From: Thermodesulfobacteriota bacterium
Lineage (GTDB): Bacteria; Desulfobacterota; WTBG01; JAGOGO01
DNA length: 32,000 nt
Assembly: GCA_026625185.1 (NCBI GenBank)
Contig: CP113000.1
Span: forward strand, 2,205,622-2,237,621
Direction of reading: 5' to 3'
Part shown: positions 1 to 32,000 of the stretch, in pieces
Numbering within the stretch: the stretch's first letter is position 1
Layout of the letters: each line of letters begins with the position of its first letter
Notes under the pieces: model-generated
Databases searched by the model: none
Seen by the model: the letters and a program-made list of their open reading frames with translations, nothing else
What the model was told of the DNA's origin: nothing
Program-made: the position numbers and the translations under genes

Positions 1-523
1 ATTCGTTGATGATTTTGATAAGATCGGTACGGGGGGTAATGCACGGAACGATTTCATATTTGGTGTAGCGCCGGAGATCTTCGAGTACTTCATGATCGAG
101 AGGATTTGCCATTGCCACATGCAACTGATTGCTTTCTACCGCGAGACCGAGCACCAAGTGTCTTTTGGCGAATGCCTTGGGAAGCAATCTGACAATCGCT
201 GTGGAATCAAGTTCGAGAGGATTAATTTTTTTGTAAGGAATACCAAACCGTTTTGCCAACACTTTGGTGATAAACTCCTCGGTAAGGATTTCCCCAGTTT
301 TATCAGTTTTAAAGTTAAAAGACGCTATAACTTCTACCGGCGGAACTTCATAACCATAATCTCCGCGGCTCTTGTGATGGGATAACTCCCTTTTCTTCAG
401 TTGAATCAGTTTTTCCCGCTCTTCCGCAGCCCGCTCTCGGATTTTCATGATCTGCGCTTCGGTTAAAAAGCCCTCATCACCTAAAACCTTACAGACGGTG
501 TCGATGCTTAATGTTTTATTCAT
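1..523 (-). CDS. GspE/PilB-type secretion or pilus ATPase, N-terminal part only (3' part runs off the window)
   Basis: Absent from the ORF track because it leaves the left edge. Manual minus-strand translation from the ATG (revcomp of cat at 521-523) gives MNKTLSIDTVCKVLGDEGFLTEAQIMKIRER...LDSTAIVRLLPKAFAKRHLVLGLAVESNQLHVAMANPLDHEVLEDLRRYTKYEIVPCITPRTDLIKIINE. This matches my memory of the T2SSE_N/MshEN domain that precedes the ATPase core. Confidence 0.6.
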   Translation of the reverse strand, partial: MNKTLSIDTVCKVLGDEGFLTEAQIMKIRERAAEEREKLIQLKKRELSHHKSRGDYGYEVPPVEVIASFNFKTDKTGEILTEEFITKVLAKRFGIPYKKINPLELDSTAIVRLLPKAFAKRHLVLGLAVESNQLHVAMANPLDHEVLEDLRRYTKYEIVPCITPRTDLIKIINE

Positions 524-698
524 AATTTTTAAAAAATTATTTTGGGTATAGTGTTCGTGATAAGTTAAAATACTCTTATCCGTATCCTCTTCGTTATCCA
601 GTGGAAGGCTGGGTAAAATTAGGTAACCACTTTACCAGGTATTGAGTTTTTTTGCAACGCTCTATAAAATTTTTATAATAAGTTAATAGAATTGATGG

Positions 699-941
699 GT
701 TCCTAAAAAGACGAAGATGTCACTCAGAGCCTGTCGAATGGTGAACCTAACTAATTGATATTAATACGAACGCATTTGGTTTTTTGACATGATACCCCCT
801 CACCCCTCCCTCTCCCCGCTGGGGAGAGTGTGAGAGTGAGGGGAGAAAATATCGGGTGTAATAAGTTTTAAAGCGTTTGTATTAGTTATGCTTCGACAAG
901 CTCAGCGTGACAAAAACTGCGAATTTTGACTTTTTAGGAAC
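699..941. repeat. MITE-like long imperfect inverted repeat (~120-nt arms) with a GC-rich palindromic core at ~795-845
   Basis: The left arm starts gttcctaaaaag...gtcactcagagcctgtcgaa. The revcomp of the right arm reads gttcctaaaaag...gtcacgctgagcttgtcgaa. Further shared blocks are taactaat and tacgaacgc / tacaaacgc. The core is cccctcacccctccctctccccgc/tggggagagtgtgagagtgagggg. No ORF lies inside. Confidence 0.55.
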
Positions 942-1163
942 TTATCAAATTTTAGAATTAAATTTTTTTTAGGCCGGTTTTATCCTCATAATAAAGATAC
1001 TGGATCGGAATCACAAAAAAAGAGATAGCCGCAGCCCTTAGGCTGGGTAACATAATGAAAATATAACCGAGAAGTGCAAGCAAAGGCTTGCGGTTGCCAA
1101 AATTTGTATTACAATTTGAATTACAACACCGCCTTAAGGAAAAGAATTTAAGGATCCGTTCAT

Positions 1164-1988
1164 ATGATTATTAGTGCAAGTCGAAGGACCGATATTCCTG
1201 CTTTCTATACCCCTTGGTTCATGGAGCGAATACGCGCAGGAAATGCTCTGGTGAAAAATCCCTTTAATCCTTCCCGGGCAAAAACAGTCAGTTTGCAGCC
1301 GGAGGCAATCGATGCCCTTGTATTTTGGACCAGAAATGCCGAACCGCTGATGAAGCATTTAGAAGCGCTGGATGACCGGGGGTACAACTATATTTTTCTT
1401 TATACGATAACCGGCTACGGACCTCCTCTCGAAAAAAAATCTCCTCCTTTAATAAAAGCCTTAGAAACTTTTAGAAAGCTGAGTCAAAAAATTGGACCGG
1501 AAAAAATTATCTGGCGTTTCGATCCTATTATTTATATGCCAGGCAAGGGAGAGGAGTGGATTTCCTCTTGTTTCAATAACATTGCGTGCGCTCTCAGAAA
1601 TGAAACTCAGCGAGTGATAGTAAGTTTTCTTGATTTTTATCCCAAAGTGGTAAAAAGGCTCAAGGCCGTGGAAAAGGAAAGCGGACTCGAGGTCATGGAT
1701 CTTACTAATCAGGACACTGTTATCGGGAAAATTGCCGCTAAGCTGGCTGAGTTAGCCAAAACAAATAGTATGGAGATAGTCAGTTGTGCGGAGAAGAAAG
1801 AACTTGCCGGTTTTGGCATTCAGTCGGGAAGTTGTATTGATGGGAAAATGCTCAACCGTCTCTTTGGAACAAATATCGCTATCGAAAAAGATAAAAGCCA
1901 AAGACCTCAATGTCGATGCACCACCAGTCAGGATATCGGTGAGTACCGCACATGTCGTCATGAGTGCCTGTATTGTTACACGCTATGA
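1164..1988 (+). CDS. DUF1848 family protein (C-terminal Cys cluster, DNA-repair-associated family of unknown function)
   Basis: The N-terminus MIISASRRTDIPAFYTPWFMERIRAG and the C-terminal CRCTTSQDIGEYRTCRHECLYCY cluster are typical of DUF1848 as I remember it. The ORF stops right after CYTL, while an overlapping frame continues to 2073 (see findings). Confidence 0.7.
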   Translation: MIISASRRTDIPAFYTPWFMERIRAGNALVKNPFNPSRAKTVSLQPEAIDALVFWTRNAEPLMKHLEALDDRGYNYIFLYTITGYGPPLEKKSPPLIKALETFRKLSQKIGPEKIIWRFDPIIYMPGKGEEWISSCFNNIACALRNETQRVIVSFLDFYPKVVKRLKAVEKESGLEVMDLTNQDTVIGKIAAKLAELAKTNSMEIVSCAEKKELAGFGIQSGSCIDGKMLNRLFGTNIAIEKDKSQRPQCRCTTSQDIGEYRTCRHECLYCYTL

Positions 1989-2061
1989 TGATGAAGTGAT
2001 AGAAGAGTATAAAAAAAATTGGGGAAAAAAAGGGCAGGGTGGCTTTATTTTAGCTGGAGCG

Positions 2062-2325
2062 TTACGGTGGTAGTTTCTCCCGGGTTTTCTGTTCGGTGAA
2101 TCCCAATTTTTTGCAGAAACTGAGCATCTTTTTGTTATCTGTCAGCACTTCACCATACATCTCGTATAAACCTTTTTCTCTACCTATGTCTATGAGCACC
2201 TCCATAAGTTTATATCCTAACCTTTTTCACTGATACTTATCGTGAACAAGAACTGCAAACTCACCGGAACTGAAGTCGGCAATAATGATGAGCCTGGCGA
2301 AGCCGGTTAAACACGCCTTATCTCG
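2062..2325 (-). pseudogene. Remnant of a GNAT acetyltransferase domain (C-terminal ~85 codons, in-frame TGA, no start)
   Basis: Manual minus-strand translation: ...LTGFARLIIIADFSSGEFAVLVHDKYQ*KRLGYKLMEVLIDIGREKGLYEMYGEVLTDNKKMLSFCKKLGFTEQKTREKLPP-stop. This contains the GNAT Q-x-x-G-x-G/A acetyl-CoA motif region with TGA where the first Gly is expected. There is no upstream N-terminal half. Confidence 0.55.
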
Positions 2326-2349
2326 GGAGGGGAAAAAACAAATTAACTT

Positions 2350-3657
2350 TTATTGGCAGAGTTTTTCGGTGGTCGAAGCAAGGCGGGAGATCAAGGTAGT
2401 GATGAATTTTTTGTAAAATTTGATCTGTAAGGCTTTAGAAAGTTCATCAATAATGGTGGCATCAATTCTGATAACCACAGAATCTTCGGTAGCCACAATT
2501 GAGGTGGTCCGCTTTTGATTGCTTAGGGCAGCCATTTCTCCGAAACAGCTTCCGCGATCAATAAGAGCAATTACTTCCCCCTTTTTTTCCACCTGAACCT
2601 GTCCTAAGATAACAACAAAAAAATAATTGGCTCTTTCATTTTCCTTAATAATGGTGGCTCCCTGTTTATAATGGAACCACGCTCCGATTCTCAAAACCTC
2701 AGTCAACTCTTCGTCCTTAAATGCATTAAAGAACTTAAGGGCCTTTAAATACTTTATGCGTTCATCCGGTTTTTCGGCATCCGACTTCACTTTTGCCTCT
2801 TTCCAAGCGGTTTTTAGATAAAACAGAAACTCCATGATCCCGGGGAAACGGTGGAGAGGATTTTTAGCAATGGCTTGCATGACGACTTGGCTTACACTCT
2901 CTGGCACAGCGGGATTTAATTGGTAGATAGGCGCTGGGTCATGATGAATTACTTTGTTGATAACTTCTATCATGGTTTCGGCTTGAAAGGGTTGTTCACC
3001 GGTGAGAAGCTCGTAAAGGGTAACCCCCAGCGAAAACAAATCTGAGCGCATTGTTACCTGTCCATTGCGAAGTATTTCCGGCGCCATGTACGCTGGAGAG
3101 CCATTGAGGCCGCTGCTTTCGCCGAGGTCAAGGCGGGGGAGTTTTGCGACTCCAAAGTCGGTTATCTTAACAATACCGCGCGGGGTGATCATGATGTTCG
3201 CCGGTTTAATATCCCGGTGGATAATGCCTTGCTGGTGGGCAAAATCGAGGGCTTCGCAAATTTTGGCGGTTATATACATTATTTTATTAAGCGGGAGGAG
3301 TTTGTTTTTGGAACAAAAATTAATTAAATTTCCTCCTTCAACAAACTCCATCGCAATATAACAACTATTACCTTCTAAACCCGCATCATAAATTGCCACG
3401 ATATTAGGATGAATCAATGACCCGGCAGCCTGGGCCTCGGTAAAAAACCGTTCCCGATAATTCTGAATTTGACTTTCAGAAATAGTATCCTCAGGCAACA
3501 AGGTCACTTTTATGGCCACCAGACGTTTGATGTAAGGGTCCCTTCCTTGGTAAATAATACCCCTACTTCCTTTTGCGATTATCCGATCAATAGAATAGCG
3601 GCCAATAGTGTGAGGAAGTTCCGAGTTTTGATTGACGTTTTTAATTTCTTTGACCAT
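2350..3657 (-). CDS. Ser/Thr protein kinase fused to a C-terminal cyclic-nucleotide-binding (CAP_ED) domain
   Basis: Kinase motifs: GSRGIIYQG...VAIK (ATP site), HRDIKPANI (catalytic loop), DFG, SPAYMAPE. The C-terminal part has FGEMAALSNQKRTTSIVA, typical of cNMP-binding domains. Confidence 0.85.
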   Translation of the reverse strand: MVKEIKNVNQNSELPHTIGRYSIDRIIAKGSRGIIYQGRDPYIKRLVAIKVTLLPEDTISESQIQNYRERFFTEAQAAGSLIHPNIVAIYDAGLEGNSCYIAMEFVEGGNLINFCSKNKLLPLNKIMYITAKICEALDFAHQQGIIHRDIKPANIMITPRGIVKITDFGVAKLPRLDLGESSGLNGSPAYMAPEILRNGQVTMRSDLFSLGVTLYELLTGEQPFQAETMIEVINKVIHHDPAPIYQLNPAVPESVSQVVMQAIAKNPLHRFPGIMEFLFYLKTAWKEAKVKSDAEKPDERIKYLKALKFFNAFKDEELTEVLRIGAWFHYKQGATIIKENERANYFFVVILGQVQVEKKGEVIALIDRGSCFGEMAALSNQKRTTSIVATEDSVVIRIDATIIDELSKALQIKFYKKFITTLISRLASTTEKLCQ

Positions 3658-3805
3658 TGTTTTTCCCTTGATAAGAATGTTATAAACAAATTATCATTCT
3701 TGCTTATGGTAGTCAACTTTAAAATCTTATGCGGGGTTGATTGGCTTTTTTGCTCTTTGGTCATGAATTTTTGTGATGAGGAGAGGGTTAATGAAGGAGT
3801 GAACC

Positions 3806-4786
3806 ATGACTTATGAACCGGAAAGAATGACGGCAATAGAAGCAGTAATGAAAGCCTGCTCTCTTTGCCAAGCCATAAGGGAAACATGCCTTCCTGATGA
3901 AGTCCAGGAAAAGGAAGATCATTCTCCGGTCACGGTGGCTGATCTGAGCGTTCAGGCGGTAATCAGCTTAGATCTATCTGAGGTTTTTCCTCATGATTCT
4001 ATAGCCGCGGAAGAGAGTTTGGCCGGATTAGGAGATGACATTAAGGAGAAAGTAGTTTTTCAGGTTAAAACTTTTTTCCCCCCTTTGGGGACGGATAAAA
4101 TTTTTGCGGCGATTGAGCGCTGCACCTATGATGGAGGATCACGGGGACGATTCTGGGTGCTTGATCCCGTGGATGGCACCAAGGGCTTTATTCGTGGCGG
4201 GCAATACGCAATTGCGTTGGCTTTGGTTGAGGAGGGTGAGGTCGTATTAGGTGTTCTTGGTTGTCCTAATCTTCCTGTAAACTTAGAGAAACCCCATGGG
4301 TCCAGGGGGTCAATTTTTGTGGCCGTCAAAGGCCAGGGATCGGCGATGCGATTTATTGATGATCATGTGGAGAGAAAAATTGCGGTTGCCGCTATTGACG
4401 ATTTTTCCCAGGCTTTGTTTTGCGAGTCGTTTGAGCGCGCCCATTCCTCGCACAAACATGCTGCTCGAATCGCCGAAATTCTCGGGATTAAAAAACCTCC
4501 GGTTCGCATGGACAGCCAAAGTAAATATGGAATTGTGGCTCGCGGTGAGGCTACGATTTATTTAAGACTACCGGCGAAAAAAGGGTATGAAGAAAAAATT
4601 TGGGATCATGCTGCGGGCTGGTTGATAGTAAAGGAAGCTGAAGGAGAAGTTACGGATATTCAAGGCAAGCCCCTGGATTTTTCTCAAGGGAGAACATTAA
4701 GTAAAAATTACGGCGTGGTAGCAACCAACAAAAAGCTGCACCCTCAGGTTTTATCAGCTATCAAAAAGGTATATGAAACCCCCTAA
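3806..4786 (+). CDS. 3'(2'),5'-bisphosphate nucleotidase (inositol monophosphatase superfamily, HAL2/SAL1-like)
   Basis: Contains the IMPase-family metal-binding motifs WVLDPVDGTKGF and WDHAAG, with an overall HAL2-like layout. Confidence 0.8.
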   Translation: MTYEPERMTAIEAVMKACSLCQAIRETCLPDEVQEKEDHSPVTVADLSVQAVISLDLSEVFPHDSIAAEESLAGLGDDIKEKVVFQVKTFFPPLGTDKIFAAIERCTYDGGSRGRFWVLDPVDGTKGFIRGGQYAIALALVEEGEVVLGVLGCPNLPVNLEKPHGSRGSIFVAVKGQGSAMRFIDDHVERKIAVAAIDDFSQALFCESFERAHSSHKHAARIAEILGIKKPPVRMDSQSKYGIVARGEATIYLRLPAKKGYEEKIWDHAAGWLIVKEAEGEVTDIQGKPLDFSQGRTLSKNYGVVATNKKLHPQVLSAIKKVYETP

Positions 4787-4807
4787 AAGGATCAGGGAAA
4801 TTATGCA

Positions 4808-5506
4808 ATGAAGAATAAAATCACGTTGGGAGTAAGTTCCTGTTTGCTCGGGGAGAAGACCCGATATGATGGCGCTCACACCAGGGATCAGTTTATTACC
4901 GGGGCGTTGGGAAAATGGGTGGAGTTTGTTTCGGTTTGTCCGGAAGTCGAATGTGGTTTTGGTGTTCCTCGTGAACCGCTTAGGTTAGTGGGTGATCCGG
5001 AATCGCCTTGTCTAATTTCCGTTCATACCAGGCAGGACTATACGCCGTTAATGTTTCTTTGGGCGCGGAAGCGGATGGGAACGTTAAAAAAAGAAGACAT
5101 TTTGGGATTTATTTTTAAAAGTAAATCCCCAAGTTGCGGGATAAAGCGGGTTAAAGTCTACGATAAAAATGGTGTGGCAATCAACAAAGGGAGGGGATTA
5201 TTCGCCCGGGTTTTTAGTGAATATTTGCCCCTGGTGCCGATTCTGGACGAAAAAGGAACACATAACCCAAAAACTTTTAAAAATTTCATGGACAAGATCT
5301 TTGTTTTTAGACGCTGGCGTGAATTTTTGGAGAAAAGCCCGAGCCGAAGCGCGCTGATTAAATTTCATACCCAGCAGAATTTTTTAATCCTTTCGCGCAG
5401 TCCAAAACAATTTATCAGAATGGAAGAGGTAATCGCAGCACCTAAAAATCTTTATCTCAAAGAGTTAATCGATTGTTATCAGAAACTTTTAATAGAGAGT
5501 TTTTAG
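4808..5506 (+). CDS. DUF523 plus DUF1722 (YbgA-like) protein
   Basis: The N-terminus GVSSCLLGEKTRYDGAH is the DUF523 signature. The C-terminal part FVFRRWREFL...LIKFHTQQNFLILSRSP resembles DUF1722. At 232 aa it is shorter than typical fused members. Confidence 0.65.
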   Translation: MKNKITLGVSSCLLGEKTRYDGAHTRDQFITGALGKWVEFVSVCPEVECGFGVPREPLRLVGDPESPCLISVHTRQDYTPLMFLWARKRMGTLKKEDILGFIFKSKSPSCGIKRVKVYDKNGVAINKGRGLFARVFSEYLPLVPILDEKGTHNPKTFKNFMDKIFVFRRWREFLEKSPSRSALIKFHTQQNFLILSRSPKQFIRMEEVIAAPKNLYLKELIDCYQKLLIESF

Positions 5507-5647
5507 TTGGAAAGCAGGATACGACAACACTCTGACATTCTTATAGTTATGGGCAAAATGACCAACTTTGTACTTACTTGCGGGACCTGAAGAAAGGCTT
5601 ACTTGACAGGGGAGAAAAAATAAGTTAGAAAATAATCTTTTTATTTT

Positions 5648-5911
5648 ATGAGGCAAAGCATTTTGTTCGGAATAAGAAATTATTTAACTACCATGTTTGG
5701 ACCGATAGAACTTAATCGCACTCTCCAATACTTTAATATGATTGATCAGAAGATTGATGAAATCGATGAGCATCGCTGCTTTTGCTGTATGTTCTATGAT
5801 CTGTGCCTAAAAGTCGCGGCTCTAAAAAACTGGCGCAGTTTTACGTGCAAATACTGCCCCAATTTTTTGGGTGATGGGGATTCTCTCCGGGGCAACATCC
5901 TGATCCATTGA
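5648..5911 (+). CDS. Hypothetical small Cys-rich protein
   Basis: 87-aa ORF containing CFCC...C...CKYC. Same strand as and directly upstream of the GT2/ParB-like pair. No family recognised. Confidence 0.35.
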   Translation: MRQSILFGIRNYLTTMFGPIELNRTLQYFNMIDQKIDEIDEHRCFCCMFYDLCLKVAALKNWRSFTCKYCPNFLGDGDSLRGNILIH

Positions 5912-6037
5912 ACTGCTTCTGCTTTATCATAATCTGTCTCTCCAGGCTGTGTTTAGAACCTGTCAAAGGTTGATTTCGACCAATTCTTCAAATAGATTGT
6001 GCATCCTTTCCATTTTTTTTCGTGGCATGAAAGGCAC

Positions 6038-6859
6038 ATGAGACCGTTAGTTTCAGTCATTATTACCACCTATAATCGCTGCGCAATGGTAGGGGAAGCG
6101 ATTGAGTCAGTCCTAAAACAGGATTTTCTTGACTATGAAACTATCGTGGTTGATGATGGTTCGACTGACGGAACGAACGACGCTCTCAGAAAATATAATC
6201 AAGTTAATTATTTTTACCAGGAAAACCAGGGAATAAGCCGGGCGAGAAATCAAGGACTCGCGCTTTCACAAGGGGAGTTTGTTTGTTTTTTGGATTCAGA
6301 TGATCTGTGGCTTCCAAAAAAACTTTCTGCGCAAATAAAGGTCATGCAGGATCATCCCGAATTAAAACTAAACTACACTGATGAAATCTGGATTCGAAAA
6401 GGAAGAAGAGTCAATCCCAGAAAAAGGCATCAGAAATGCTCAGGATGGATTTTTGAGAAAAGCCTTCCTCTCTGCATCATAAGTCCCTCCTCGGTTATAT
6501 TGCGGAAAGAGGTTTTTGATGTTGTTGGGCTCTTTGATGAAGGACTTCCGGTATGTGAAGATTACGACCTGTGGCTCCGCGTTACGTCGCGGTTTCCGGT
6601 TTTTTTTATCAATCAAAAATTGATCATCAAACGAGGAGGGCACGAAGACCAGCTCTCCCACCGATTTTGGGGGAATGACCGTTTTCGGGTGCAGGCTCTG
6701 GAAAAAATTATTAACGAGGGGATGATAAAAGAACAGGAAAAAGAGCTTGCCATCCATGAACTGGTCAAAAAAAGTGTTATTTTAGAGAATGGTTTTCGAA
6801 AAAGAGGAGCATTATCGGAAGCGGACTATTACCAACGTCTTATAGGAAAATATTCATGA
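6038..6859 (+). CDS. Family 2 glycosyltransferase
   Basis: VSVIITTYNRCAMVGEAIESVLKQDF...IVVDDGSTDGT and the DSDD motif (FLDSDDLW). I prefer the ATG at 6038 (gaaagg 4-9 nt upstream) over the GTG at 5999 given in the track. Confidence 0.85.
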   Translation: MRPLVSVIITTYNRCAMVGEAIESVLKQDFLDYETIVVDDGSTDGTNDALRKYNQVNYFYQENQGISRARNQGLALSQGEFVCFLDSDDLWLPKKLSAQIKVMQDHPELKLNYTDEIWIRKGRRVNPRKRHQKCSGWIFEKSLPLCIISPSSVILRKEVFDVVGLFDEGLPVCEDYDLWLRVTSRFPVFFINQKLIIKRGGHEDQLSHRFWGNDRFRVQALEKIINEGMIKEQEKELAIHELVKKSVILENGFRKRGALSEADYYQRLIGKYS

Positions 6860-7851
6860 TACCCGAGGCGCTACAAAAAAAAGAAGATAAAAAAACTCAA
6901 TCGGTTTCCTTAACACTGATTGATGATAGGGATGAAAGGTTCCGGATGAGCTTTTGTCCGGATTTAGGCCCGCTTGAAACCTCAATGAAGGAAATCGGCC
7001 TGATAAATCCTATCATCCTTCGGGGACAGGAAGACCGTTTTCAGATTGTATCCGGGTATCGGAGGGTACTGGCGGCGCAAAGCCTTGGATGGGAAGGGAT
7101 AAAAGCTGCGCTTTATACTGCTGATGAACTTAGCCATAGTGAGGGGTTTCTCCTAAGTTTTTATGAAAACCTTGGGACCAGGGGTTTTAATCTTATTGAA
7201 GCCTCAATGGTCGTGGCGGGATTTTTCGAACAATGCGGAAAACACGAAAAACAGATCAGGGAAGAGGTGCTGCCTCTCCTTGGTTTTCATTCGGGCAGAA
7301 AAATTTTTCACGCTCTTCAGTCTCTCAGCCTTTTAAGTCACGAATGGAAGGAGCTGGTTATAAAAAAAGAAATTTCTTTACTCAATGCCGCGAAAATTTC
7401 TTCGTTTTCATTGGTTGATCAGAACGTCTTAAGTGCTGCGCTTTCGGGATTGAAATTAGGTGAAAACAAATTACGGGAGTCTTTGGAGATGGCTGAAGAG
7501 ATTTGCAAACGGGATGAGATCCCGGTGAACGAGCTTTTTTCTTCCGGGCATTTTAAATTATTGGGGCGGCAGGAAAACCTCAACATCAATGAAAAGACCG
7601 AACAGTTCCGGAAAGCACTCAAGACTATACGATATCCTGAATTCAGTAGGAAGCAGCAGGAGTTTCATGATTTCAGAAAGAAGCTTCTTCTTCCTCCATC
7701 AGTAAGTTTGGAGCCTCCTGAATCTTTTGAGGGTGATAAACTTAAAGTGACCTTCAACTTTCGTTCGCCCGACGAATTTCGATTTATCCTGGAAAAATTA
7801 GAAACTGTGGCAGAGAGCGAGGCATTAAAGAATTTATTAAGGATGCTTTAA
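6856..7851 (+). CDS. ParB/Srx N-terminal-domain protein (ParB-like nuclease/CTPase fold), C-terminal part unknown
   Basis: INPIILRGQEDRFQIVSGYRRVLAAQSLGWEGIKAALY matches the ParB N-terminal domain box (G-x-R-R). The start overlaps the GT2 stop (ATGA at 6856-6859). Confidence 0.65.
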   Translation: MIPEALQKKEDKKTQSVSLTLIDDRDERFRMSFCPDLGPLETSMKEIGLINPIILRGQEDRFQIVSGYRRVLAAQSLGWEGIKAALYTADELSHSEGFLLSFYENLGTRGFNLIEASMVVAGFFEQCGKHEKQIREEVLPLLGFHSGRKIFHALQSLSLLSHEWKELVIKKEISLLNAAKISSFSLVDQNVLSAALSGLKLGENKLRESLEMAEEICKRDEIPVNELFSSGHFKLLGRQENLNINEKTEQFRKALKTIRYPEFSRKQQEFHDFRKKLLLPPSVSLEPPESFEGDKLKVTFNFRSPDEFRFILEKLETVAESEALKNLLRML

Positions 7852-7940
7852 TTTTTTATTAAAAATAAATTAACCGATGTTGGGTATATTCTTGGGTTCT
7901 TTTTACCGATCAGGAGACATCTATTCTATGTCTATGGATA

Positions 7941-9365
7941 TTAATGATCATTACCGACCGGAAATATTATTTTAACCGTCGTTCCGTTTCCGGGTTCGCT
8001 AAAGAACTGTATCGTTCCCTTATGACCTTCGACAATCTTTTTAATAGAAAATAGCCCCAGACCCGTGCCCTCAATGGTATTCCTGTTGGGGCTGGAACGC
8101 TGAAAAGGCTGAAACAGGTTTTGAATCTCATCGGGCGAGATTCCTTCACCCTCATCCCTTACACTAATCACCGCGCTGGAATCATGCCGTGCAACCTGCA
8201 GGTGCACATTAGACGCTTGGGGACTGTATTTGATGGCGTTTGATATGAGGTTGAGGATCACCCGTTCTAATCGCCTCGCATCACCCTTTATTCGGCATTC
8301 CTGGTTCCCCTCAAAAACAATACGGTGGGTGGTAATGATTTTGCTCTGCATTTGATGGACATTTCGCACCAGAGAGGTTAAGTCCACCTGCTCGAGATGC
8401 AATGACAAATTACCCGTTTCTATCTGAACGGAATCCATCAAATCATGAACCAAATTTTCGAGATAACCGGTTCGTTCGATGATATGATTCAGCCAGATTA
8501 AATTTTCACCGGAAGCGGAGATCTTTTTTCTTAAGCGGTAAGCCGAAGCTCCGATCATTGTTAGGGGATTTTTCAGATCATGCGCAACCGCGGCAATGAA
8601 ATTCCGGCGATCCTTTTCCAAGTCGCAAATGGCTTCCGCCATATCGTTAAATGTTTTGCATAACATGCCGAATTCATCATTTCGATAGTCCGTTATTCTG
8701 ACATGGAAATTACCCCGGCCAAAAATTTTTGCGGTCCGCATGAGCGTAACGGTGGGCCGTACGATCCTTTTTATAAGAACCAACGGTCCAAGTACTACCA
8801 CAATAGTCACAAATGAAATAAAAATTTGCGACCATCGGTCAACAAGTTTGTCGAGCCTGTTGCTTGCCCGAATAGTGTCCTTCATTTGTTTATGATTTTG
8901 CTCTCCAAAATTTTCAAGGGCCTGCAATAAATTATCGGGTAAGAGAGTCGTTTCTTCCAGAGTAAATGGCTTTTCCGGCATTGTGGCGACTTTAAACCTC
9001 TCAAATTCTCTTTGAATATTACCGATCAATTTTCTTTTCTTCGCAAAAGTCGCGTTGTTGTGAAGCTCGCAAATGAGTCTTTCTGCTTCTTGAAGTTTTG
9101 AATTTCTCAGCTGGTAGTGCCGAAGGTCATGGGTTTCTCTCCATAAAACATCTTCATGGTGTTCTGTCAGTATTAAAATCTCAAGTTGATGAGATAACTC
9201 CAGTGCCCGGGAGTCAGAAAAAATTCTTTTATTCATTGCTTGAAGCTTACCCCTGCTCACAGTTAAAGTGACGGCAAGTATGAAAAAGCTGATTACTAAT
9301 CCGCTCATCCATAATAGGACGGATCTTTTAATGCTGTTTTTTTGAAAGCTCTGCTTTATATTCAT
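7941..9365 (-). CDS. Membrane sensor histidine kinase (TM, HAMP-like linker, HisKA, HATPase_c)
   Basis: H-box FIAAVAHDLKNPL, N-box LISNAIKYSP, G-boxes VRDEGEGI and GTGLGL. Two hydrophobic segments flank a ~150-aa periplasmic-type region. Confidence 0.85.
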   Translation of the reverse strand: MNIKQSFQKNSIKRSVLLWMSGLVISFFILAVTLTVSRGKLQAMNKRIFSDSRALELSHQLEILILTEHHEDVLWRETHDLRHYQLRNSKLQEAERLICELHNNATFAKKRKLIGNIQREFERFKVATMPEKPFTLEETTLLPDNLLQALENFGEQNHKQMKDTIRASNRLDKLVDRWSQIFISFVTIVVVLGPLVLIKRIVRPTVTLMRTAKIFGRGNFHVRITDYRNDEFGMLCKTFNDMAEAICDLEKDRRNFIAAVAHDLKNPLTMIGASAYRLRKKISASGENLIWLNHIIERTGYLENLVHDLMDSVQIETGNLSLHLEQVDLTSLVRNVHQMQSKIITTHRIVFEGNQECRIKGDARRLERVILNLISNAIKYSPQASNVHLQVARHDSSAVISVRDEGEGISPDEIQNLFQPFQRSSPNRNTIEGTGLGLFSIKKIVEGHKGTIQFFSEPGNGTTVKIIFPVGNDH

Positions 9366-9451
9366 GAGATTTAGATCCTATCTTTCTTACTGGTGTTTAA
9401 AAAAAGGCGAAGAAATTTAGTGAGCGTCAAAAATAAAAAAACGGGGACGGC

Positions 9452-10690
9452 TTAATACCGAGTGCAATGGGCGCAATCCTTTTCAAATTCTCCAATGCTT
9501 TCATCGGTGAGTGTTGGCGAAACACTCTCTATCATTTCCAGAAAAGTTTCCGTTGTGACTTGATAATTTTTTCCCTTCACGTATTCCCGCTCAAAGGCTT
9601 CCTGCCTGACCTTCTCAAAAAGGTATTCAATGTCCGCGGGGGTGAAGAAAGGCATCAAGGAAACGATTTTGCCCACATCTACATTACCATGATTAGTTCC
9701 GGACAGATAATACTCGAAAATAGTTTGACGTCCTTGGCCATCCAAACCTCCGACCGGAATGACGCAGTCGAAACGTCCGGGACGTAACAGCGCCGCATCA
9801 AGTTGCCGGATATAATTGGTGGCGCAGATCAGTAGAATTTTTCGGTCTTGCCTTTTAAGTAAAGGTACCTGTTTGAGAAACTCGTTCGTGATGGATTTAT
9901 CAATGCGGGAAGCGTTATCGCGGCTGGTTGCGATTTCTTCAAACTCATCGATGAATACCACCGCTTCGTCAAGTTTGCGGATTTTTTCCATCAATCGCAT
10001 GAGGTTGATGCCTAAGCGATCCTCCCCTTCAACCATCAAGATGCTGGGATTAACCTCAATATACCACCACTGGAGCACTCCCGCAATTGCTCGTACAAAG
10101 TGGGTCTTACCTGTACCCGGAGGGCCAAAAAAAATAATGGTCCGAGGGGGGATGACCCCGTGTTTGCGGGCGAGGTCGGCCTCTTTAAGGGGAAGAATTA
10201 TTCTTTTCTTCACGATTTGTTTGGGTGGCTGAGTATCAGAGATTGTATCCCAAATCGATCGGTCTATGATCTGGGCGCCAAGTTCTTTGAGTAGGCTAAT
10301 CTTTTCTTCTTCGTCTGGACCTTTTTGCATGGGTTCCACATTTTCGACAAAGTCCAAACACGCAACCTTGATACCCACATCTCGGTCTATCTTTTGTGAC
10401 AGGAACCACTTGTGTTGCAGGATTTTCGGCCAAAGTTCGCCGGCGATTTCGGGCTCAAACTTGTAGCCGGTATAGTTGAAAATCTGTATAGCACATTCTT
10501 CCGGGAAAAGATTATCAGCATCGATGGGAATAGGTGCTGTTGTTCGTTCGGTTGTAAAAACGGATTCCATTGAAACTAAGTCCTTAATAAAAGCTAGTGA
10601 TTCGATTGGAGTGGGCCAGTGAATGCATCTCTTACTATGGATTGAGTGATAAATGGCTGCTTTAACATAATTACGACAAATGATCGTCAA
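9452..10690 (-). CDS. AAA+ ATPase (classical AAA clade) with an uncharacterised N-terminal domain
   Basis: Walker A GPPGTGKTH, Walker B VVFIDEFEE, second region of homology ATNYIRQLDAALLRPGRFD. The N-terminal ~170 aa (KWFLSQKIDRDVGIKVA) faintly resembles DUF4032 from memory. The track start is TTG; an ATG at 10568-10570 is an alternative. Confidence 0.8.
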   Translation of the reverse strand: MTIICRNYVKAAIYHSIHSKRCIHWPTPIESLAFIKDLVSMESVFTTERTTAPIPIDADNLFPEECAIQIFNYTGYKFEPEIAGELWPKILQHKWFLSQKIDRDVGIKVACLDFVENVEPMQKGPDEEEKISLLKELGAQIIDRSIWDTISDTQPPKQIVKKRIILPLKEADLARKHGVIPPRTIIFFGPPGTGKTHFVRAIAGVLQWWYIEVNPSILMVEGEDRLGINLMRLMEKIRKLDEAVVFIDEFEEIATSRDNASRIDKSITNEFLKQVPLLKRQDRKILLICATNYIRQLDAALLRPGRFDCVIPVGGLDGQGRQTIFEYYLSGTNHGNVDVGKIVSLMPFFTPADIEYLFEKVRQEAFEREYVKGKNYQVTTETFLEMIESVSPTLTDESIGEFEKDCAHCTRY

Positions 10691-11067
10691 TAAAGTTCTC
10701 CGTAAAAAAGAGGGGTATAAGTTACAGAATAAATCGCGTAATGGTTTCCTAACACGCCCTTTTATTTTTTAAATTAAATTTTCTTAATGAATGCTTAGAT
10801 TCGGTTGCTTTTCGGTCTCATTCCCTTCCGGCCATGGATTTTGCTTTCGTAAAATAAATAGGCCGAGCTTACCGTTACGTATGATTTGGTCTATTTTTAA
10901 TGAAAAATTAGTTAGAAAATTGTTTCCACTTTGGTTATTTTTTTGATAAAATTATTATCTAAAAAATAAGTCTCTTTTTTAAAAATCCACATGCTTATTT
11001 TCGGCCCTGACGAAAAGAAAAGCATAGGTGCTTGCCCATTCTGTTATTAGCCGAGAGAAAAAACAAA

Positions 11068-12159
11068 ATGTCAGTCTTTATGCCGCGAAAGATTTACATT
11101 CATCCTGCCGTTCTGAACGATCCGATTACTCAAGGCATCGTAGAGAAGCTGCCGGAGATTCCCGTGGAAGTGCAGAGCAAGCCGAGGATAAAAGCAGAGG
11201 AAGAGACTGATCCGGTTGAAGCCGGAAAACAGATCTGGTTTTTAACTTCATCGCCCGGCCAGCTGGTCAAGGAATGTCCTGCCACGCCCCGGCAGCTTTG
11301 TTGCCGCTATCGGGTAATTAATATTATTACCAACTGCCCGATTGATTGCAGTTACTGTATTCTTCAGGGATATCTTAACAATCCCTTTATTACCATTAAC
11401 GTAAACCTTGAAGATATAAAGGGTCAGGTTACCGAGCTCCTTCGATCTGATCCTCAACATATTTTTCGTATTGGAACCGGAGAACTTTCGGATAGTCTGG
11501 CTTTGGAGGAATACACGGGTTTTTCTTTTCTTTTGGCAAGCTTTTTCCTTTCCCGGAAAAACGGTTTTTTTGAAATCAAAACCAAGTCTCATCACATCGA
11601 AGAACTTCTAAAACTTGATCCGCAGGGAAAGGTAGGAATATCCTGGTCAGTCAACCCTGAAGATATTATTCAGCAGGAGGAAAAAGGAGCGTCAACCTTA
11701 GCGCTTCGTTTAAAAGCCGCGGCGCGCGGTATGGAGAGAGGATATTTGATCGGTTTTCACTTTGACCCCATAATTCACTATCCCGGGTGGGAAGAAAAAT
11801 ACCACGCGGTGGTGAACGCTATTTATGCTTCCCTTAAACCGGATCGGATTATATGGATAAGCGTAGGGGGATTCCGTTACCCGAGATTTTTAAAACCAAT
11901 AATCCGGGAGCGTTTCCCGCAGAGCAATATACTGTGCGGAGAGCTTTTGCCTGGGCGGGATGGAAAATTTCGCTACCTCAAAACCATTCGAGTTGAGATG
12001 TACCGAAAAATAGTTGACTGGATACGAGCCTATAATCCAAAACAGTTTATTTACCTTTGCATGGAAAGTGCTGAAGTTTGGGACCAGGTTTTTGGTTTTC
12101 ATCCGACTAACCGGAATGAACTGGACCGGCTTTTCTCCGCGCGGATCAGGGAATTTTAG
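11068..12159 (+). CDS. Spore-photoproduct-lyase family radical SAM protein (SplB-like)
   Basis: CPIDCSYCILQGYLN supplies the CxxxCxxC radical SAM cluster in the SPL-family context. The N-terminus is IYIHPAVLNDPITQGIV. I prefer the ATG at 11068 (MSVFMPRKIY) over 11032. Confidence 0.7.
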   Translation: MSVFMPRKIYIHPAVLNDPITQGIVEKLPEIPVEVQSKPRIKAEEETDPVEAGKQIWFLTSSPGQLVKECPATPRQLCCRYRVINIITNCPIDCSYCILQGYLNNPFITINVNLEDIKGQVTELLRSDPQHIFRIGTGELSDSLALEEYTGFSFLLASFFLSRKNGFFEIKTKSHHIEELLKLDPQGKVGISWSVNPEDIIQQEEKGASTLALRLKAAARGMERGYLIGFHFDPIIHYPGWEEKYHAVVNAIYASLKPDRIIWISVGGFRYPRFLKPIIRERFPQSNILCGELLPGRDGKFRYLKTIRVEMYRKIVDWIRAYNPKQFIYLCMESAEVWDQVFGFHPTNRNELDRLFSARIREF

Positions 12160-12212
12160 AAACATTGATAATTTTTTAAATAAATAACTATCTGGCCAAG
12201 GAGGGTTTTTCA

Positions 12213-12836
12213 ATGAGGTTATCTGAATATCGAGGATTTATCGTTTTCTTTTTTCTTATGGTAATACTTTTGTCGGGGTGCGCTTCCAATTCTCCCGTAA
12301 CACCAAATGCTTCACCGAATATCTCTGAAACCGCAGGTAAACAATCATCCTTTCCGGTTTTTGACCTTCCGATCCCGCAAAATGTTGTGTACAAGAATTA
12401 TCTGGGAATATCGGGCTGGGGAAGATTTAAAATTTCGCAAATTAAAAGCCCGGTGATCATTATTGCAGTTTTTAGCACCGATTGCCCCCATTGCCGGAAT
12501 ACTGCCCCCAGGCTTAACGAACTTTACCAAGCAATCCAAGATCGCTCCGACCTGAAAGAGAAAATTAAGATAATTGGTATCCTGGACAGTTACGCTCATG
12601 ATGTTGATTTATTCCGAGCGAAGTATGAACTATCCTTTCCTCTTTTCCCGGGACAAGAGAGCGTAATCAGCAAAAAACTTAATGTTAATTACCTTCCTAA
12701 GATTTTTGTCGTCAAAAACAATGATGGGAAAATGGAAGAGTTTTATAACAAAACCGGTGAGTTTTTGTTTTGGAATCCAAATCGGTTTTTGGAAAAAATA
12801 ATTAAACTGTCACAATTAGAAACGGGGGGGCAATAA
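12213..12836 (+). CDS. Thioredoxin-fold thiol:disulfide oxidoreductase lipoprotein (TlpA/AhpC-TSA-like)
   Basis: Signal peptide with lipobox LLSGC. CPHC active-site motif (FSTDCPHCRN). Confidence 0.75.
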   Translation: MRLSEYRGFIVFFFLMVILLSGCASNSPVTPNASPNISETAGKQSSFPVFDLPIPQNVVYKNYLGISGWGRFKISQIKSPVIIIAVFSTDCPHCRNTAPRLNELYQAIQDRSDLKEKIKIIGILDSYAHDVDLFRAKYELSFPLFPGQESVISKKLNVNYLPKIFVVKNNDGKMEEFYNKTGEFLFWNPNRFLEKIIKLSQLETGGQ

Positions 12837-12889
12837 AAAAACGTCGGTCCGAATCCGTGAGAAGATGACAACCTTTAATTTTCTATTTC

Positions 12890-12921
12890 GAACCCCTGCT
12901 TCGTCGGGGTTCTTTGTTTTT
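12890..12921 (+). terminator. Rho-independent terminator after the thioredoxin-like gene
   Basis: Stem gaacccc / ggggttc with a 9-nt loop, followed by tttgttttt. Confidence 0.65.
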
Positions 12922-12938
12922 AGAACATTTTATTTTTC

Positions 12939-13141
12939 TTGACTTTTTTATAGAAAAAGGTTAAAAATAAAAAAAATTATTTGACCAAAATAAATGTTTT
13001 TAGGATGACTTGATCGGAAACCCAATCTAATGAACTTGAAAAAGAATCCTTTTGAGATGAGTGCGAGGAGAAGGATTTAAATGAGTTTAAAATAAGGCCG
13101 CATTGCCGGATAGAAAAGGTGAGAGGCCTTTTCCGTTTTTT
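12939..13141 (+). ncRNA. Promoter plus small RNA/leader module, copy A (diverged, with ~45-nt insertion)
   Basis: TTGACT (12939-12944), 17-bp spacer, TAAAAA(T). Then the conserved core ttgagatgagtgcgagga...aatgag...aaggccgcattgccggatagaaaaggtgagaggcctttt followed by a T-run. Homologous to 18934-19075 and 21638-21781. Confidence 0.4.
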
Positions 13142-13363
13142 GGGGACGGAAAATATTTGGTCGCAGCGTTCCAAACTTATAGGGAGATTACCGGGCTTGT
13201 TTTTTCATGACCAAAGTTGCAGGTATTAGTTTGAAAAAGAAAAAAACAGGTCGTCTCAAAGAAAAGAGTTGCTGACCCTGAGGAAGTTTACACTTGGTTG
13301 CCTTGATAGGTGTGAGAATAGATAAGTTAAATCATCCTTAATAACAAAGGAAGGGATATCTGA

Positions 13364-15349
13364 ATGCCCGAAGCAGAAGATCTTTTAAAAGAAGGGCAAT
13401 CATATTTTTTAGGGGGGGATTATGAAAGAGCGATACCTTATTTTAAAGAAGCAATAGATAAAAATTCTCTTATTGCCGGAGCCTACTTTGGTTTAGGCTC
13501 TGCTTTTAGCAGGCTCGGTCGCTACCCGGAAGCCGTGGAAGCTCTTAAACAAGCTGTAAGCCTGCACCCGGGTGACGCTGAAGCCCACCGTAATCTGGGC
13601 GGGGCTTATTACAACCTCGGCCGCTATCAGGAAGCAGTTGAAGCTCTTAAACAGGCTATCCGCCTGCACCCGGATGATGCCTATGCGCACTGTATTTTGG
13701 GGGGGGCCTATATAAACTTCGGCCGCTCTGAGGAAGCCGTGGAAGCTTTTAAACAGGCTATCAGCCTGAACTCGGGTGAAGCCTACGTCCACTCTCTTCT
13801 GGGCGGGGCTTATATGGACCTGGGCCGTCACCAGGAAGCCGTGGAAGCTTTTAAACAGGCTATCAGCCTGAACCCGGATGATGCAGATGCCTACATTAAC
13901 CTGGGCGAGGCTTATTTCAAGTTCGGCCGTCACCAGGAAGCCGTGGAGGCTATTAAAAAGTCCATCAGCCTGAAACCGGATGATTCCTACGGGCATTGTA
14001 TTTTGGGCGGGGCTTATATGAACCTGGGCCGTCATCAGGATGCCGTGGAAGCTTTTAAACAGGCTATCAGCCTGAACCCGGATGATGCTTACGCCCATTG
14101 TATTCTGGGTGGGGCCTATATGAACCTGGGCCGCTATCAGGAAGCCATGGAAGCTCTTAAACAGGCTATCAGCCTAAATCCTGATGATGTAGATGTAGAT
14201 GCCCACAATAACCTGGCCGAGGCTTATTTCAAACTCGGTCGCCATCTAGAAGCAGTGGAAGCTATTAAGCAGGCTATCGACCTGAAACCGGATTTTGCTG
14301 ATGCACACCGTATTCTGGGCGGTGCTTGTTATAACCTGGGCCGTTATCAGGAAGCAGTGGAAGCTTATAAACAGGTTGTCAGCCTGCATTCGGATGATGC
14401 CTATGCTCACTATAACCTGGGTGAGGCTTATGTCAAGCTGGGCCGGCATCCGGACGCCGTGGAAGCTTATAAACAGGCTATCCGGCTGAACCCGGATTTT
14501 CCTGAAGCCCACTATAAACTGGGAAAGAATTATGACACGCTCGGCCGTCAAAAAGAAGCAGTGGACGCTATTAAACAGGCTATCCGCTTAAACCCGAACA
14601 ATGTAGATGCCCACCATAACCTGGGGGTGATTTATTTCAAGCTGGGCCGGCATGAGGAAGCACTGGAAGCTTATAAACAAGCCGTCCTCCTTAAACCCGC
14701 TGATGCTTACGCCCACTGTATTTTGGGTGGGGCTTATATGAACCCAGGCCGCCATGAGGAAGCGGTGGAAACCTTTAAACAGGCTATTGTTCTTAAACCG
14801 GATGATCCCTACGCCTACTATAACCTGGGGGTGAATTATTTCGAGCTGGACCGCCATCAGGAAGCAGTGGACGCTTTTAAACAGGCTGTCCGCCTAAAGC
14901 CCGATTTTGCCGATGTTCACAATAACCTGGGTAAAAATTATGACACGCTTGGCCGCCATCTGGAGGCTGTGGAAGCTTTTAAACTGGCGGTCCGCCTGAA
15001 ACCCGATTTTGCTGAAGCCCACTATAACCTGGGGGTGAATTATAGCAAGCTCGGTCAGCATAAAGAAGCCGTGGAAGCTTTTAAACAGGCTATCCTTCTG
15101 AACCCGGATGATGCCGATGCCCACTATAACCTGGGTATGGTTTATTTCAAGCTCGGTCGTCATCAGGAAGCAGTGAAAGCTTTTAAACAGACTATCTTTC
15201 TGAAACCGGATTTTGCCGATGCCCACTATAATCTGGGAATAATTTTTTTATTTCTCCACAATAAAGGCTCAGCCCTGGAGGAATATAAAATTTTGAAAGA
15301 TTTGAATCAAGATAAGGGTGATGAGTTGTTTAACGCAATTTATGAATAA
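13364..15349 (+). CDS. TPR repeat protein (~19 consecutive 34-aa TPR units)
   Basis: Near-identical units such as HQEAVEAFKQAISLNPDDAYAHCILGGAYMNLGR repeat along the whole protein. Confidence 0.9.
   Translation: MPEAEDLLKEGQSYFLGGDYERAIPYFKEAIDKNSLIAGAYFGLGSAFSRLGRYPEAVEALKQAVSLHPGDAEAHRNLGGAYYNLGRYQEAVEALKQAIRLHPDDAYAHCILGGAYINFGRSEEAVEAFKQAISLNSGEAYVHSLLGGAYMDLGRHQEAVEAFKQAISLNPDDADAYINLGEAYFKFGRHQEAVEAIKKSISLKPDDSYGHCILGGAYMNLGRHQDAVEAFKQAISLNPDDAYAHCILGGAYMNLGRYQEAMEALKQAISLNPDDVDVDAHNNLAEAYFKLGRHLEAVEAIKQAIDLKPDFADAHRILGGACYNLGRYQEAVEAYKQVVSLHSDDAYAHYNLGEAYVKLGRHPDAVEAYKQAIRLNPDFPEAHYKLGKNYDTLGRQKEAVDAIKQAIRLNPNNVDAHHNLGVIYFKLGRHEEALEAYKQAVLLKPADAYAHCILGGAYMNPGRHEEAVETFKQAIVLKPDDPYAYYNLGVNYFELDRHQEAVDAFKQAVRLKPDFADVHNNLGKNYDTLGRHLEAVEAFKLAVRLKPDFAEAHYNLGVNYSKLGQHKEAVEAFKQAILLNPDDADAHYNLGMVYFKLGRHQEAVKAFKQTIFLKPDFADAHYNLGIIFLFLHNKGSALEEYKILKDLNQDKGDELFNAIYE
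13480..15230 (+). repeat. 102-bp tandem DNA periodicity underlying the TPR array
   Basis: Strings such as caggaagccgtggaagcttttaaacaggctatcagcctgaacccggatgatgc recur every 102 nt with few changes. Confidence 0.8.
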
Positions 15350-15492
15350 TGCTAAGAGAAATAACCGGAGCTTGTCGAAGTGCCAGGTGGTGGAGAAGTG
15401 AAGGAATTTGTGTAGTCCGACAAGAACACTAATCTAGGAAGAAGTTGAAGTTTTGAAGTCGCGTTTTTAAATAGAACTAATAAAAAAAGGCG

Positions 15493-15843
15493 ATGGATAT
15501 GAAAAAAATTATTGTGATACTGCTCGCAGTGATTGCCGTTGCTGTTCTTTGGTTTTATTTTACTCACGTCCGGGCGGTACCTATCAAAGACGTCCTGGAT
15601 GATCCCGGTAAATATCAGTCCAAGCCGGTGACCATTTCCGGTCAGGTTGTCGATAGAATGTCGGTGGTATTAGTAAAGTATTTTAAATTGCAGGACAAGA
15701 GTGGCGAAATCACCGTGGTTACACAAAAGGCGCTGCCCGCTATCGGTAAAAAAGTGCGCGTAACCGGAACGCCGGAGCAGAGCTTCGTTATTGGGAAAGA
15801 ACAGTTGCTCGTGTTTATAGAGCAAGATAAAGAAGAAAGGTGA
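15493..15843 (+). CDS. Hypothetical membrane-anchored small protein
   Basis: N-terminal TM helix IIVILLAVIAVAVLWFYF followed by a ~85-aa beta-rich-looking domain. No family recognised with confidence. Confidence 0.5.
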   Translation: MDMKKIIVILLAVIAVAVLWFYFTHVRAVPIKDVLDDPGKYQSKPVTISGQVVDRMSVVLVKYFKLQDKSGEITVVTQKALPAIGKKVRVTGTPEQSFVIGKEQLLVFIEQDKEER

Positions 15844-15951
15844 ACATTTTTTGCTTGCCATTACTAAGGAACCAACCGTTTTGATTTTCAACAACGTTTC
15901 CTAAACCGGTTAAAATACCATGCGAGTGATCTTTATTTCCCAACCAACTGA

Positions 15952-16152
15952 AGAGATGGCACTATCAGCCCCTCCATTGGAATCCGAATTTACCCGAATA
16001 CAGAATTAGCAAAAATCGCACTCGATGAGGGAGTGATCAGATTATCTGATGATTTGCAGTTTCCGAAATTCTACCTGGCCAAAGGACTTGAAAGGTGGAT
16101 ACACCAGACCGTAAATAACTGGATGGCTTCTCGACCATTTAGCCATAGATAA
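15952..16152 (+). pseudogene. C-terminal remnant of a B12-binding-type radical SAM protein (about 66 codons, no start)
   Basis: Manual translation: RDGTISPSIGIRIYPNTELAKIALDEGVIRLSDDLQFPKFYLAKGLERWIHQTVNNWMASRPFSHR-stop. This resembles the conserved C-terminal tail (YPGT.L...A...G.I...DLL.P.FY) of cobalamin-binding radical SAM enzymes. The frame is closed by TGA at 15949-15951. Confidence 0.4.
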
Positions 16153-16238
16153 TCCTTTTTAGGGAGTATTACCAGATTAAGATTCGTGAGATAAAGGCCA
16201 AGAGTATCCTTTCAAAATCTCAGGTTTATGATTATGCT

Positions 16239-16925
16239 TTGAATCCTTATGTCGGATGCCGGCATGCCTGCCTTTATTGCTATGCAAAATTTATGAAGAG
16301 GTTTACCGGCCACAAGGAGACCTGGGGGGATTTTGTCGATGTAAAAATAAATGCCCCTGAACTTTTGGCCCATGAGGTGAAAAGAAAAAAGATCGGGAGA
16401 GTATGGATAAGCGGGGTGTGTGATCCCTATCAGCCTTTGGAGAAAAGATATGCGATTACGAGAAGATGTCTTGAGATACTCGTGGCCAATAGGTGGCCTT
16501 TTACCCTCCAGACTAAATCCACTCTCGTCCTTAGAGATATCCCAATCCTGAAGCTGGCAAACGACAGCGAGGTTGGATTTACTATTACCACGGCAAATGA
16601 GCGCCTAAGGAAGATCTTTGAACCGGGTGCCTCTTCAGTAAAGAAAAGGATAGGGGCATTAGCGACCCTTCATTCCAAAGGGATTAAGACTTATGCCATG
16701 ATAGCTCCGATCCTTCCGGATTCAGAGGGGGTGGTTAATGCGCTCAAGGGTAACGTTGATTATGTGATCCTTGATCGGTTAAACTACCATTACGCGGATT
16801 GGGCATACAAACAATATGGGTTGGCGATGGCCACTAAAGACAGCTTTTTTTCGCAAAAAGGCGAGGCGTTAAGGAAGGCGTTTGAAAAAGAGGGGATTCC
16901 GTGCCAAGTCGTATTTAGCATTTAA
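16239..16925 (+). CDS. Radical SAM protein of the COG1533 / SplB-like DNA-repair-photolyase group
   Basis: NPYVGCRHACLYCYA supplies the CxxxCxxC cluster in the typical COG1533 context. Family-like sequence (IKIREIKAKSILSKSQVYDYAL) continues upstream of the TTG at 16239 as far as the stop at 16146-16148. No ATG/GTG/TTG lies in that stretch. Confidence 0.7.
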   Translation: MNPYVGCRHACLYCYAKFMKRFTGHKETWGDFVDVKINAPELLAHEVKRKKIGRVWISGVCDPYQPLEKRYAITRRCLEILVANRWPFTLQTKSTLVLRDIPILKLANDSEVGFTITTANERLRKIFEPGASSVKKRIGALATLHSKGIKTYAMIAPILPDSEGVVNALKGNVDYVILDRLNYHYADWAYKQYGLAMATKDSFFSQKGEALRKAFEKEGIPCQVVFSI

Positions 16926-17159
16926 AAAATGCACTTACCAGAGAGTCGGGTGAGGGTATTTGCCCGACAAGGGATAACCGGAAGAAAGCAAGCTCCGTTT
17001 ATTTATAGAAAATCTAAGGTTTTGCTAAGACTTAAATTTTATTTTTTCAAGAACCAGTGCTATAATATTATTAGCCGGTTCATTAATAATAGATAGTTTT
17101 AAATCAGGCAATCGACCAATTTATGAACACTTCAGAGATAAAAAGCAGGGCGACCAGTC

Positions 17160-17750
17160 ATGATAAGAAAAGTAATAGATGCAATCATTAACGTACTCAA
17201 ACGATGGGCGAAAACACTCAGGGTGCTTCTCCCGGGAAAAGAAAGGAGCGATGCCCCGAAAAAGAAAGCGGTAGCCTATACCAGCGATATTATCGTGGCG
17301 CGAACCCGTGAGGTCATCAACCGTGCTGGTCAGAAATCGCTGATCACCCGGTTCGCGGAAGAAAACGGCATTGAAGTCGTGGCGTGGTTCGAGGATGAGG
17401 TATATGATGAAGATGTTTTTACACGTCCGGGCATTCAGAAAATGCTGTCATATAAAAAGCCCTACGATATCTTTTTGGTGGAAAGGGTGTGGGCGCTCAG
17501 CCGGAAGATGTTTATCCTAACCGGTTTTTTTAACGTGCTGGGACAGAAGAAAGTAAGACTTCATATTGCCACCCTTTTATGGGACTGCACCTCACAGATG
17601 GTTAGGAGGCTGTTGGCCGGGAAAGGTGTTGTTCCCGCAAAAGTGGTCGAACCGGCTATGGCAGGTAAAGCGTTTCGGATAGTTGAGGTCCGAAGACCGG
17701 AAAAGCCGCACTCCTTAATCGCCCCGCCGATACGAATCCCTGCCGTTTAA
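17160..17750 (+). CDS. Resolvase/invertase N-terminal-domain-like protein (serine recombinase fold, no HTH seen, possibly inactive)
   Basis: AVAYTSD...RFAEENGIEVVAWFEDEV...TRPGIQKMLSYKKPYDIFLVERVWALSR parallels the resolvase pattern YxRVSxxxQ...G..v...f.D.g.SG...RPgl..ll......d.vvv..ldRlsR. The conserved Arg before the catalytic Ser is missing. Confidence 0.4.
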   Translation: MIRKVIDAIINVLKRWAKTLRVLLPGKERSDAPKKKAVAYTSDIIVARTREVINRAGQKSLITRFAEENGIEVVAWFEDEVYDEDVFTRPGIQKMLSYKKPYDIFLVERVWALSRKMFILTGFFNVLGQKKVRLHIATLLWDCTSQMVRRLLAGKGVVPAKVVEPAMAGKAFRIVEVRRPEKPHSLIAPPIRIPAV

Positions 17751-17833
17751 AAGCCTGCCTCTTTAAAATATTTTAACCTTTCGCCAGGCTTCATAATCAG
17801 GGTAGTTTTCCCGTGCCTGGTAGCCCTAAAACT

Positions 17834-18331
17834 TCAGACCTTTCCTCTTGCCAGGAGATCGACCCGTTTCAGCAAGGCTGGGACCCGATGAGAGCCGTGC
17901 ATCACCTTGATTCTTCCTGCCGCCGTATAAGGATCTACTCCGGCAGAGGTCACATACAAAGGCCTTTTGCTCTCCCCTCTGAAAACTTCCACTCCGAATG
18001 AGTCCCGGTACTGTGATTTTGCCACGCCAATGACGCGGGTCCTCCCCGCAAAGAACTCAAAGAGATGCTTGCCAAGACCGGGCCGGTCTCCGAGCATCAC
18101 ATAACCATCAATGAGCATCTCTTCGGGAGTTTCATTGAATTGCTCAACCACCCTGAGAATACAGGGAAGCTCGCGTCGGTAAAACTGGCCGGGTAGGTAT
18201 TGAGTGACTCCGTCGGTGAGTCCGACGTATTCTAAGGCAGGTTCGGGATCGGTATATTGGTGGAAAAGCACCGCCCCCGCCGATGCTCGTCCGTCAGCAA
18301 AGTAGTGAACATCAAAAGCTGCGATCATCAT
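17834..18331 (-). CDS. Endonuclease V family protein (short, 165 aa)
   Basis: Aligns by eye to E. coli Nfi. IAAFDVHY matches IAGADVGF. YLPGQFYRRELPCIL matches YIPGFLSFREYPALL. LIDGYVMLGDRPGLGKH matches VFVDGHGISHPRRLGVASH. Further matches are IGVAKS, PLYVTSAG and RVPALLKRVD. Confidence 0.7.
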   Translation of the reverse strand: MMIAAFDVHYFADGRASAGAVLFHQYTDPEPALEYVGLTDGVTQYLPGQFYRRELPCILRVVEQFNETPEEMLIDGYVMLGDRPGLGKHLFEFFAGRTRVIGVAKSQYRDSFGVEVFRGESKRPLYVTSAGVDPYTAAGRIKVMHGSHRVPALLKRVDLLARGKV

Positions 18332-18542
18332 TCACCTTATCTCGGCGCTCTGCATGGGGCGTAGACTGCGATAATTGAGCCAGGTCAGGGAACAATCAGG
18401 TCACCGATAGTACGATATGCGTTATTACTCTGAACTATGGGGTTAAAAATTCAAGGGGATCACTAAAATGATTTTTGATTTTCTGTAACAATGGCAGTTA
18501 AATACTTTTATTCTCACCAAATCTGGAGGAGGGATGAAAAAA

Positions 18543-18895
18543 ATCGCGCCCCATGCGGGCGCGTGGATGGAAACCAGTTAGTCTGTTTTTCAGAAATCCT
18601 AGTTCATACCTTGCGTCCCATCTGGGTGCTTTGAATGAAACTCATTCACAAGATTCCCGGAACCCAGATTCATCCTTTGTGTCCCTTGTAGGCGCAAGGA
18701 TTGAAACGAGCTCGTTGAGTTCCAGGGACCCTTGTTCATCCGCCGCATCCCTGGCTTGCGCAGGGATTTAAACTAGTCCCTCCACTCCCGGGAGATCTAG
18801 TTCATCCGCGCGTCCCATGTGGGTGCTTTTAATTTTAATATATACCCAAATGATATTTTGTCAAATCGCGCCCACGCGCGCGTGGATGGAAAAAC
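18543..18895 (+). CRISPR. Orphan CRISPR-repeat-derived tandem array, copy 1 (6 repeat-like units, ~66-nt period, no cas genes)
   Basis: The first unit atcgcgccccatgcgggcgcgtggatggaaac and the last unit atcgcgcccacgcgcgcgtggatggaaaaac resemble the type I-C consensus GTCGCGCCCC....GGGCGCGTGGATTGAAAC. Internal units end at 18641, 18707, 18773 and 18839 and are degenerate. The spacer-like segments share 3' halves (..ttcccggaacccagattcatcc / ..ttccagggacccttgttcatcc / ..ctcccgggagatctagttcatcc). Confidence 0.5.
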
Positions 18896-18933
18896 AAAAA
18901 ACAGTTGGAAGTGGCTGATTTTTTTCTTTTTTC

Positions 18934-19075
18934 TTGACTTTTTTCTCCTCATAGGTTAAAAACAGAAAAATATTTACTTAAAAAGAGAATATTTTTGAGA
19001 TGACTGCGAGGAAAAAATCCAATGAGCGTAAAGAAAGGCCGAATTACCAAATGAAAAGGTGATGGTCCTTTTTTG
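18934..19075 (+). ncRNA. Promoter plus small RNA/leader module, copy B (upstream of the permease gene)
   Basis: TTGACT (18934-18939), 17-bp spacer, TAAAAA (18957-18962). The core is ttgagatgactgcgaggaaaaaatccaatgagcgtaaagaaaggccgaattaccaaatgaaaaggtgatggtcc followed by tttttt. Confidence 0.4.
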
Positions 19076-19184
19076 TTGTGATACTTTCCATAAAAGAAAT
19101 AGCAAATTTTTTGATTACAATTATAAGGGAAACCATAAGTTTTTATTTTTAACAAGGTCTCCTTAATTCATAACTCTAAATTGT

Positions 19185-20756
19185 TTGGATTTCTCAATGT
19201 ACGTGGGCATACCTTTTGTTCAAAGAGACTATATCCGCAATCAACACAGATTCTGGGGAGAAATAACCGCTTTTCTCGCTCTGTTTTTTGATAACGTCGG
19301 AACGCTGATATTTTTCAGTGCGATTCTTGTTTTCACTTTCAACTATCCCCCCGATATTATTCTGACGCGCATGATCCCGGGTACAGCTGTCGGAATTTGC
19401 GTAGGCGATCTTGTCTATACGTGGTTCGCCATCCGTTTGAGACAAAAATACGGACACGCCGATGTCACGGCGATGCCCCTGGGTATCGATACACCTTCAA
19501 CCATCGGCATTGCCTATGCTGTCATGGGCCCCGCGTATATCGCCACTCATGACGCGCAGCTCACGTGGCACATCGGCATGGCCACTCTTTTCATGATCGG
19601 CGTTGTTAAAATATTTACCTCTTTTTTCGGTGGATGGGTTCAGCGCATCATTCCCACCGCGGGGCTGCTGGGGCCGCTCGCCGGAATTGGGCTTCTGCTG
19701 CTCGGATTTCTGCCATTGCTCGAAATATTCAATGAGGCTGTCATTGGCATGATCGCCATGGGTCTTATCTTTTCGGCGCTCATGAGCAAGCTGAAGCTGC
19801 CGGGCCGCTTCCCCGGTGTTCTTGCCGCAGTTCTTCTCGGCACGGGTATTCATTTTGCTCTGGGATATGGCGGATACCTTCCGGAATTCACCGCACCGAC
19901 TCTGAAAATGAATTTTTTTTTACCCGCTTTTTCTATCGACTTTTTCAAAACACTGCCACAAAGCATTCAGTATCTGACCATCGCCATCCCTTTCGGCATC
20001 CTGACGATAATCGGCGGCATCAATAATACGGAAAGTGCCCGTCTGGCAGGCGACGACTACCGGACGAGAGATATCTTGCTTACGGAGGCATTCTCATCGC
20101 TGATCGCGGCTTTCTTCGGTGGTGTGGCGCAAACCACGCCCTATATCGGCCATCCGGCATACAAAAAGATGGGCGCGACCTGGTGGTATACACTTCTGAC
20201 AGGACTACTTGTCGGCATCGGCTCCGTGGTCGGACTGCTTTCACTTTTTGTCAGTGTAATTCCACGGGCAGTTATTGGGCCAATTTTTATCTTTATCGGT
20301 TTTGAAATTATTCGTCAGGCCTACAAGGATTCGCCGCCGGCTCATTCTCCTGCGGTAAGCTTAAGCTTTCTGCCTGTTGTCGCCAGTATGGTGCTAATAA
20401 TTCTGGGCCAGTTCATGGGCGCAATGGACGCCACGCCGGATAAATTGCCGTTGCGTTTGCAAATCATGCATCAATCACTGACAATGCTCAGTAACGGCTT
20501 TATTCTAACGGGGCTTCTCTGGGGCAGTATGCTGGCTTTTCTTATTGATCACAAAGCGCGACAGGCAGCTCTTTGCAGTGCTGTCTGCGCCGTGTTGACT
20601 CTCTTCGGCATTATCCATTCGGTGATGCCTAGCGGTGAACTCTACCTGCCCTGGCTGATTACAACTCATGCCCACTACATGCTCGCTGTGGCTTACTTTG
20701 CGCTATCCTGCATCCTGCTTTTGTTGACCGGAAAAACAGATAAAACAGAGGTATAA
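19185..20756 (+). CDS. Polytopic permease, probably NCS2/AzgA-related nucleobase transporter family
   Basis: 523 aa, almost entirely hydrophobic helices. Segments such as DVTAMPLGIDTPSTIG and TTPYIGHPAYKKMGA recall xanthine/uracil-type permease relatives. An ATG at 19197 is an alternative to the TTG at 19185. Clearly more GC-rich than its flanks. Confidence 0.55.
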   Translation: MDFSMYVGIPFVQRDYIRNQHRFWGEITAFLALFFDNVGTLIFFSAILVFTFNYPPDIILTRMIPGTAVGICVGDLVYTWFAIRLRQKYGHADVTAMPLGIDTPSTIGIAYAVMGPAYIATHDAQLTWHIGMATLFMIGVVKIFTSFFGGWVQRIIPTAGLLGPLAGIGLLLLGFLPLLEIFNEAVIGMIAMGLIFSALMSKLKLPGRFPGVLAAVLLGTGIHFALGYGGYLPEFTAPTLKMNFFLPAFSIDFFKTLPQSIQYLTIAIPFGILTIIGGINNTESARLAGDDYRTRDILLTEAFSSLIAAFFGGVAQTTPYIGHPAYKKMGATWWYTLLTGLLVGIGSVVGLLSLFVSVIPRAVIGPIFIFIGFEIIRQAYKDSPPAHSPAVSLSFLPVVASMVLIILGQFMGAMDATPDKLPLRLQIMHQSLTMLSNGFILTGLLWGSMLAFLIDHKARQAALCSAVCAVLTLFGIIHSVMPSGELYLPWLITTHAHYMLAVAYFALSCILLLLTGKTDKTEV

Positions 20757-20794
20757 ATTGGGGCGACCGGATACAGCGAAACCGAATAGGGCAA

Positions 20795-21041
20795 GGTCTC
20801 CGAGCAACACATAACCATCAATGAGCATCTCTTCGGGAGTTTCATTGAATTGCTCAAGCAACCTGAGAATACAGGGAAGCTCGCGTCGGTAAAACTGGCC
20901 GGGTATGTATTGAGTGACTTCGTCTGTGAGTCCGACGTATTCTAAGGCAGGTTCGGGATCGGTATAATGGTGGGAAAGCACCGCCCCCGTCGATGCTCGT
21001 CCGTCAGCAAAGTAGTGAACATCAAAAGCTGCGATCATCAT
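20795..21041 (-). pseudogene. Truncated second copy of the EndoV-like gene (N-terminal ~82 codons only)
   Basis: The track ORF 20703-21041 matches the 17834-18331 protein from MMIAAFDVHYFADGRAS through ...LIDGYVLLGD. Homology then ends at the repeat boundary (~20795) and an unrelated tail follows. Confidence 0.75.
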
Positions 21042-21254
21042 TCACCTTATCTCGGCGCTCTGCATGGGGCGTAGACTGCGATAATTGAGCCAGGTCAGGG
21101 AACAATCAGGTCACCGATAGTACGATATGCGTTATTACTCTGAACTATGGGGTTAAAAATTCAAGGGGAAAAACTATTATTGATTATTGATTTTCTCTAA
21201 CAATGGCAGCTGAATAGTTTTATTCTCACCAAATCTGGAGGAGGGATGAAAAAA

Positions 21255-21596
21255 ATCGCGCCCCATGCGGGCGCGTGGATGGAAACCAGTTAGTCTGTTT
21301 TTCAGAAATCCTAGTTCATCCCTTGCGTCCCATTTGGGTGCTTTGATTGAAACTCGTCAACCTGGTTCCAGAAACCTCAATTTATTTTTTGCGTCTCCTG
21401 TGGGCGCAAGTTTTTCAGTTCCAGGAACTCTGGTTCAACCGCCGCATCCCTGGCTCGCGCAAGAATCTAAACTAGTCCCTTCACTCCCAGGAGCTCCAGT
21501 TCATCCGCGCGTCCCATGCGGGTGCTTTTAGTTATAATATATACATCAAATGAAATTTTGTCAAATCGCGACCAGTGCGGGTGCGTGAATTGAAAC
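21255..21596 (+). CRISPR. Orphan CRISPR-repeat-derived tandem array, copy 2
   Basis: The first unit is identical to copy 1 (atcgcgccccatgcgggcgcgtggatggaaac). The last unit is atcgcgaccagtgcgggtgcgtgaattgaaac. Interior units are homologous to copy 1 but carry many substitutions and a ~10-nt deletion. Confidence 0.5.
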
Positions 21597-21637
21597 ACAA
21601 AAAAACAGTTGGAAGTGGCTGATTTTTTTCTTTTTTC

Positions 21638-21781
21638 TTGACTTTTTTCTCCTCATAGGTTAAAAACAAAAAAATATTTACTTAAAAAGAGAATATTTTT
21701 GAGATGACTGCGAGGAAAAAATCCAATGAGCGTAAAGAAAGGCCGAATTGCCAAATTAAAAGGTGATGGGCCTTTGTTTTC
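21638..21781 (+). ncRNA. Promoter plus small RNA/leader module, copy C (upstream of the SIR2 gene)
   Basis: TTGACT (21638-21643), 17-bp spacer, TAAAAA (21661-21666). The core is nearly identical to copy B, ending ggtgatgggcctttgtttt. It lies ~95 nt before the ATG at 21875. Confidence 0.4.
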
Positions 21782-21874
21782 TTTGAGAAGCACCCAAAAA
21801 TAGATGTTTGAATTAACTATCAAGTCAGACAGAGATAAACAATCAGTTTAACGAATTGGTGAAGAGGTATTTTG

Positions 21875-22798
21875 ATGAATATTGATCTTGTTCCCGACAT
21901 TAAAAAATATCCCCATATTTATGACTCCCACAAGAATAATAAGTTAATCATATTTGTTGGTGCGGGGATGTCGTCCCTTTGGTGATGCAAGAGATGGAAG
22001 GACATGGCGGTTTCTCTAATTGAGTCTTGTTATGAGCTTGAGGCTATAGATTATTGGGCACGGGAAAATCTTTTAACTAAATATGCCATTTCGCCACGCA
22101 AACTGATAACGATCGCCAAAAGTATACTTGGTGAAAAAAAGTACTTGGAGGTTTTAAAAAGAACTCTTCAAATTTGGCCTGAACGAAAGGGAAAATTACC
22201 GAATCTTTTTAACAACCTATTAGCCCTTAACGCTATTTATATCACTACTAATATTGATGACCATTTTTCAGGCCTGTTTGAAAAAAAAGATGTGCATTTC
22301 GAACAAAATGATTTCTCTTCCTCAGTTCTTAAACCAAAAAATATTATCCATTTACACGGAATTATTAATAATCCCCATAGTCTTGTTTTAACTATTGATG
22401 AATATGTTGAACGTTATCAAAATAATCATTTTAGAAAATTTTTAGAATATATCTTTTTTAATGAAGACTATTGCTTTCTTTTTGTTGGTTATGGTGTTGA
22501 TGAAATGGAAATTATTGACTTCATGATTGAGAAATACAGCACTGGGCCAGAGACCTTGAAAAAGCTTATCTATCGCTATTATATTTTATTACCTTTTTTC
22601 CAGAATGAAGAAACCTTAATGAGATATGAACAATTTTATTTTGATCAAATCAATATGACGGTGATTCCTTATGCGATTAACGCAAAAGGATATGATCAAT
22701 TAAATGAGGTAATCGCAACATGGAGAGAAGAATTTGAGAAACAGGGGCAACGAGATGAATTTTATATATTTAATAAAATCATTGAGAAAAATTTATGA
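21875..22798 (+). CDS. SIR2_2-family (defence-type sirtuin/NADase-like) protein, interrupted by an in-frame TGA at codon 37
   Basis: The track ORF starts at 22004. The same frame opens at the ATG at 21875 (gaagagg SD 6-12 nt upstream) and encodes MNIDLVPDIKKYPHIYDSHKNNKLIIFVGAGMSSLW-TGA-CKRWKDMAV.... Motifs present: IIFVGAGMS (Rossmann GAG), ITTNIDDHF (catalytic Asn box), IIHLHGII (catalytic His 35 residues after the Asn) and FLFVGYGVDEMEI. Confidence 0.75.
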
Positions 22799-25700
22799 AC
22801 ATACTTAATGCAGAAGAACAACAAGTACTTTATTTGATAAAAACGGATGCTGATCAGGCTAATTATTTTTTTACTCAAGCAAAATCATTAAAATGGTTTT
22901 ATCCTCTGAAAGATCAAGGGTATTTTTGTCCTGATCACATCCCCTACGATTCAAATGGCAATGCCCTGTTTTGGAATGTTCTCGATTATCTTAAGCGAGT
23001 TTCCGAACAGGTTGAACAGAATTCCGTATACGGTGAAGAATTAATTAACATCATCGGTAGCGTTGTTTACTTCTCGCAAAATGAAAAACAGATCAATAAC
23101 TATCATATCTGGAAGTACTGCGTAAAAATCCTAAATAATCTTCCTGTCGCGATTATTAAAAAATATCTCACGATCGAAGAATTTCGCTCGTGGCTTTCGG
23201 TTTGGACTACTTTTTCTGAGGGAAAAGTTCTACCCATAACACTAATTGGGGGAAGTCTTTTGCCAAAATTTCTTGCCGGAGATTCAACAATTGAATACGT
23301 CGAGACCATTATTGACGTAATCACGTGCATCAAGCTTAGCGGGAAATTTCATCCACTAACGAAGGTTGACGAGATTATTTTAGCCTACAGTTCATACTGG
23401 ATCAGGGATGCTTTTAAAAAAAATTATGAACTAATAGGCCAAAAATGTTCTTTGAACGCTATTTATATTCTTGCTGACAAATTAAAGAAGGTTTTAGAAC
23501 ATAAACAAAAAAAACATTCTGGCAACATAGAGATTGGCGAGGATGTTTATCACATTGAAGTATCAAGAGTCCCCGCAGAAAAATTAAAAGCAGGTGAAAT
23601 TGGATTTCAAGACGGGCAATTCCAGTGTGTGGTTAAACAGTTTTCTCGGCAACAGCTTCAGGATGTTGGCGGGGATCACAGTTACTGGGCGCTTTATAAA
23701 ACTGAACCGCAGATTGAGGTAAAGCAATTTAGTTTTACAGCTATGAGGCAAGAAGCATTCTTGAAGACTATTATAGAAAACTTGCCTCGGGATATTGAGT
23801 GGACTAAGTCTACAAATTTTGACGAAAAACTAAAATATATATTTAAGGGACTTCATGCGGATTATTCTGAAATATGGTTAAAATCCATTGCGAGCGGCGG
23901 TCAAGATTATGAAAGGGACGCCGAAGAAGTTTTAGCCATCATTTTACGCGATATTTTGCTGGCAAAATGTGAAGCAAATAAATCTGAAGGCAAGAAGATA
24001 CTATGTTCGTTTCTAAGCGATCATTATCAATTCCCTATTTTTAGAAGGTTTGTTTTGCTTTGTATTGATAAATACTGGATCAATTTCTATGATCTTTTTG
24101 ATAAATTTTTTGAAATAGTTCCAACTGCCTTGGAAGAATCGGCTTACGAGGTAGAGTTGTATGATATTTTAGTCAACCACAATCAGGAATTTAACCTCGG
24201 CCTTAGAACGAATCTGAAAGAACTAATTGATAATGTCCCTGCATACTATGTCAAAGAAGGTGAAAAACTAACAGAGTATTGGAAATACAAATGGCTCTCC
24301 CCATTGCGGCACAATCCCGATTTTTCCGCCTTGTATGAAAAAGCAAAACAAAAAACCGAACCAAAAGATGGTAAGCCTTATGAACCCAGGCGTTTAAGCT
24401 TTGAAGCTGGTGTGGTCAGTCATAAGTCGCCAATCTCCAAAGAAGAGATTTTGGAAATGCCTGTTTCCGAATTTGTGAAGTATTTAAGTGAATTTAAAGG
24501 AGCAGACTTTTGGCGTGGGGCTTTTGATGGGGAGCCCGACAAAGAAGGACTTGCCGAGGCGTTTCACGCGGCGGTAAAAGAGAATCCCAAGAAATTTACT
24601 GACGAAATAGATGCTTTTTGGGGTGTTGATTATTTTTATCTACATAAGGGATTGTTTTGGGGATTTAGGGAAGCGTGGACTGCTAAAAATGAACTTGATT
24701 GGGAAAAAATTTTTAATTTCATTCTAAAATATTTCAAGCGAAATAAAGAATGTATTCTAAAAGAAGCATTTCAGGCTCAAGGAAACGATAGCGGGGAGGG
24801 TAAATATATTTATCTTGTCGATGATGTTGTTGGCTTAATCGCTGATGGATGCAGGGATGATGCACGAGCGTTTGATTTAAAGTATTTCGATAAGGCAAAT
24901 CAAATTTTTGAATTGGTGTTACCCTTACTTAAAGGGGAAAAAAATCCTGACACACAAAGAGATGCCTTGAGCTATGCCATGAATACAACGCTTGGTAAGA
25001 CAATTGAGGCGTATATTTCTTTTGCGTTGAGGGCAACAGGGGCCACAAAGGAAAAAGAAGAGAATTGGGGAGAGATAAAGTTTGAACGTTTTTTTACTAA
25101 AGGTGGTATAGAGGCATACATATGGTTTGGGTGTTATCTCCCACAGATGAAATATTTGGATGAGAAGTACACGGAAGAAAAAATAAAACTTTTTGCCTTA
25201 AAAAAAGCAGATGACTTTAAATGGCAGATGTTTATGGAAGGGTATCTGTTCGCCCACAAAGTATATCCAGATCTATATTCTTTAATGCGGGCTCATTATA
25301 TAATGGCCTTAGAAAATAAAATATTCGAAGAACGGATAGATCGTCGGCTTGTTTCCCATATTGCTTTGGGATATTTATATTACGGAGAGAGCCTCCAGGA
25401 AAAAAATCCAGATGGGAACTCCAGTTTATTCTGGAAGATGCTAACCGAAGCTGGTGCGAGAGGTAAAAGTGATCGATGGTTAGAGATAGCTGGATTTTTT
25501 TGGTCGGAAGGAGAGGGGATGGTAAGGAAAACGAAAAAGGATGTTGAAGGGAAATCTTCCGAAGAAATTAAAAAGAAAATTTTGGATTTCTGGTGTTGGA
25601 CTTATAACCAACAGAAACTCGCAGAAGAGAACTTGGGTGATAGATACAATGCTTTCTTAGAACGAATGGCAAAATTAACCATTTTTTTAGACTCGATTGA

Positions 25701-26007
25701 TGAAGAAAACGAAAAGTGGTTGCTTCTATGCGCCCCGCATGTTGCTCGTCAGTATGATGAGATGTTCTTTATTGAATCCTTAACCAAATTCGAAGACCTA
25801 GAAAGCATTAAGCGGATCGGTAAAATTTTTTGGCAGGTATTGGAGAATGCTACCCCTACCTTTAAACAGGAAAATATAGAGCTTATTGTCCGTAGAATTT
25901 TTGAAGTCGCCCCTAATATTGCTGAGGATATTTGCAATATTTACGGCAGGCGAGGTGTTCATTTCCTTAGGCCTATTTGGGAAGAATATCAGAAAAAGAA
26001 ATATTGA
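22795..26007 (+). CDS. Large (1070 aa) protein of unknown function, partner of the SIR2 gene
   Basis: Uninterrupted 3.2-kb ORF whose ATG overlaps the SIR2 stop (ATGA at 22795-22798). Rich in W/F/Y/K/E. No Walker A, nuclease, protease or TM motif found by eye. Composition suggests a helical repeat-like protein. Confidence 0.8.
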   Translation: MNILNAEEQQVLYLIKTDADQANYFFTQAKSLKWFYPLKDQGYFCPDHIPYDSNGNALFWNVLDYLKRVSEQVEQNSVYGEELINIIGSVVYFSQNEKQINNYHIWKYCVKILNNLPVAIIKKYLTIEEFRSWLSVWTTFSEGKVLPITLIGGSLLPKFLAGDSTIEYVETIIDVITCIKLSGKFHPLTKVDEIILAYSSYWIRDAFKKNYELIGQKCSLNAIYILADKLKKVLEHKQKKHSGNIEIGEDVYHIEVSRVPAEKLKAGEIGFQDGQFQCVVKQFSRQQLQDVGGDHSYWALYKTEPQIEVKQFSFTAMRQEAFLKTIIENLPRDIEWTKSTNFDEKLKYIFKGLHADYSEIWLKSIASGGQDYERDAEEVLAIILRDILLAKCEANKSEGKKILCSFLSDHYQFPIFRRFVLLCIDKYWINFYDLFDKFFEIVPTALEESAYEVELYDILVNHNQEFNLGLRTNLKELIDNVPAYYVKEGEKLTEYWKYKWLSPLRHNPDFSALYEKAKQKTEPKDGKPYEPRRLSFEAGVVSHKSPISKEEILEMPVSEFVKYLSEFKGADFWRGAFDGEPDKEGLAEAFHAAVKENPKKFTDEIDAFWGVDYFYLHKGLFWGFREAWTAKNELDWEKIFNFILKYFKRNKECILKEAFQAQGNDSGEGKYIYLVDDVVGLIADGCRDDARAFDLKYFDKANQIFELVLPLLKGEKNPDTQRDALSYAMNTTLGKTIEAYISFALRATGATKEKEENWGEIKFERFFTKGGIEAYIWFGCYLPQMKYLDEKYTEEKIKLFALKKADDFKWQMFMEGYLFAHKVYPDLYSLMRAHYIMALENKIFEERIDRRLVSHIALGYLYYGESLQEKNPDGNSSLFWKMLTEAGARGKSDRWLEIAGFFWSEGEGMVRKTKKDVEGKSSEEIKKKILDFWCWTYNQQKLAEENLGDRYNAFLERMAKLTIFLDSIDEENEKWLLLCAPHVARQYDEMFFIESLTKFEDLESIKRIGKIFWQVLENATPTFKQENIELIVRRIFEVAPNIAEDICNIYGRRGVHFLRPIWEEYQKKKY

Positions 26008-26352
26008 TACCAAGAGGTCATAAAATCGAAAACTTTTTGGGGAAGCATCCGGGTAGGTCTACACTGCAAGTGAAGTAAATCTTCGCGGGATAAACGTTTG
26101 ACAAAATATATAAATTGAATAACTCATCAAGAGAAAAGAGGGACGTTGACCAATATTTTCAAAATTCGGGTGAAGTTGAGGACTAAAAAGTACGAAGGGA
26201 TTGCGTCATTTCCCCTCGCAACTATCTGCCTGCTTTCATTTTTTAAATATAAAGGGGGTTATTATGGAAAAGAATGAAGTTGTAGTGGTAGATGTTCAAA
26301 TGTCTATGTGGTCAATGATGCGCGACGGTCATCAGTAACTTTCAAAACTGAT

Positions 26353-27102
26353 ATGAGACGTAGAACAATAATGGTATTGACCCTTTTAGTATTCGTTGCC
26401 CTTTTGGTGGCGCTCCGGTATTTGCCGCTTGAGAGAATATTGCTTTTTTATCCCAGTCACCATTCCCCCAATAACAGCCTTACACCCTGGGTTAAGAATG
26501 GCGAAATCATCGGTTACGCGCGCAAGATAGAATCGCCAAAAAATGTATGGCTGATGCTTCATGGAAACGCCGGGCAGGCATCCGACCGCTTATACGCAGT
26601 GCCTTGTTTTTCAAGTGACGATTCGGTCTTTATTCTCGAATATCCGGGATACGGTGATCGCAACGGTATTCCATCGAAAGAGACTTTTAATCGCGCGGCT
26701 CAAGAAGCCTACCTTTTTCTCAAAGAAACGTATCCTCACCTTCCGGTCTGTGTAGTCGCGGAATCGATTGGATCAGGACCGGCTTCGTCCCTTGCCGGCC
26801 TGGCTCAAAAACCGGATAAGTTCGTTTTTATCGTTCCTTTTGATAAACTTTCTTCGGTAGGCGCAGATCACTTTCCCTCCATTCTGGTGTATCTGATACT
26901 TAGGAGCAATTGGGATAATATAACGGCTCTTTCAAATTATAAAGGCCCGATTGATATTTTTGGCGCTGAAGCCGACACTATTATCCCGGTGCGGCACGCG
27001 AAGGCTCTTGGGGCTGCTCTCCCTACCGCGAAACTGACAATCATTGAGGGTGGGCATAATGATTGGTCTTTTGAGGGTCGCGTGCAGATAAGGAATCCAT
27101 AA
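26353..27102 (+). CDS. Alpha/beta hydrolase with N-terminal membrane anchor
   Basis: Contains an HGNAG oxyanion-type motif, the nucleophile elbow AESIGSG and a C-terminal GGHND. I prefer the start MRRRTIMVLTLLVFVALLVAL at 26353 over the GTG at 26308. Confidence 0.75.
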   Translation: MRRRTIMVLTLLVFVALLVALRYLPLERILLFYPSHHSPNNSLTPWVKNGEIIGYARKIESPKNVWLMLHGNAGQASDRLYAVPCFSSDDSVFILEYPGYGDRNGIPSKETFNRAAQEAYLFLKETYPHLPVCVVAESIGSGPASSLAGLAQKPDKFVFIVPFDKLSSVGADHFPSILVYLILRSNWDNITALSNYKGPIDIFGAEADTIIPVRHAKALGAALPTAKLTIIEGGHNDWSFEGRVQIRNP

Positions 27103-27138
27103 ATGGTAGGGGCTCTTTGCAACGTGCCCCTACCATTT
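27101..27138. terminator. Bidirectional hairpin between convergent genes
   Basis: Perfect 12-bp stem aaatggtagggg / cccctaccattt with a 14-nt loop. It overlaps both stop codons (27100-27102 and 27137-27139). Confidence 0.55.
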
Positions 27139-28756
27139 ATTTGCCGGATTGTGTCAGATAGATATCCGTTCCATCCTCGCTGGTGGTGAGGGGGTAGGGG
27201 ATGAAATTTTTGACCCTGGGCTGCTCCAGGTAATAATCGGTCTGGTGCCAGAAAAAGACGACCGGAGCATCGTTAATGATGGTTTCCTCTGCCTCGTGAA
27301 AGAGGTGTATACGAGCGGCAAGGTCCGGTTCTTGTTGGGCTTTTTCTATGAGAAGATCAACTGCGGGGTTTTTGTAAAAGGATCGGTTTCCTCCCGCGCC
27401 CCAGTTGCTCGAATGAAATAAGGGAAAGAGAAAATTCTCCGCGTCCGGATAATCCGCCCACCAGGAGAGCCAGAAGGCTTGAGCCTTTCCTCGCGCAACC
27501 GCTTCCTTAAACGAACTCCATTCGAGCTGAACGATACTCACGTTGATCTCCACCTCCTGGAGGTATTGTTGAATCACCTCGACAATGTCGAGCACCTCGG
27601 GAAGCGCCGTGATGGTTATCGTAAGCGGAAAACCGTCGGGGTATCCGGCTTGTTTAAGAAGCTCACGCGCTTTCGCAGGATTATAAGTGAAGGGGTCTTT
27701 TAAAGGTGAAAAAGATTTTCGTAAGAGGGGCGGGATAGGACCAGAGGCTAAGAAGCCGCGTTTTTCAAAGAGCGTGGTTCTTATTTTTTCTCGGTCAATG
27801 GCAAAGCTGATCGCCTGGCGGACCCGGATATCGTTAAGCGGCGGTTGCTGACAGTTTAAGCCGAGGTAATAGATATTGATCCCGGGTTGCTCTTTGATGG
27901 AGTATTTCCCGGGGTGGGTGTAATATTTGTGAAACTCCGGCGCTGGGATGCGGATGATATCGAGGTTTCCGATTTCGAATTCCACGATCGTGGTTAGATC
28001 CTCAGGGATAATGCGGTAAACGACTCCTTTCAGATGGGGAGGAGATCGGAAGAACTTGGGATTGGCAACTAAACAAAGCTGCTGGCTATGCTGCCATTCT
28101 TGGAGCATAAAAGGCCCGGTGCCAACCACATGGGAAGAAAAGTCTGCTCCCCATTTCTCCACCTCTTCCTTGGGCACCACTGAAGCATTCGTGAGGCTCA
28201 GGAGACTTAAGAAAGGGGTAAAAGGTTTTTTCAGCTGGATCGTGAGGGTATACCTGCCTTTAACTCTGATCCCGGATACCTCTTTAGCCTGGTTCTGCAT
28301 GAACTCCTGAGCGCCTTCGATGCGATCCAAAACCCAGGTTCGCGGTGAGCGCGTCGCCGGATTCAAGACCCGCTCAAAAGAGTACTTAACGTCATCGGCA
28401 GTCACTTCCCGACCATTGCTAAAGAGAATTCCTTGGTGGAGATAAAAAGTATATGTCGTTCCACCCGGGGATATCTCCCACTTTTCGGCAATATCCGGTT
28501 GTAAGGTAAGATCTCGATCAAACCTTACCAGGCCGTTAAAAAGCTTAGCTCCGATTGAAGCACCAGTGACATCAACAATTAGGGCTGGATCGAGGGTGGT
28601 GGGGTTCGTATTAAGTCGGAGATAAAGAAATCCCTCTTTTTTTGGTAGGGATTGCCGGCAGGCAATTTCAGAGAGGAAAACAATGACCAGCAACAGCGCA
28701 TACCAGGAATAAAAGAGAGCGGTGGTTTGGTTTTGGCGGTGTGTTAGGGGATTCAA
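27137..28756 (-). CDS. ABC transporter substrate-binding protein, family 5 (peptide/nickel, OppA/DppA-like)
   Basis: 539 aa with an N-terminal signal/anchor. Family-5 hallmarks are present, such as LDPA...ITYTFYL..G..FSNGREVTADDVKYSFER and a YYLGLN-type segment. Confidence 0.85.
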   Translation of the reverse strand: MNPLTHRQNQTTALFYSWYALLLVIVFLSEIACRQSLPKKEGFLYLRLNTNPTTLDPALIVDVTGASIGAKLFNGLVRFDRDLTLQPDIAEKWEISPGGTTYTFYLHQGILFSNGREVTADDVKYSFERVLNPATRSPRTWVLDRIEGAQEFMQNQAKEVSGIRVKGRYTLTIQLKKPFTPFLSLLSLTNASVVPKEEVEKWGADFSSHVVGTGPFMLQEWQHSQQLCLVANPKFFRSPPHLKGVVYRIIPEDLTTIVEFEIGNLDIIRIPAPEFHKYYTHPGKYSIKEQPGINIYYLGLNCQQPPLNDIRVRQAISFAIDREKIRTTLFEKRGFLASGPIPPLLRKSFSPLKDPFTYNPAKARELLKQAGYPDGFPLTITITALPEVLDIVEVIQQYLQEVEINVSIVQLEWSSFKEAVARGKAQAFWLSWWADYPDAENFLFPLFHSSNWGAGGNRSFYKNPAVDLLIEKAQQEPDLAARIHLFHEAEETIINDAPVVFFWHQTDYYLEQPRVKNFIPYPLTTSEDGTDIYLTQSGK

Positions 28757-28990
28757 GACGATGATTCTTTATGCGTTGTGAGTATGGGCCATGAAAATCC
28801 GAATTTTGAAGCACGAAATTCGAAAAAAATTTTAAATTCGAATTTTTCAATGTTCAAAAACTTCAGCCGGTTCTCTTTGACCGCTTTGGTTAAAGTCTGT
28901 TTTGGTCATTTCACTTTGAGATTTTGTTTATTTTTTCGTGTTTCGGACTTAGAATTTCGAAATTAGCCGCTTCCCAATAATGCGACGGGG

Positions 28991-29353
28991 TCAATAACCG
29001 TAATCCCCGTTTTCAATAGAAATCAGCCTGCCGTTTTCAAACTTGAAAATTTGCATAAACTGGTTTGGGCCGAAGTTGTAAAACCATTCGTCAACGTTTA
29101 CCTGAACCTTGTTATAGAGCGGCTGGTTGAGATTTCCCCGCTCATCATAATAATCGTCGCCACGGGAACGTTCGATCCGTTCTTCGGTTCGTTCTTCGGA
29201 AAAGGCGGGAGGGCCGCATTTTGCAAGAACTTCCGCTTTTGTATCCCCGGTGGAAGCGAGCTTGTTTCCGCACCGGCATGCGTCAGTGGCCTTCGCGTAA
29301 TGAACCATTGACAACAACAAAAAAATACTCAACAGGACATAGGTTTTTTTCAT
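28991..29353 (-). CDS. Secreted DUF2845-like small protein
   Basis: Signal peptide MKKTYVLLSIFLLLSMVHYAKA. Then C.CGNKLASTGDTKAEVLAKCGPP and the C-terminal WFYNFGPNQFMQIFKFENGRLISIENG pattern I associate with DUF2845. Confidence 0.55.
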   Translation of the reverse strand: MKKTYVLLSIFLLLSMVHYAKATDACRCGNKLASTGDTKAEVLAKCGPPAFSEERTEERIERSRGDDYYDERGNLNQPLYNKVQVNVDEWFYNFGPNQFMQIFKFENGRLISIENGDYGY

Positions 29354-29520
29354 ATACTGTCCCTTTACTCCTCAGACACCTTGATAGTTTTGGTTTTACA
29401 TAACACGCTGAACCGTAAACTAAAAAAAAACTATTATTAATATACTCCAATAATGAATTAATAGCAGCCCTTTTTTTGATGCATTTTTTGGTCTTGGTGT
29501 AATGGAGTGCGCTCATCTAA

Positions 29521-29567
29521 ACTCCCCCTAACCACCTCTTTCGGAAAGAGTGGGTTAGGGGGAGTTC
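29521..29567. repeat. GC-rich palindromic (REP-like) element
   Basis: 23-nt arms aactccccctaaccacctctttc / gaaagagtgggttagggggagtt with 2 mismatches. Same compositional style as the core of the 699-941 element. Confidence 0.6.
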
Positions 29568-29648
29568 CCGTTTACGCTAAATTAACCGCTGTCTACTACC
29601 CACACTCTTGCACGATGAGATCATTTTTTTCAGCTTCCGGTCAACCAA

Positions 29649-30992
29649 TCAAACACTCAGAAAAATATAACGGATTAAAAACAGGATCGCGAAGCCGGAA
29701 ACAAGCAGCGGCACTTCTTTTATTTTTCCTTGAACGGTTTTTAACAGCGTATAAGAGATAAAACCAAACGAGATGCCTTCGGTAATGCTGAACGTGAAGG
29801 GCATCAAGATTATGGTTAAAAAAGCGGGAATCGCTTCGCCAAAATCATTCCAGTTGATTTGGGAAATATTTTTCAGCATAAAGCAGCCGACAATAATAAG
29901 CGCAGGAGCAATTATGGGATAGAGGACCAAACCTTCGCCAACTTTCATTCCTCCTCCGATCATCTTCACAAGGGGCGCGAAAAATATGGCCAAGAGAAAC
30001 ATGAGGCCCGTCATTATATTGGCCAGACCGGTCCGGGCACCGGCACTTACCCCGGTAGCGCTTTCGATATAACAGGTCACGGTTGAGGTGCCCAAGAGGG
30101 CTCCTGATACCGTGCCAATCGCGTCCGAAAGCAAAGCTTGACGGGCGCGGGGTAACGTCCCGTCCGGTTGCAACAATCCCGCTTCCTGACTCACACCGAT
30201 TAATGTGCCCACAGTGTCGAACAAGGCCAGGAAGAAAAAAACGAAAACTATGGAAAGCATGCCGGTTTCCAGCGCTCCCATGATATCAAGCTTGAAAAAA
30301 GTGGGTTTGATGGACGGCACCGGCCCGATAATCCCTCCATAGCTTACCATATCGGTCATAAGACCAACGATGAAGGTTGCCAAAATTCCCAGCAAGATAG
30401 CGCTACGCATTCCCAGGGCCAACAAAATTGCCATGACGGTCAACCCAAAAAGGGATAAAAGTACCGGAGGGGAGGATAACTTTCCCATACTCACCAAAGT
30501 TCCCGGATGGTACACCACGATTCCTGCCCATTCAAGACCGACCACCGCGATAAGCAATCCGATACCCGCGGCGATTCCGTTTTTCAAGGTTGAGGGAATG
30601 GTATTTACCAAGCGCTCGCGAAGCCCCACAAACGATACAACGATGAATAATACCCCGGAAATAAAAATAGCGCCTAACGCTTGCTGCCAGCTATATTTAA
30701 GGGTGAGGACCACTGTGTAGGCAAAGAAAAAATTGTGCCCCATGGCTGGCGCCAGGGCGATAGGGTAGTTGGCGAGAAAGGCCATTAAAAAGGTCGCGAA
30801 AGCGCTGGAGAGGCAGGTCGCGACCATAACCGCTTCTCGGTCCATTCCCACTGCACCCAAAACTGCGGGTTGCACAAAAATTATGTAGGCCATCGTCATG
30901 AAGGTGGTTAAACCGCCTGCGATTTCCCGTTGGAGAGTGGTTTGCGCTTTCTGCAATCCAAAAATTTTTTCTATCATAACGCCCCTCGACAA
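29649..30992 (-). CDS. NCS2-family purine permease (AzgA/PurP-type adenine/guanine/hypoxanthine transporter)
   Basis: N-terminus TTLQREIAGGLTTFMTMAYIIFVQPAVLG, and later ESATGVSAGARTGL, typical of AzgA-like permeases. It lies 55 nt downstream of apt on the same strand. Confidence 0.85.
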   Translation of the reverse strand: MSRGVMIEKIFGLQKAQTTLQREIAGGLTTFMTMAYIIFVQPAVLGAVGMDREAVMVATCLSSAFATFLMAFLANYPIALAPAMGHNFFFAYTVVLTLKYSWQQALGAIFISGVLFIVVSFVGLRERLVNTIPSTLKNGIAAGIGLLIAVVGLEWAGIVVYHPGTLVSMGKLSSPPVLLSLFGLTVMAILLALGMRSAILLGILATFIVGLMTDMVSYGGIIGPVPSIKPTFFKLDIMGALETGMLSIVFVFFFLALFDTVGTLIGVSQEAGLLQPDGTLPRARQALLSDAIGTVSGALLGTSTVTCYIESATGVSAGARTGLANIMTGLMFLLAIFFAPLVKMIGGGMKVGEGLVLYPIIAPALIIVGCFMLKNISQINWNDFGEAIPAFLTIILMPFTFSITEGISFGFISYTLLKTVQGKIKEVPLLVSGFAILFLIRYIFLSV

Positions 30993-31047
30993 GTTGCCAC
31001 CTCATTTTTGTTGCTCCACGGCATCATGGGTCCTTGAAATTCTGAGG

Positions 31048-31563
31048 TTAGTCGTACTGCACGACTGAGAAAACATCGTATTGAGATAGCTCATCACGTG
31101 CTTTAAGGAAAACCAATTCGATGATGAAAGCCAGGCCAACGATGTCCCCGCCCAGGCGTTCAACCAACTTGCAGGTGGCTTTGGCGGTGCCTCCGGTTGC
31201 TAAGAGATCGTCTATGATCAACACCTTTTGTCCCTTAGCAATCGCATCAGTATGAATCTCAACCGTATTGGTGCCGTATTCAAGCGTATAGCTCTCACTG
31301 ATAGTTTCCGCTGGCAGTTTCCCCGGTTTGCGAACCGGCACAAACCCGCAGCCCAACTCATACGCTAAGAGAGCGCCGGAGATAAAACCCCGCGACTCAA
31401 TCCCCACCACAATATCAACCTGTTTGCCTTGACAAAACTTTAGCATCTCCTGAACTTTGTACCGTAGCGCTTTAGGATTTTTCAGCAACGTAGTGATGTC
31501 CTTAAAAATAATTCCTTTTTTGGGGAAATTAGGCACATCCCGGATGGTGCTTTCTATGTCCAT
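31048..31563 (-). CDS. apt: Adenine phosphoribosyltransferase
   Basis: FPKKGIIFKDITTLL, GIESRGF and the PRPP-binding loop VLIIDDLLATGGTA. 171 aa, with an aaggagg SD upstream. Confidence 0.9.
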   Translation of the reverse strand: MDIESTIRDVPNFPKKGIIFKDITTLLKNPKALRYKVQEMLKFCQGKQVDIVVGIESRGFISGALLAYELGCGFVPVRKPGKLPAETISESYTLEYGTNTVEIHTDAIAKGQKVLIIDDLLATGGTAKATCKLVERLGGDIVGLAFIIELVFLKARDELSQYDVFSVVQYD

Positions 31564-31638
31564 AAAAATTTACCTCCTTGAAGGCTTCATTAAATAACAA
31601 AATAGTTATCAAACTGATTTTGAATGGGCACGAAATTT

Positions 31639-31674
31639 AAAAAAGGAGTAACCGAGTATAGTTACTATTCTCCT
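31639..31674 (-). terminator. Probable rho-independent terminator after the transaldolase gene
   Basis: On the minus strand: ggagaatagtaac tatactcg gttactcc, an imperfect stem, followed by tttttt. Confidence 0.5.
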
Positions 31675-31692
31675 TAACCGTACCCCTTTGGT

Positions 31693-32000
31693 TTATTTCT
31701 CCTTTTTGGGGACTTTTTTCGCATCAGCCAGAAAACGTTCTATGCCGATATCCGTGAGCGGATGTTTGGTCAGTTGTTCCAGCACTGAGAACGGGATCGT
31801 GGCAATGTCCGCGCCCAAAAGAGCGGCCTCAAGAACATGCACCGGATTGCGGATGCTTGCCACAATAATCTCGGTATCAAATTCATAGTTGTCAAAGATC
31901 GTGACGATCTGCTCAATCAAGTCCATCCCCACCTGGGAAATGTCATCCAGCCGCCCGATAAAAGGGCTGACGTAAGCGGCTCCTGCTTTGGCTGCGATCA
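31693..32000 (-). CDS. Transaldolase / fructose-6-phosphate aldolase (short type 3B), C-terminal part (5' end beyond the window)
   Basis: The frame stays open to position 32000 upstream of the Met given in the track: ...[82 protein letters not shown]. This includes the Schiff-base-region motif SPFIGR. Confidence 0.85.

Follow-up and report, generated by a model that had tools for sequence, protein, structure and literature searches.

A 0.99-kb direct repeat around a permease gene and its counterpart beside a type III-A CRISPR-Cas locus in a sister strain

The repeated locus

The window (the whole 32,000-nt stretch of DNA analysed here) contains two direct repeats, A1 and A2, with a permease gene between them (Table 1). 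The two segments had been described as collinear in the initial annotation; a repeat search and a MAFFT alignment agree, with an offset of 2710 nt that falls to 2699. The content assigned to each copy was likewise borne out, namely the 5' end of an EndoV-like gene on the minus strand, its upstream region, a CRISPR-like array and a promoter/terminator module, and the permease (519 or 523 aa, starting at 19197 or 19185) is the sole gene between the copies. When A1 is aligned with A2, 906 columns match, 73 are mismatched and 21 hold gaps (90.6% identity overall, or 92.5% with gaps left out). The identity is uneven: identical runs of 179, 102 (18506-18607), 80 and 69 nt alternate with an array segment of about 290 nt that is about 80% identical and includes a 13-nt indel.

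Table 1. Features of the repeated locus and its surroundings (positions in the window).
Feature	Position	Strand	Remarks
Serine-recombinase-like gene	17160-17750	+	small, 196 aa; convergent with EndoV
EndoV-like gene	17834-18331	-	short full-length form, 165 aa; PF04493 2.5e-08; first 82 codons inside A1
Direct repeat A1 (copy 1)	18085-19076		EndoV 5' part, upstream region, array, module
Identical core, 179 nt	18281-18459		copy-2 equivalent 20991-21169; from comparison of identical runs
R1 reverse complement, putative intrinsic terminator	18535-18563	-	7 G-C pairs, then seven T; copy-2 equivalent 21247-21275
CRISPR-like array, copy 1	18543-18893	+	R1-R5 start at 18543, 18609, 18675, 18741, 18807; R6 18865-18893
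Putative near-consensus sigma-70-like promoter	18837-18864	-	TTGACA, 16 nt, TATATT; between R5 and R6; copy-2 equivalent 21536-21564
Module, copy 1	18934-19078	+	covariance-model match 18985-19078, 101.6 bits
CAAGGTCTCC, first copy	19153-19162	+	34 nt upstream of permease ATG 19197
Permease gene	19185-20756	+	likely start ATG 19197 (519 aa)
EndoV' (pseudogene ORF)	20703-21041	-	82 EndoV codons (20795-21041) plus 30-codon tail
CAAGGTCTCC, second copy	20792-20801	+	spans junction of permease tail and EndoV'
Direct repeat A2 (copy 2)	20795-21781		content as A1; right side abuts Dsr1-like genes
CRISPR-like array, copy 2	21255-21596	+	nearly identical to sister-strain array
Module, copy 2	21638-21782	+	directly upstream of Dsr1-like genes; match 21689-21782, 107.2 bits
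Dsr1-like defence gene, three pieces	21875-26007	+	hot-spot cargo in window strain
Module, copy 3	12933-13138	+	older, ~77% identical; upstream of TPR gene; match 13042-13138, 95.6 bits

The strain of the window and a sister strain that is about 90% identical to it are probably ORM2a and ORM2b, respectively, of the OR/DGG-B benzene consortium, as judged from GC content, co-occurrence in metagenomes and this level of identity. The host is a member of the Desulfobacterota and probably a benzene degrader, ORM2a being 'Candidatus Anaerobenzenivorax'. The assignment of the organism draws on PMC10190668 and PMC13101534.

Several homologues of the permease bear the JGI name 'AGZA family xanthine/uracil permease-like'; the protein itself matched no Pfam or NCBIfam model. 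The gene had been called GC-rich, and at 50.4% GC it lies above the window (43.4%), but several neighbouring windows over other genes also reach 50-55%. In one relative the permease gene stands in unrelated flanks; omega is 0.12 against a homologue so placed and 0.24 against the variant of 98.7% identity. By these ratios the permease is under purifying selection and appears to have stayed functional. The gene between the repeats is a further, divergent copy of a conserved transporter gene.

Residues 2-108 of the EndoV-like protein align with a solved endonuclease V (4xpu) in a phmmer search. The DV, RE(L/Y)P, DG and VAK motifs, whose residues we take to be the catalytic ones, line up in the printed alignment. 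Its 821 homologues are mostly 165-180 aa long. In A2, EndoV homology begins 38 nt past the permease stop codon, and the 82-codon fragment with an unrelated tail that had been noted there was confirmed; the 30 tail codons run antisense into the permease 3' end. The EndoV 5' part shows 8 nonsynonymous changes and 1 synonymous change between A1 and A2 (omega 2.4). Six sites set copy 2 apart from both copy 1 and the sister strain, five of them unique to copy 2 and one different in all three sequences, and in our codon reading all six are nonsynonymous. EndoV' is thus a truncated, decaying pseudogene that is not under purifying selection. The neighbouring serine-recombinase-like gene adjoins EndoV in the sister strain as well; in its protein only the catalytic domain was matched.

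Each array consists of five repeats (R1-R5) at an exact 66-nt period, plus a sixth. R1 and R6 are type I-C-like and R2-R5 are degenerate; a 13-nt deletion in copy 2 has removed the 3' handle of R3. R1 and R6 have in common with the Xanthomonas oryzae type I-C repeat (PMC8406640) a GGGCGCGTGGAT(T/G)GAAAC 3' half and a G+C stem. The predicted sigma-70-like promoter faces the array and EndoV and is kept in all aligned strains. As in orphan or degenerate arrays of the type I-C class, the repeats decay along the array, and the period is 66 nt. However, the repeats here are far from identical, the 'spacers' are kept from strain to strain and in part resemble one another, the window contains no cas genes, and the cas operon of the sister strain is of type III-A with its own unrelated array. 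Judged by sequence, the array is most likely a non-functional relic with repeats of the type I-C class.

The module belongs to a predicted multicopy family of promoter/small-RNA/terminator units. Its promoter-like TTGACT box is followed, after about 95 nt, by a terminator hairpin, which in copy 1 is a predicted bidirectional terminator at 19034-19069 with a T run after it. The third module copy falls outside the A1/A2 repeats. The terminator T run is the endpoint of homology between A1 and A2, of homology between A2 and the sister strain (L015; it stops at window position 21784), and of all module copies.

A recurrent insertion point at the module terminator

The sister strain has the same synteny of resolvase, EndoV and array plus module as the window, followed by cas6. 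After cas6 come a Cas_NE0113-family gene, cas10, csm2-5, and toxin-antitoxin and AbiE genes; further on are Card1, cas1, two cas2 genes and then a genuine 18-repeat array, unrelated in its repeat sequence; an abhydrolase gene and a solute-binding-protein (SBP) gene follow it. The repeated unit is therefore the EndoV-cas6 intergenic region of the type III-A CRISPR-Cas locus of the sister strain. Rather than a private duplicate of EndoV and array, it is the conserved left border of a defence-island hot spot, as the sister-strain comparison shows.

The terminator end of the module is a recurrent insertion point, and the cargo behind it differs by lineage: in the sister strain it is cas6 with the III-A locus, in the window the Dsr1-like gene or the permease. 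In two more distant relatives the abhydrolase gene follows the module, at a distance of 137 nt in L027 and, measured to its conserved leader, of about 650 nt in L029. In L025 and L033 the SBP gene adjoins the TPR gene, and thus the window is variable from about 15.4 to 27.1 kb. As in defence islands and hot spots with swappable cargo, the flanks are conserved, with the module terminator on the left and the abhydrolase leader on the right. In contrast to known hot spots, no integrase, tRNA or att site was identified here, the left flank is a small-RNA-like gene, and one border is itself duplicated.

The Dsr1-like cargo comprises a 36-aa N-terminal piece that ends at an in-frame TGA (21983-21985), a 264-aa SIR2 ORF (22004-22798) and a 1070-aa ORF (22795-26007), and its sequence is 100% identical in L109 and L110. 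The PADLOC profile for Dsr1 (defence-associated sirtuin 1, DSR1) matches the SIR2 ORF at 3e-65 and the 1070-aa ORF at 6e-103. This profile is a single model of 1227 positions, but its match here extends over three ORFs, and the in-frame TGA follows the GAG motif. The gene is possibly inactive.

Assembly support and exchange between the copies

The A1-permease-A2 arrangement recurs in at least four independent assemblies and is thus not an assembly artefact, the one outcome that would have undone the duplication as first proposed. L007/L010 and L008 carry the inner junctions at 100% identity and the variant L020 at 98.7%, the entire arrangement is present in a 25.5-kb contig (behind L001/L006/L009/L108), and its outer links are seen in L004 and L109/L110. 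An independent assembly differs at 17 places over 16.9 kb, and in every one of them a copy-1 and a copy-2 allele are exchanged. Other recombinant combinations are found in three short contigs of 1.1-2.3 kb (L005, L011, L012). L011, for example, runs from the permease 3' end through EndoV' with copy-2 alleles and a crossover in the core to the copy-1 array and module and the permease 5' end; L005 resembles the reciprocal, deletion-type join. The swaps and recombinant contigs reflect either gene conversion or unequal crossover, or mis-phasing of the repeats across the 179-, 102-, 80- and 69-nt stretches. The two copies appear to be exchanging sequence, and we infer that the swaps are biological.

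That a single locus was mis-assembled, or that co-resident ORM2a and ORM2b were joined into a chimera, is hardly credible. Such an origin would draw on the co-occurrence of both strains in the same samples, the ORM2b-like array segment of copy 2, the variant blocks that are combined differently across assemblies, and the identical core at which short-read contigs break (ends of L002, L003, L007, L020 and L109 fall within it). However, A1 and A2 differ at 73 sites and by indels, and variant blocks beside unique flanks are tied to those flanks in separate assemblies: the copy-1 type of array to the permease 5' side (L007, L020, L011), the copy-2 type to Dsr1 (L109), the copy-2 module end to Dsr1 (L110) and EndoV' to the permease 3' end (L007, L008). 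The right bound of the ORM2b-like patch is 17 nt common to three sequences, too short for a k-mer path switch, and the module that follows is of ORM2a type, unlike ORM2b at 28 sites. The 25.5-kb contig and the window also each span the whole arrangement. Ongoing RecA-dependent recombination between A1 and A2 in culture is rather unlikely. It would make the locus an active unit that yields 2.7-kb circles or tandem permease arrays as well as permease-less deletions, possibly selected for transporter dosage. The core is identical over 179 nt and in direct orientation, assemblies from one and the same culture show allele swaps in the repeats only, L011 carries exactly the predicted recombinant junction (permease-A-permease) and L005 a deletion-type one. 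Yet a de Bruijn assembler that switches path in an identical stretch gives the same contigs, these contigs are short, L012 requires two switches, and the 9% divergence kept between the copies speaks against frequent homogenisation. The proposal that the repeats could excise or amplify the permease holds to the extent that they look recombinogenic, but the sole sequences suggesting such events are short metagenome contigs, possibly assembler path switches.

Origin and possible roles of the arrangement

The 10-mer CAAGGTCTCC has two matches in the window, against 0.05 expected, and no others. The copy at 20792 overlaps the start of the repeat by its last 7 nt (GGTCTCC, which copy 1 has at 18085). 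Alone, the 10-mer is only moderately improbable, its local alignment score being equalled or beaten in 8 of 300 shuffles. In the EndoV 5' part and in the module, A1 and A2 are closest to each other, with 8 and 28 sites, respectively, unique to the sister strain. Over 18460-18535 and 18608-18895 the pairing changes: copy 2 goes with the sister strain, and copy 1 stands apart (73 unique sites versus 4), although it keeps the R3 handle that the others have lost. No single tree fits all segments. The duplication-plus-capture event envisaged at the outset stands as regards the duplication, which several independent assemblies contain, but a single event cannot give this mosaic phylogeny.

We infer the following order of events and a microhomology mechanism. 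An extra copy of the conserved permease gene would have been placed behind the module in the window lineage. Duplication mediated by the GGTCTCC microhomology would then have copied the EndoV 5' part, array and module to the far side of the permease, either by tandem duplication of a 2.71-kb unit, with the cargo behind the second module later replaced, or by the equivalent integration of its circular form; the tandem route requires an extra step, the loss of a second permease copy. This would leave EndoV intact on one side and truncated on the other, where the copy later decayed. A1 and A2 have probably kept exchanging sequence by homologous recombination, and the array segment has probably also been exchanged with the sister lineage, either into copy 2 from an ORM2b-like donor or by replacement of the array of copy 1. 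The mosaic identity pattern would have arisen because of these exchanges.

Classical bacterial duplication-amplification units are bounded by direct repeats and undergo RecA-dependent deletion, amplification and gene conversion. Direct orientation, about 1 kb of homology, one gene between the copies, microhomology at the novel junction and allele swaps confined to the repeats are all in keeping with such units, and the identical core is far above the minimal substrate length for homologous recombination. Here, however, neither IS elements nor rRNA operons form the repeats, which are a gene fragment and an intergenic region; the copies are mosaic, with 9% divergence, and amplification or excision is hypothetical. 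Insertion-duplication (Campbell-type) integration of a circle that carries an internal or 5' fragment of a gene gives the same geometry, in which an intact and a 3'-truncated gene copy flank the insert, as EndoV and EndoV' do, but there is no vector or element, the 2.7-kb circle is hypothetical, and the alleles are distributed in a more complex way than one crossover would give.

A site-specific, integron- or att-like insertion of the permease segment or the 2.7-kb unit is very unlikely. Its core site might be CAAGGTCTCC or the module terminator, and its enzyme the serine-recombinase-like protein. The 10-bp direct repeat on both sides of the permease segment, the different cargo behind the same terminator hairpin and the resolvase-family gene next to EndoV in both strains would suit it. 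Nevertheless, the inserted segment carries no recombinase and, in our reading, its ends lack inverted repeats, a relative lacks the 10-mer on the flanks of its permease gene, the resolvase-like protein is small and matched in its catalytic domain only, and site-specific integration does not produce a 0.99-kb duplication. It is similarly doubtful that the unit has been kept as regulatory RNA genes, in the form of a mini-array of the CreR/CreA kind, a small RNA or a leader, that control the permease and Dsr1-like genes. In CreR/CreTA-type mini-arrays, degenerate repeats guide Cas regulation. The sister strain likewise has degenerate CRISPR-like repeats beside a cas promoter region, and these repeats are conserved between strains. 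R1 and the first spacer show no difference between A1, A2 and one sister-strain variant, the module family has an invariant unpaired 5' half and one compensatory change in the terminator, and strong promoter-like and terminator-like sites flank the array on the minus strand. In contrast to CreR/CreTA, there are five to six units instead of one, no partial spacer match to a nearby promoter was found, and two copies persist in a window that is free of cas genes. Furthermore, the R2-R5 units are about 20% diverged between the copies without compensatory maintenance, the R3 and R4 hairpins are degraded in copy 2, the spacers match nothing elsewhere in the window or in the loci compared, an Rfam search gave no match, and a small ORF over R1 is, in our reading of the alignment, not kept in L017.

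On balance, A1 and A2 are best regarded as an old and by now diverged segmental duplication of the left edge of a hypervariable defence island. The 0.99-kb repeat pair is a real but ordinary rearrangement, and the mechanisms invoked for it are already known.

Geometry of the duplicated segment across assemblies

Repeat search and pairwise alignment bear out the two collinear direct copies reported in the initial annotation, copy 1 (18085-19076) and copy 2 (20795-21781). Of the alignment columns within the repeat, 906 are identical, 73 are mismatched and 21 have gaps (90.6% identity). This identity is very patchy, with identical runs of 179 nt (18281-18459), 102 nt (18506-18607), 80 nt and 69 nt, and ~80% identity in the array segment 18608-18895, where the copies also differ by a 13-nt indel. 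In direct orientation, runs of these lengths are long enough for homologous recombination. The content is likewise as claimed. Each copy holds the first 82 codons of an EndoV-like gene (minus strand, PF04493), its upstream region, a CRISPR-like array of five degenerate repeats (R1-R5) whose starts follow an exact 66-nt period, plus a sixth repeat (R6), and a module consisting of a promoter-like TTGACT box followed by ~95 nt that close in a terminator hairpin.

The permease gene (519 aa, or 523 aa if read from an upstream TTG) is indeed the sole gene between the copies. The EndoV homology of copy 2 starts 38 nt past the permease stop codon, as described, and 30 further, unrelated codons extend the open reading frame into the 3' end of the permease gene in antisense. 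The duplication is thus real and was well described, only the term "GC-rich" being overstated: at 50.4% GC the permease gene does exceed the window (43.4%), but several neighbouring windows over other genes lie at 50-55%, and the reading of its composition as a sign of foreign origin was rejected.

An assembly artefact can be rejected as the source of the duplicated arrangement, since exact-protein look-ups found the same arrangement in several independent assemblies. A 25.5-kb NCBI contig (L001/L006/L009/L108) has copy 1, the permease gene and copy 2. Sample 3300019861 (IMG) contributes the contigs L002, which runs up to 18421, L007, over 18319-21131, and L109, from 21140 onward; SRR21915714 (Logan) contributes L008, over 19016-20837, and L110, from 21720 onward. 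L020, a variant with 98.7% identity, spans 18439-21169. Short-read contigs break within the 179-nt identical core, as expected of a true repeat, and the variant blocks adjoining each unique flank are linked to that flank consistently across assemblies.

Contents of the repeated unit and the adjoining genes

The EndoV-like protein (165 aa) matches PF04493 at 34.3 bits against a cut-off of 23.4, over profile positions 19-133 of 198. Aligned with 4xpu, an endonuclease V of solved structure, it shows the DV, RE(L/Y)P, DG and VAK motifs; we take these to hold the catalytic Asp, Glu, Asp and Lys of endonuclease V. The protein is shorter than the full-length fold (~198-220 aa), ending ~50 C-terminal residues before the classical enzyme, and scores far under the NCBIfam equivalog cut-offs. 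This short subfamily is widespread (821 matches, mostly of 165-180 aa, with source names that include Syntrophorhabdus, Nitrospirota and Desulfobacterales). The truncated form in copy 2, EndoV', stops soon after the DG motif, without the VAK-bearing segment. It differs from the corresponding part of copy 1 by 8 nonsynonymous changes and 1 synonymous change. Six sites set it apart from both copy 1 and a co-resident sister strain, five of them private to copy 2 and one at which all three sequences differ; by codon reading, all six are nonsynonymous. EndoV' is a pseudogene.

The array is a relic. R1 (ATCGCGCCCCATGCGGGCGCGTGGATGGAAAC) belongs to the same repeat class as the published type I-C repeat of Xanthomonas oryzae (GTCGCGTCCTCACGGGCGCGTGGATTGAAAC), whose stem and GGGCGCGTGGAT(T/G)GAAAC 3' half recur in R1 and R6 (PMC8406640). 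Only R1 and R6 are well preserved, R2-R5 being strongly degenerate. Tandem Repeats Finder did not report the array, and Rfam gave a weak CRISPR-DR9 match on R3 (18.9 bits) and nothing else for it; searches at gathering thresholds over the whole window and at permissive thresholds over 18330-19200 returned nothing meaningful for array or module. Both copies and the sister strain have the same spacers, with no turnover, and the spacers after R2-R4 share, by eye, a TTCC.GG.ACCC-like core. No second match to the spacers was found in the window or in the other loci searched with them, and a search of viral contigs with one spacer and the R1 3' half gave 0 matches and 1 uninformative match, respectively. 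Among the 20 window proteins scanned there are no cas domains.

Two minus-strand elements overlap the array (see table). The promoter-like site is present in both copies and in all strains aligned. Together with the terminator-like R1 hairpin it would yield a ~290-nt antisense RNA or an attenuated long leader of the EndoV-like gene. The small open reading frame overlapping R1 was rejected as coding: in the alignment with locus L017, an indel shifts its frame, which makes a conserved peptide unlikely.

Coordinates of features in the window (R1, R5 and R6 are repeats of the relic array)
Feature	Position	Strand	Remarks
Spore-photoproduct-lyase-like radical-SAM gene	11032-12159
Module, upstream copy	13042-13138		covariance-model match
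TPR gene	13513-15237		661 aa; ~17 tandem 102-nt units (73% matches), the window's largest tandem repeat
Shorter radical-SAM gene	16239-16925		228 aa; adjoins resolvase-like gene; matching sister-strain region has two adjacent radical-SAM ORFs
EndoV-like gene	17834-18331	-	PF04493
15-codon ORF MKKIAPHAGAWMETS	18534-18581 (copy 2: 21246-21293)		strong Shine-Dalgarno GGAGGAGGG and ATG; overlaps R1
R1 reverse complement, terminator-like hairpin and seven T	18535-18563 (copy 2: 21247-21275)	-	strong intrinsic terminator by sequence
Near-consensus promoter-like site, TTGACA / 16-17 nt / TATATT	18837-18864 (copy 2: 21536-21564)	-	between R5 and R6; points into array
Module of copy 1	18985-19078		covariance-model match
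Permease gene	19197-20756	+	519 aa
Module of copy 2	21689-21782		covariance-model match
Dsr1-like gene	21875-26007		36-aa piece, 264-aa SIR2 ORF and 1070-aa ORF

A covariance model built from seven module copies recovered three copies in the window, two in each longer sister-strain locus (in L015 at 9261-9354 and 16270-16364), and one full-length copy in each of two relatives' loci, L027 (12914-13009) and L029 (2857-2952), the latter with an additional partial match (4319-4383). In L027 the module lies 137 nt upstream of an abhydrolase gene, and in L029 ~650 nt upstream of the conserved leader of that gene. Over ~150 nt, the TTGACT box and GTTAAAAA are invariant, a conserved unpaired stretch reads GGGAUGACUGCGAGGAG..AUGAGC, and the terminator is bidirectional; the terminator shows one compensatory change (G-C to A-U), and the 5' half is unpaired and invariant. 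The genes downstream of the copies are unrelated to one another (TPR, permease, Dsr1-like, cas6 and abhydrolase). These features suggest a multicopy family of small-RNA genes, or a leader. Minus-strand reading frames of 68 aa and 56 aa over the module are Phe-rich, and their N-termini differ between the two copies.

Homologues of the permease are numerous (>5,000 matches); JGI calls several of them "AGZA family xanthine/uracil permease-like", and Smithella is the source of several. The family name rests on these JGI annotations: the protein has no Pfam, NCBIfam or PDB sequence match, neither to the Xan_ur_permease profile nor to a solved relative of NCS2/AzgA type, and it shows weak local similarity (E 0.003) to the window's own Xan_ur_permease protein (gene 29649-30992). 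In a relative, the homologue has an HU gene on one side and, on the other, a small unannotated gene that follows a DUF3175 gene; its flanks have no similarity to those in the window, and homology spans only 19238-20757. The island permease is under purifying selection, with an omega of 0.24 when compared with the 98.7% variant and of 0.12 when compared with the homologue in unrelated flanks; it is therefore a functional extra or relocated copy.

Beyond the second module lies the Dsr1-like gene, which matches PADLOC PDLC04166 (3.2e-65 and 5.9e-103) and has the SIR2 domain and the long C-terminal region. Its coding sequence does not form a single intact polypeptide, an in-frame TGA (21983-21985) directly following the GAG motif and the 264-aa and 1070-aa frames overlapping by 4 nt (22795-22798). 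Three assemblies agree exactly on this sequence, which makes the in-frame stop codon real, and the gene is possibly inactivated.

The type III-A locus of the sister strain and the variable interval

The EndoV protein of the sister strain is 90% identical to that of the window, and the flanking DNA ~91%. The same Resolvase-EndoV synteny, array and module are present there, and cas6 begins ~80 nt past the module. It is followed by a Cas_NE0113-family gene, two small genes, cas10 and csm2-csm5, then by toxin-antitoxin and AbiE genes, Card1, cas1 and two cas2 genes, and finally by a genuine 18-repeat array (L023 3763-5049), after which come 23S-IVP, abhydrolase and solute-binding-protein (SBP) genes. 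The 37-nt repeat of this array is unrelated to that of the relic array at the other end of the locus. Since the same array and module precede cas6 in the sister strain, the repeated unit corresponds to the border of a type III-A locus on its cas6 side. In locus L019, which carries a more distant homologue of EndoV (76% identity), there are neither array nor cas genes, so EndoV is not generally linked to CRISPR. A scan of a genome collection with the sister-strain Cas10 returned a single unrelated locus.

The sister-strain type III-A locus is complete (L104 994-19932; L105/L023, contig LQYC01004451.1). Its Cas6 has an AF_1859_N domain, and the locus also holds an MJ1673-like gene, AbiEii and PIN, as well as HepT/MNT pairs in L104.

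Between copies 1 and 2, between copy 2 and the sister strain, and at every other module copy, homology stops at the module terminator, in its T run. To the right, the window is again homologous to the sister strain from 26191 onward, and to the relatives' loci L028 and L029 from ~26040-26055. These limits indicate that the interval from the module terminator to the abhydrolase leader carries lineage-specific cargo, namely type III-A CRISPR-Cas in the sister strain, ~650 nt in L029, only a 137-nt spacer in L027, and the Dsr1-like system in the window. In two further relatives (L025 and L033) the SBP gene directly adjoins the TPR gene, so the window is variable as a whole over ~15.4-27.1 kb.

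Among the relatives compared (L025, L033, L024 and L027), SBP is next to TPR or separated from it by a few genes. The 12-kb stretch of the window that thus varies between species (~15400-27100) holds a 116-aa ORF and radical SAM, resolvase-like, EndoV-like, permease, Dsr1-like and abhydrolase genes.

History of the duplication and its significance

Copy 1, copy 2 and the sister strain were compared segment by segment for three-way site patterns. Copies 1 and 2 group together in the EndoV 5' part (8 sites unique to the sister strain) and in the module (28 such sites), and they are identical over the 128 nt upstream of EndoV (4 such sites). Over 18460-18535 and 18608-18895 it is copy 1 that stands apart, with 73 private sites, and copy 2 and the sister strain hardly differ (4 and 5 private sites). 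These patterns place the duplication after the split of the two strains and indicate at least one further recombination tract of ~430 nt, either through a link between copy 2 and the sister lineage or through replacement of the copy 1 array. The right edge of this tract falls in a 17-nt window common to all three sequences, which is too short for an assembler path switch. The R3 3' handle persists in copy 1 but has been lost from copy 2 and from the sister strain, so the copy 1 array cannot have come from either of them.

The novel junction carries the 10-mer CAAGGTCTCC, which straddles the permease tail and the repeat's first 7 nt. The 32 kb contain it at one other place, 34 nt before the permease ATG at 19197 (2 found vs 0.05 expected). 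There is no further similarity around the two sites, and 8/300 shuffles reached an equal or higher local score. The idea that the permease upstream region is a decayed EndoV piece was discarded, only the 10-mer being common to both. The permease segment may already have been bounded by the 10-mer before the duplication. GGTCTCC, held in common with EndoV, would have provided the microhomology for duplication of the 2.71-kb unit or for integration of a circular form, and the cargo behind the second module may have been replaced before or after that event.

Exchange between the copies may have continued. Compared over 16.9 kb with the independent contig that underlies L006, the window shows 17 differences (15 mismatches and 2 gap positions) and no others, all at sites that distinguish copy 1 from copy 2 and each swapped to the allele of the other copy (18965, 21170-21217 and 21750/21757/21770). 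Three short contigs from sister samples carry further combinations. L011 joins the permease 3' end, EndoV' with copy-2 alleles, the copy-1 array and module, and the permease 5' end, a junction expected of unequal crossover or of a circle; L012 has EndoV', the copy-1 array and the copy-2 module; L005 has the full EndoV, the copy-1 upstream region and the copy-2 array, a deletion-type join. Judged from the sequences, these combinations and the 17 swaps would fit gene conversion with unequal crossover and, equally well, mis-phasing by the assembler where identical stretches lie between the variants. The alleles at 21750-21770 are no more than 32 nt from unique sequence, and assemblies of one and the same culture disagree on them; this favours real polymorphism, a pattern that consensus polishing could mimic.

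A composite transposon or IS-bounded unit finds no counterpart here, as the repeats contain no transposase or IS, only the EndoV 5' part, array and module; the repeat search found no inverted repeats at their ends. There are no tRNAs in the window. As to an integron-like system, the borders have a single feature in common, the module terminator, and no tyrosine-integrase domain was found among the 20 window proteins scanned against Pfam, in which the sole recombinase is a small resolvase-like protein. The module could also be imagined as more than a passive small-RNA gene, namely as the landing pad of a cassette-accumulating platform. A dedicated recombination mechanism, for which the small serine recombinase next to it is a possible candidate, would insert cargo at the terminator hairpin, sometimes together with a duplicated pad, and the duplicated pad would supply promoter or regulatory RNA to the cargo. 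Each island segment starts, on this view, with a module copy (the TPR block, permease and Dsr1-like gene in the window, III-A in the sister strain, abhydrolase in relatives); we consider such a platform very improbable. The arrangement is an ordinary rearrangement by microhomology or homologous recombination at the border of a defence-island hot spot, in which the array relic and the small-RNA-like module are passengers; it involves no new mechanism.

The assemblies JARDUI (DGG-1A) and JARDUJ (DGG0) are metagenomes of OR/DGG-B, a methanogenic consortium that degrades benzene (PMC10190668). According to PMC13101534, the culture is dominated by the co-resident Desulfobacterota strains ORM2a (closed genome, 44.1% GC) and ORM2b, at 89.9% ANI; term searches of that paper found neither CRISPR nor this region. 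By GC content (43.4% for the window) and divergence, window and sister strain would fit the ORM2a/ORM2b pair, a match inferred independently of accessions.

The locus is a clean natural case of defence-island remodelling. One conserved border leads into type III-A CRISPR-Cas in one strain and into a broken Dsr1-like gene plus a housekeeping-type permease in its co-resident sister, and the border itself has been duplicated, with exchange of sequence between the copies possibly ongoing. Its value lies in the comparison of two co-resident strains with different cargo, in this possible exchange, and in a warning about repeat phasing. For work on the ORM2 benzene degraders, it means that defence gene content differs by strain, that an extra permease copy is selectively maintained, and that, variant blocks being combined differently across assemblies, the published sequence of the repeats may be mis-phased.

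Follow-up and report, generated by a model that had tools for sequence, protein, structure and literature searches.

A 32,000-nt stretch of a Smithella (Syntrophales) genome (hereafter referred to as the window) contains a tandem series of type I-C-like CRISPR repeat units. This raises the question of whether the locus is the worn remnant of a CRISPR array or a domesticated repeat-derived RNA, such as the CreA part of CreTA modules, both of which had been suggested in an earlier note on this DNA. We addressed this question through the anatomy of the units, the relationships between their spacers, and the arrangement of the locus in related genomes.

Repeat units and upstream region

The array comprises six repeat units on the plus strand (18543-18893; Table 1), with unit-to-unit periods of 67, 66, 66 and 65 nt, followed by a last interval of 57 nt; the count of six units in the earlier note was correct, but the period of 66-67 nt that it gave does not extend to this last interval. 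The first repeat, R1, belongs to the GTCGCGCCCC...GGATTGAAAC repeat family linked to I-C cas genes. It is identical to the canonical repeat GTCGCGCCCCATGCGGGCGCGTGGATTGAAAC at 30 of 32 positions (31 of 32 in the related locus L130) and forms a 7-bp G-C stem (-14.3 kcal/mol). The R1 sequence is the same in both copies of the array in the window (copies A and B, see below) and in locus L129, and L130 and L103 carry a T variant; two exact matches to this 32-mer were found, with none expected by chance. In a genome scan with the repeat, the GGATGGAAAC variant was confined to the source lineage.

The repeats are not near-identical along the array. As previously proposed, the four internal units are degenerate, with 9 to 13 mismatches to the canonical repeat in each of R2 to R5, and R2 to R4 have 20-22 of their 32 positions in common with R1. 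In copy B, R3 is truncated. R5 is closest to R2 (direct-repeat family D1, 92% over 24 nt), and its plus strand is terminator-like in copy A only. The terminal repeat, R6, has a 3-nt deletion in copy A and its full 32 nt, with 26 matches, in copy B. The better conservation attributed to the terminal units is, thus, clear for R1 and only modest for R6. The 15-codon ORF (ATG at 18534) with GGAGGAGGG was found again and is identical in copies A and B, and its stop codon is not conserved in a relative. A protein-coding reading of the array was rejected, as its ORFs have no homologues except their own sequence and copy-to-copy indels break the frames.

The region upstream of R1 has no conserved leader: most of the ~60 canonical I-C leaders listed have in common a GGTTCGCGAAA-like box and an ..ACA junction, both of which are missing here, and the region ends in GGAGGAGGGATGAAAAAAA.

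Table 1. Location of the array, its units and the surrounding features (positions in the window).
Feature	Position	Strand	Copy B	Remarks
Duplicated block of ~1 kb, copy A	18085-19074	.		Direct repeat families D4-D7, spacing ~2.7 kb; alignment with copy B
Duplicated block, copy B	20795-21778	.		Pairwise alignment with copy A
Endonuclease V gene, divergent from the array	17834-18331	-	20703-21041 (truncated duplicate)	PF04493, 2.5e-08; 5' 247 nt inside the duplicated block
Region upstream of R1	18332-18542	+	21042-21254	Not a canonical I-C leader
R1, near-canonical I-C-type repeat	18543-18574	+	21255-21286	
S1-R2-S2-R3-S3-R4-S4, degenerate internal units with mutually homologous spacers	18575-18806	+	21287-21505	Unit alignment; 13-nt deletion at the R3/S3 junction in copy B
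R2	18610-18641	+		Internal repeat
R3	18676-18707	+		Internal repeat
R4	18742-18773	+		Internal repeat
R5, degenerate, T-rich 3' end	18807-18838	+	21506-21537	
S5, short AT-rich spacer unrelated to S1-S4	18839-18864	+	21538-21564	
R6, terminal repeat	18865-18893	+	21565-21596	
Promoter-like site TTGACA-16-TATATT in S5/R6	18837-18864	-	21536-21564	17-nt spacer in copy B
Intrinsic-terminator-like site, R1 hairpin then AUUUUUUUCA	18535-18563	-	about 21247-21275	
Promoter (TTGACT, 18934-18939) and conserved small-RNA/leader element with terminator hairpin at its end	18923-19088	+	21627-21792	Further copy at 12928-13148

Hairpins of the repeat units

Six of the seven stem pairs are retained through G-U pairs in R2 and R5, as the earlier note had stated, and likewise in R3, in which the reported change of the closing pair from C-G to U-A was also confirmed. 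The perfect shifted stem described for R4 was found only in copy A; copy B and the relatives have a disrupted version. The summed folding energy of the units was no better than that of randomly mutated canonical repeats (P 0.3-0.5). Stem-pair retention was somewhat above that in simulated decay (P 0.01-0.07), with P values uncorrected for the shared ancestry of the units. Whole-transcript folding was equally good for the two strands (z of -5.6 and -5.7), which is uninformative, because such values are expected for any palindromic repeat array.

Spacers and target searches

The spacers S1 to S4 are mutual copies rather than the unique, singly acquired spacers of a I-C array. The mean pairwise identity of their 3' 24 nt was 0.63 in copy A and 0.62 in copy B, versus 0.26 for 107 real spacers from one Smithella I-C array, and none of 20000 random quartets of these real spacers reached the observed identity; the self-similarity claimed for the spacers is therefore real. 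All four share a GTTCCAGGAAC-like palindrome and a CTAGTTCATCC end. Of the motifs proposed to pair with this end from the 3' ends of the repeats, GAATGAA was found in R2, but GGATGAA lies just upstream of R1 instead.

Seed scoring with a TTC PAM check identified no spacer target above chance on either strand of the window. Only chance-level matches were obtained in the type III locus (L129, L131, L133 and L135) and in the promoter regions downstream of each array copy, and two scans of viral contigs with spacer patterns gave no match. The best seed match in a promoter region was that of S5 of copy B, with the PAM TCA; it was equalled in 3 of 300 shuffles among 15 tests and is not conserved.

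A duplicated block carries two copies of the array

The whole array structure recurs at 21255-21596, because a block of ~1 kb is duplicated. In copy A, the block comprises the degenerate array with its upstream region, the promoter/small-RNA element and, on the minus strand, the 5' part of the endonuclease V gene; copy B has the same content, but its endonuclease V gene is truncated, with a 5' fragment at 20795-21041. The two block copies are followed by a gene for a purine permease and by a broken DSR1 defence gene.

The two copies are 96-99% identical in their flanks and 81% identical from R2 to S4. From R2 to S4, copy B shares 98% identity with the array next to cas6 in L129, versus 94% for the adjacent endonuclease V fragment, a difference that can be explained by recent gene conversion or transfer. 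Copies A and B differ by 41% in S2 and 6% in R2, and the differences between the arrays of L129 and L130 lie mostly inside R1-S1; together, these contrasts point to unit shuffling and gene conversion. The greater conservation of repeats than of spacers between copies A and B (Fisher P 0.0065) was considered as a sign of constraint on the repeats and rejected, as S2 alone drives it. There are at least two, and probably three, paralogous copies of the array.

cas genes and synteny in related genomes

The absence of cas genes from the 32 kb was confirmed by a scan of all large ORFs, and none was found in the 10 kb past the right end of the window. The array is, nevertheless, cas-less only within the window. 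In a sister Smithella lineage, a homologous and equally degenerate array lies directly upstream of cas6, with flanks about 92-96% identical (Cas6 PF10040, 9e-19; the CARF gene Cas_NE0113 PF09623, 3e-67). The array is about 260 nt upstream of cas6 in L103, L129 and L130, followed by Cas_NE0113, cas10, csm2 and RAMP genes, and it has the same orientation as cas6 in L129 and L130. A degraded array adjacent to type III genes is therefore present in L129, L130 and L103 and not in the window itself. The same "small-RNA" promoter element also precedes cas6 in the sister lineage. Locus L131, from a MAG that also holds a window-type contig, starts inside a further array copy and runs into the type III operon (99.97% identity to L129), so this MAG holds cas6 and csm genes as well. 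According to the earlier note, a cas operon with the same repeat elsewhere would speak against its proposal; such an operon largely exists, but the adjacent genes are those of a type III system with cas6, not of a I-C system.

More distant cas6-NE0113 loci have no array. No I-C-type repeat was detected in L133 or L135, and no direct repeats were detected around cas6 in L133 and L135-L138 (Cas6 identities of 64-86%). Likewise, endonuclease V orthologues at ~60% identity have no array upstream, and the permease homologues of three relatives lie in another neighbourhood, with neither the array nor the small-RNA element. The assignment of the window to Smithella/Smithellaceae follows from the source names of the permease homologues.

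The repeat core was recovered in 94 stretches of public genomes from many phyla, mostly multi-repeat arrays, none of which is homologous to the window beyond the repeat. All 59 arrays with listed first repeats contained the full 32-mer. In Smithella sp. M82, the canonical repeat follows Cas7-Cas4-Cas1-Cas2 and a leader. This Cas6 and the Csm genes were absent from the up to 8 kb fetched around each of the 94 canonical arrays.

The adjacent promoter/small-RNA element

The element downstream of the array is an independent, dispersed module. Its covariance model gave hits of 105-144 bits to three copies in the window, to two in L129, and in L130 and L135, and its terminator stem covaries in the family alignment. 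It occurs without the array upstream of a TPR gene in the window (the copy at lower coordinates in Table 1) and upstream of cas6 in L135. L129 and L135 carry frameshifts in its small ORF (MTARKK...). The window had no match in Rfam at gathering scores, and the hits of a permissive scan of 18300-19200 were rejected as spurious (GibS, snoRNAs and a 19-bit CRISPR-DR9 fragment). Given the independence of the element from the arrays and the frameshifts of its ORF between homologues, the CreTA-like link between array and small RNA put forward in the earlier note is not supported.

Origin of the array

We consider the element to be a decaying type I-C-family CRISPR array that expanded through duplication of its units and that later was copied and became separated from its cas genes, with a probability of about 0.62. 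The decay suggested in the earlier note is supported by the equally degenerate homologue upstream of cas6, Cas_NE0113 and the type III Csm operon. This reading is preferred to the CreTA-like one because there are no targets with a TTC PAM, the small-RNA module is independent, its ORF is frameshifted, and the stability of the hairpins does not exceed that of random decay; on these four points, the suggestion of a domesticated repeat-derived RNA, or of a CreA, is not supported. On present evidence, the locus is an ordinary relic, not a new RNA device.

The ancestral order would have been the endonuclease V gene (minus strand), the non-canonical upstream region, the array, the promoter/leader element, cas6, the Cas_NE0113 CARF gene, a toxin-antitoxin pair and cas10-csm2-csm3-csm4-csm5, and this presumed arrangement is still present in the sister lineage. 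With no canonical I-C leader and no adjacent adaptation genes, the array would be unable to take up spacers. The segment from S1 to R5 probably arose through tandem duplication and unequal recombination of one repeat-spacer unit, followed by drift. The inverted pattern of decay, with good ends, would then result mainly from the origin of the internal units as tandem copies of a single repeat-spacer unit that had already degenerated. The array block of ~1 kb would subsequently have been copied in this genome, and both copies uncoupled from cas6 by rearrangement at the end of the promoter/leader element, leaving them before the purine permease gene and the broken DSR1 gene. Recognition by a Cas nuclease could persist at most for R1 and, in copy B, R6. 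There is no evident guide with a target, and the sequence can be explained without a dedicated function; we infer both the loss of function and the order of events.

Some observations count against a relic. R1 is intact at 30-31 of 32 positions whereas 9-13 positions are lost in R2-R5, and uniform neutral decay would predict similar losses in all units. The array is retained in multiple paralogous copies, stem-pair retention is somewhat above that of simulated decay, and, read on the opposite strand, the array has a near-consensus promoter at one end and a strong terminator at the other.

Alternative explanations

These opposite-strand signals might indicate that the relic is reused as a transcription unit, generating an antisense RNA of ~290 nt (about 18830 to 18537) or a leader by which the terminator would control the endonuclease V gene. 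S5/R6 would supply a sigma-70 promoter (TTGACA-16/17-TATATT) with 11 of 12 consensus matches, and only three such sites are present in the 32 kb (64 kb for both strands), two of which are those of array copies A and B. The antisense R1 hairpin (7 G-C pairs, a 5-nt loop and a U7 tail) passes a terminator scan, and none of the canonical I-C leaders listed has the run of seven A that precedes R1. The promoter hexamers are conserved in A, B, L129 and L130, and the promoter and terminator signals are identical in all four. Reuse of this kind, with selection that would act on promoter and terminator signals rather than on a CRISPR function, would account for both array ends being the best kept and for the survival of the terminal units in all paralogous copies. 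Nevertheless, the 12 promoter positions would remain unchanged by chance with a probability of 8-21% at 12-19% divergence, so their conservation is not significant. Moreover, a promoter can be mimicked by an AT-rich spacer, an antisense RNA of this kind has no known conserved ORF or target, the two strands fold equally well, and the scans yield consensus matches only. We therefore regard this reuse as unlikely.

The position of the array upstream of cas6, in the same orientation in L129 and L130, would also suit an unusual but working source of guides for the neighbouring type III (Csm) system, in which Cas6 would cut R1 (and R6). R1 retains the hairpin and the ATTGAAAC-type 3' tag, and the type III operon and a window-type contig occur in one MAG. 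Such a source is improbable, as is its fuller version, in which one crRNA or a few, for instance S1, would be loaded and the window copies would serve as spares in trans: the spacers are mutual copies with no detectable target, R3 has no 3' tag left in either copy B or the cas6-linked copies, cas6 loci of relatives work with no array beside them, and Cas6 cutting of I-C-type repeats is only putative, given that none of the 94 canonical arrays has this Cas6 or the Csm genes in its fetched surroundings of up to 8 kb. We give slightly less credence still to a CreA/CreR-type regulator, in which a Cas effector guided by a single unit such as R5-S5-R6 would repress the downstream promoter, and equally little to its combination with a promoter that drove cas6 ancestrally and drives the permease or DSR1 gene here. 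The order of a degenerate repeat, a short spacer and a better repeat, 38 nt from a promoter, does resemble the I-B regulatory mini-arrays upstream of cas6 (PMC10120712; PMC8501985). However, seed matches with a TTC PAM are absent from the promoter regions of L129 and of both window copies, the best match is that of S5 of copy B described above, type I effector genes were not found nearby, the promoter element also occurs without the array, and the candidate toxin ORF lacks conservation. The most doubtful role appears to be that of a protein sponge or an autoregulatory site, the hairpins of which would bind Cas6 (or Cas5c) and titrate it or feed back on cas6. Several hairpins keep 6 of 7 pairs, the array is directly upstream of cas6 in relatives, and RNA anti-CRISPRs built from repeat mimics are known (PMC10651486), but the hairpin energy is no better than that of random decay, a separate promoter and terminator lie between the array and cas6, the neighbouring genes are chromosomal, and a search for a mobile-element origin matched none of 50,697 phage and 72,556 plasmid records.

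Comparison with known systems and significance

As a decaying array, the locus can be compared with several known types. R1 (30-31 of 32 positions), its hairpin, its 3' end and the period of ~66-67 nt are those of canonical I-C arrays (Smithella sp. M82, loci L028 and L047), which differ from the array studied here in having a leader box, homogeneous repeats, unique spacers and nearby Cas1-Cas2-Cas4 or Cas5-Cas8c-Cas7 genes. Like the array described here, orphan CRISPR arrays are located far from cas genes, have few units and are kept in related strains, as for RliB of Listeria, the array of which is reportedly processed by a housekeeping RNase. In contrast to those of the window, the repeats of orphan arrays are usually uniform and their spacers distinct.

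In a published survey, the positions of repeat-like mini-arrays next to type III loci were not conserved and targets were absent, and these elements were judged degraded and non-functional (PMC10120712, Shmakov et al. 2023). The array resembles them in its type III neighbour in relatives, its lack of targets, its degenerate distal repeats and a position that is not conserved in more distant relatives. It differs from them in having six units rather than one or two, spacers that are mutual copies, a repeat of the I-C family rather than one linked to type III systems, and a duplicated block separated from cas genes. CreTA modules lie in or next to the type I cas operon that provides their effector, and their small toxic RNA has a strong ribosome-binding site. 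Degenerate repeats flanking a spacer-like segment near a promoter and a small RNA gene are also found in CreTA and in Cas-regulating crRNA-like RNAs (PMC8501985; PMC10120712), but no type I effector operon surrounds the array, in the window or beside the homologous arrays, and neither a PAM-bearing partial spacer match nor a conserved rare-codon toxin is present. RNA anti-CRISPRs (Racr) and crRNA-like RNAs of phages occur on phage, prophage or plasmid DNA, in many cases next to acr genes, as single repeats or mini-arrays, and act by binding Cas proteins and preventing complex formation (PMC10651486; bioRxiv 10.1101/2024.10.29.618823). The repeats of the window resemble these in mimicking repeats away from a functional array and in their potential to bind Cas proteins, but the locus is chromosomal, lies among chromosomal and defence genes, and has no mobile-element match.

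The locus calls for caution, in that a cas-less and odd-looking array in a 32-kb window turns out to be a worn cas6/type III array once sister strains are compared. As a relic, it records growth by repeat-spacer duplication instead of spacer uptake, patchy gene conversion between copies, and copying and uncoupling from cas genes at a dispersed promoter/leader element. If the promoter and terminator on the opposite strand were active, CRISPR repeat material would have been recycled into ordinary transcription signals, and this would bear on how arrays decay and are reused.

Structure of the array and of the duplicated block

The array consists of six type I-C-related repeat units (R1-R6) separated by five spacer-like segments (S1-S5), with unit periods of 67, 66, 66, 65 and 57 nt. 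Of the 32 positions of the canonical repeat GTCGCGCCCCATGCGGGCGCGTGGATTGAAAC, R1 (ATCGCGCCCCATGCGGGCGCGTGGATGGAAAC) shares 30, whereas R2-R5 deviate from it at 9-13. S1-S4 are mutually homologous: all have a palindrome resembling GTTCCAGGAAC and end in CTAGTTCATCC. The mean identity of their 3' 24 nt was 0.63, versus 0.26 for 107 real spacers from a Smithella I-C array, and no random quartet of real spacers came near this value (0/20000). S5 is short and AT-rich, with no kinship to the other spacers. The earlier description of a six-unit array with self-similar spacers was thus correct, apart from four small points. The period of 66-67 nt is about right for the earlier intervals, but the last is shorter; of the terminal units, said to be the best conserved, R1 is well kept but R6 only modestly better than R2; the perfect R4 stem is present, but exclusive to one of the two copies of the array (copy A); and the GGATGAA placed in the repeat 3' end lies upstream of R1, outside any repeat. 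In each of S1-S4 (18642-18806 and 21354-21505), the palindrome is short and centred on CCNGG (TTTCAGAAA, TTCCCGGAA, GTTCCAGGGAC and CTCCCGGGAG), retained in unit 4 via a register shift. The loop is too short for an RNA hairpin; the palindrome could be a legacy of a founding spacer, or a protein-binding or modification site.

A segment of about 1 kb (18085-19074, copy A) is found again at 20795-21778 (copy B). The block contains the 5' 247 nt of an endonuclease V gene (minus strand), 211 nt of upstream region, the array, and a promoter with a small-RNA-like element that closes with a terminator hairpin. The truncated endonuclease V frame is a pseudogene born of the block duplication. Copies A and B share 96-99% identity in their flanks but only 81% in the R2-S4 interior; copy A has a 3-nt deletion in R6, and copy B lacks 13 nt at the R3/S3 junction. 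Between the copies lies a purine permease gene, the homologues of which bear Smithella or Smithellaceae names and so assign the source organism to this group. The DSR1 defence gene after copy B (21875-26007) is split, with an in-frame TGA (21983-21985) behind 36 N-terminal codons including a GAGMS motif; its two pieces gave PADLOC Dsr1 scores of 3e-65 and 6e-103, and the gene calls are identical in other assemblies. The strongest tandem-repeat signal of the window comes from an ordinary repeat-protein gene (TPR, 13364-15349; 661 aa), in which a 102-nt unit is repeated in tandem about 17 times (73% identity).

Coordinates of the features in the window and in related loci
Feature	Sequence	Position	Strand
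Six type I-C-related repeat units (starts)	Window	18543, 18610, 18676, 18742, 18807, 18865	+
Endonuclease V gene, full	Window	17834-18331	minus
Endonuclease V duplicate, 5' part only, then frame into unrelated sequence	Window	20703-21041	
DSR1 SIR2 part (ORF overlapping the next)	Window	22004-22798	
DSR1 remainder, 1070 aa (ORF overlapping the SIR2 part)	Window	22795-26007	
Element copy upstream of TPR gene	Window	12928-13148	
Element copy after array copy A	Window	18923-19088	
Element copy after array copy B	Window	21627-21792	
Element copies	L129	221-351; 7232-7360	
Element copy	L130	3889-4017	
Element copy	L135	3841-3972	

Repeat family and leader

A scan with the repeat core, with one genome per species, identified 94 stretches. 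The first repeat was the full canonical 32-mer in all 59 for which it was listed, and none of the 94 loci displayed homology to the window beyond the repeat. In Smithella sp. M82, the canonical repeat stands after Cas7-Cas4-Cas1-Cas2 and a leader, constituting a type I-C system; the GGATGGAAAC variant occurs in the source lineage only. Most of the canonical I-C leaders listed (loci L007-L097, from many phyla) have a GGTTCGCGAAA-like box about 55 nt before the first repeat and terminate in ..ACA. The region upstream of the array in the window has neither, terminating instead in GGAGGAGGGATGAAAAAAA, and the array is thus without the flanking sequence that spacer uptake would be expected to need. 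In three of the other genomes (L010, L027 and L051), a solitary canonical I-C repeat is preceded by a short spacer-like segment and a degenerate repeat, an arrangement that resembles regulatory mini-arrays of the CreA/CreR type.

Relationship to cas6 and a type III locus

A metagenome scan anchored on the endonuclease V protein revealed no I-C-like repeat upstream of orthologues at about 60% identity. In L103/L119, a close relative at about 90% identity, the array occurs in its copy-B form, with the promoter/leader element immediately downstream, then a gene of the Cas6 family (PF10040, 9e-19) and a CARF gene, Cas_NE0113 (PF09623, 3e-67). Two longer contigs with an identical Cas6 (L129 and L130) carry two radical-SAM genes, a resolvase, endonuclease V (minus strand), the upstream region, the degenerate array and the element, and then cas6, Cas_NE0113, a toxin-antitoxin pair, cas10 (Csm1), csm2 and three further genes (two RAMPs). 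This operon is a type III Csm locus, and the left-hand genes are 93-96% identical to those of the window at the nucleotide level. This is probably the ancestral neighbourhood; both array copies of the window would have lost cas6 at one same point, just past the terminator of the element. As an observation, the finding in the earlier note is real, but its reading as a cas-less and perhaps domesticated array fails; the sister-lineage array precedes a cas6/type III locus.

One metagenome-assembled genome (GCA_029216075.1) contains both a contig 99.9% identical to the window (JARDUI010000945.1) and another (JARDUI010001011.1) starting inside R5 of yet another array copy, followed by cas6 and the Csm operon. 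The latter is 99.97% identical to L129, save for its first 30 nt, which have copy-B variants; either a third, cas-linked copy in the source genome or a co-binned sister strain would explain it.

The cas6-Cas_NE0113 pair was found in five more distant loci (L133 and L135-L138; Cas6 identity 64-86%). I-C-type repeats were searched for in L133 and L135 and not found, no direct repeats of any kind surround cas6 (0/5 loci), and L135 retains the element before cas6. Neither this Cas6 nor the Csm genes occurred near the 94 canonical arrays (up to 8 kb fetched around each). The array thus accompanies the type III locus as a lineage-specific passenger and is no fixed part of it.

Together, the promoter (TTGACT at 18934) and the following element of about 130 nt constitute a separate, dispersed family, members of which lie upstream of unrelated genes (TPR, permease, DSR1 and cas6). 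A covariance model constructed for this analysis gave the copies scores of 105-144 bits. Their core (GAGATGACTGCGAGGA) is conserved, the terminator hairpin is long and has two covarying stem pairs, and no Rfam family matches. Members differ by frameshifts in a small ORF within the element, which is therefore an RNA or leader rather than a peptide gene, and may represent a Smithella family of small RNAs or leaders not yet described. The element sits 38 nt from R6, a closeness previously likened, as a speculation, to CreTA pairing. This comparison was not borne out: as the element also occurs without arrays, the spacing reflects the old cas6 promoter region.

Tests for function

For the spacers of all copies, searches of the window, the type III locus and the promoter regions behind the arrays gave no credible target, and no seed match in these sequences carried the I-C TTC PAM. 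The best seed match from 15 tests (copy B S5 at the DSR1 start region, PAM TCA) was attained in 3 of 300 shuffles, and the other copies lack it. Viral contigs yielded no spacer matches and, with regard to a mobile origin, phage and plasmid collections yielded no match either. The ORFs that cross the array lack protein homologues, and the stop of the 15-codon ORF over R1 is changed in one relative.

R2, R3 and R5 retain six of seven stem pairs, largely through C-to-U changes leaving G-U, with one compensatory pair in R3. Stem-pair retention somewhat exceeded simulated random decay (P 0.01-0.07, shared ancestry ignored), but summed folding energy was no better (P 0.3-0.5). Neither this folding energy nor the target searches support domestication as a functional RNA. 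Between copies A and B, internal repeats differ by 10.9% and spacers by 25.8%; as this gap is driven by S2 alone (41%), it indicates unit exchange, not constraint on point mutations. Over 15034 positions, L129 and L130 show 21 differences (99.86% identity), five of which fall within R1-S1 (L129 6824-6890; L130 3481-3547), a patch of gene conversion and a sign of patchy recombination in the array.

The opposite strand offers another reading. At the S5/R6 junction, it carries TTGACA-16-TATATT, matching the sigma-70 consensus at 11 of 12 positions (17-nt spacer in copy B), and two of the only three such near-consensus sites on both strands of the window are these junctions. The R1 hairpin, with seven G-C pairs followed by AUUUUUUUCA, would be a textbook intrinsic terminator; the canonical I-C leaders listed do not have the A-run that gives rise to its U-tract. 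These signals, identical in all copies examined, would bound an RNA of about 290 nt that runs antisense to the array and stops about 200 nt short of the endonuclease V start codon, and would account for the well-kept terminal units. We nevertheless consider such a transcript improbable: the case consists of consensus matches, conservation of the signals is not compelling in statistical terms given this divergence, and folding is equally good on either strand.

The array is probably a decaying I-C-family array, expanded by unit duplication. In the sister lineage, it stands in front of the cas6/type III locus; in the genome of the window, it has been copied and would have been uncoupled from the cas genes. 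More generally, the GGTTCGCGAAA-like box and ..ACA end could provide a quick test of a working leader in I-C-type arrays. We regard the array as a further case of a type of relic already known.

Follow-up and report, generated by a model that had tools for sequence, protein, structure and literature searches.

The locus analysed here is, with high probability, the DSR1 anti-phage system in a gene-fission (two-gene) form, as judged from sequence comparison. It lies in a 32,000-nucleotide stretch of a Thermodesulfobacteriota genome (contig CP113000.1; the whole stretch is called the window), in which a SIR2 effector gene overlaps the gene of a large helical sensor (Table 1). We regard it as a split variant of the known DSR1, because a stop codon separates the two open reading frames and this separation is conserved in 18/18 loci with stand-alone sensors. 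DSR1 in its canonical form is a single polypeptide, which the window locus does not encode, and hence the locus is not a canonical member. The SIR2 gene of this copy is interrupted by an in-frame TGA and is most likely a recently inactivated pseudogene, with the sensor gene still intact.

Table 1. Features of the split DSR1-type locus and its left border (positions within the window)
Feature	Position	Strand	Basis
SIR2 (SIR2_2-type) putative NADase effector gene of the split DSR1-type system	21875..22798	+	translation, Pfam, PADLOC
In-frame TGA in place of near-invariant Gly37	21983..21985	+	alignment with homologues
Remnant ORF, 264 aa, starting at Met44, without the GAG NAD-binding loop	22004..22798	+	longest uninterrupted SIR2 ORF
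ATGA stop/start overlap from SIR2 to sensor (putative translational coupling)	22795..22798	+	sequence
DSR1-type sensor, 1070 aa, gene intact	22795..26007	+	PADLOC, homologues, AF2 model, collinearity with fused proteins
First ~100 sensor codons, candidate effector-docking or cassette-exchange segment	22795..23094	+	identity by SIR2 subtype
~1 kb direct duplication, second copy; left border of the AT-rich block (context, outside the system)	20795..21780	.	

Relationship of the two genes to DSR1

Translation of the SIR2 gene yields 307 codons with a TGA in frame at codon 37. The protein was recognised by Pfam as SIR2_2 (E 2e-16) and contains the motifs GAG (residues 29-31), TTN (124-126) and LHG (160-162), with a spacing of 35 residues from N126 to H161; in an alignment of 25 homologues T125, N126, D128, H161 and G162 were invariant. 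The SIR2_2 type, the three motifs and the 35-residue gap had all been named in the original prediction and were recovered in the translation. Its further statement that the Asn-His spacing is the same as in DSR2 was inexact, as the DSR2 residues are N133 and H171 and are spaced by 38 instead of 35. Similarity to the SIR2 domains of ThsA and LmuA was weak in PADLOC, and the sole match of a PDB sequence search, human FAM118B, was weak as well. The stop codon at 22796-22798 parts the SIR2 ORF from the sensor ORF, and the ATGA that had been described as joining SIR2 to the 1070-aa frame was confirmed.

Both window proteins matched one and the same model, PADLOC Dsr1 PDLC04166, the SIR2 protein its N-terminal part (residues 3-292 to profile positions 6-288, E 6.4e-79, 264 bits) and the sensor its C-terminal part (residues 341-1066 to positions 531-1225, E 5.9e-103, plus one more matching stretch). 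When joined, SIR2 and sensor were collinear across the junction with the fused homologues L034 (1361 aa) and L041; sensor residues 10-1064 aligned with residues 318-1354 of L034 (E 3e-136), and L041 spans the full length of the Dsr1 model (1172 bits). Both window proteins were also matched by WP_001093518.1, a Bacillus plasmid protein of 1324 aa that is itself a Dsr1 match, and tblastn of the sensor against Bacillus plasmid SIR2 proteins covered 99% of the sensor. Fused DSR1-type relatives that align collinearly with the pair were found in Clostridia, Methanothrix and Bacillus plasmids. The SIR2 protein was 37%, 33% and 30% identical to the N-termini of L034, L041 and the Bacillus protein, respectively, and the sensor showed 24-31% identity to fused DSR1-type proteins. 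DSR1 membership is assigned here from the PADLOC model and the fused homologues.

These matches also bear on whether the pair could be a new NAD-depletion system of two genes, in which the sensor would represent a novel orphan family. For the sensor, which has 170 homologues, Pfam gave nothing above threshold (Nup188_N only below it), and PDB sequence searches with the sensor alone or with a 40-sequence profile returned no matches. In the AF2 model (pLDDT 85.9, pTM 0.55) the protein is mostly a helical solenoid, more precisely an alpha-solenoid that is interrupted at about residues 179-315 by a beta-rich insertion. Foldseek of this model against the PDB retrieved only generic karyopherin/HEAT solenoids (TM ~0.2), with none of the DSR1, DSR2 or Avs7 structures matched; the structural check proposed together with the original prediction thus revealed nothing beyond an alpha-solenoid. 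A 1070-aa protein for which Pfam has no model, sequence searches find no solved structure and fold searches give generic solenoids could belong to a new family. However, the Dsr1 model matches both proteins (E 6e-103 for the sensor and 6e-79 for SIR2), fused DSR1-type proteins align collinearly with the pair and the methods of the Dsr1/Avs7 sensor paper already mention 'split proteins', so that a new system appears extremely unlikely. From the original prediction, the idea of split DSR logic with an effector and a large sensor stands, but the 'orphan partner' or 'new partner family' has to be given up: the sensor is a match to the C-terminal part of Dsr1, which is already catalogued, and 'a DSR C-terminal region' was the very hit that had been named as speaking against it.

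Conservation of the split arrangement and exchange of effectors

A linkage census comprised 31 species-level loci. Every complete stand-alone sensor (18/18) had a SIR2 ORF immediately upstream; the other loci were fused (2), carried another N-terminal domain (5) or were fragments or cut at contig ends (6). Junctions in 20 other split loci consisted of an ATGA or TAATG overlap or of a gap of at most 15 nt, and the adjacency that had been suggested as a check on the pair was in this way borne out together with coupled junctions. The best 150 cluster representatives (50% identity) comprised 91 stand-alone sensors, 8 fused to SIR2, 26 with another N-terminal extension and 25 fragments. About 50 stand-alone SIR2 homologues were 302-310 aa long and ended at the same terminal ...NL residue. 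The split form was carried mostly by MAGs labelled Omnitrophota or Planctomycetia and by a few other lineages.

The census has to be weighed against the view that the split is a local artefact, i.e. that a fused DSR1 gene was broken by mutation here and both ORFs are fragments of one pseudogene. The disabling TGA at codon 37 would agree with such decay, and so would the damage in close relatives, where L007 has two nonsense codons and L008 a frameshift. Yet many distant genomes show the same junction of SIR2 stop and sensor start, in which the sensor has a proper ATG that forms part of an ATGA overlap. In addition, the SIR2 homologues stop at a common residue, and the nearest cluster representatives include 91 stand-alone sensors as against 8 fused ones. 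The conserved junctions effectively refute the artefact on sequence grounds, and we consider it very improbable.

Closely related sensors carry three SIR2 subtypes or a non-SIR2 N-terminal domain. The latter, of ~165 aa, forms the N-terminus of 1220-aa homologues; it had no Pfam or PDB sequence match, and HEPN folds matched it recurrently but not significantly (E at least 0.66). Residues 1-100 of the sensor co-varied with the upstream SIR2 subtype (label permutation p = 2e-4): identity between sensors with the same SIR2 subtype was 61% in this segment versus 55% in the rest, and between sensors with different subtypes 46% versus 58%. It is possible, although we propose this only tentatively, that the two-gene form is the main DSR1-type architecture in this clade and not a degenerate one, and that effectors (at least three SIR2 subtypes and the ~165-aa domain) form cassettes that are exchanged along with the initial ~100 sensor codons. 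If true, these codons would be a portable effector-docking adaptor, and comparison of the window with L008, its syntenic relative, would capture one such swap at a single chromosomal site.

The GC content of the SIR2 gene (31.8%) and of the sensor gene (37.5%) compares with 47-50% in neighbouring genes. Upstream of the block lie a resolvase-like ORF (17160-17747), endonuclease V fragments and the first copy of the ~1 kb direct duplication (18085-19074; copies 88-97% identical), in keeping with the predicted AT-rich block near a recombinase-like gene, repeats and gene fragments. The term 'defence island' was overstated, as none of the ten neighbouring ORFs matched a specific defence family in PADLOC; the only matches were of a generic TPR type and fell on the TPR protein at 13364-15349. 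In the region 21400-26400, a promoter/terminator scan detected no more sites than in shuffled sequence. In other genomes, homologues lie immediately downstream of type I R-M operons, which is a defence context.

The in-frame TGA and the state of the effector

At the site of codon 37 homologues read LWGCKRW, 90% or more of the aligned sequences keep Gly37 and a stop at this position was observed in none of the aligned SIR2 homologues. The TGA sits eight codons past the GAG motif, cutting the GAG loop off from the rest of SIR2. In the public annotation, the 264-aa remnant appears as a 'SIR2 family protein' beside a hypothetical protein, and it is 100% identical to a SIR2 family protein from a Thermodesulfobacteriota MAG (P0121). 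Identical bases at the TGA were found in three further assemblies (L009, L010, L011). The stop had been noticed in the original prediction, where it was given too little weight for a recurrent change of a near-invariant glycine. It most likely arose by a GGA-to-TGA nonsense mutation. Genetic codes 25 and 4, in which TGA is recoded, were rejected because in the window TGA terminates four long ORFs besides the SIR2 gene itself. Apart from the stop, none of the 87 highly conserved positions of SIR2 deviated; in the sensor 12 of 219 did, which is inside the range of its homologues.

Because the TGA replaces a near-invariant residue, recurs in three other assemblies and is without a recoding signal, the SIR2 effector of the window is most likely a pseudogene that would have lost its function. 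Its inactivation appears to be recent, since conserved positions show no excess of deviations in SIR2 or in the sensor. The same lack of further decay in both genes leaves room for low-level read-through of the UGA with some function kept. The system could then still be functional, the UGA being read through, recoded as Gly, Trp or Sec, or acting as a leaky 'safety catch' that limits the dosage of a toxic NADase. UGA is the leakiest stop codon, and the presence of the TGA allele in several independent assemblies implies that it is not strongly counter-selected. On the other hand, these near-identical assemblies may all stem from one population that had fixed a neutral loss, and no aligned homologue shares the stop. 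Moreover, no SECIS-like or stable hairpin was found downstream of the TGA (z 0.25 versus shuffled controls), no Rfam family matched in the window, and TGA serves there as a normal terminator, including that of the SIR2 gene. We thus consider a functional system unlikely. A bolder version of the effector-swapping proposal would go further and regard recurrent UGA at Gly37 as a tolerated, leaky brake on the NADase. On the preferred reading, that of a recent pseudogene, the window holds an already known type of system in a copy that is probably dead.

Proposed mechanism and comparison with known systems

DSR1 depletes NAD+ upon infection (bioRxiv 10.1101/2021.12.14.472415). The major capsid protein of the phage acts as the trigger of the Dsr1/Avs7 sensor, and sensors exchange their effectors (PMC12803255, PMC13581612); activation by a capsid protein is known only for SeAvs7 and EcDsr1 (PMC13581612, PMC12803255). 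In an intact split system, SIR2 and sensor would be made by coupled translation and would associate non-covalently, probably via the N-terminal ~100 residues of the latter. Once the sensor had bound a phage structural protein, the NADase activity of SIR2 would be released or assembled, cellular NAD+ would drop and phage replication would be blocked. With E. coli Dsr1 as the precedent, the alpha-solenoid sensor probably binds a phage capsid protein, most likely the major one, and thereby switches on the SIR2 NADase; the trigger may also differ from the capsid protein, because the sensor is only 24-31% identical to those of the fused DSR1 type.

DSR1 has been catalogued and studied as a single protein. 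Because many environmental relatives encode effector and sensor apart, split DSR1 relatives may be undercounted or misnamed where rules expect a single gene or filters act on length or coverage. The split form also offers a natural system for studying the control of SIR2 in trans by a DSR1-type sensor and for locating the sensor segment that docks the effector.

As in the window, SIR2 is encoded apart from its sensor or regulator in SIR2-HerA, SIR2/pAgo SPARSA and Thoeris ThsA/ThsB. The partner in the window is a DSR1 sensor, unlike the partners in these three systems, and Pfam and PADLOC scans of it found no HerA ATPase, Argonaute/APAZ or TIR domain, consistent with the earlier statement that it is neither a HerA nor a pAgo partner. 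DSR2 likewise has an N-terminal SIR2 NADase controlled by a sensor, a large alpha-solenoid to which a phage structural protein binds; it is a single chain with a catalytic Asn-His spacing of 38 versus 35 in the window. The PADLOC DSR2 model did not match the window proteins at E <= 1, and DSR2 chains were not retrieved by the PDB sequence searches or the fold search. The TPR-type sensor shared by Avs7 and Dsr1 (Nature 2026, PMC13581612; preprint PMC12803255) combines large all-helical repeats with exchangeable effectors, as the window family appears to do, a likeness at the level of description; the SeAvs7 and EcDsr1 sensors are bilobed and sharply bent, and Avs7 differs by its STAND NTPase, which is absent from the window system. 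DSR1 itself (Gao et al. 2020; Garb et al. 2022) has a homologous SIR2 domain and large helical C-terminal region in the same order as the window pair, for which NAD+ depletion on infection would by analogy be the expected output. The window copy differs by the nonsense codon in SIR2, and identity between the pair and fused members is only 24-37%. DSR1 is one chain of ~1230-1370 aa, whereas the window has two polypeptides from overlapping genes, and the sensor corresponds to the C-terminal three quarters of the single-chain protein.

Two genes matching one Dsr1 model

Both proteins matched the PADLOC-DB model of the single-chain anti-phage protein DSR1 (Dsr1 PDLC04166, 1227 positions). SIR2 residues 3-292 aligned to model positions 6-288 (E 6.4e-79), and residues 341-1066 of the 1070-aa partner, hereafter the sensor, aligned to positions 531-1225 (E 5.9e-103); a second stretch of the partner matched too. 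One genome per species was scanned, and two single-chain relatives emerged: a 1361-aa protein of a Clostridia MAG (L034) and one of Methanothrix harundinacea (L041, 1234 aa counted from the first ATG). L041 spanned the Dsr1 model end to end (1172 bits). Joined end to end, the window SIR2 and sensor were collinear with both, and the junction (...IIEKNL followed by MNILNAEEQQVLYLIK...) lay inside an unbroken alignment. A 1324-aa 'SIR2 family protein' of Bacillus cereus-group plasmids (WP_001093518.1), also a Dsr1 match, aligned with 99% of the sensor and, through its N-terminal end, with the window SIR2. Because of the shared model, the collinearity with L034 and L041 and the match to the plasmid protein, the pair is, as judged from sequence, a DSR1 cut in two genes at the effector/sensor boundary. 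The original prediction had offered a split DSR as one reading, which these matches bear out; its other reading, an orphan partner of a new family or system, is refuted by the Dsr1 match, an outcome that it had itself named as refuting that reading.

The first protein was SIR2_2 in Pfam (E 2e-16) and the 1070-aa protein had no Pfam match above threshold. The SIR2 motifs, codon-37 stop, ATGA overlap, 1070-aa ORF and AT-richness of the pair (GC 31.8% in the SIR2 gene and 37.5% in the sensor gene vs 47-50% in adjoining genes) were as predicted, except that the Asn-His spacing, originally given as equal to that of DSR2, is 35 here and 38 in DSR2 (catalytic residues N133 and H171).

Features of the SIR2-sensor locus and its upstream region (window positions)
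Feature	Position	Strand	Basis or remark
Resolvase-like ORF	17160-17747		upstream of SIR2
Endonuclease V-like ORFs	17837-18331, 20706-21041		both look truncated; each duplication copy starts inside one
Direct duplication, ~1 kb	18085-19074, 20795-21780		four collinear blocks, 88-97% identity
523-aa membrane protein gene	19185-20756		bracketed by duplication
SIR2 gene, 307 codons	21875-22798	+	translation
SIR2 motifs	GAG residues 29-31, TTN 124-126, LHG 160-162	+	translation
In-frame TGA, codon 37 of SIR2	21983-21985	+	translation
SIR2 remnant, 264 aa from Met44	22004-22798	+	longest uninterrupted ORF
SIR2 stop/sensor start overlap, ATGA	22795-22798	+	links the two ORFs
Sensor ORF, 1070 aa	22795-26007	+	

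The AF2 model of the sensor, built on a 40-sequence alignment (mean pLDDT 85.9, pTM 0.55), was an alpha-solenoid interrupted at about residues 179-315 by a beta-rich insertion. Foldseek against PDB returned only generic karyopherin/HEAT-type solenoids (TM ~0.2) and PDB sequence searches with the sensor were empty; the predicted fold fits a repeat-protein sensor, with no specific assignment gained.

Split architecture and SIR2 subtypes among homologues

A large protein collection contained 170 partner homologues, whose lengths form two classes, of about 1066-1100 aa and of about 1204-1256 aa. Among 31 species-level loci, the sensor stood alone in 18, each time directly behind a SIR2 ORF; two had SIR2 fused to the sensor, five carried a non-SIR2 N-terminal extension of ~85-170 aa and six were incomplete, being either fragments or truncated at the end of a contig. 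The linkage of the two genes thus held in all 18 complete stand-alone loci. In 20 other split loci examined, the SIR2 and sensor genes either overlapped at the junction (ATGA or TAATG) or were no more than 15 nt apart. The window SIR2 had ~50 homologues, all stand-alone and nearly all of 302-310 aa, many on contigs equal in size to those bearing partner homologues. Searched with a profile, 1.84 billion cluster representatives yielded 3147 relatives at E <= 1e-3, the best 150 of which comprised 91 stand-alone sensors, 8 SIR2 fusions, 26 proteins with another N-terminal extension (~140-185 aa) and 25 fragments. Since the split recurs across loci, with similar junctions, and among the representatives, a local frameshift artefact was rejected; the split form predominates in the clade of the window sensor.

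Closely related sensors were preceded by at least three SIR2 subtypes, of ~305 aa (window), ~395 aa and ~327 aa. In L008, from a related genome with synteny to the right flank of the window, the sensor was 82% identical to the window over residues 209-1070 and identity fell to 65% over residues 1-209; its SIR2 is of the 395-aa subtype and could not be aligned with that of the window at the DNA level. L008:8162-12559 and window 21875-26007 thus occupy the same chromosomal site with different SIR2 subtypes before the sensor, a difference that looks like an effector cassette swap. When 13 loci were compared, pairs with the same SIR2 subtype were 61% identical over sensor residues 1-100 and 55% over the rest, and pairs with different subtypes 46% and 58%; residues 1-100 tracked the subtype (label permutation p = 2e-4). 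These first ~100 residues (window 22795-23094, segments of L012-L031) clustered by SIR2 subtype and not by overall similarity, which suggests co-adaptation at an effector-docking interface. Because of this co-variation, the sensor N-terminus would be the docking segment, probably exchanged as a cassette together with SIR2.

The window copy and its surroundings

The TGA lies at the position of Gly37, kept in at least 90% of 24 homologues (motif LWGCKRW), and is one base from GGA; the remnant starting at Met44 lacks the GAG NAD-binding loop. The same bases were present in an NCBI Thermodesulfobacteriota MAG and two JGI metagenome contigs, so the stop cannot be put down to an isolated sequencing error. 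No sign of recoding was seen: no hairpin downstream of the TGA was stronger than shuffled controls, Rfam gave no match in the window, and TGA also ends the SIR2 gene itself and, elsewhere in the window, four further long ORFs. Apart from the stop, SIR2 deviated at 0/87 conserved positions and the sensor at 12/219, within the homologue range. On the most economical reading of the sequence, the gene was inactivated recently by mutation, and the window copy probably no longer functions; leaky read-through that keeps some function is conceivable but less likely. The remnant at 22004-22798 is publicly annotated as 'SIR2 family protein' with no pseudogene flag, and automated defence-system counts could take the probably dead copy for an intact one.

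The metagenome contig L007 (equivalent of window 22648-26324) shares 99.7% identity with the window; 9 of its 11 substitutions fell within 22848-23070, and two of the 11 created stops at sensor residues 45 and 92. Either the locus has decayed further in a sister strain or the sequence is of low quality. The L008 sensor was frameshifted at a homopolymer (A8 to A7), possibly through an error of long-read assembly.

The second duplication copy ends ~95 nt before the SIR2 start, and the 523-aa membrane protein had no Pfam match. Housekeeping genes for a hydrolase, an SBP_bac_5 binding protein and a xanthine/uracil permease follow downstream, syntenic with L008. Of the typical defence-island context originally proposed, the AT-rich pair, resolvase-like ORF, repeat and gene fragments were found, but no neighbouring ORF had a specific PADLOC defence-family match; the locus is a two-gene AT-rich islet and not a large defence island. 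Further upstream, 13364-15349 encodes a 661-aa protein consisting nearly entirely of TPR repeats (17 TPR_1 stretches), with a 102-nt tandem duplication in the 3' part of the gene (repeat 15002-15205) and only generic TPR matches in PADLOC.

Sister class and relation to Dsr1 and Avs7

A sister class of the sensor, 1204-1256 aa long, comprises P0043 (L005:6001-9678) and another 33 homologues. Its members have no upstream SIR2 gene; their N-terminus holds a conserved domain of ~165-190 aa that is all-helical, is not a SIR2 and contains the motifs HAAREIDGGLRD and AHRxGxWK. For this domain the AF2 model gave recurrent but weak, non-significant HEPN-domain fold matches (E >= 0.66). The L005 and L006 genes directly follow type I R-M hsdS. 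Some sensor homologues directly follow an operon for type I restriction-modification (hsdR-Fic or RhuM-hsdM-hsdS), a position that supports a role of the family in defence.

DSR1 has been shown to deplete NAD+ in the course of infection (bioRxiv 10.1101/2021.12.14.472415). The sensor of Dsr1 shares homology with the TPR sensor of Avs7, and the phage major capsid protein is the trigger of both (PMC12803255; Nature 2026 PMC13581612). By analogy, the coupled genes would produce a SIR2-sensor complex in which binding of a phage structural protein by the solenoid would switch on NAD+ hydrolysis by SIR2; both complex and trigger of the window pair are drawn from these precedents. For specialists, the predominance of the split form and an effector apparently swapped with a co-varying sensor N-terminus are of moderate interest at the family level. 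Effector domains are exchanged among Dsr1/Avs7 sensors (PMC12803255; PMC13581612), and in the window family at least three SIR2 subtypes and a non-SIR2 N-terminal domain occur with related sensors.
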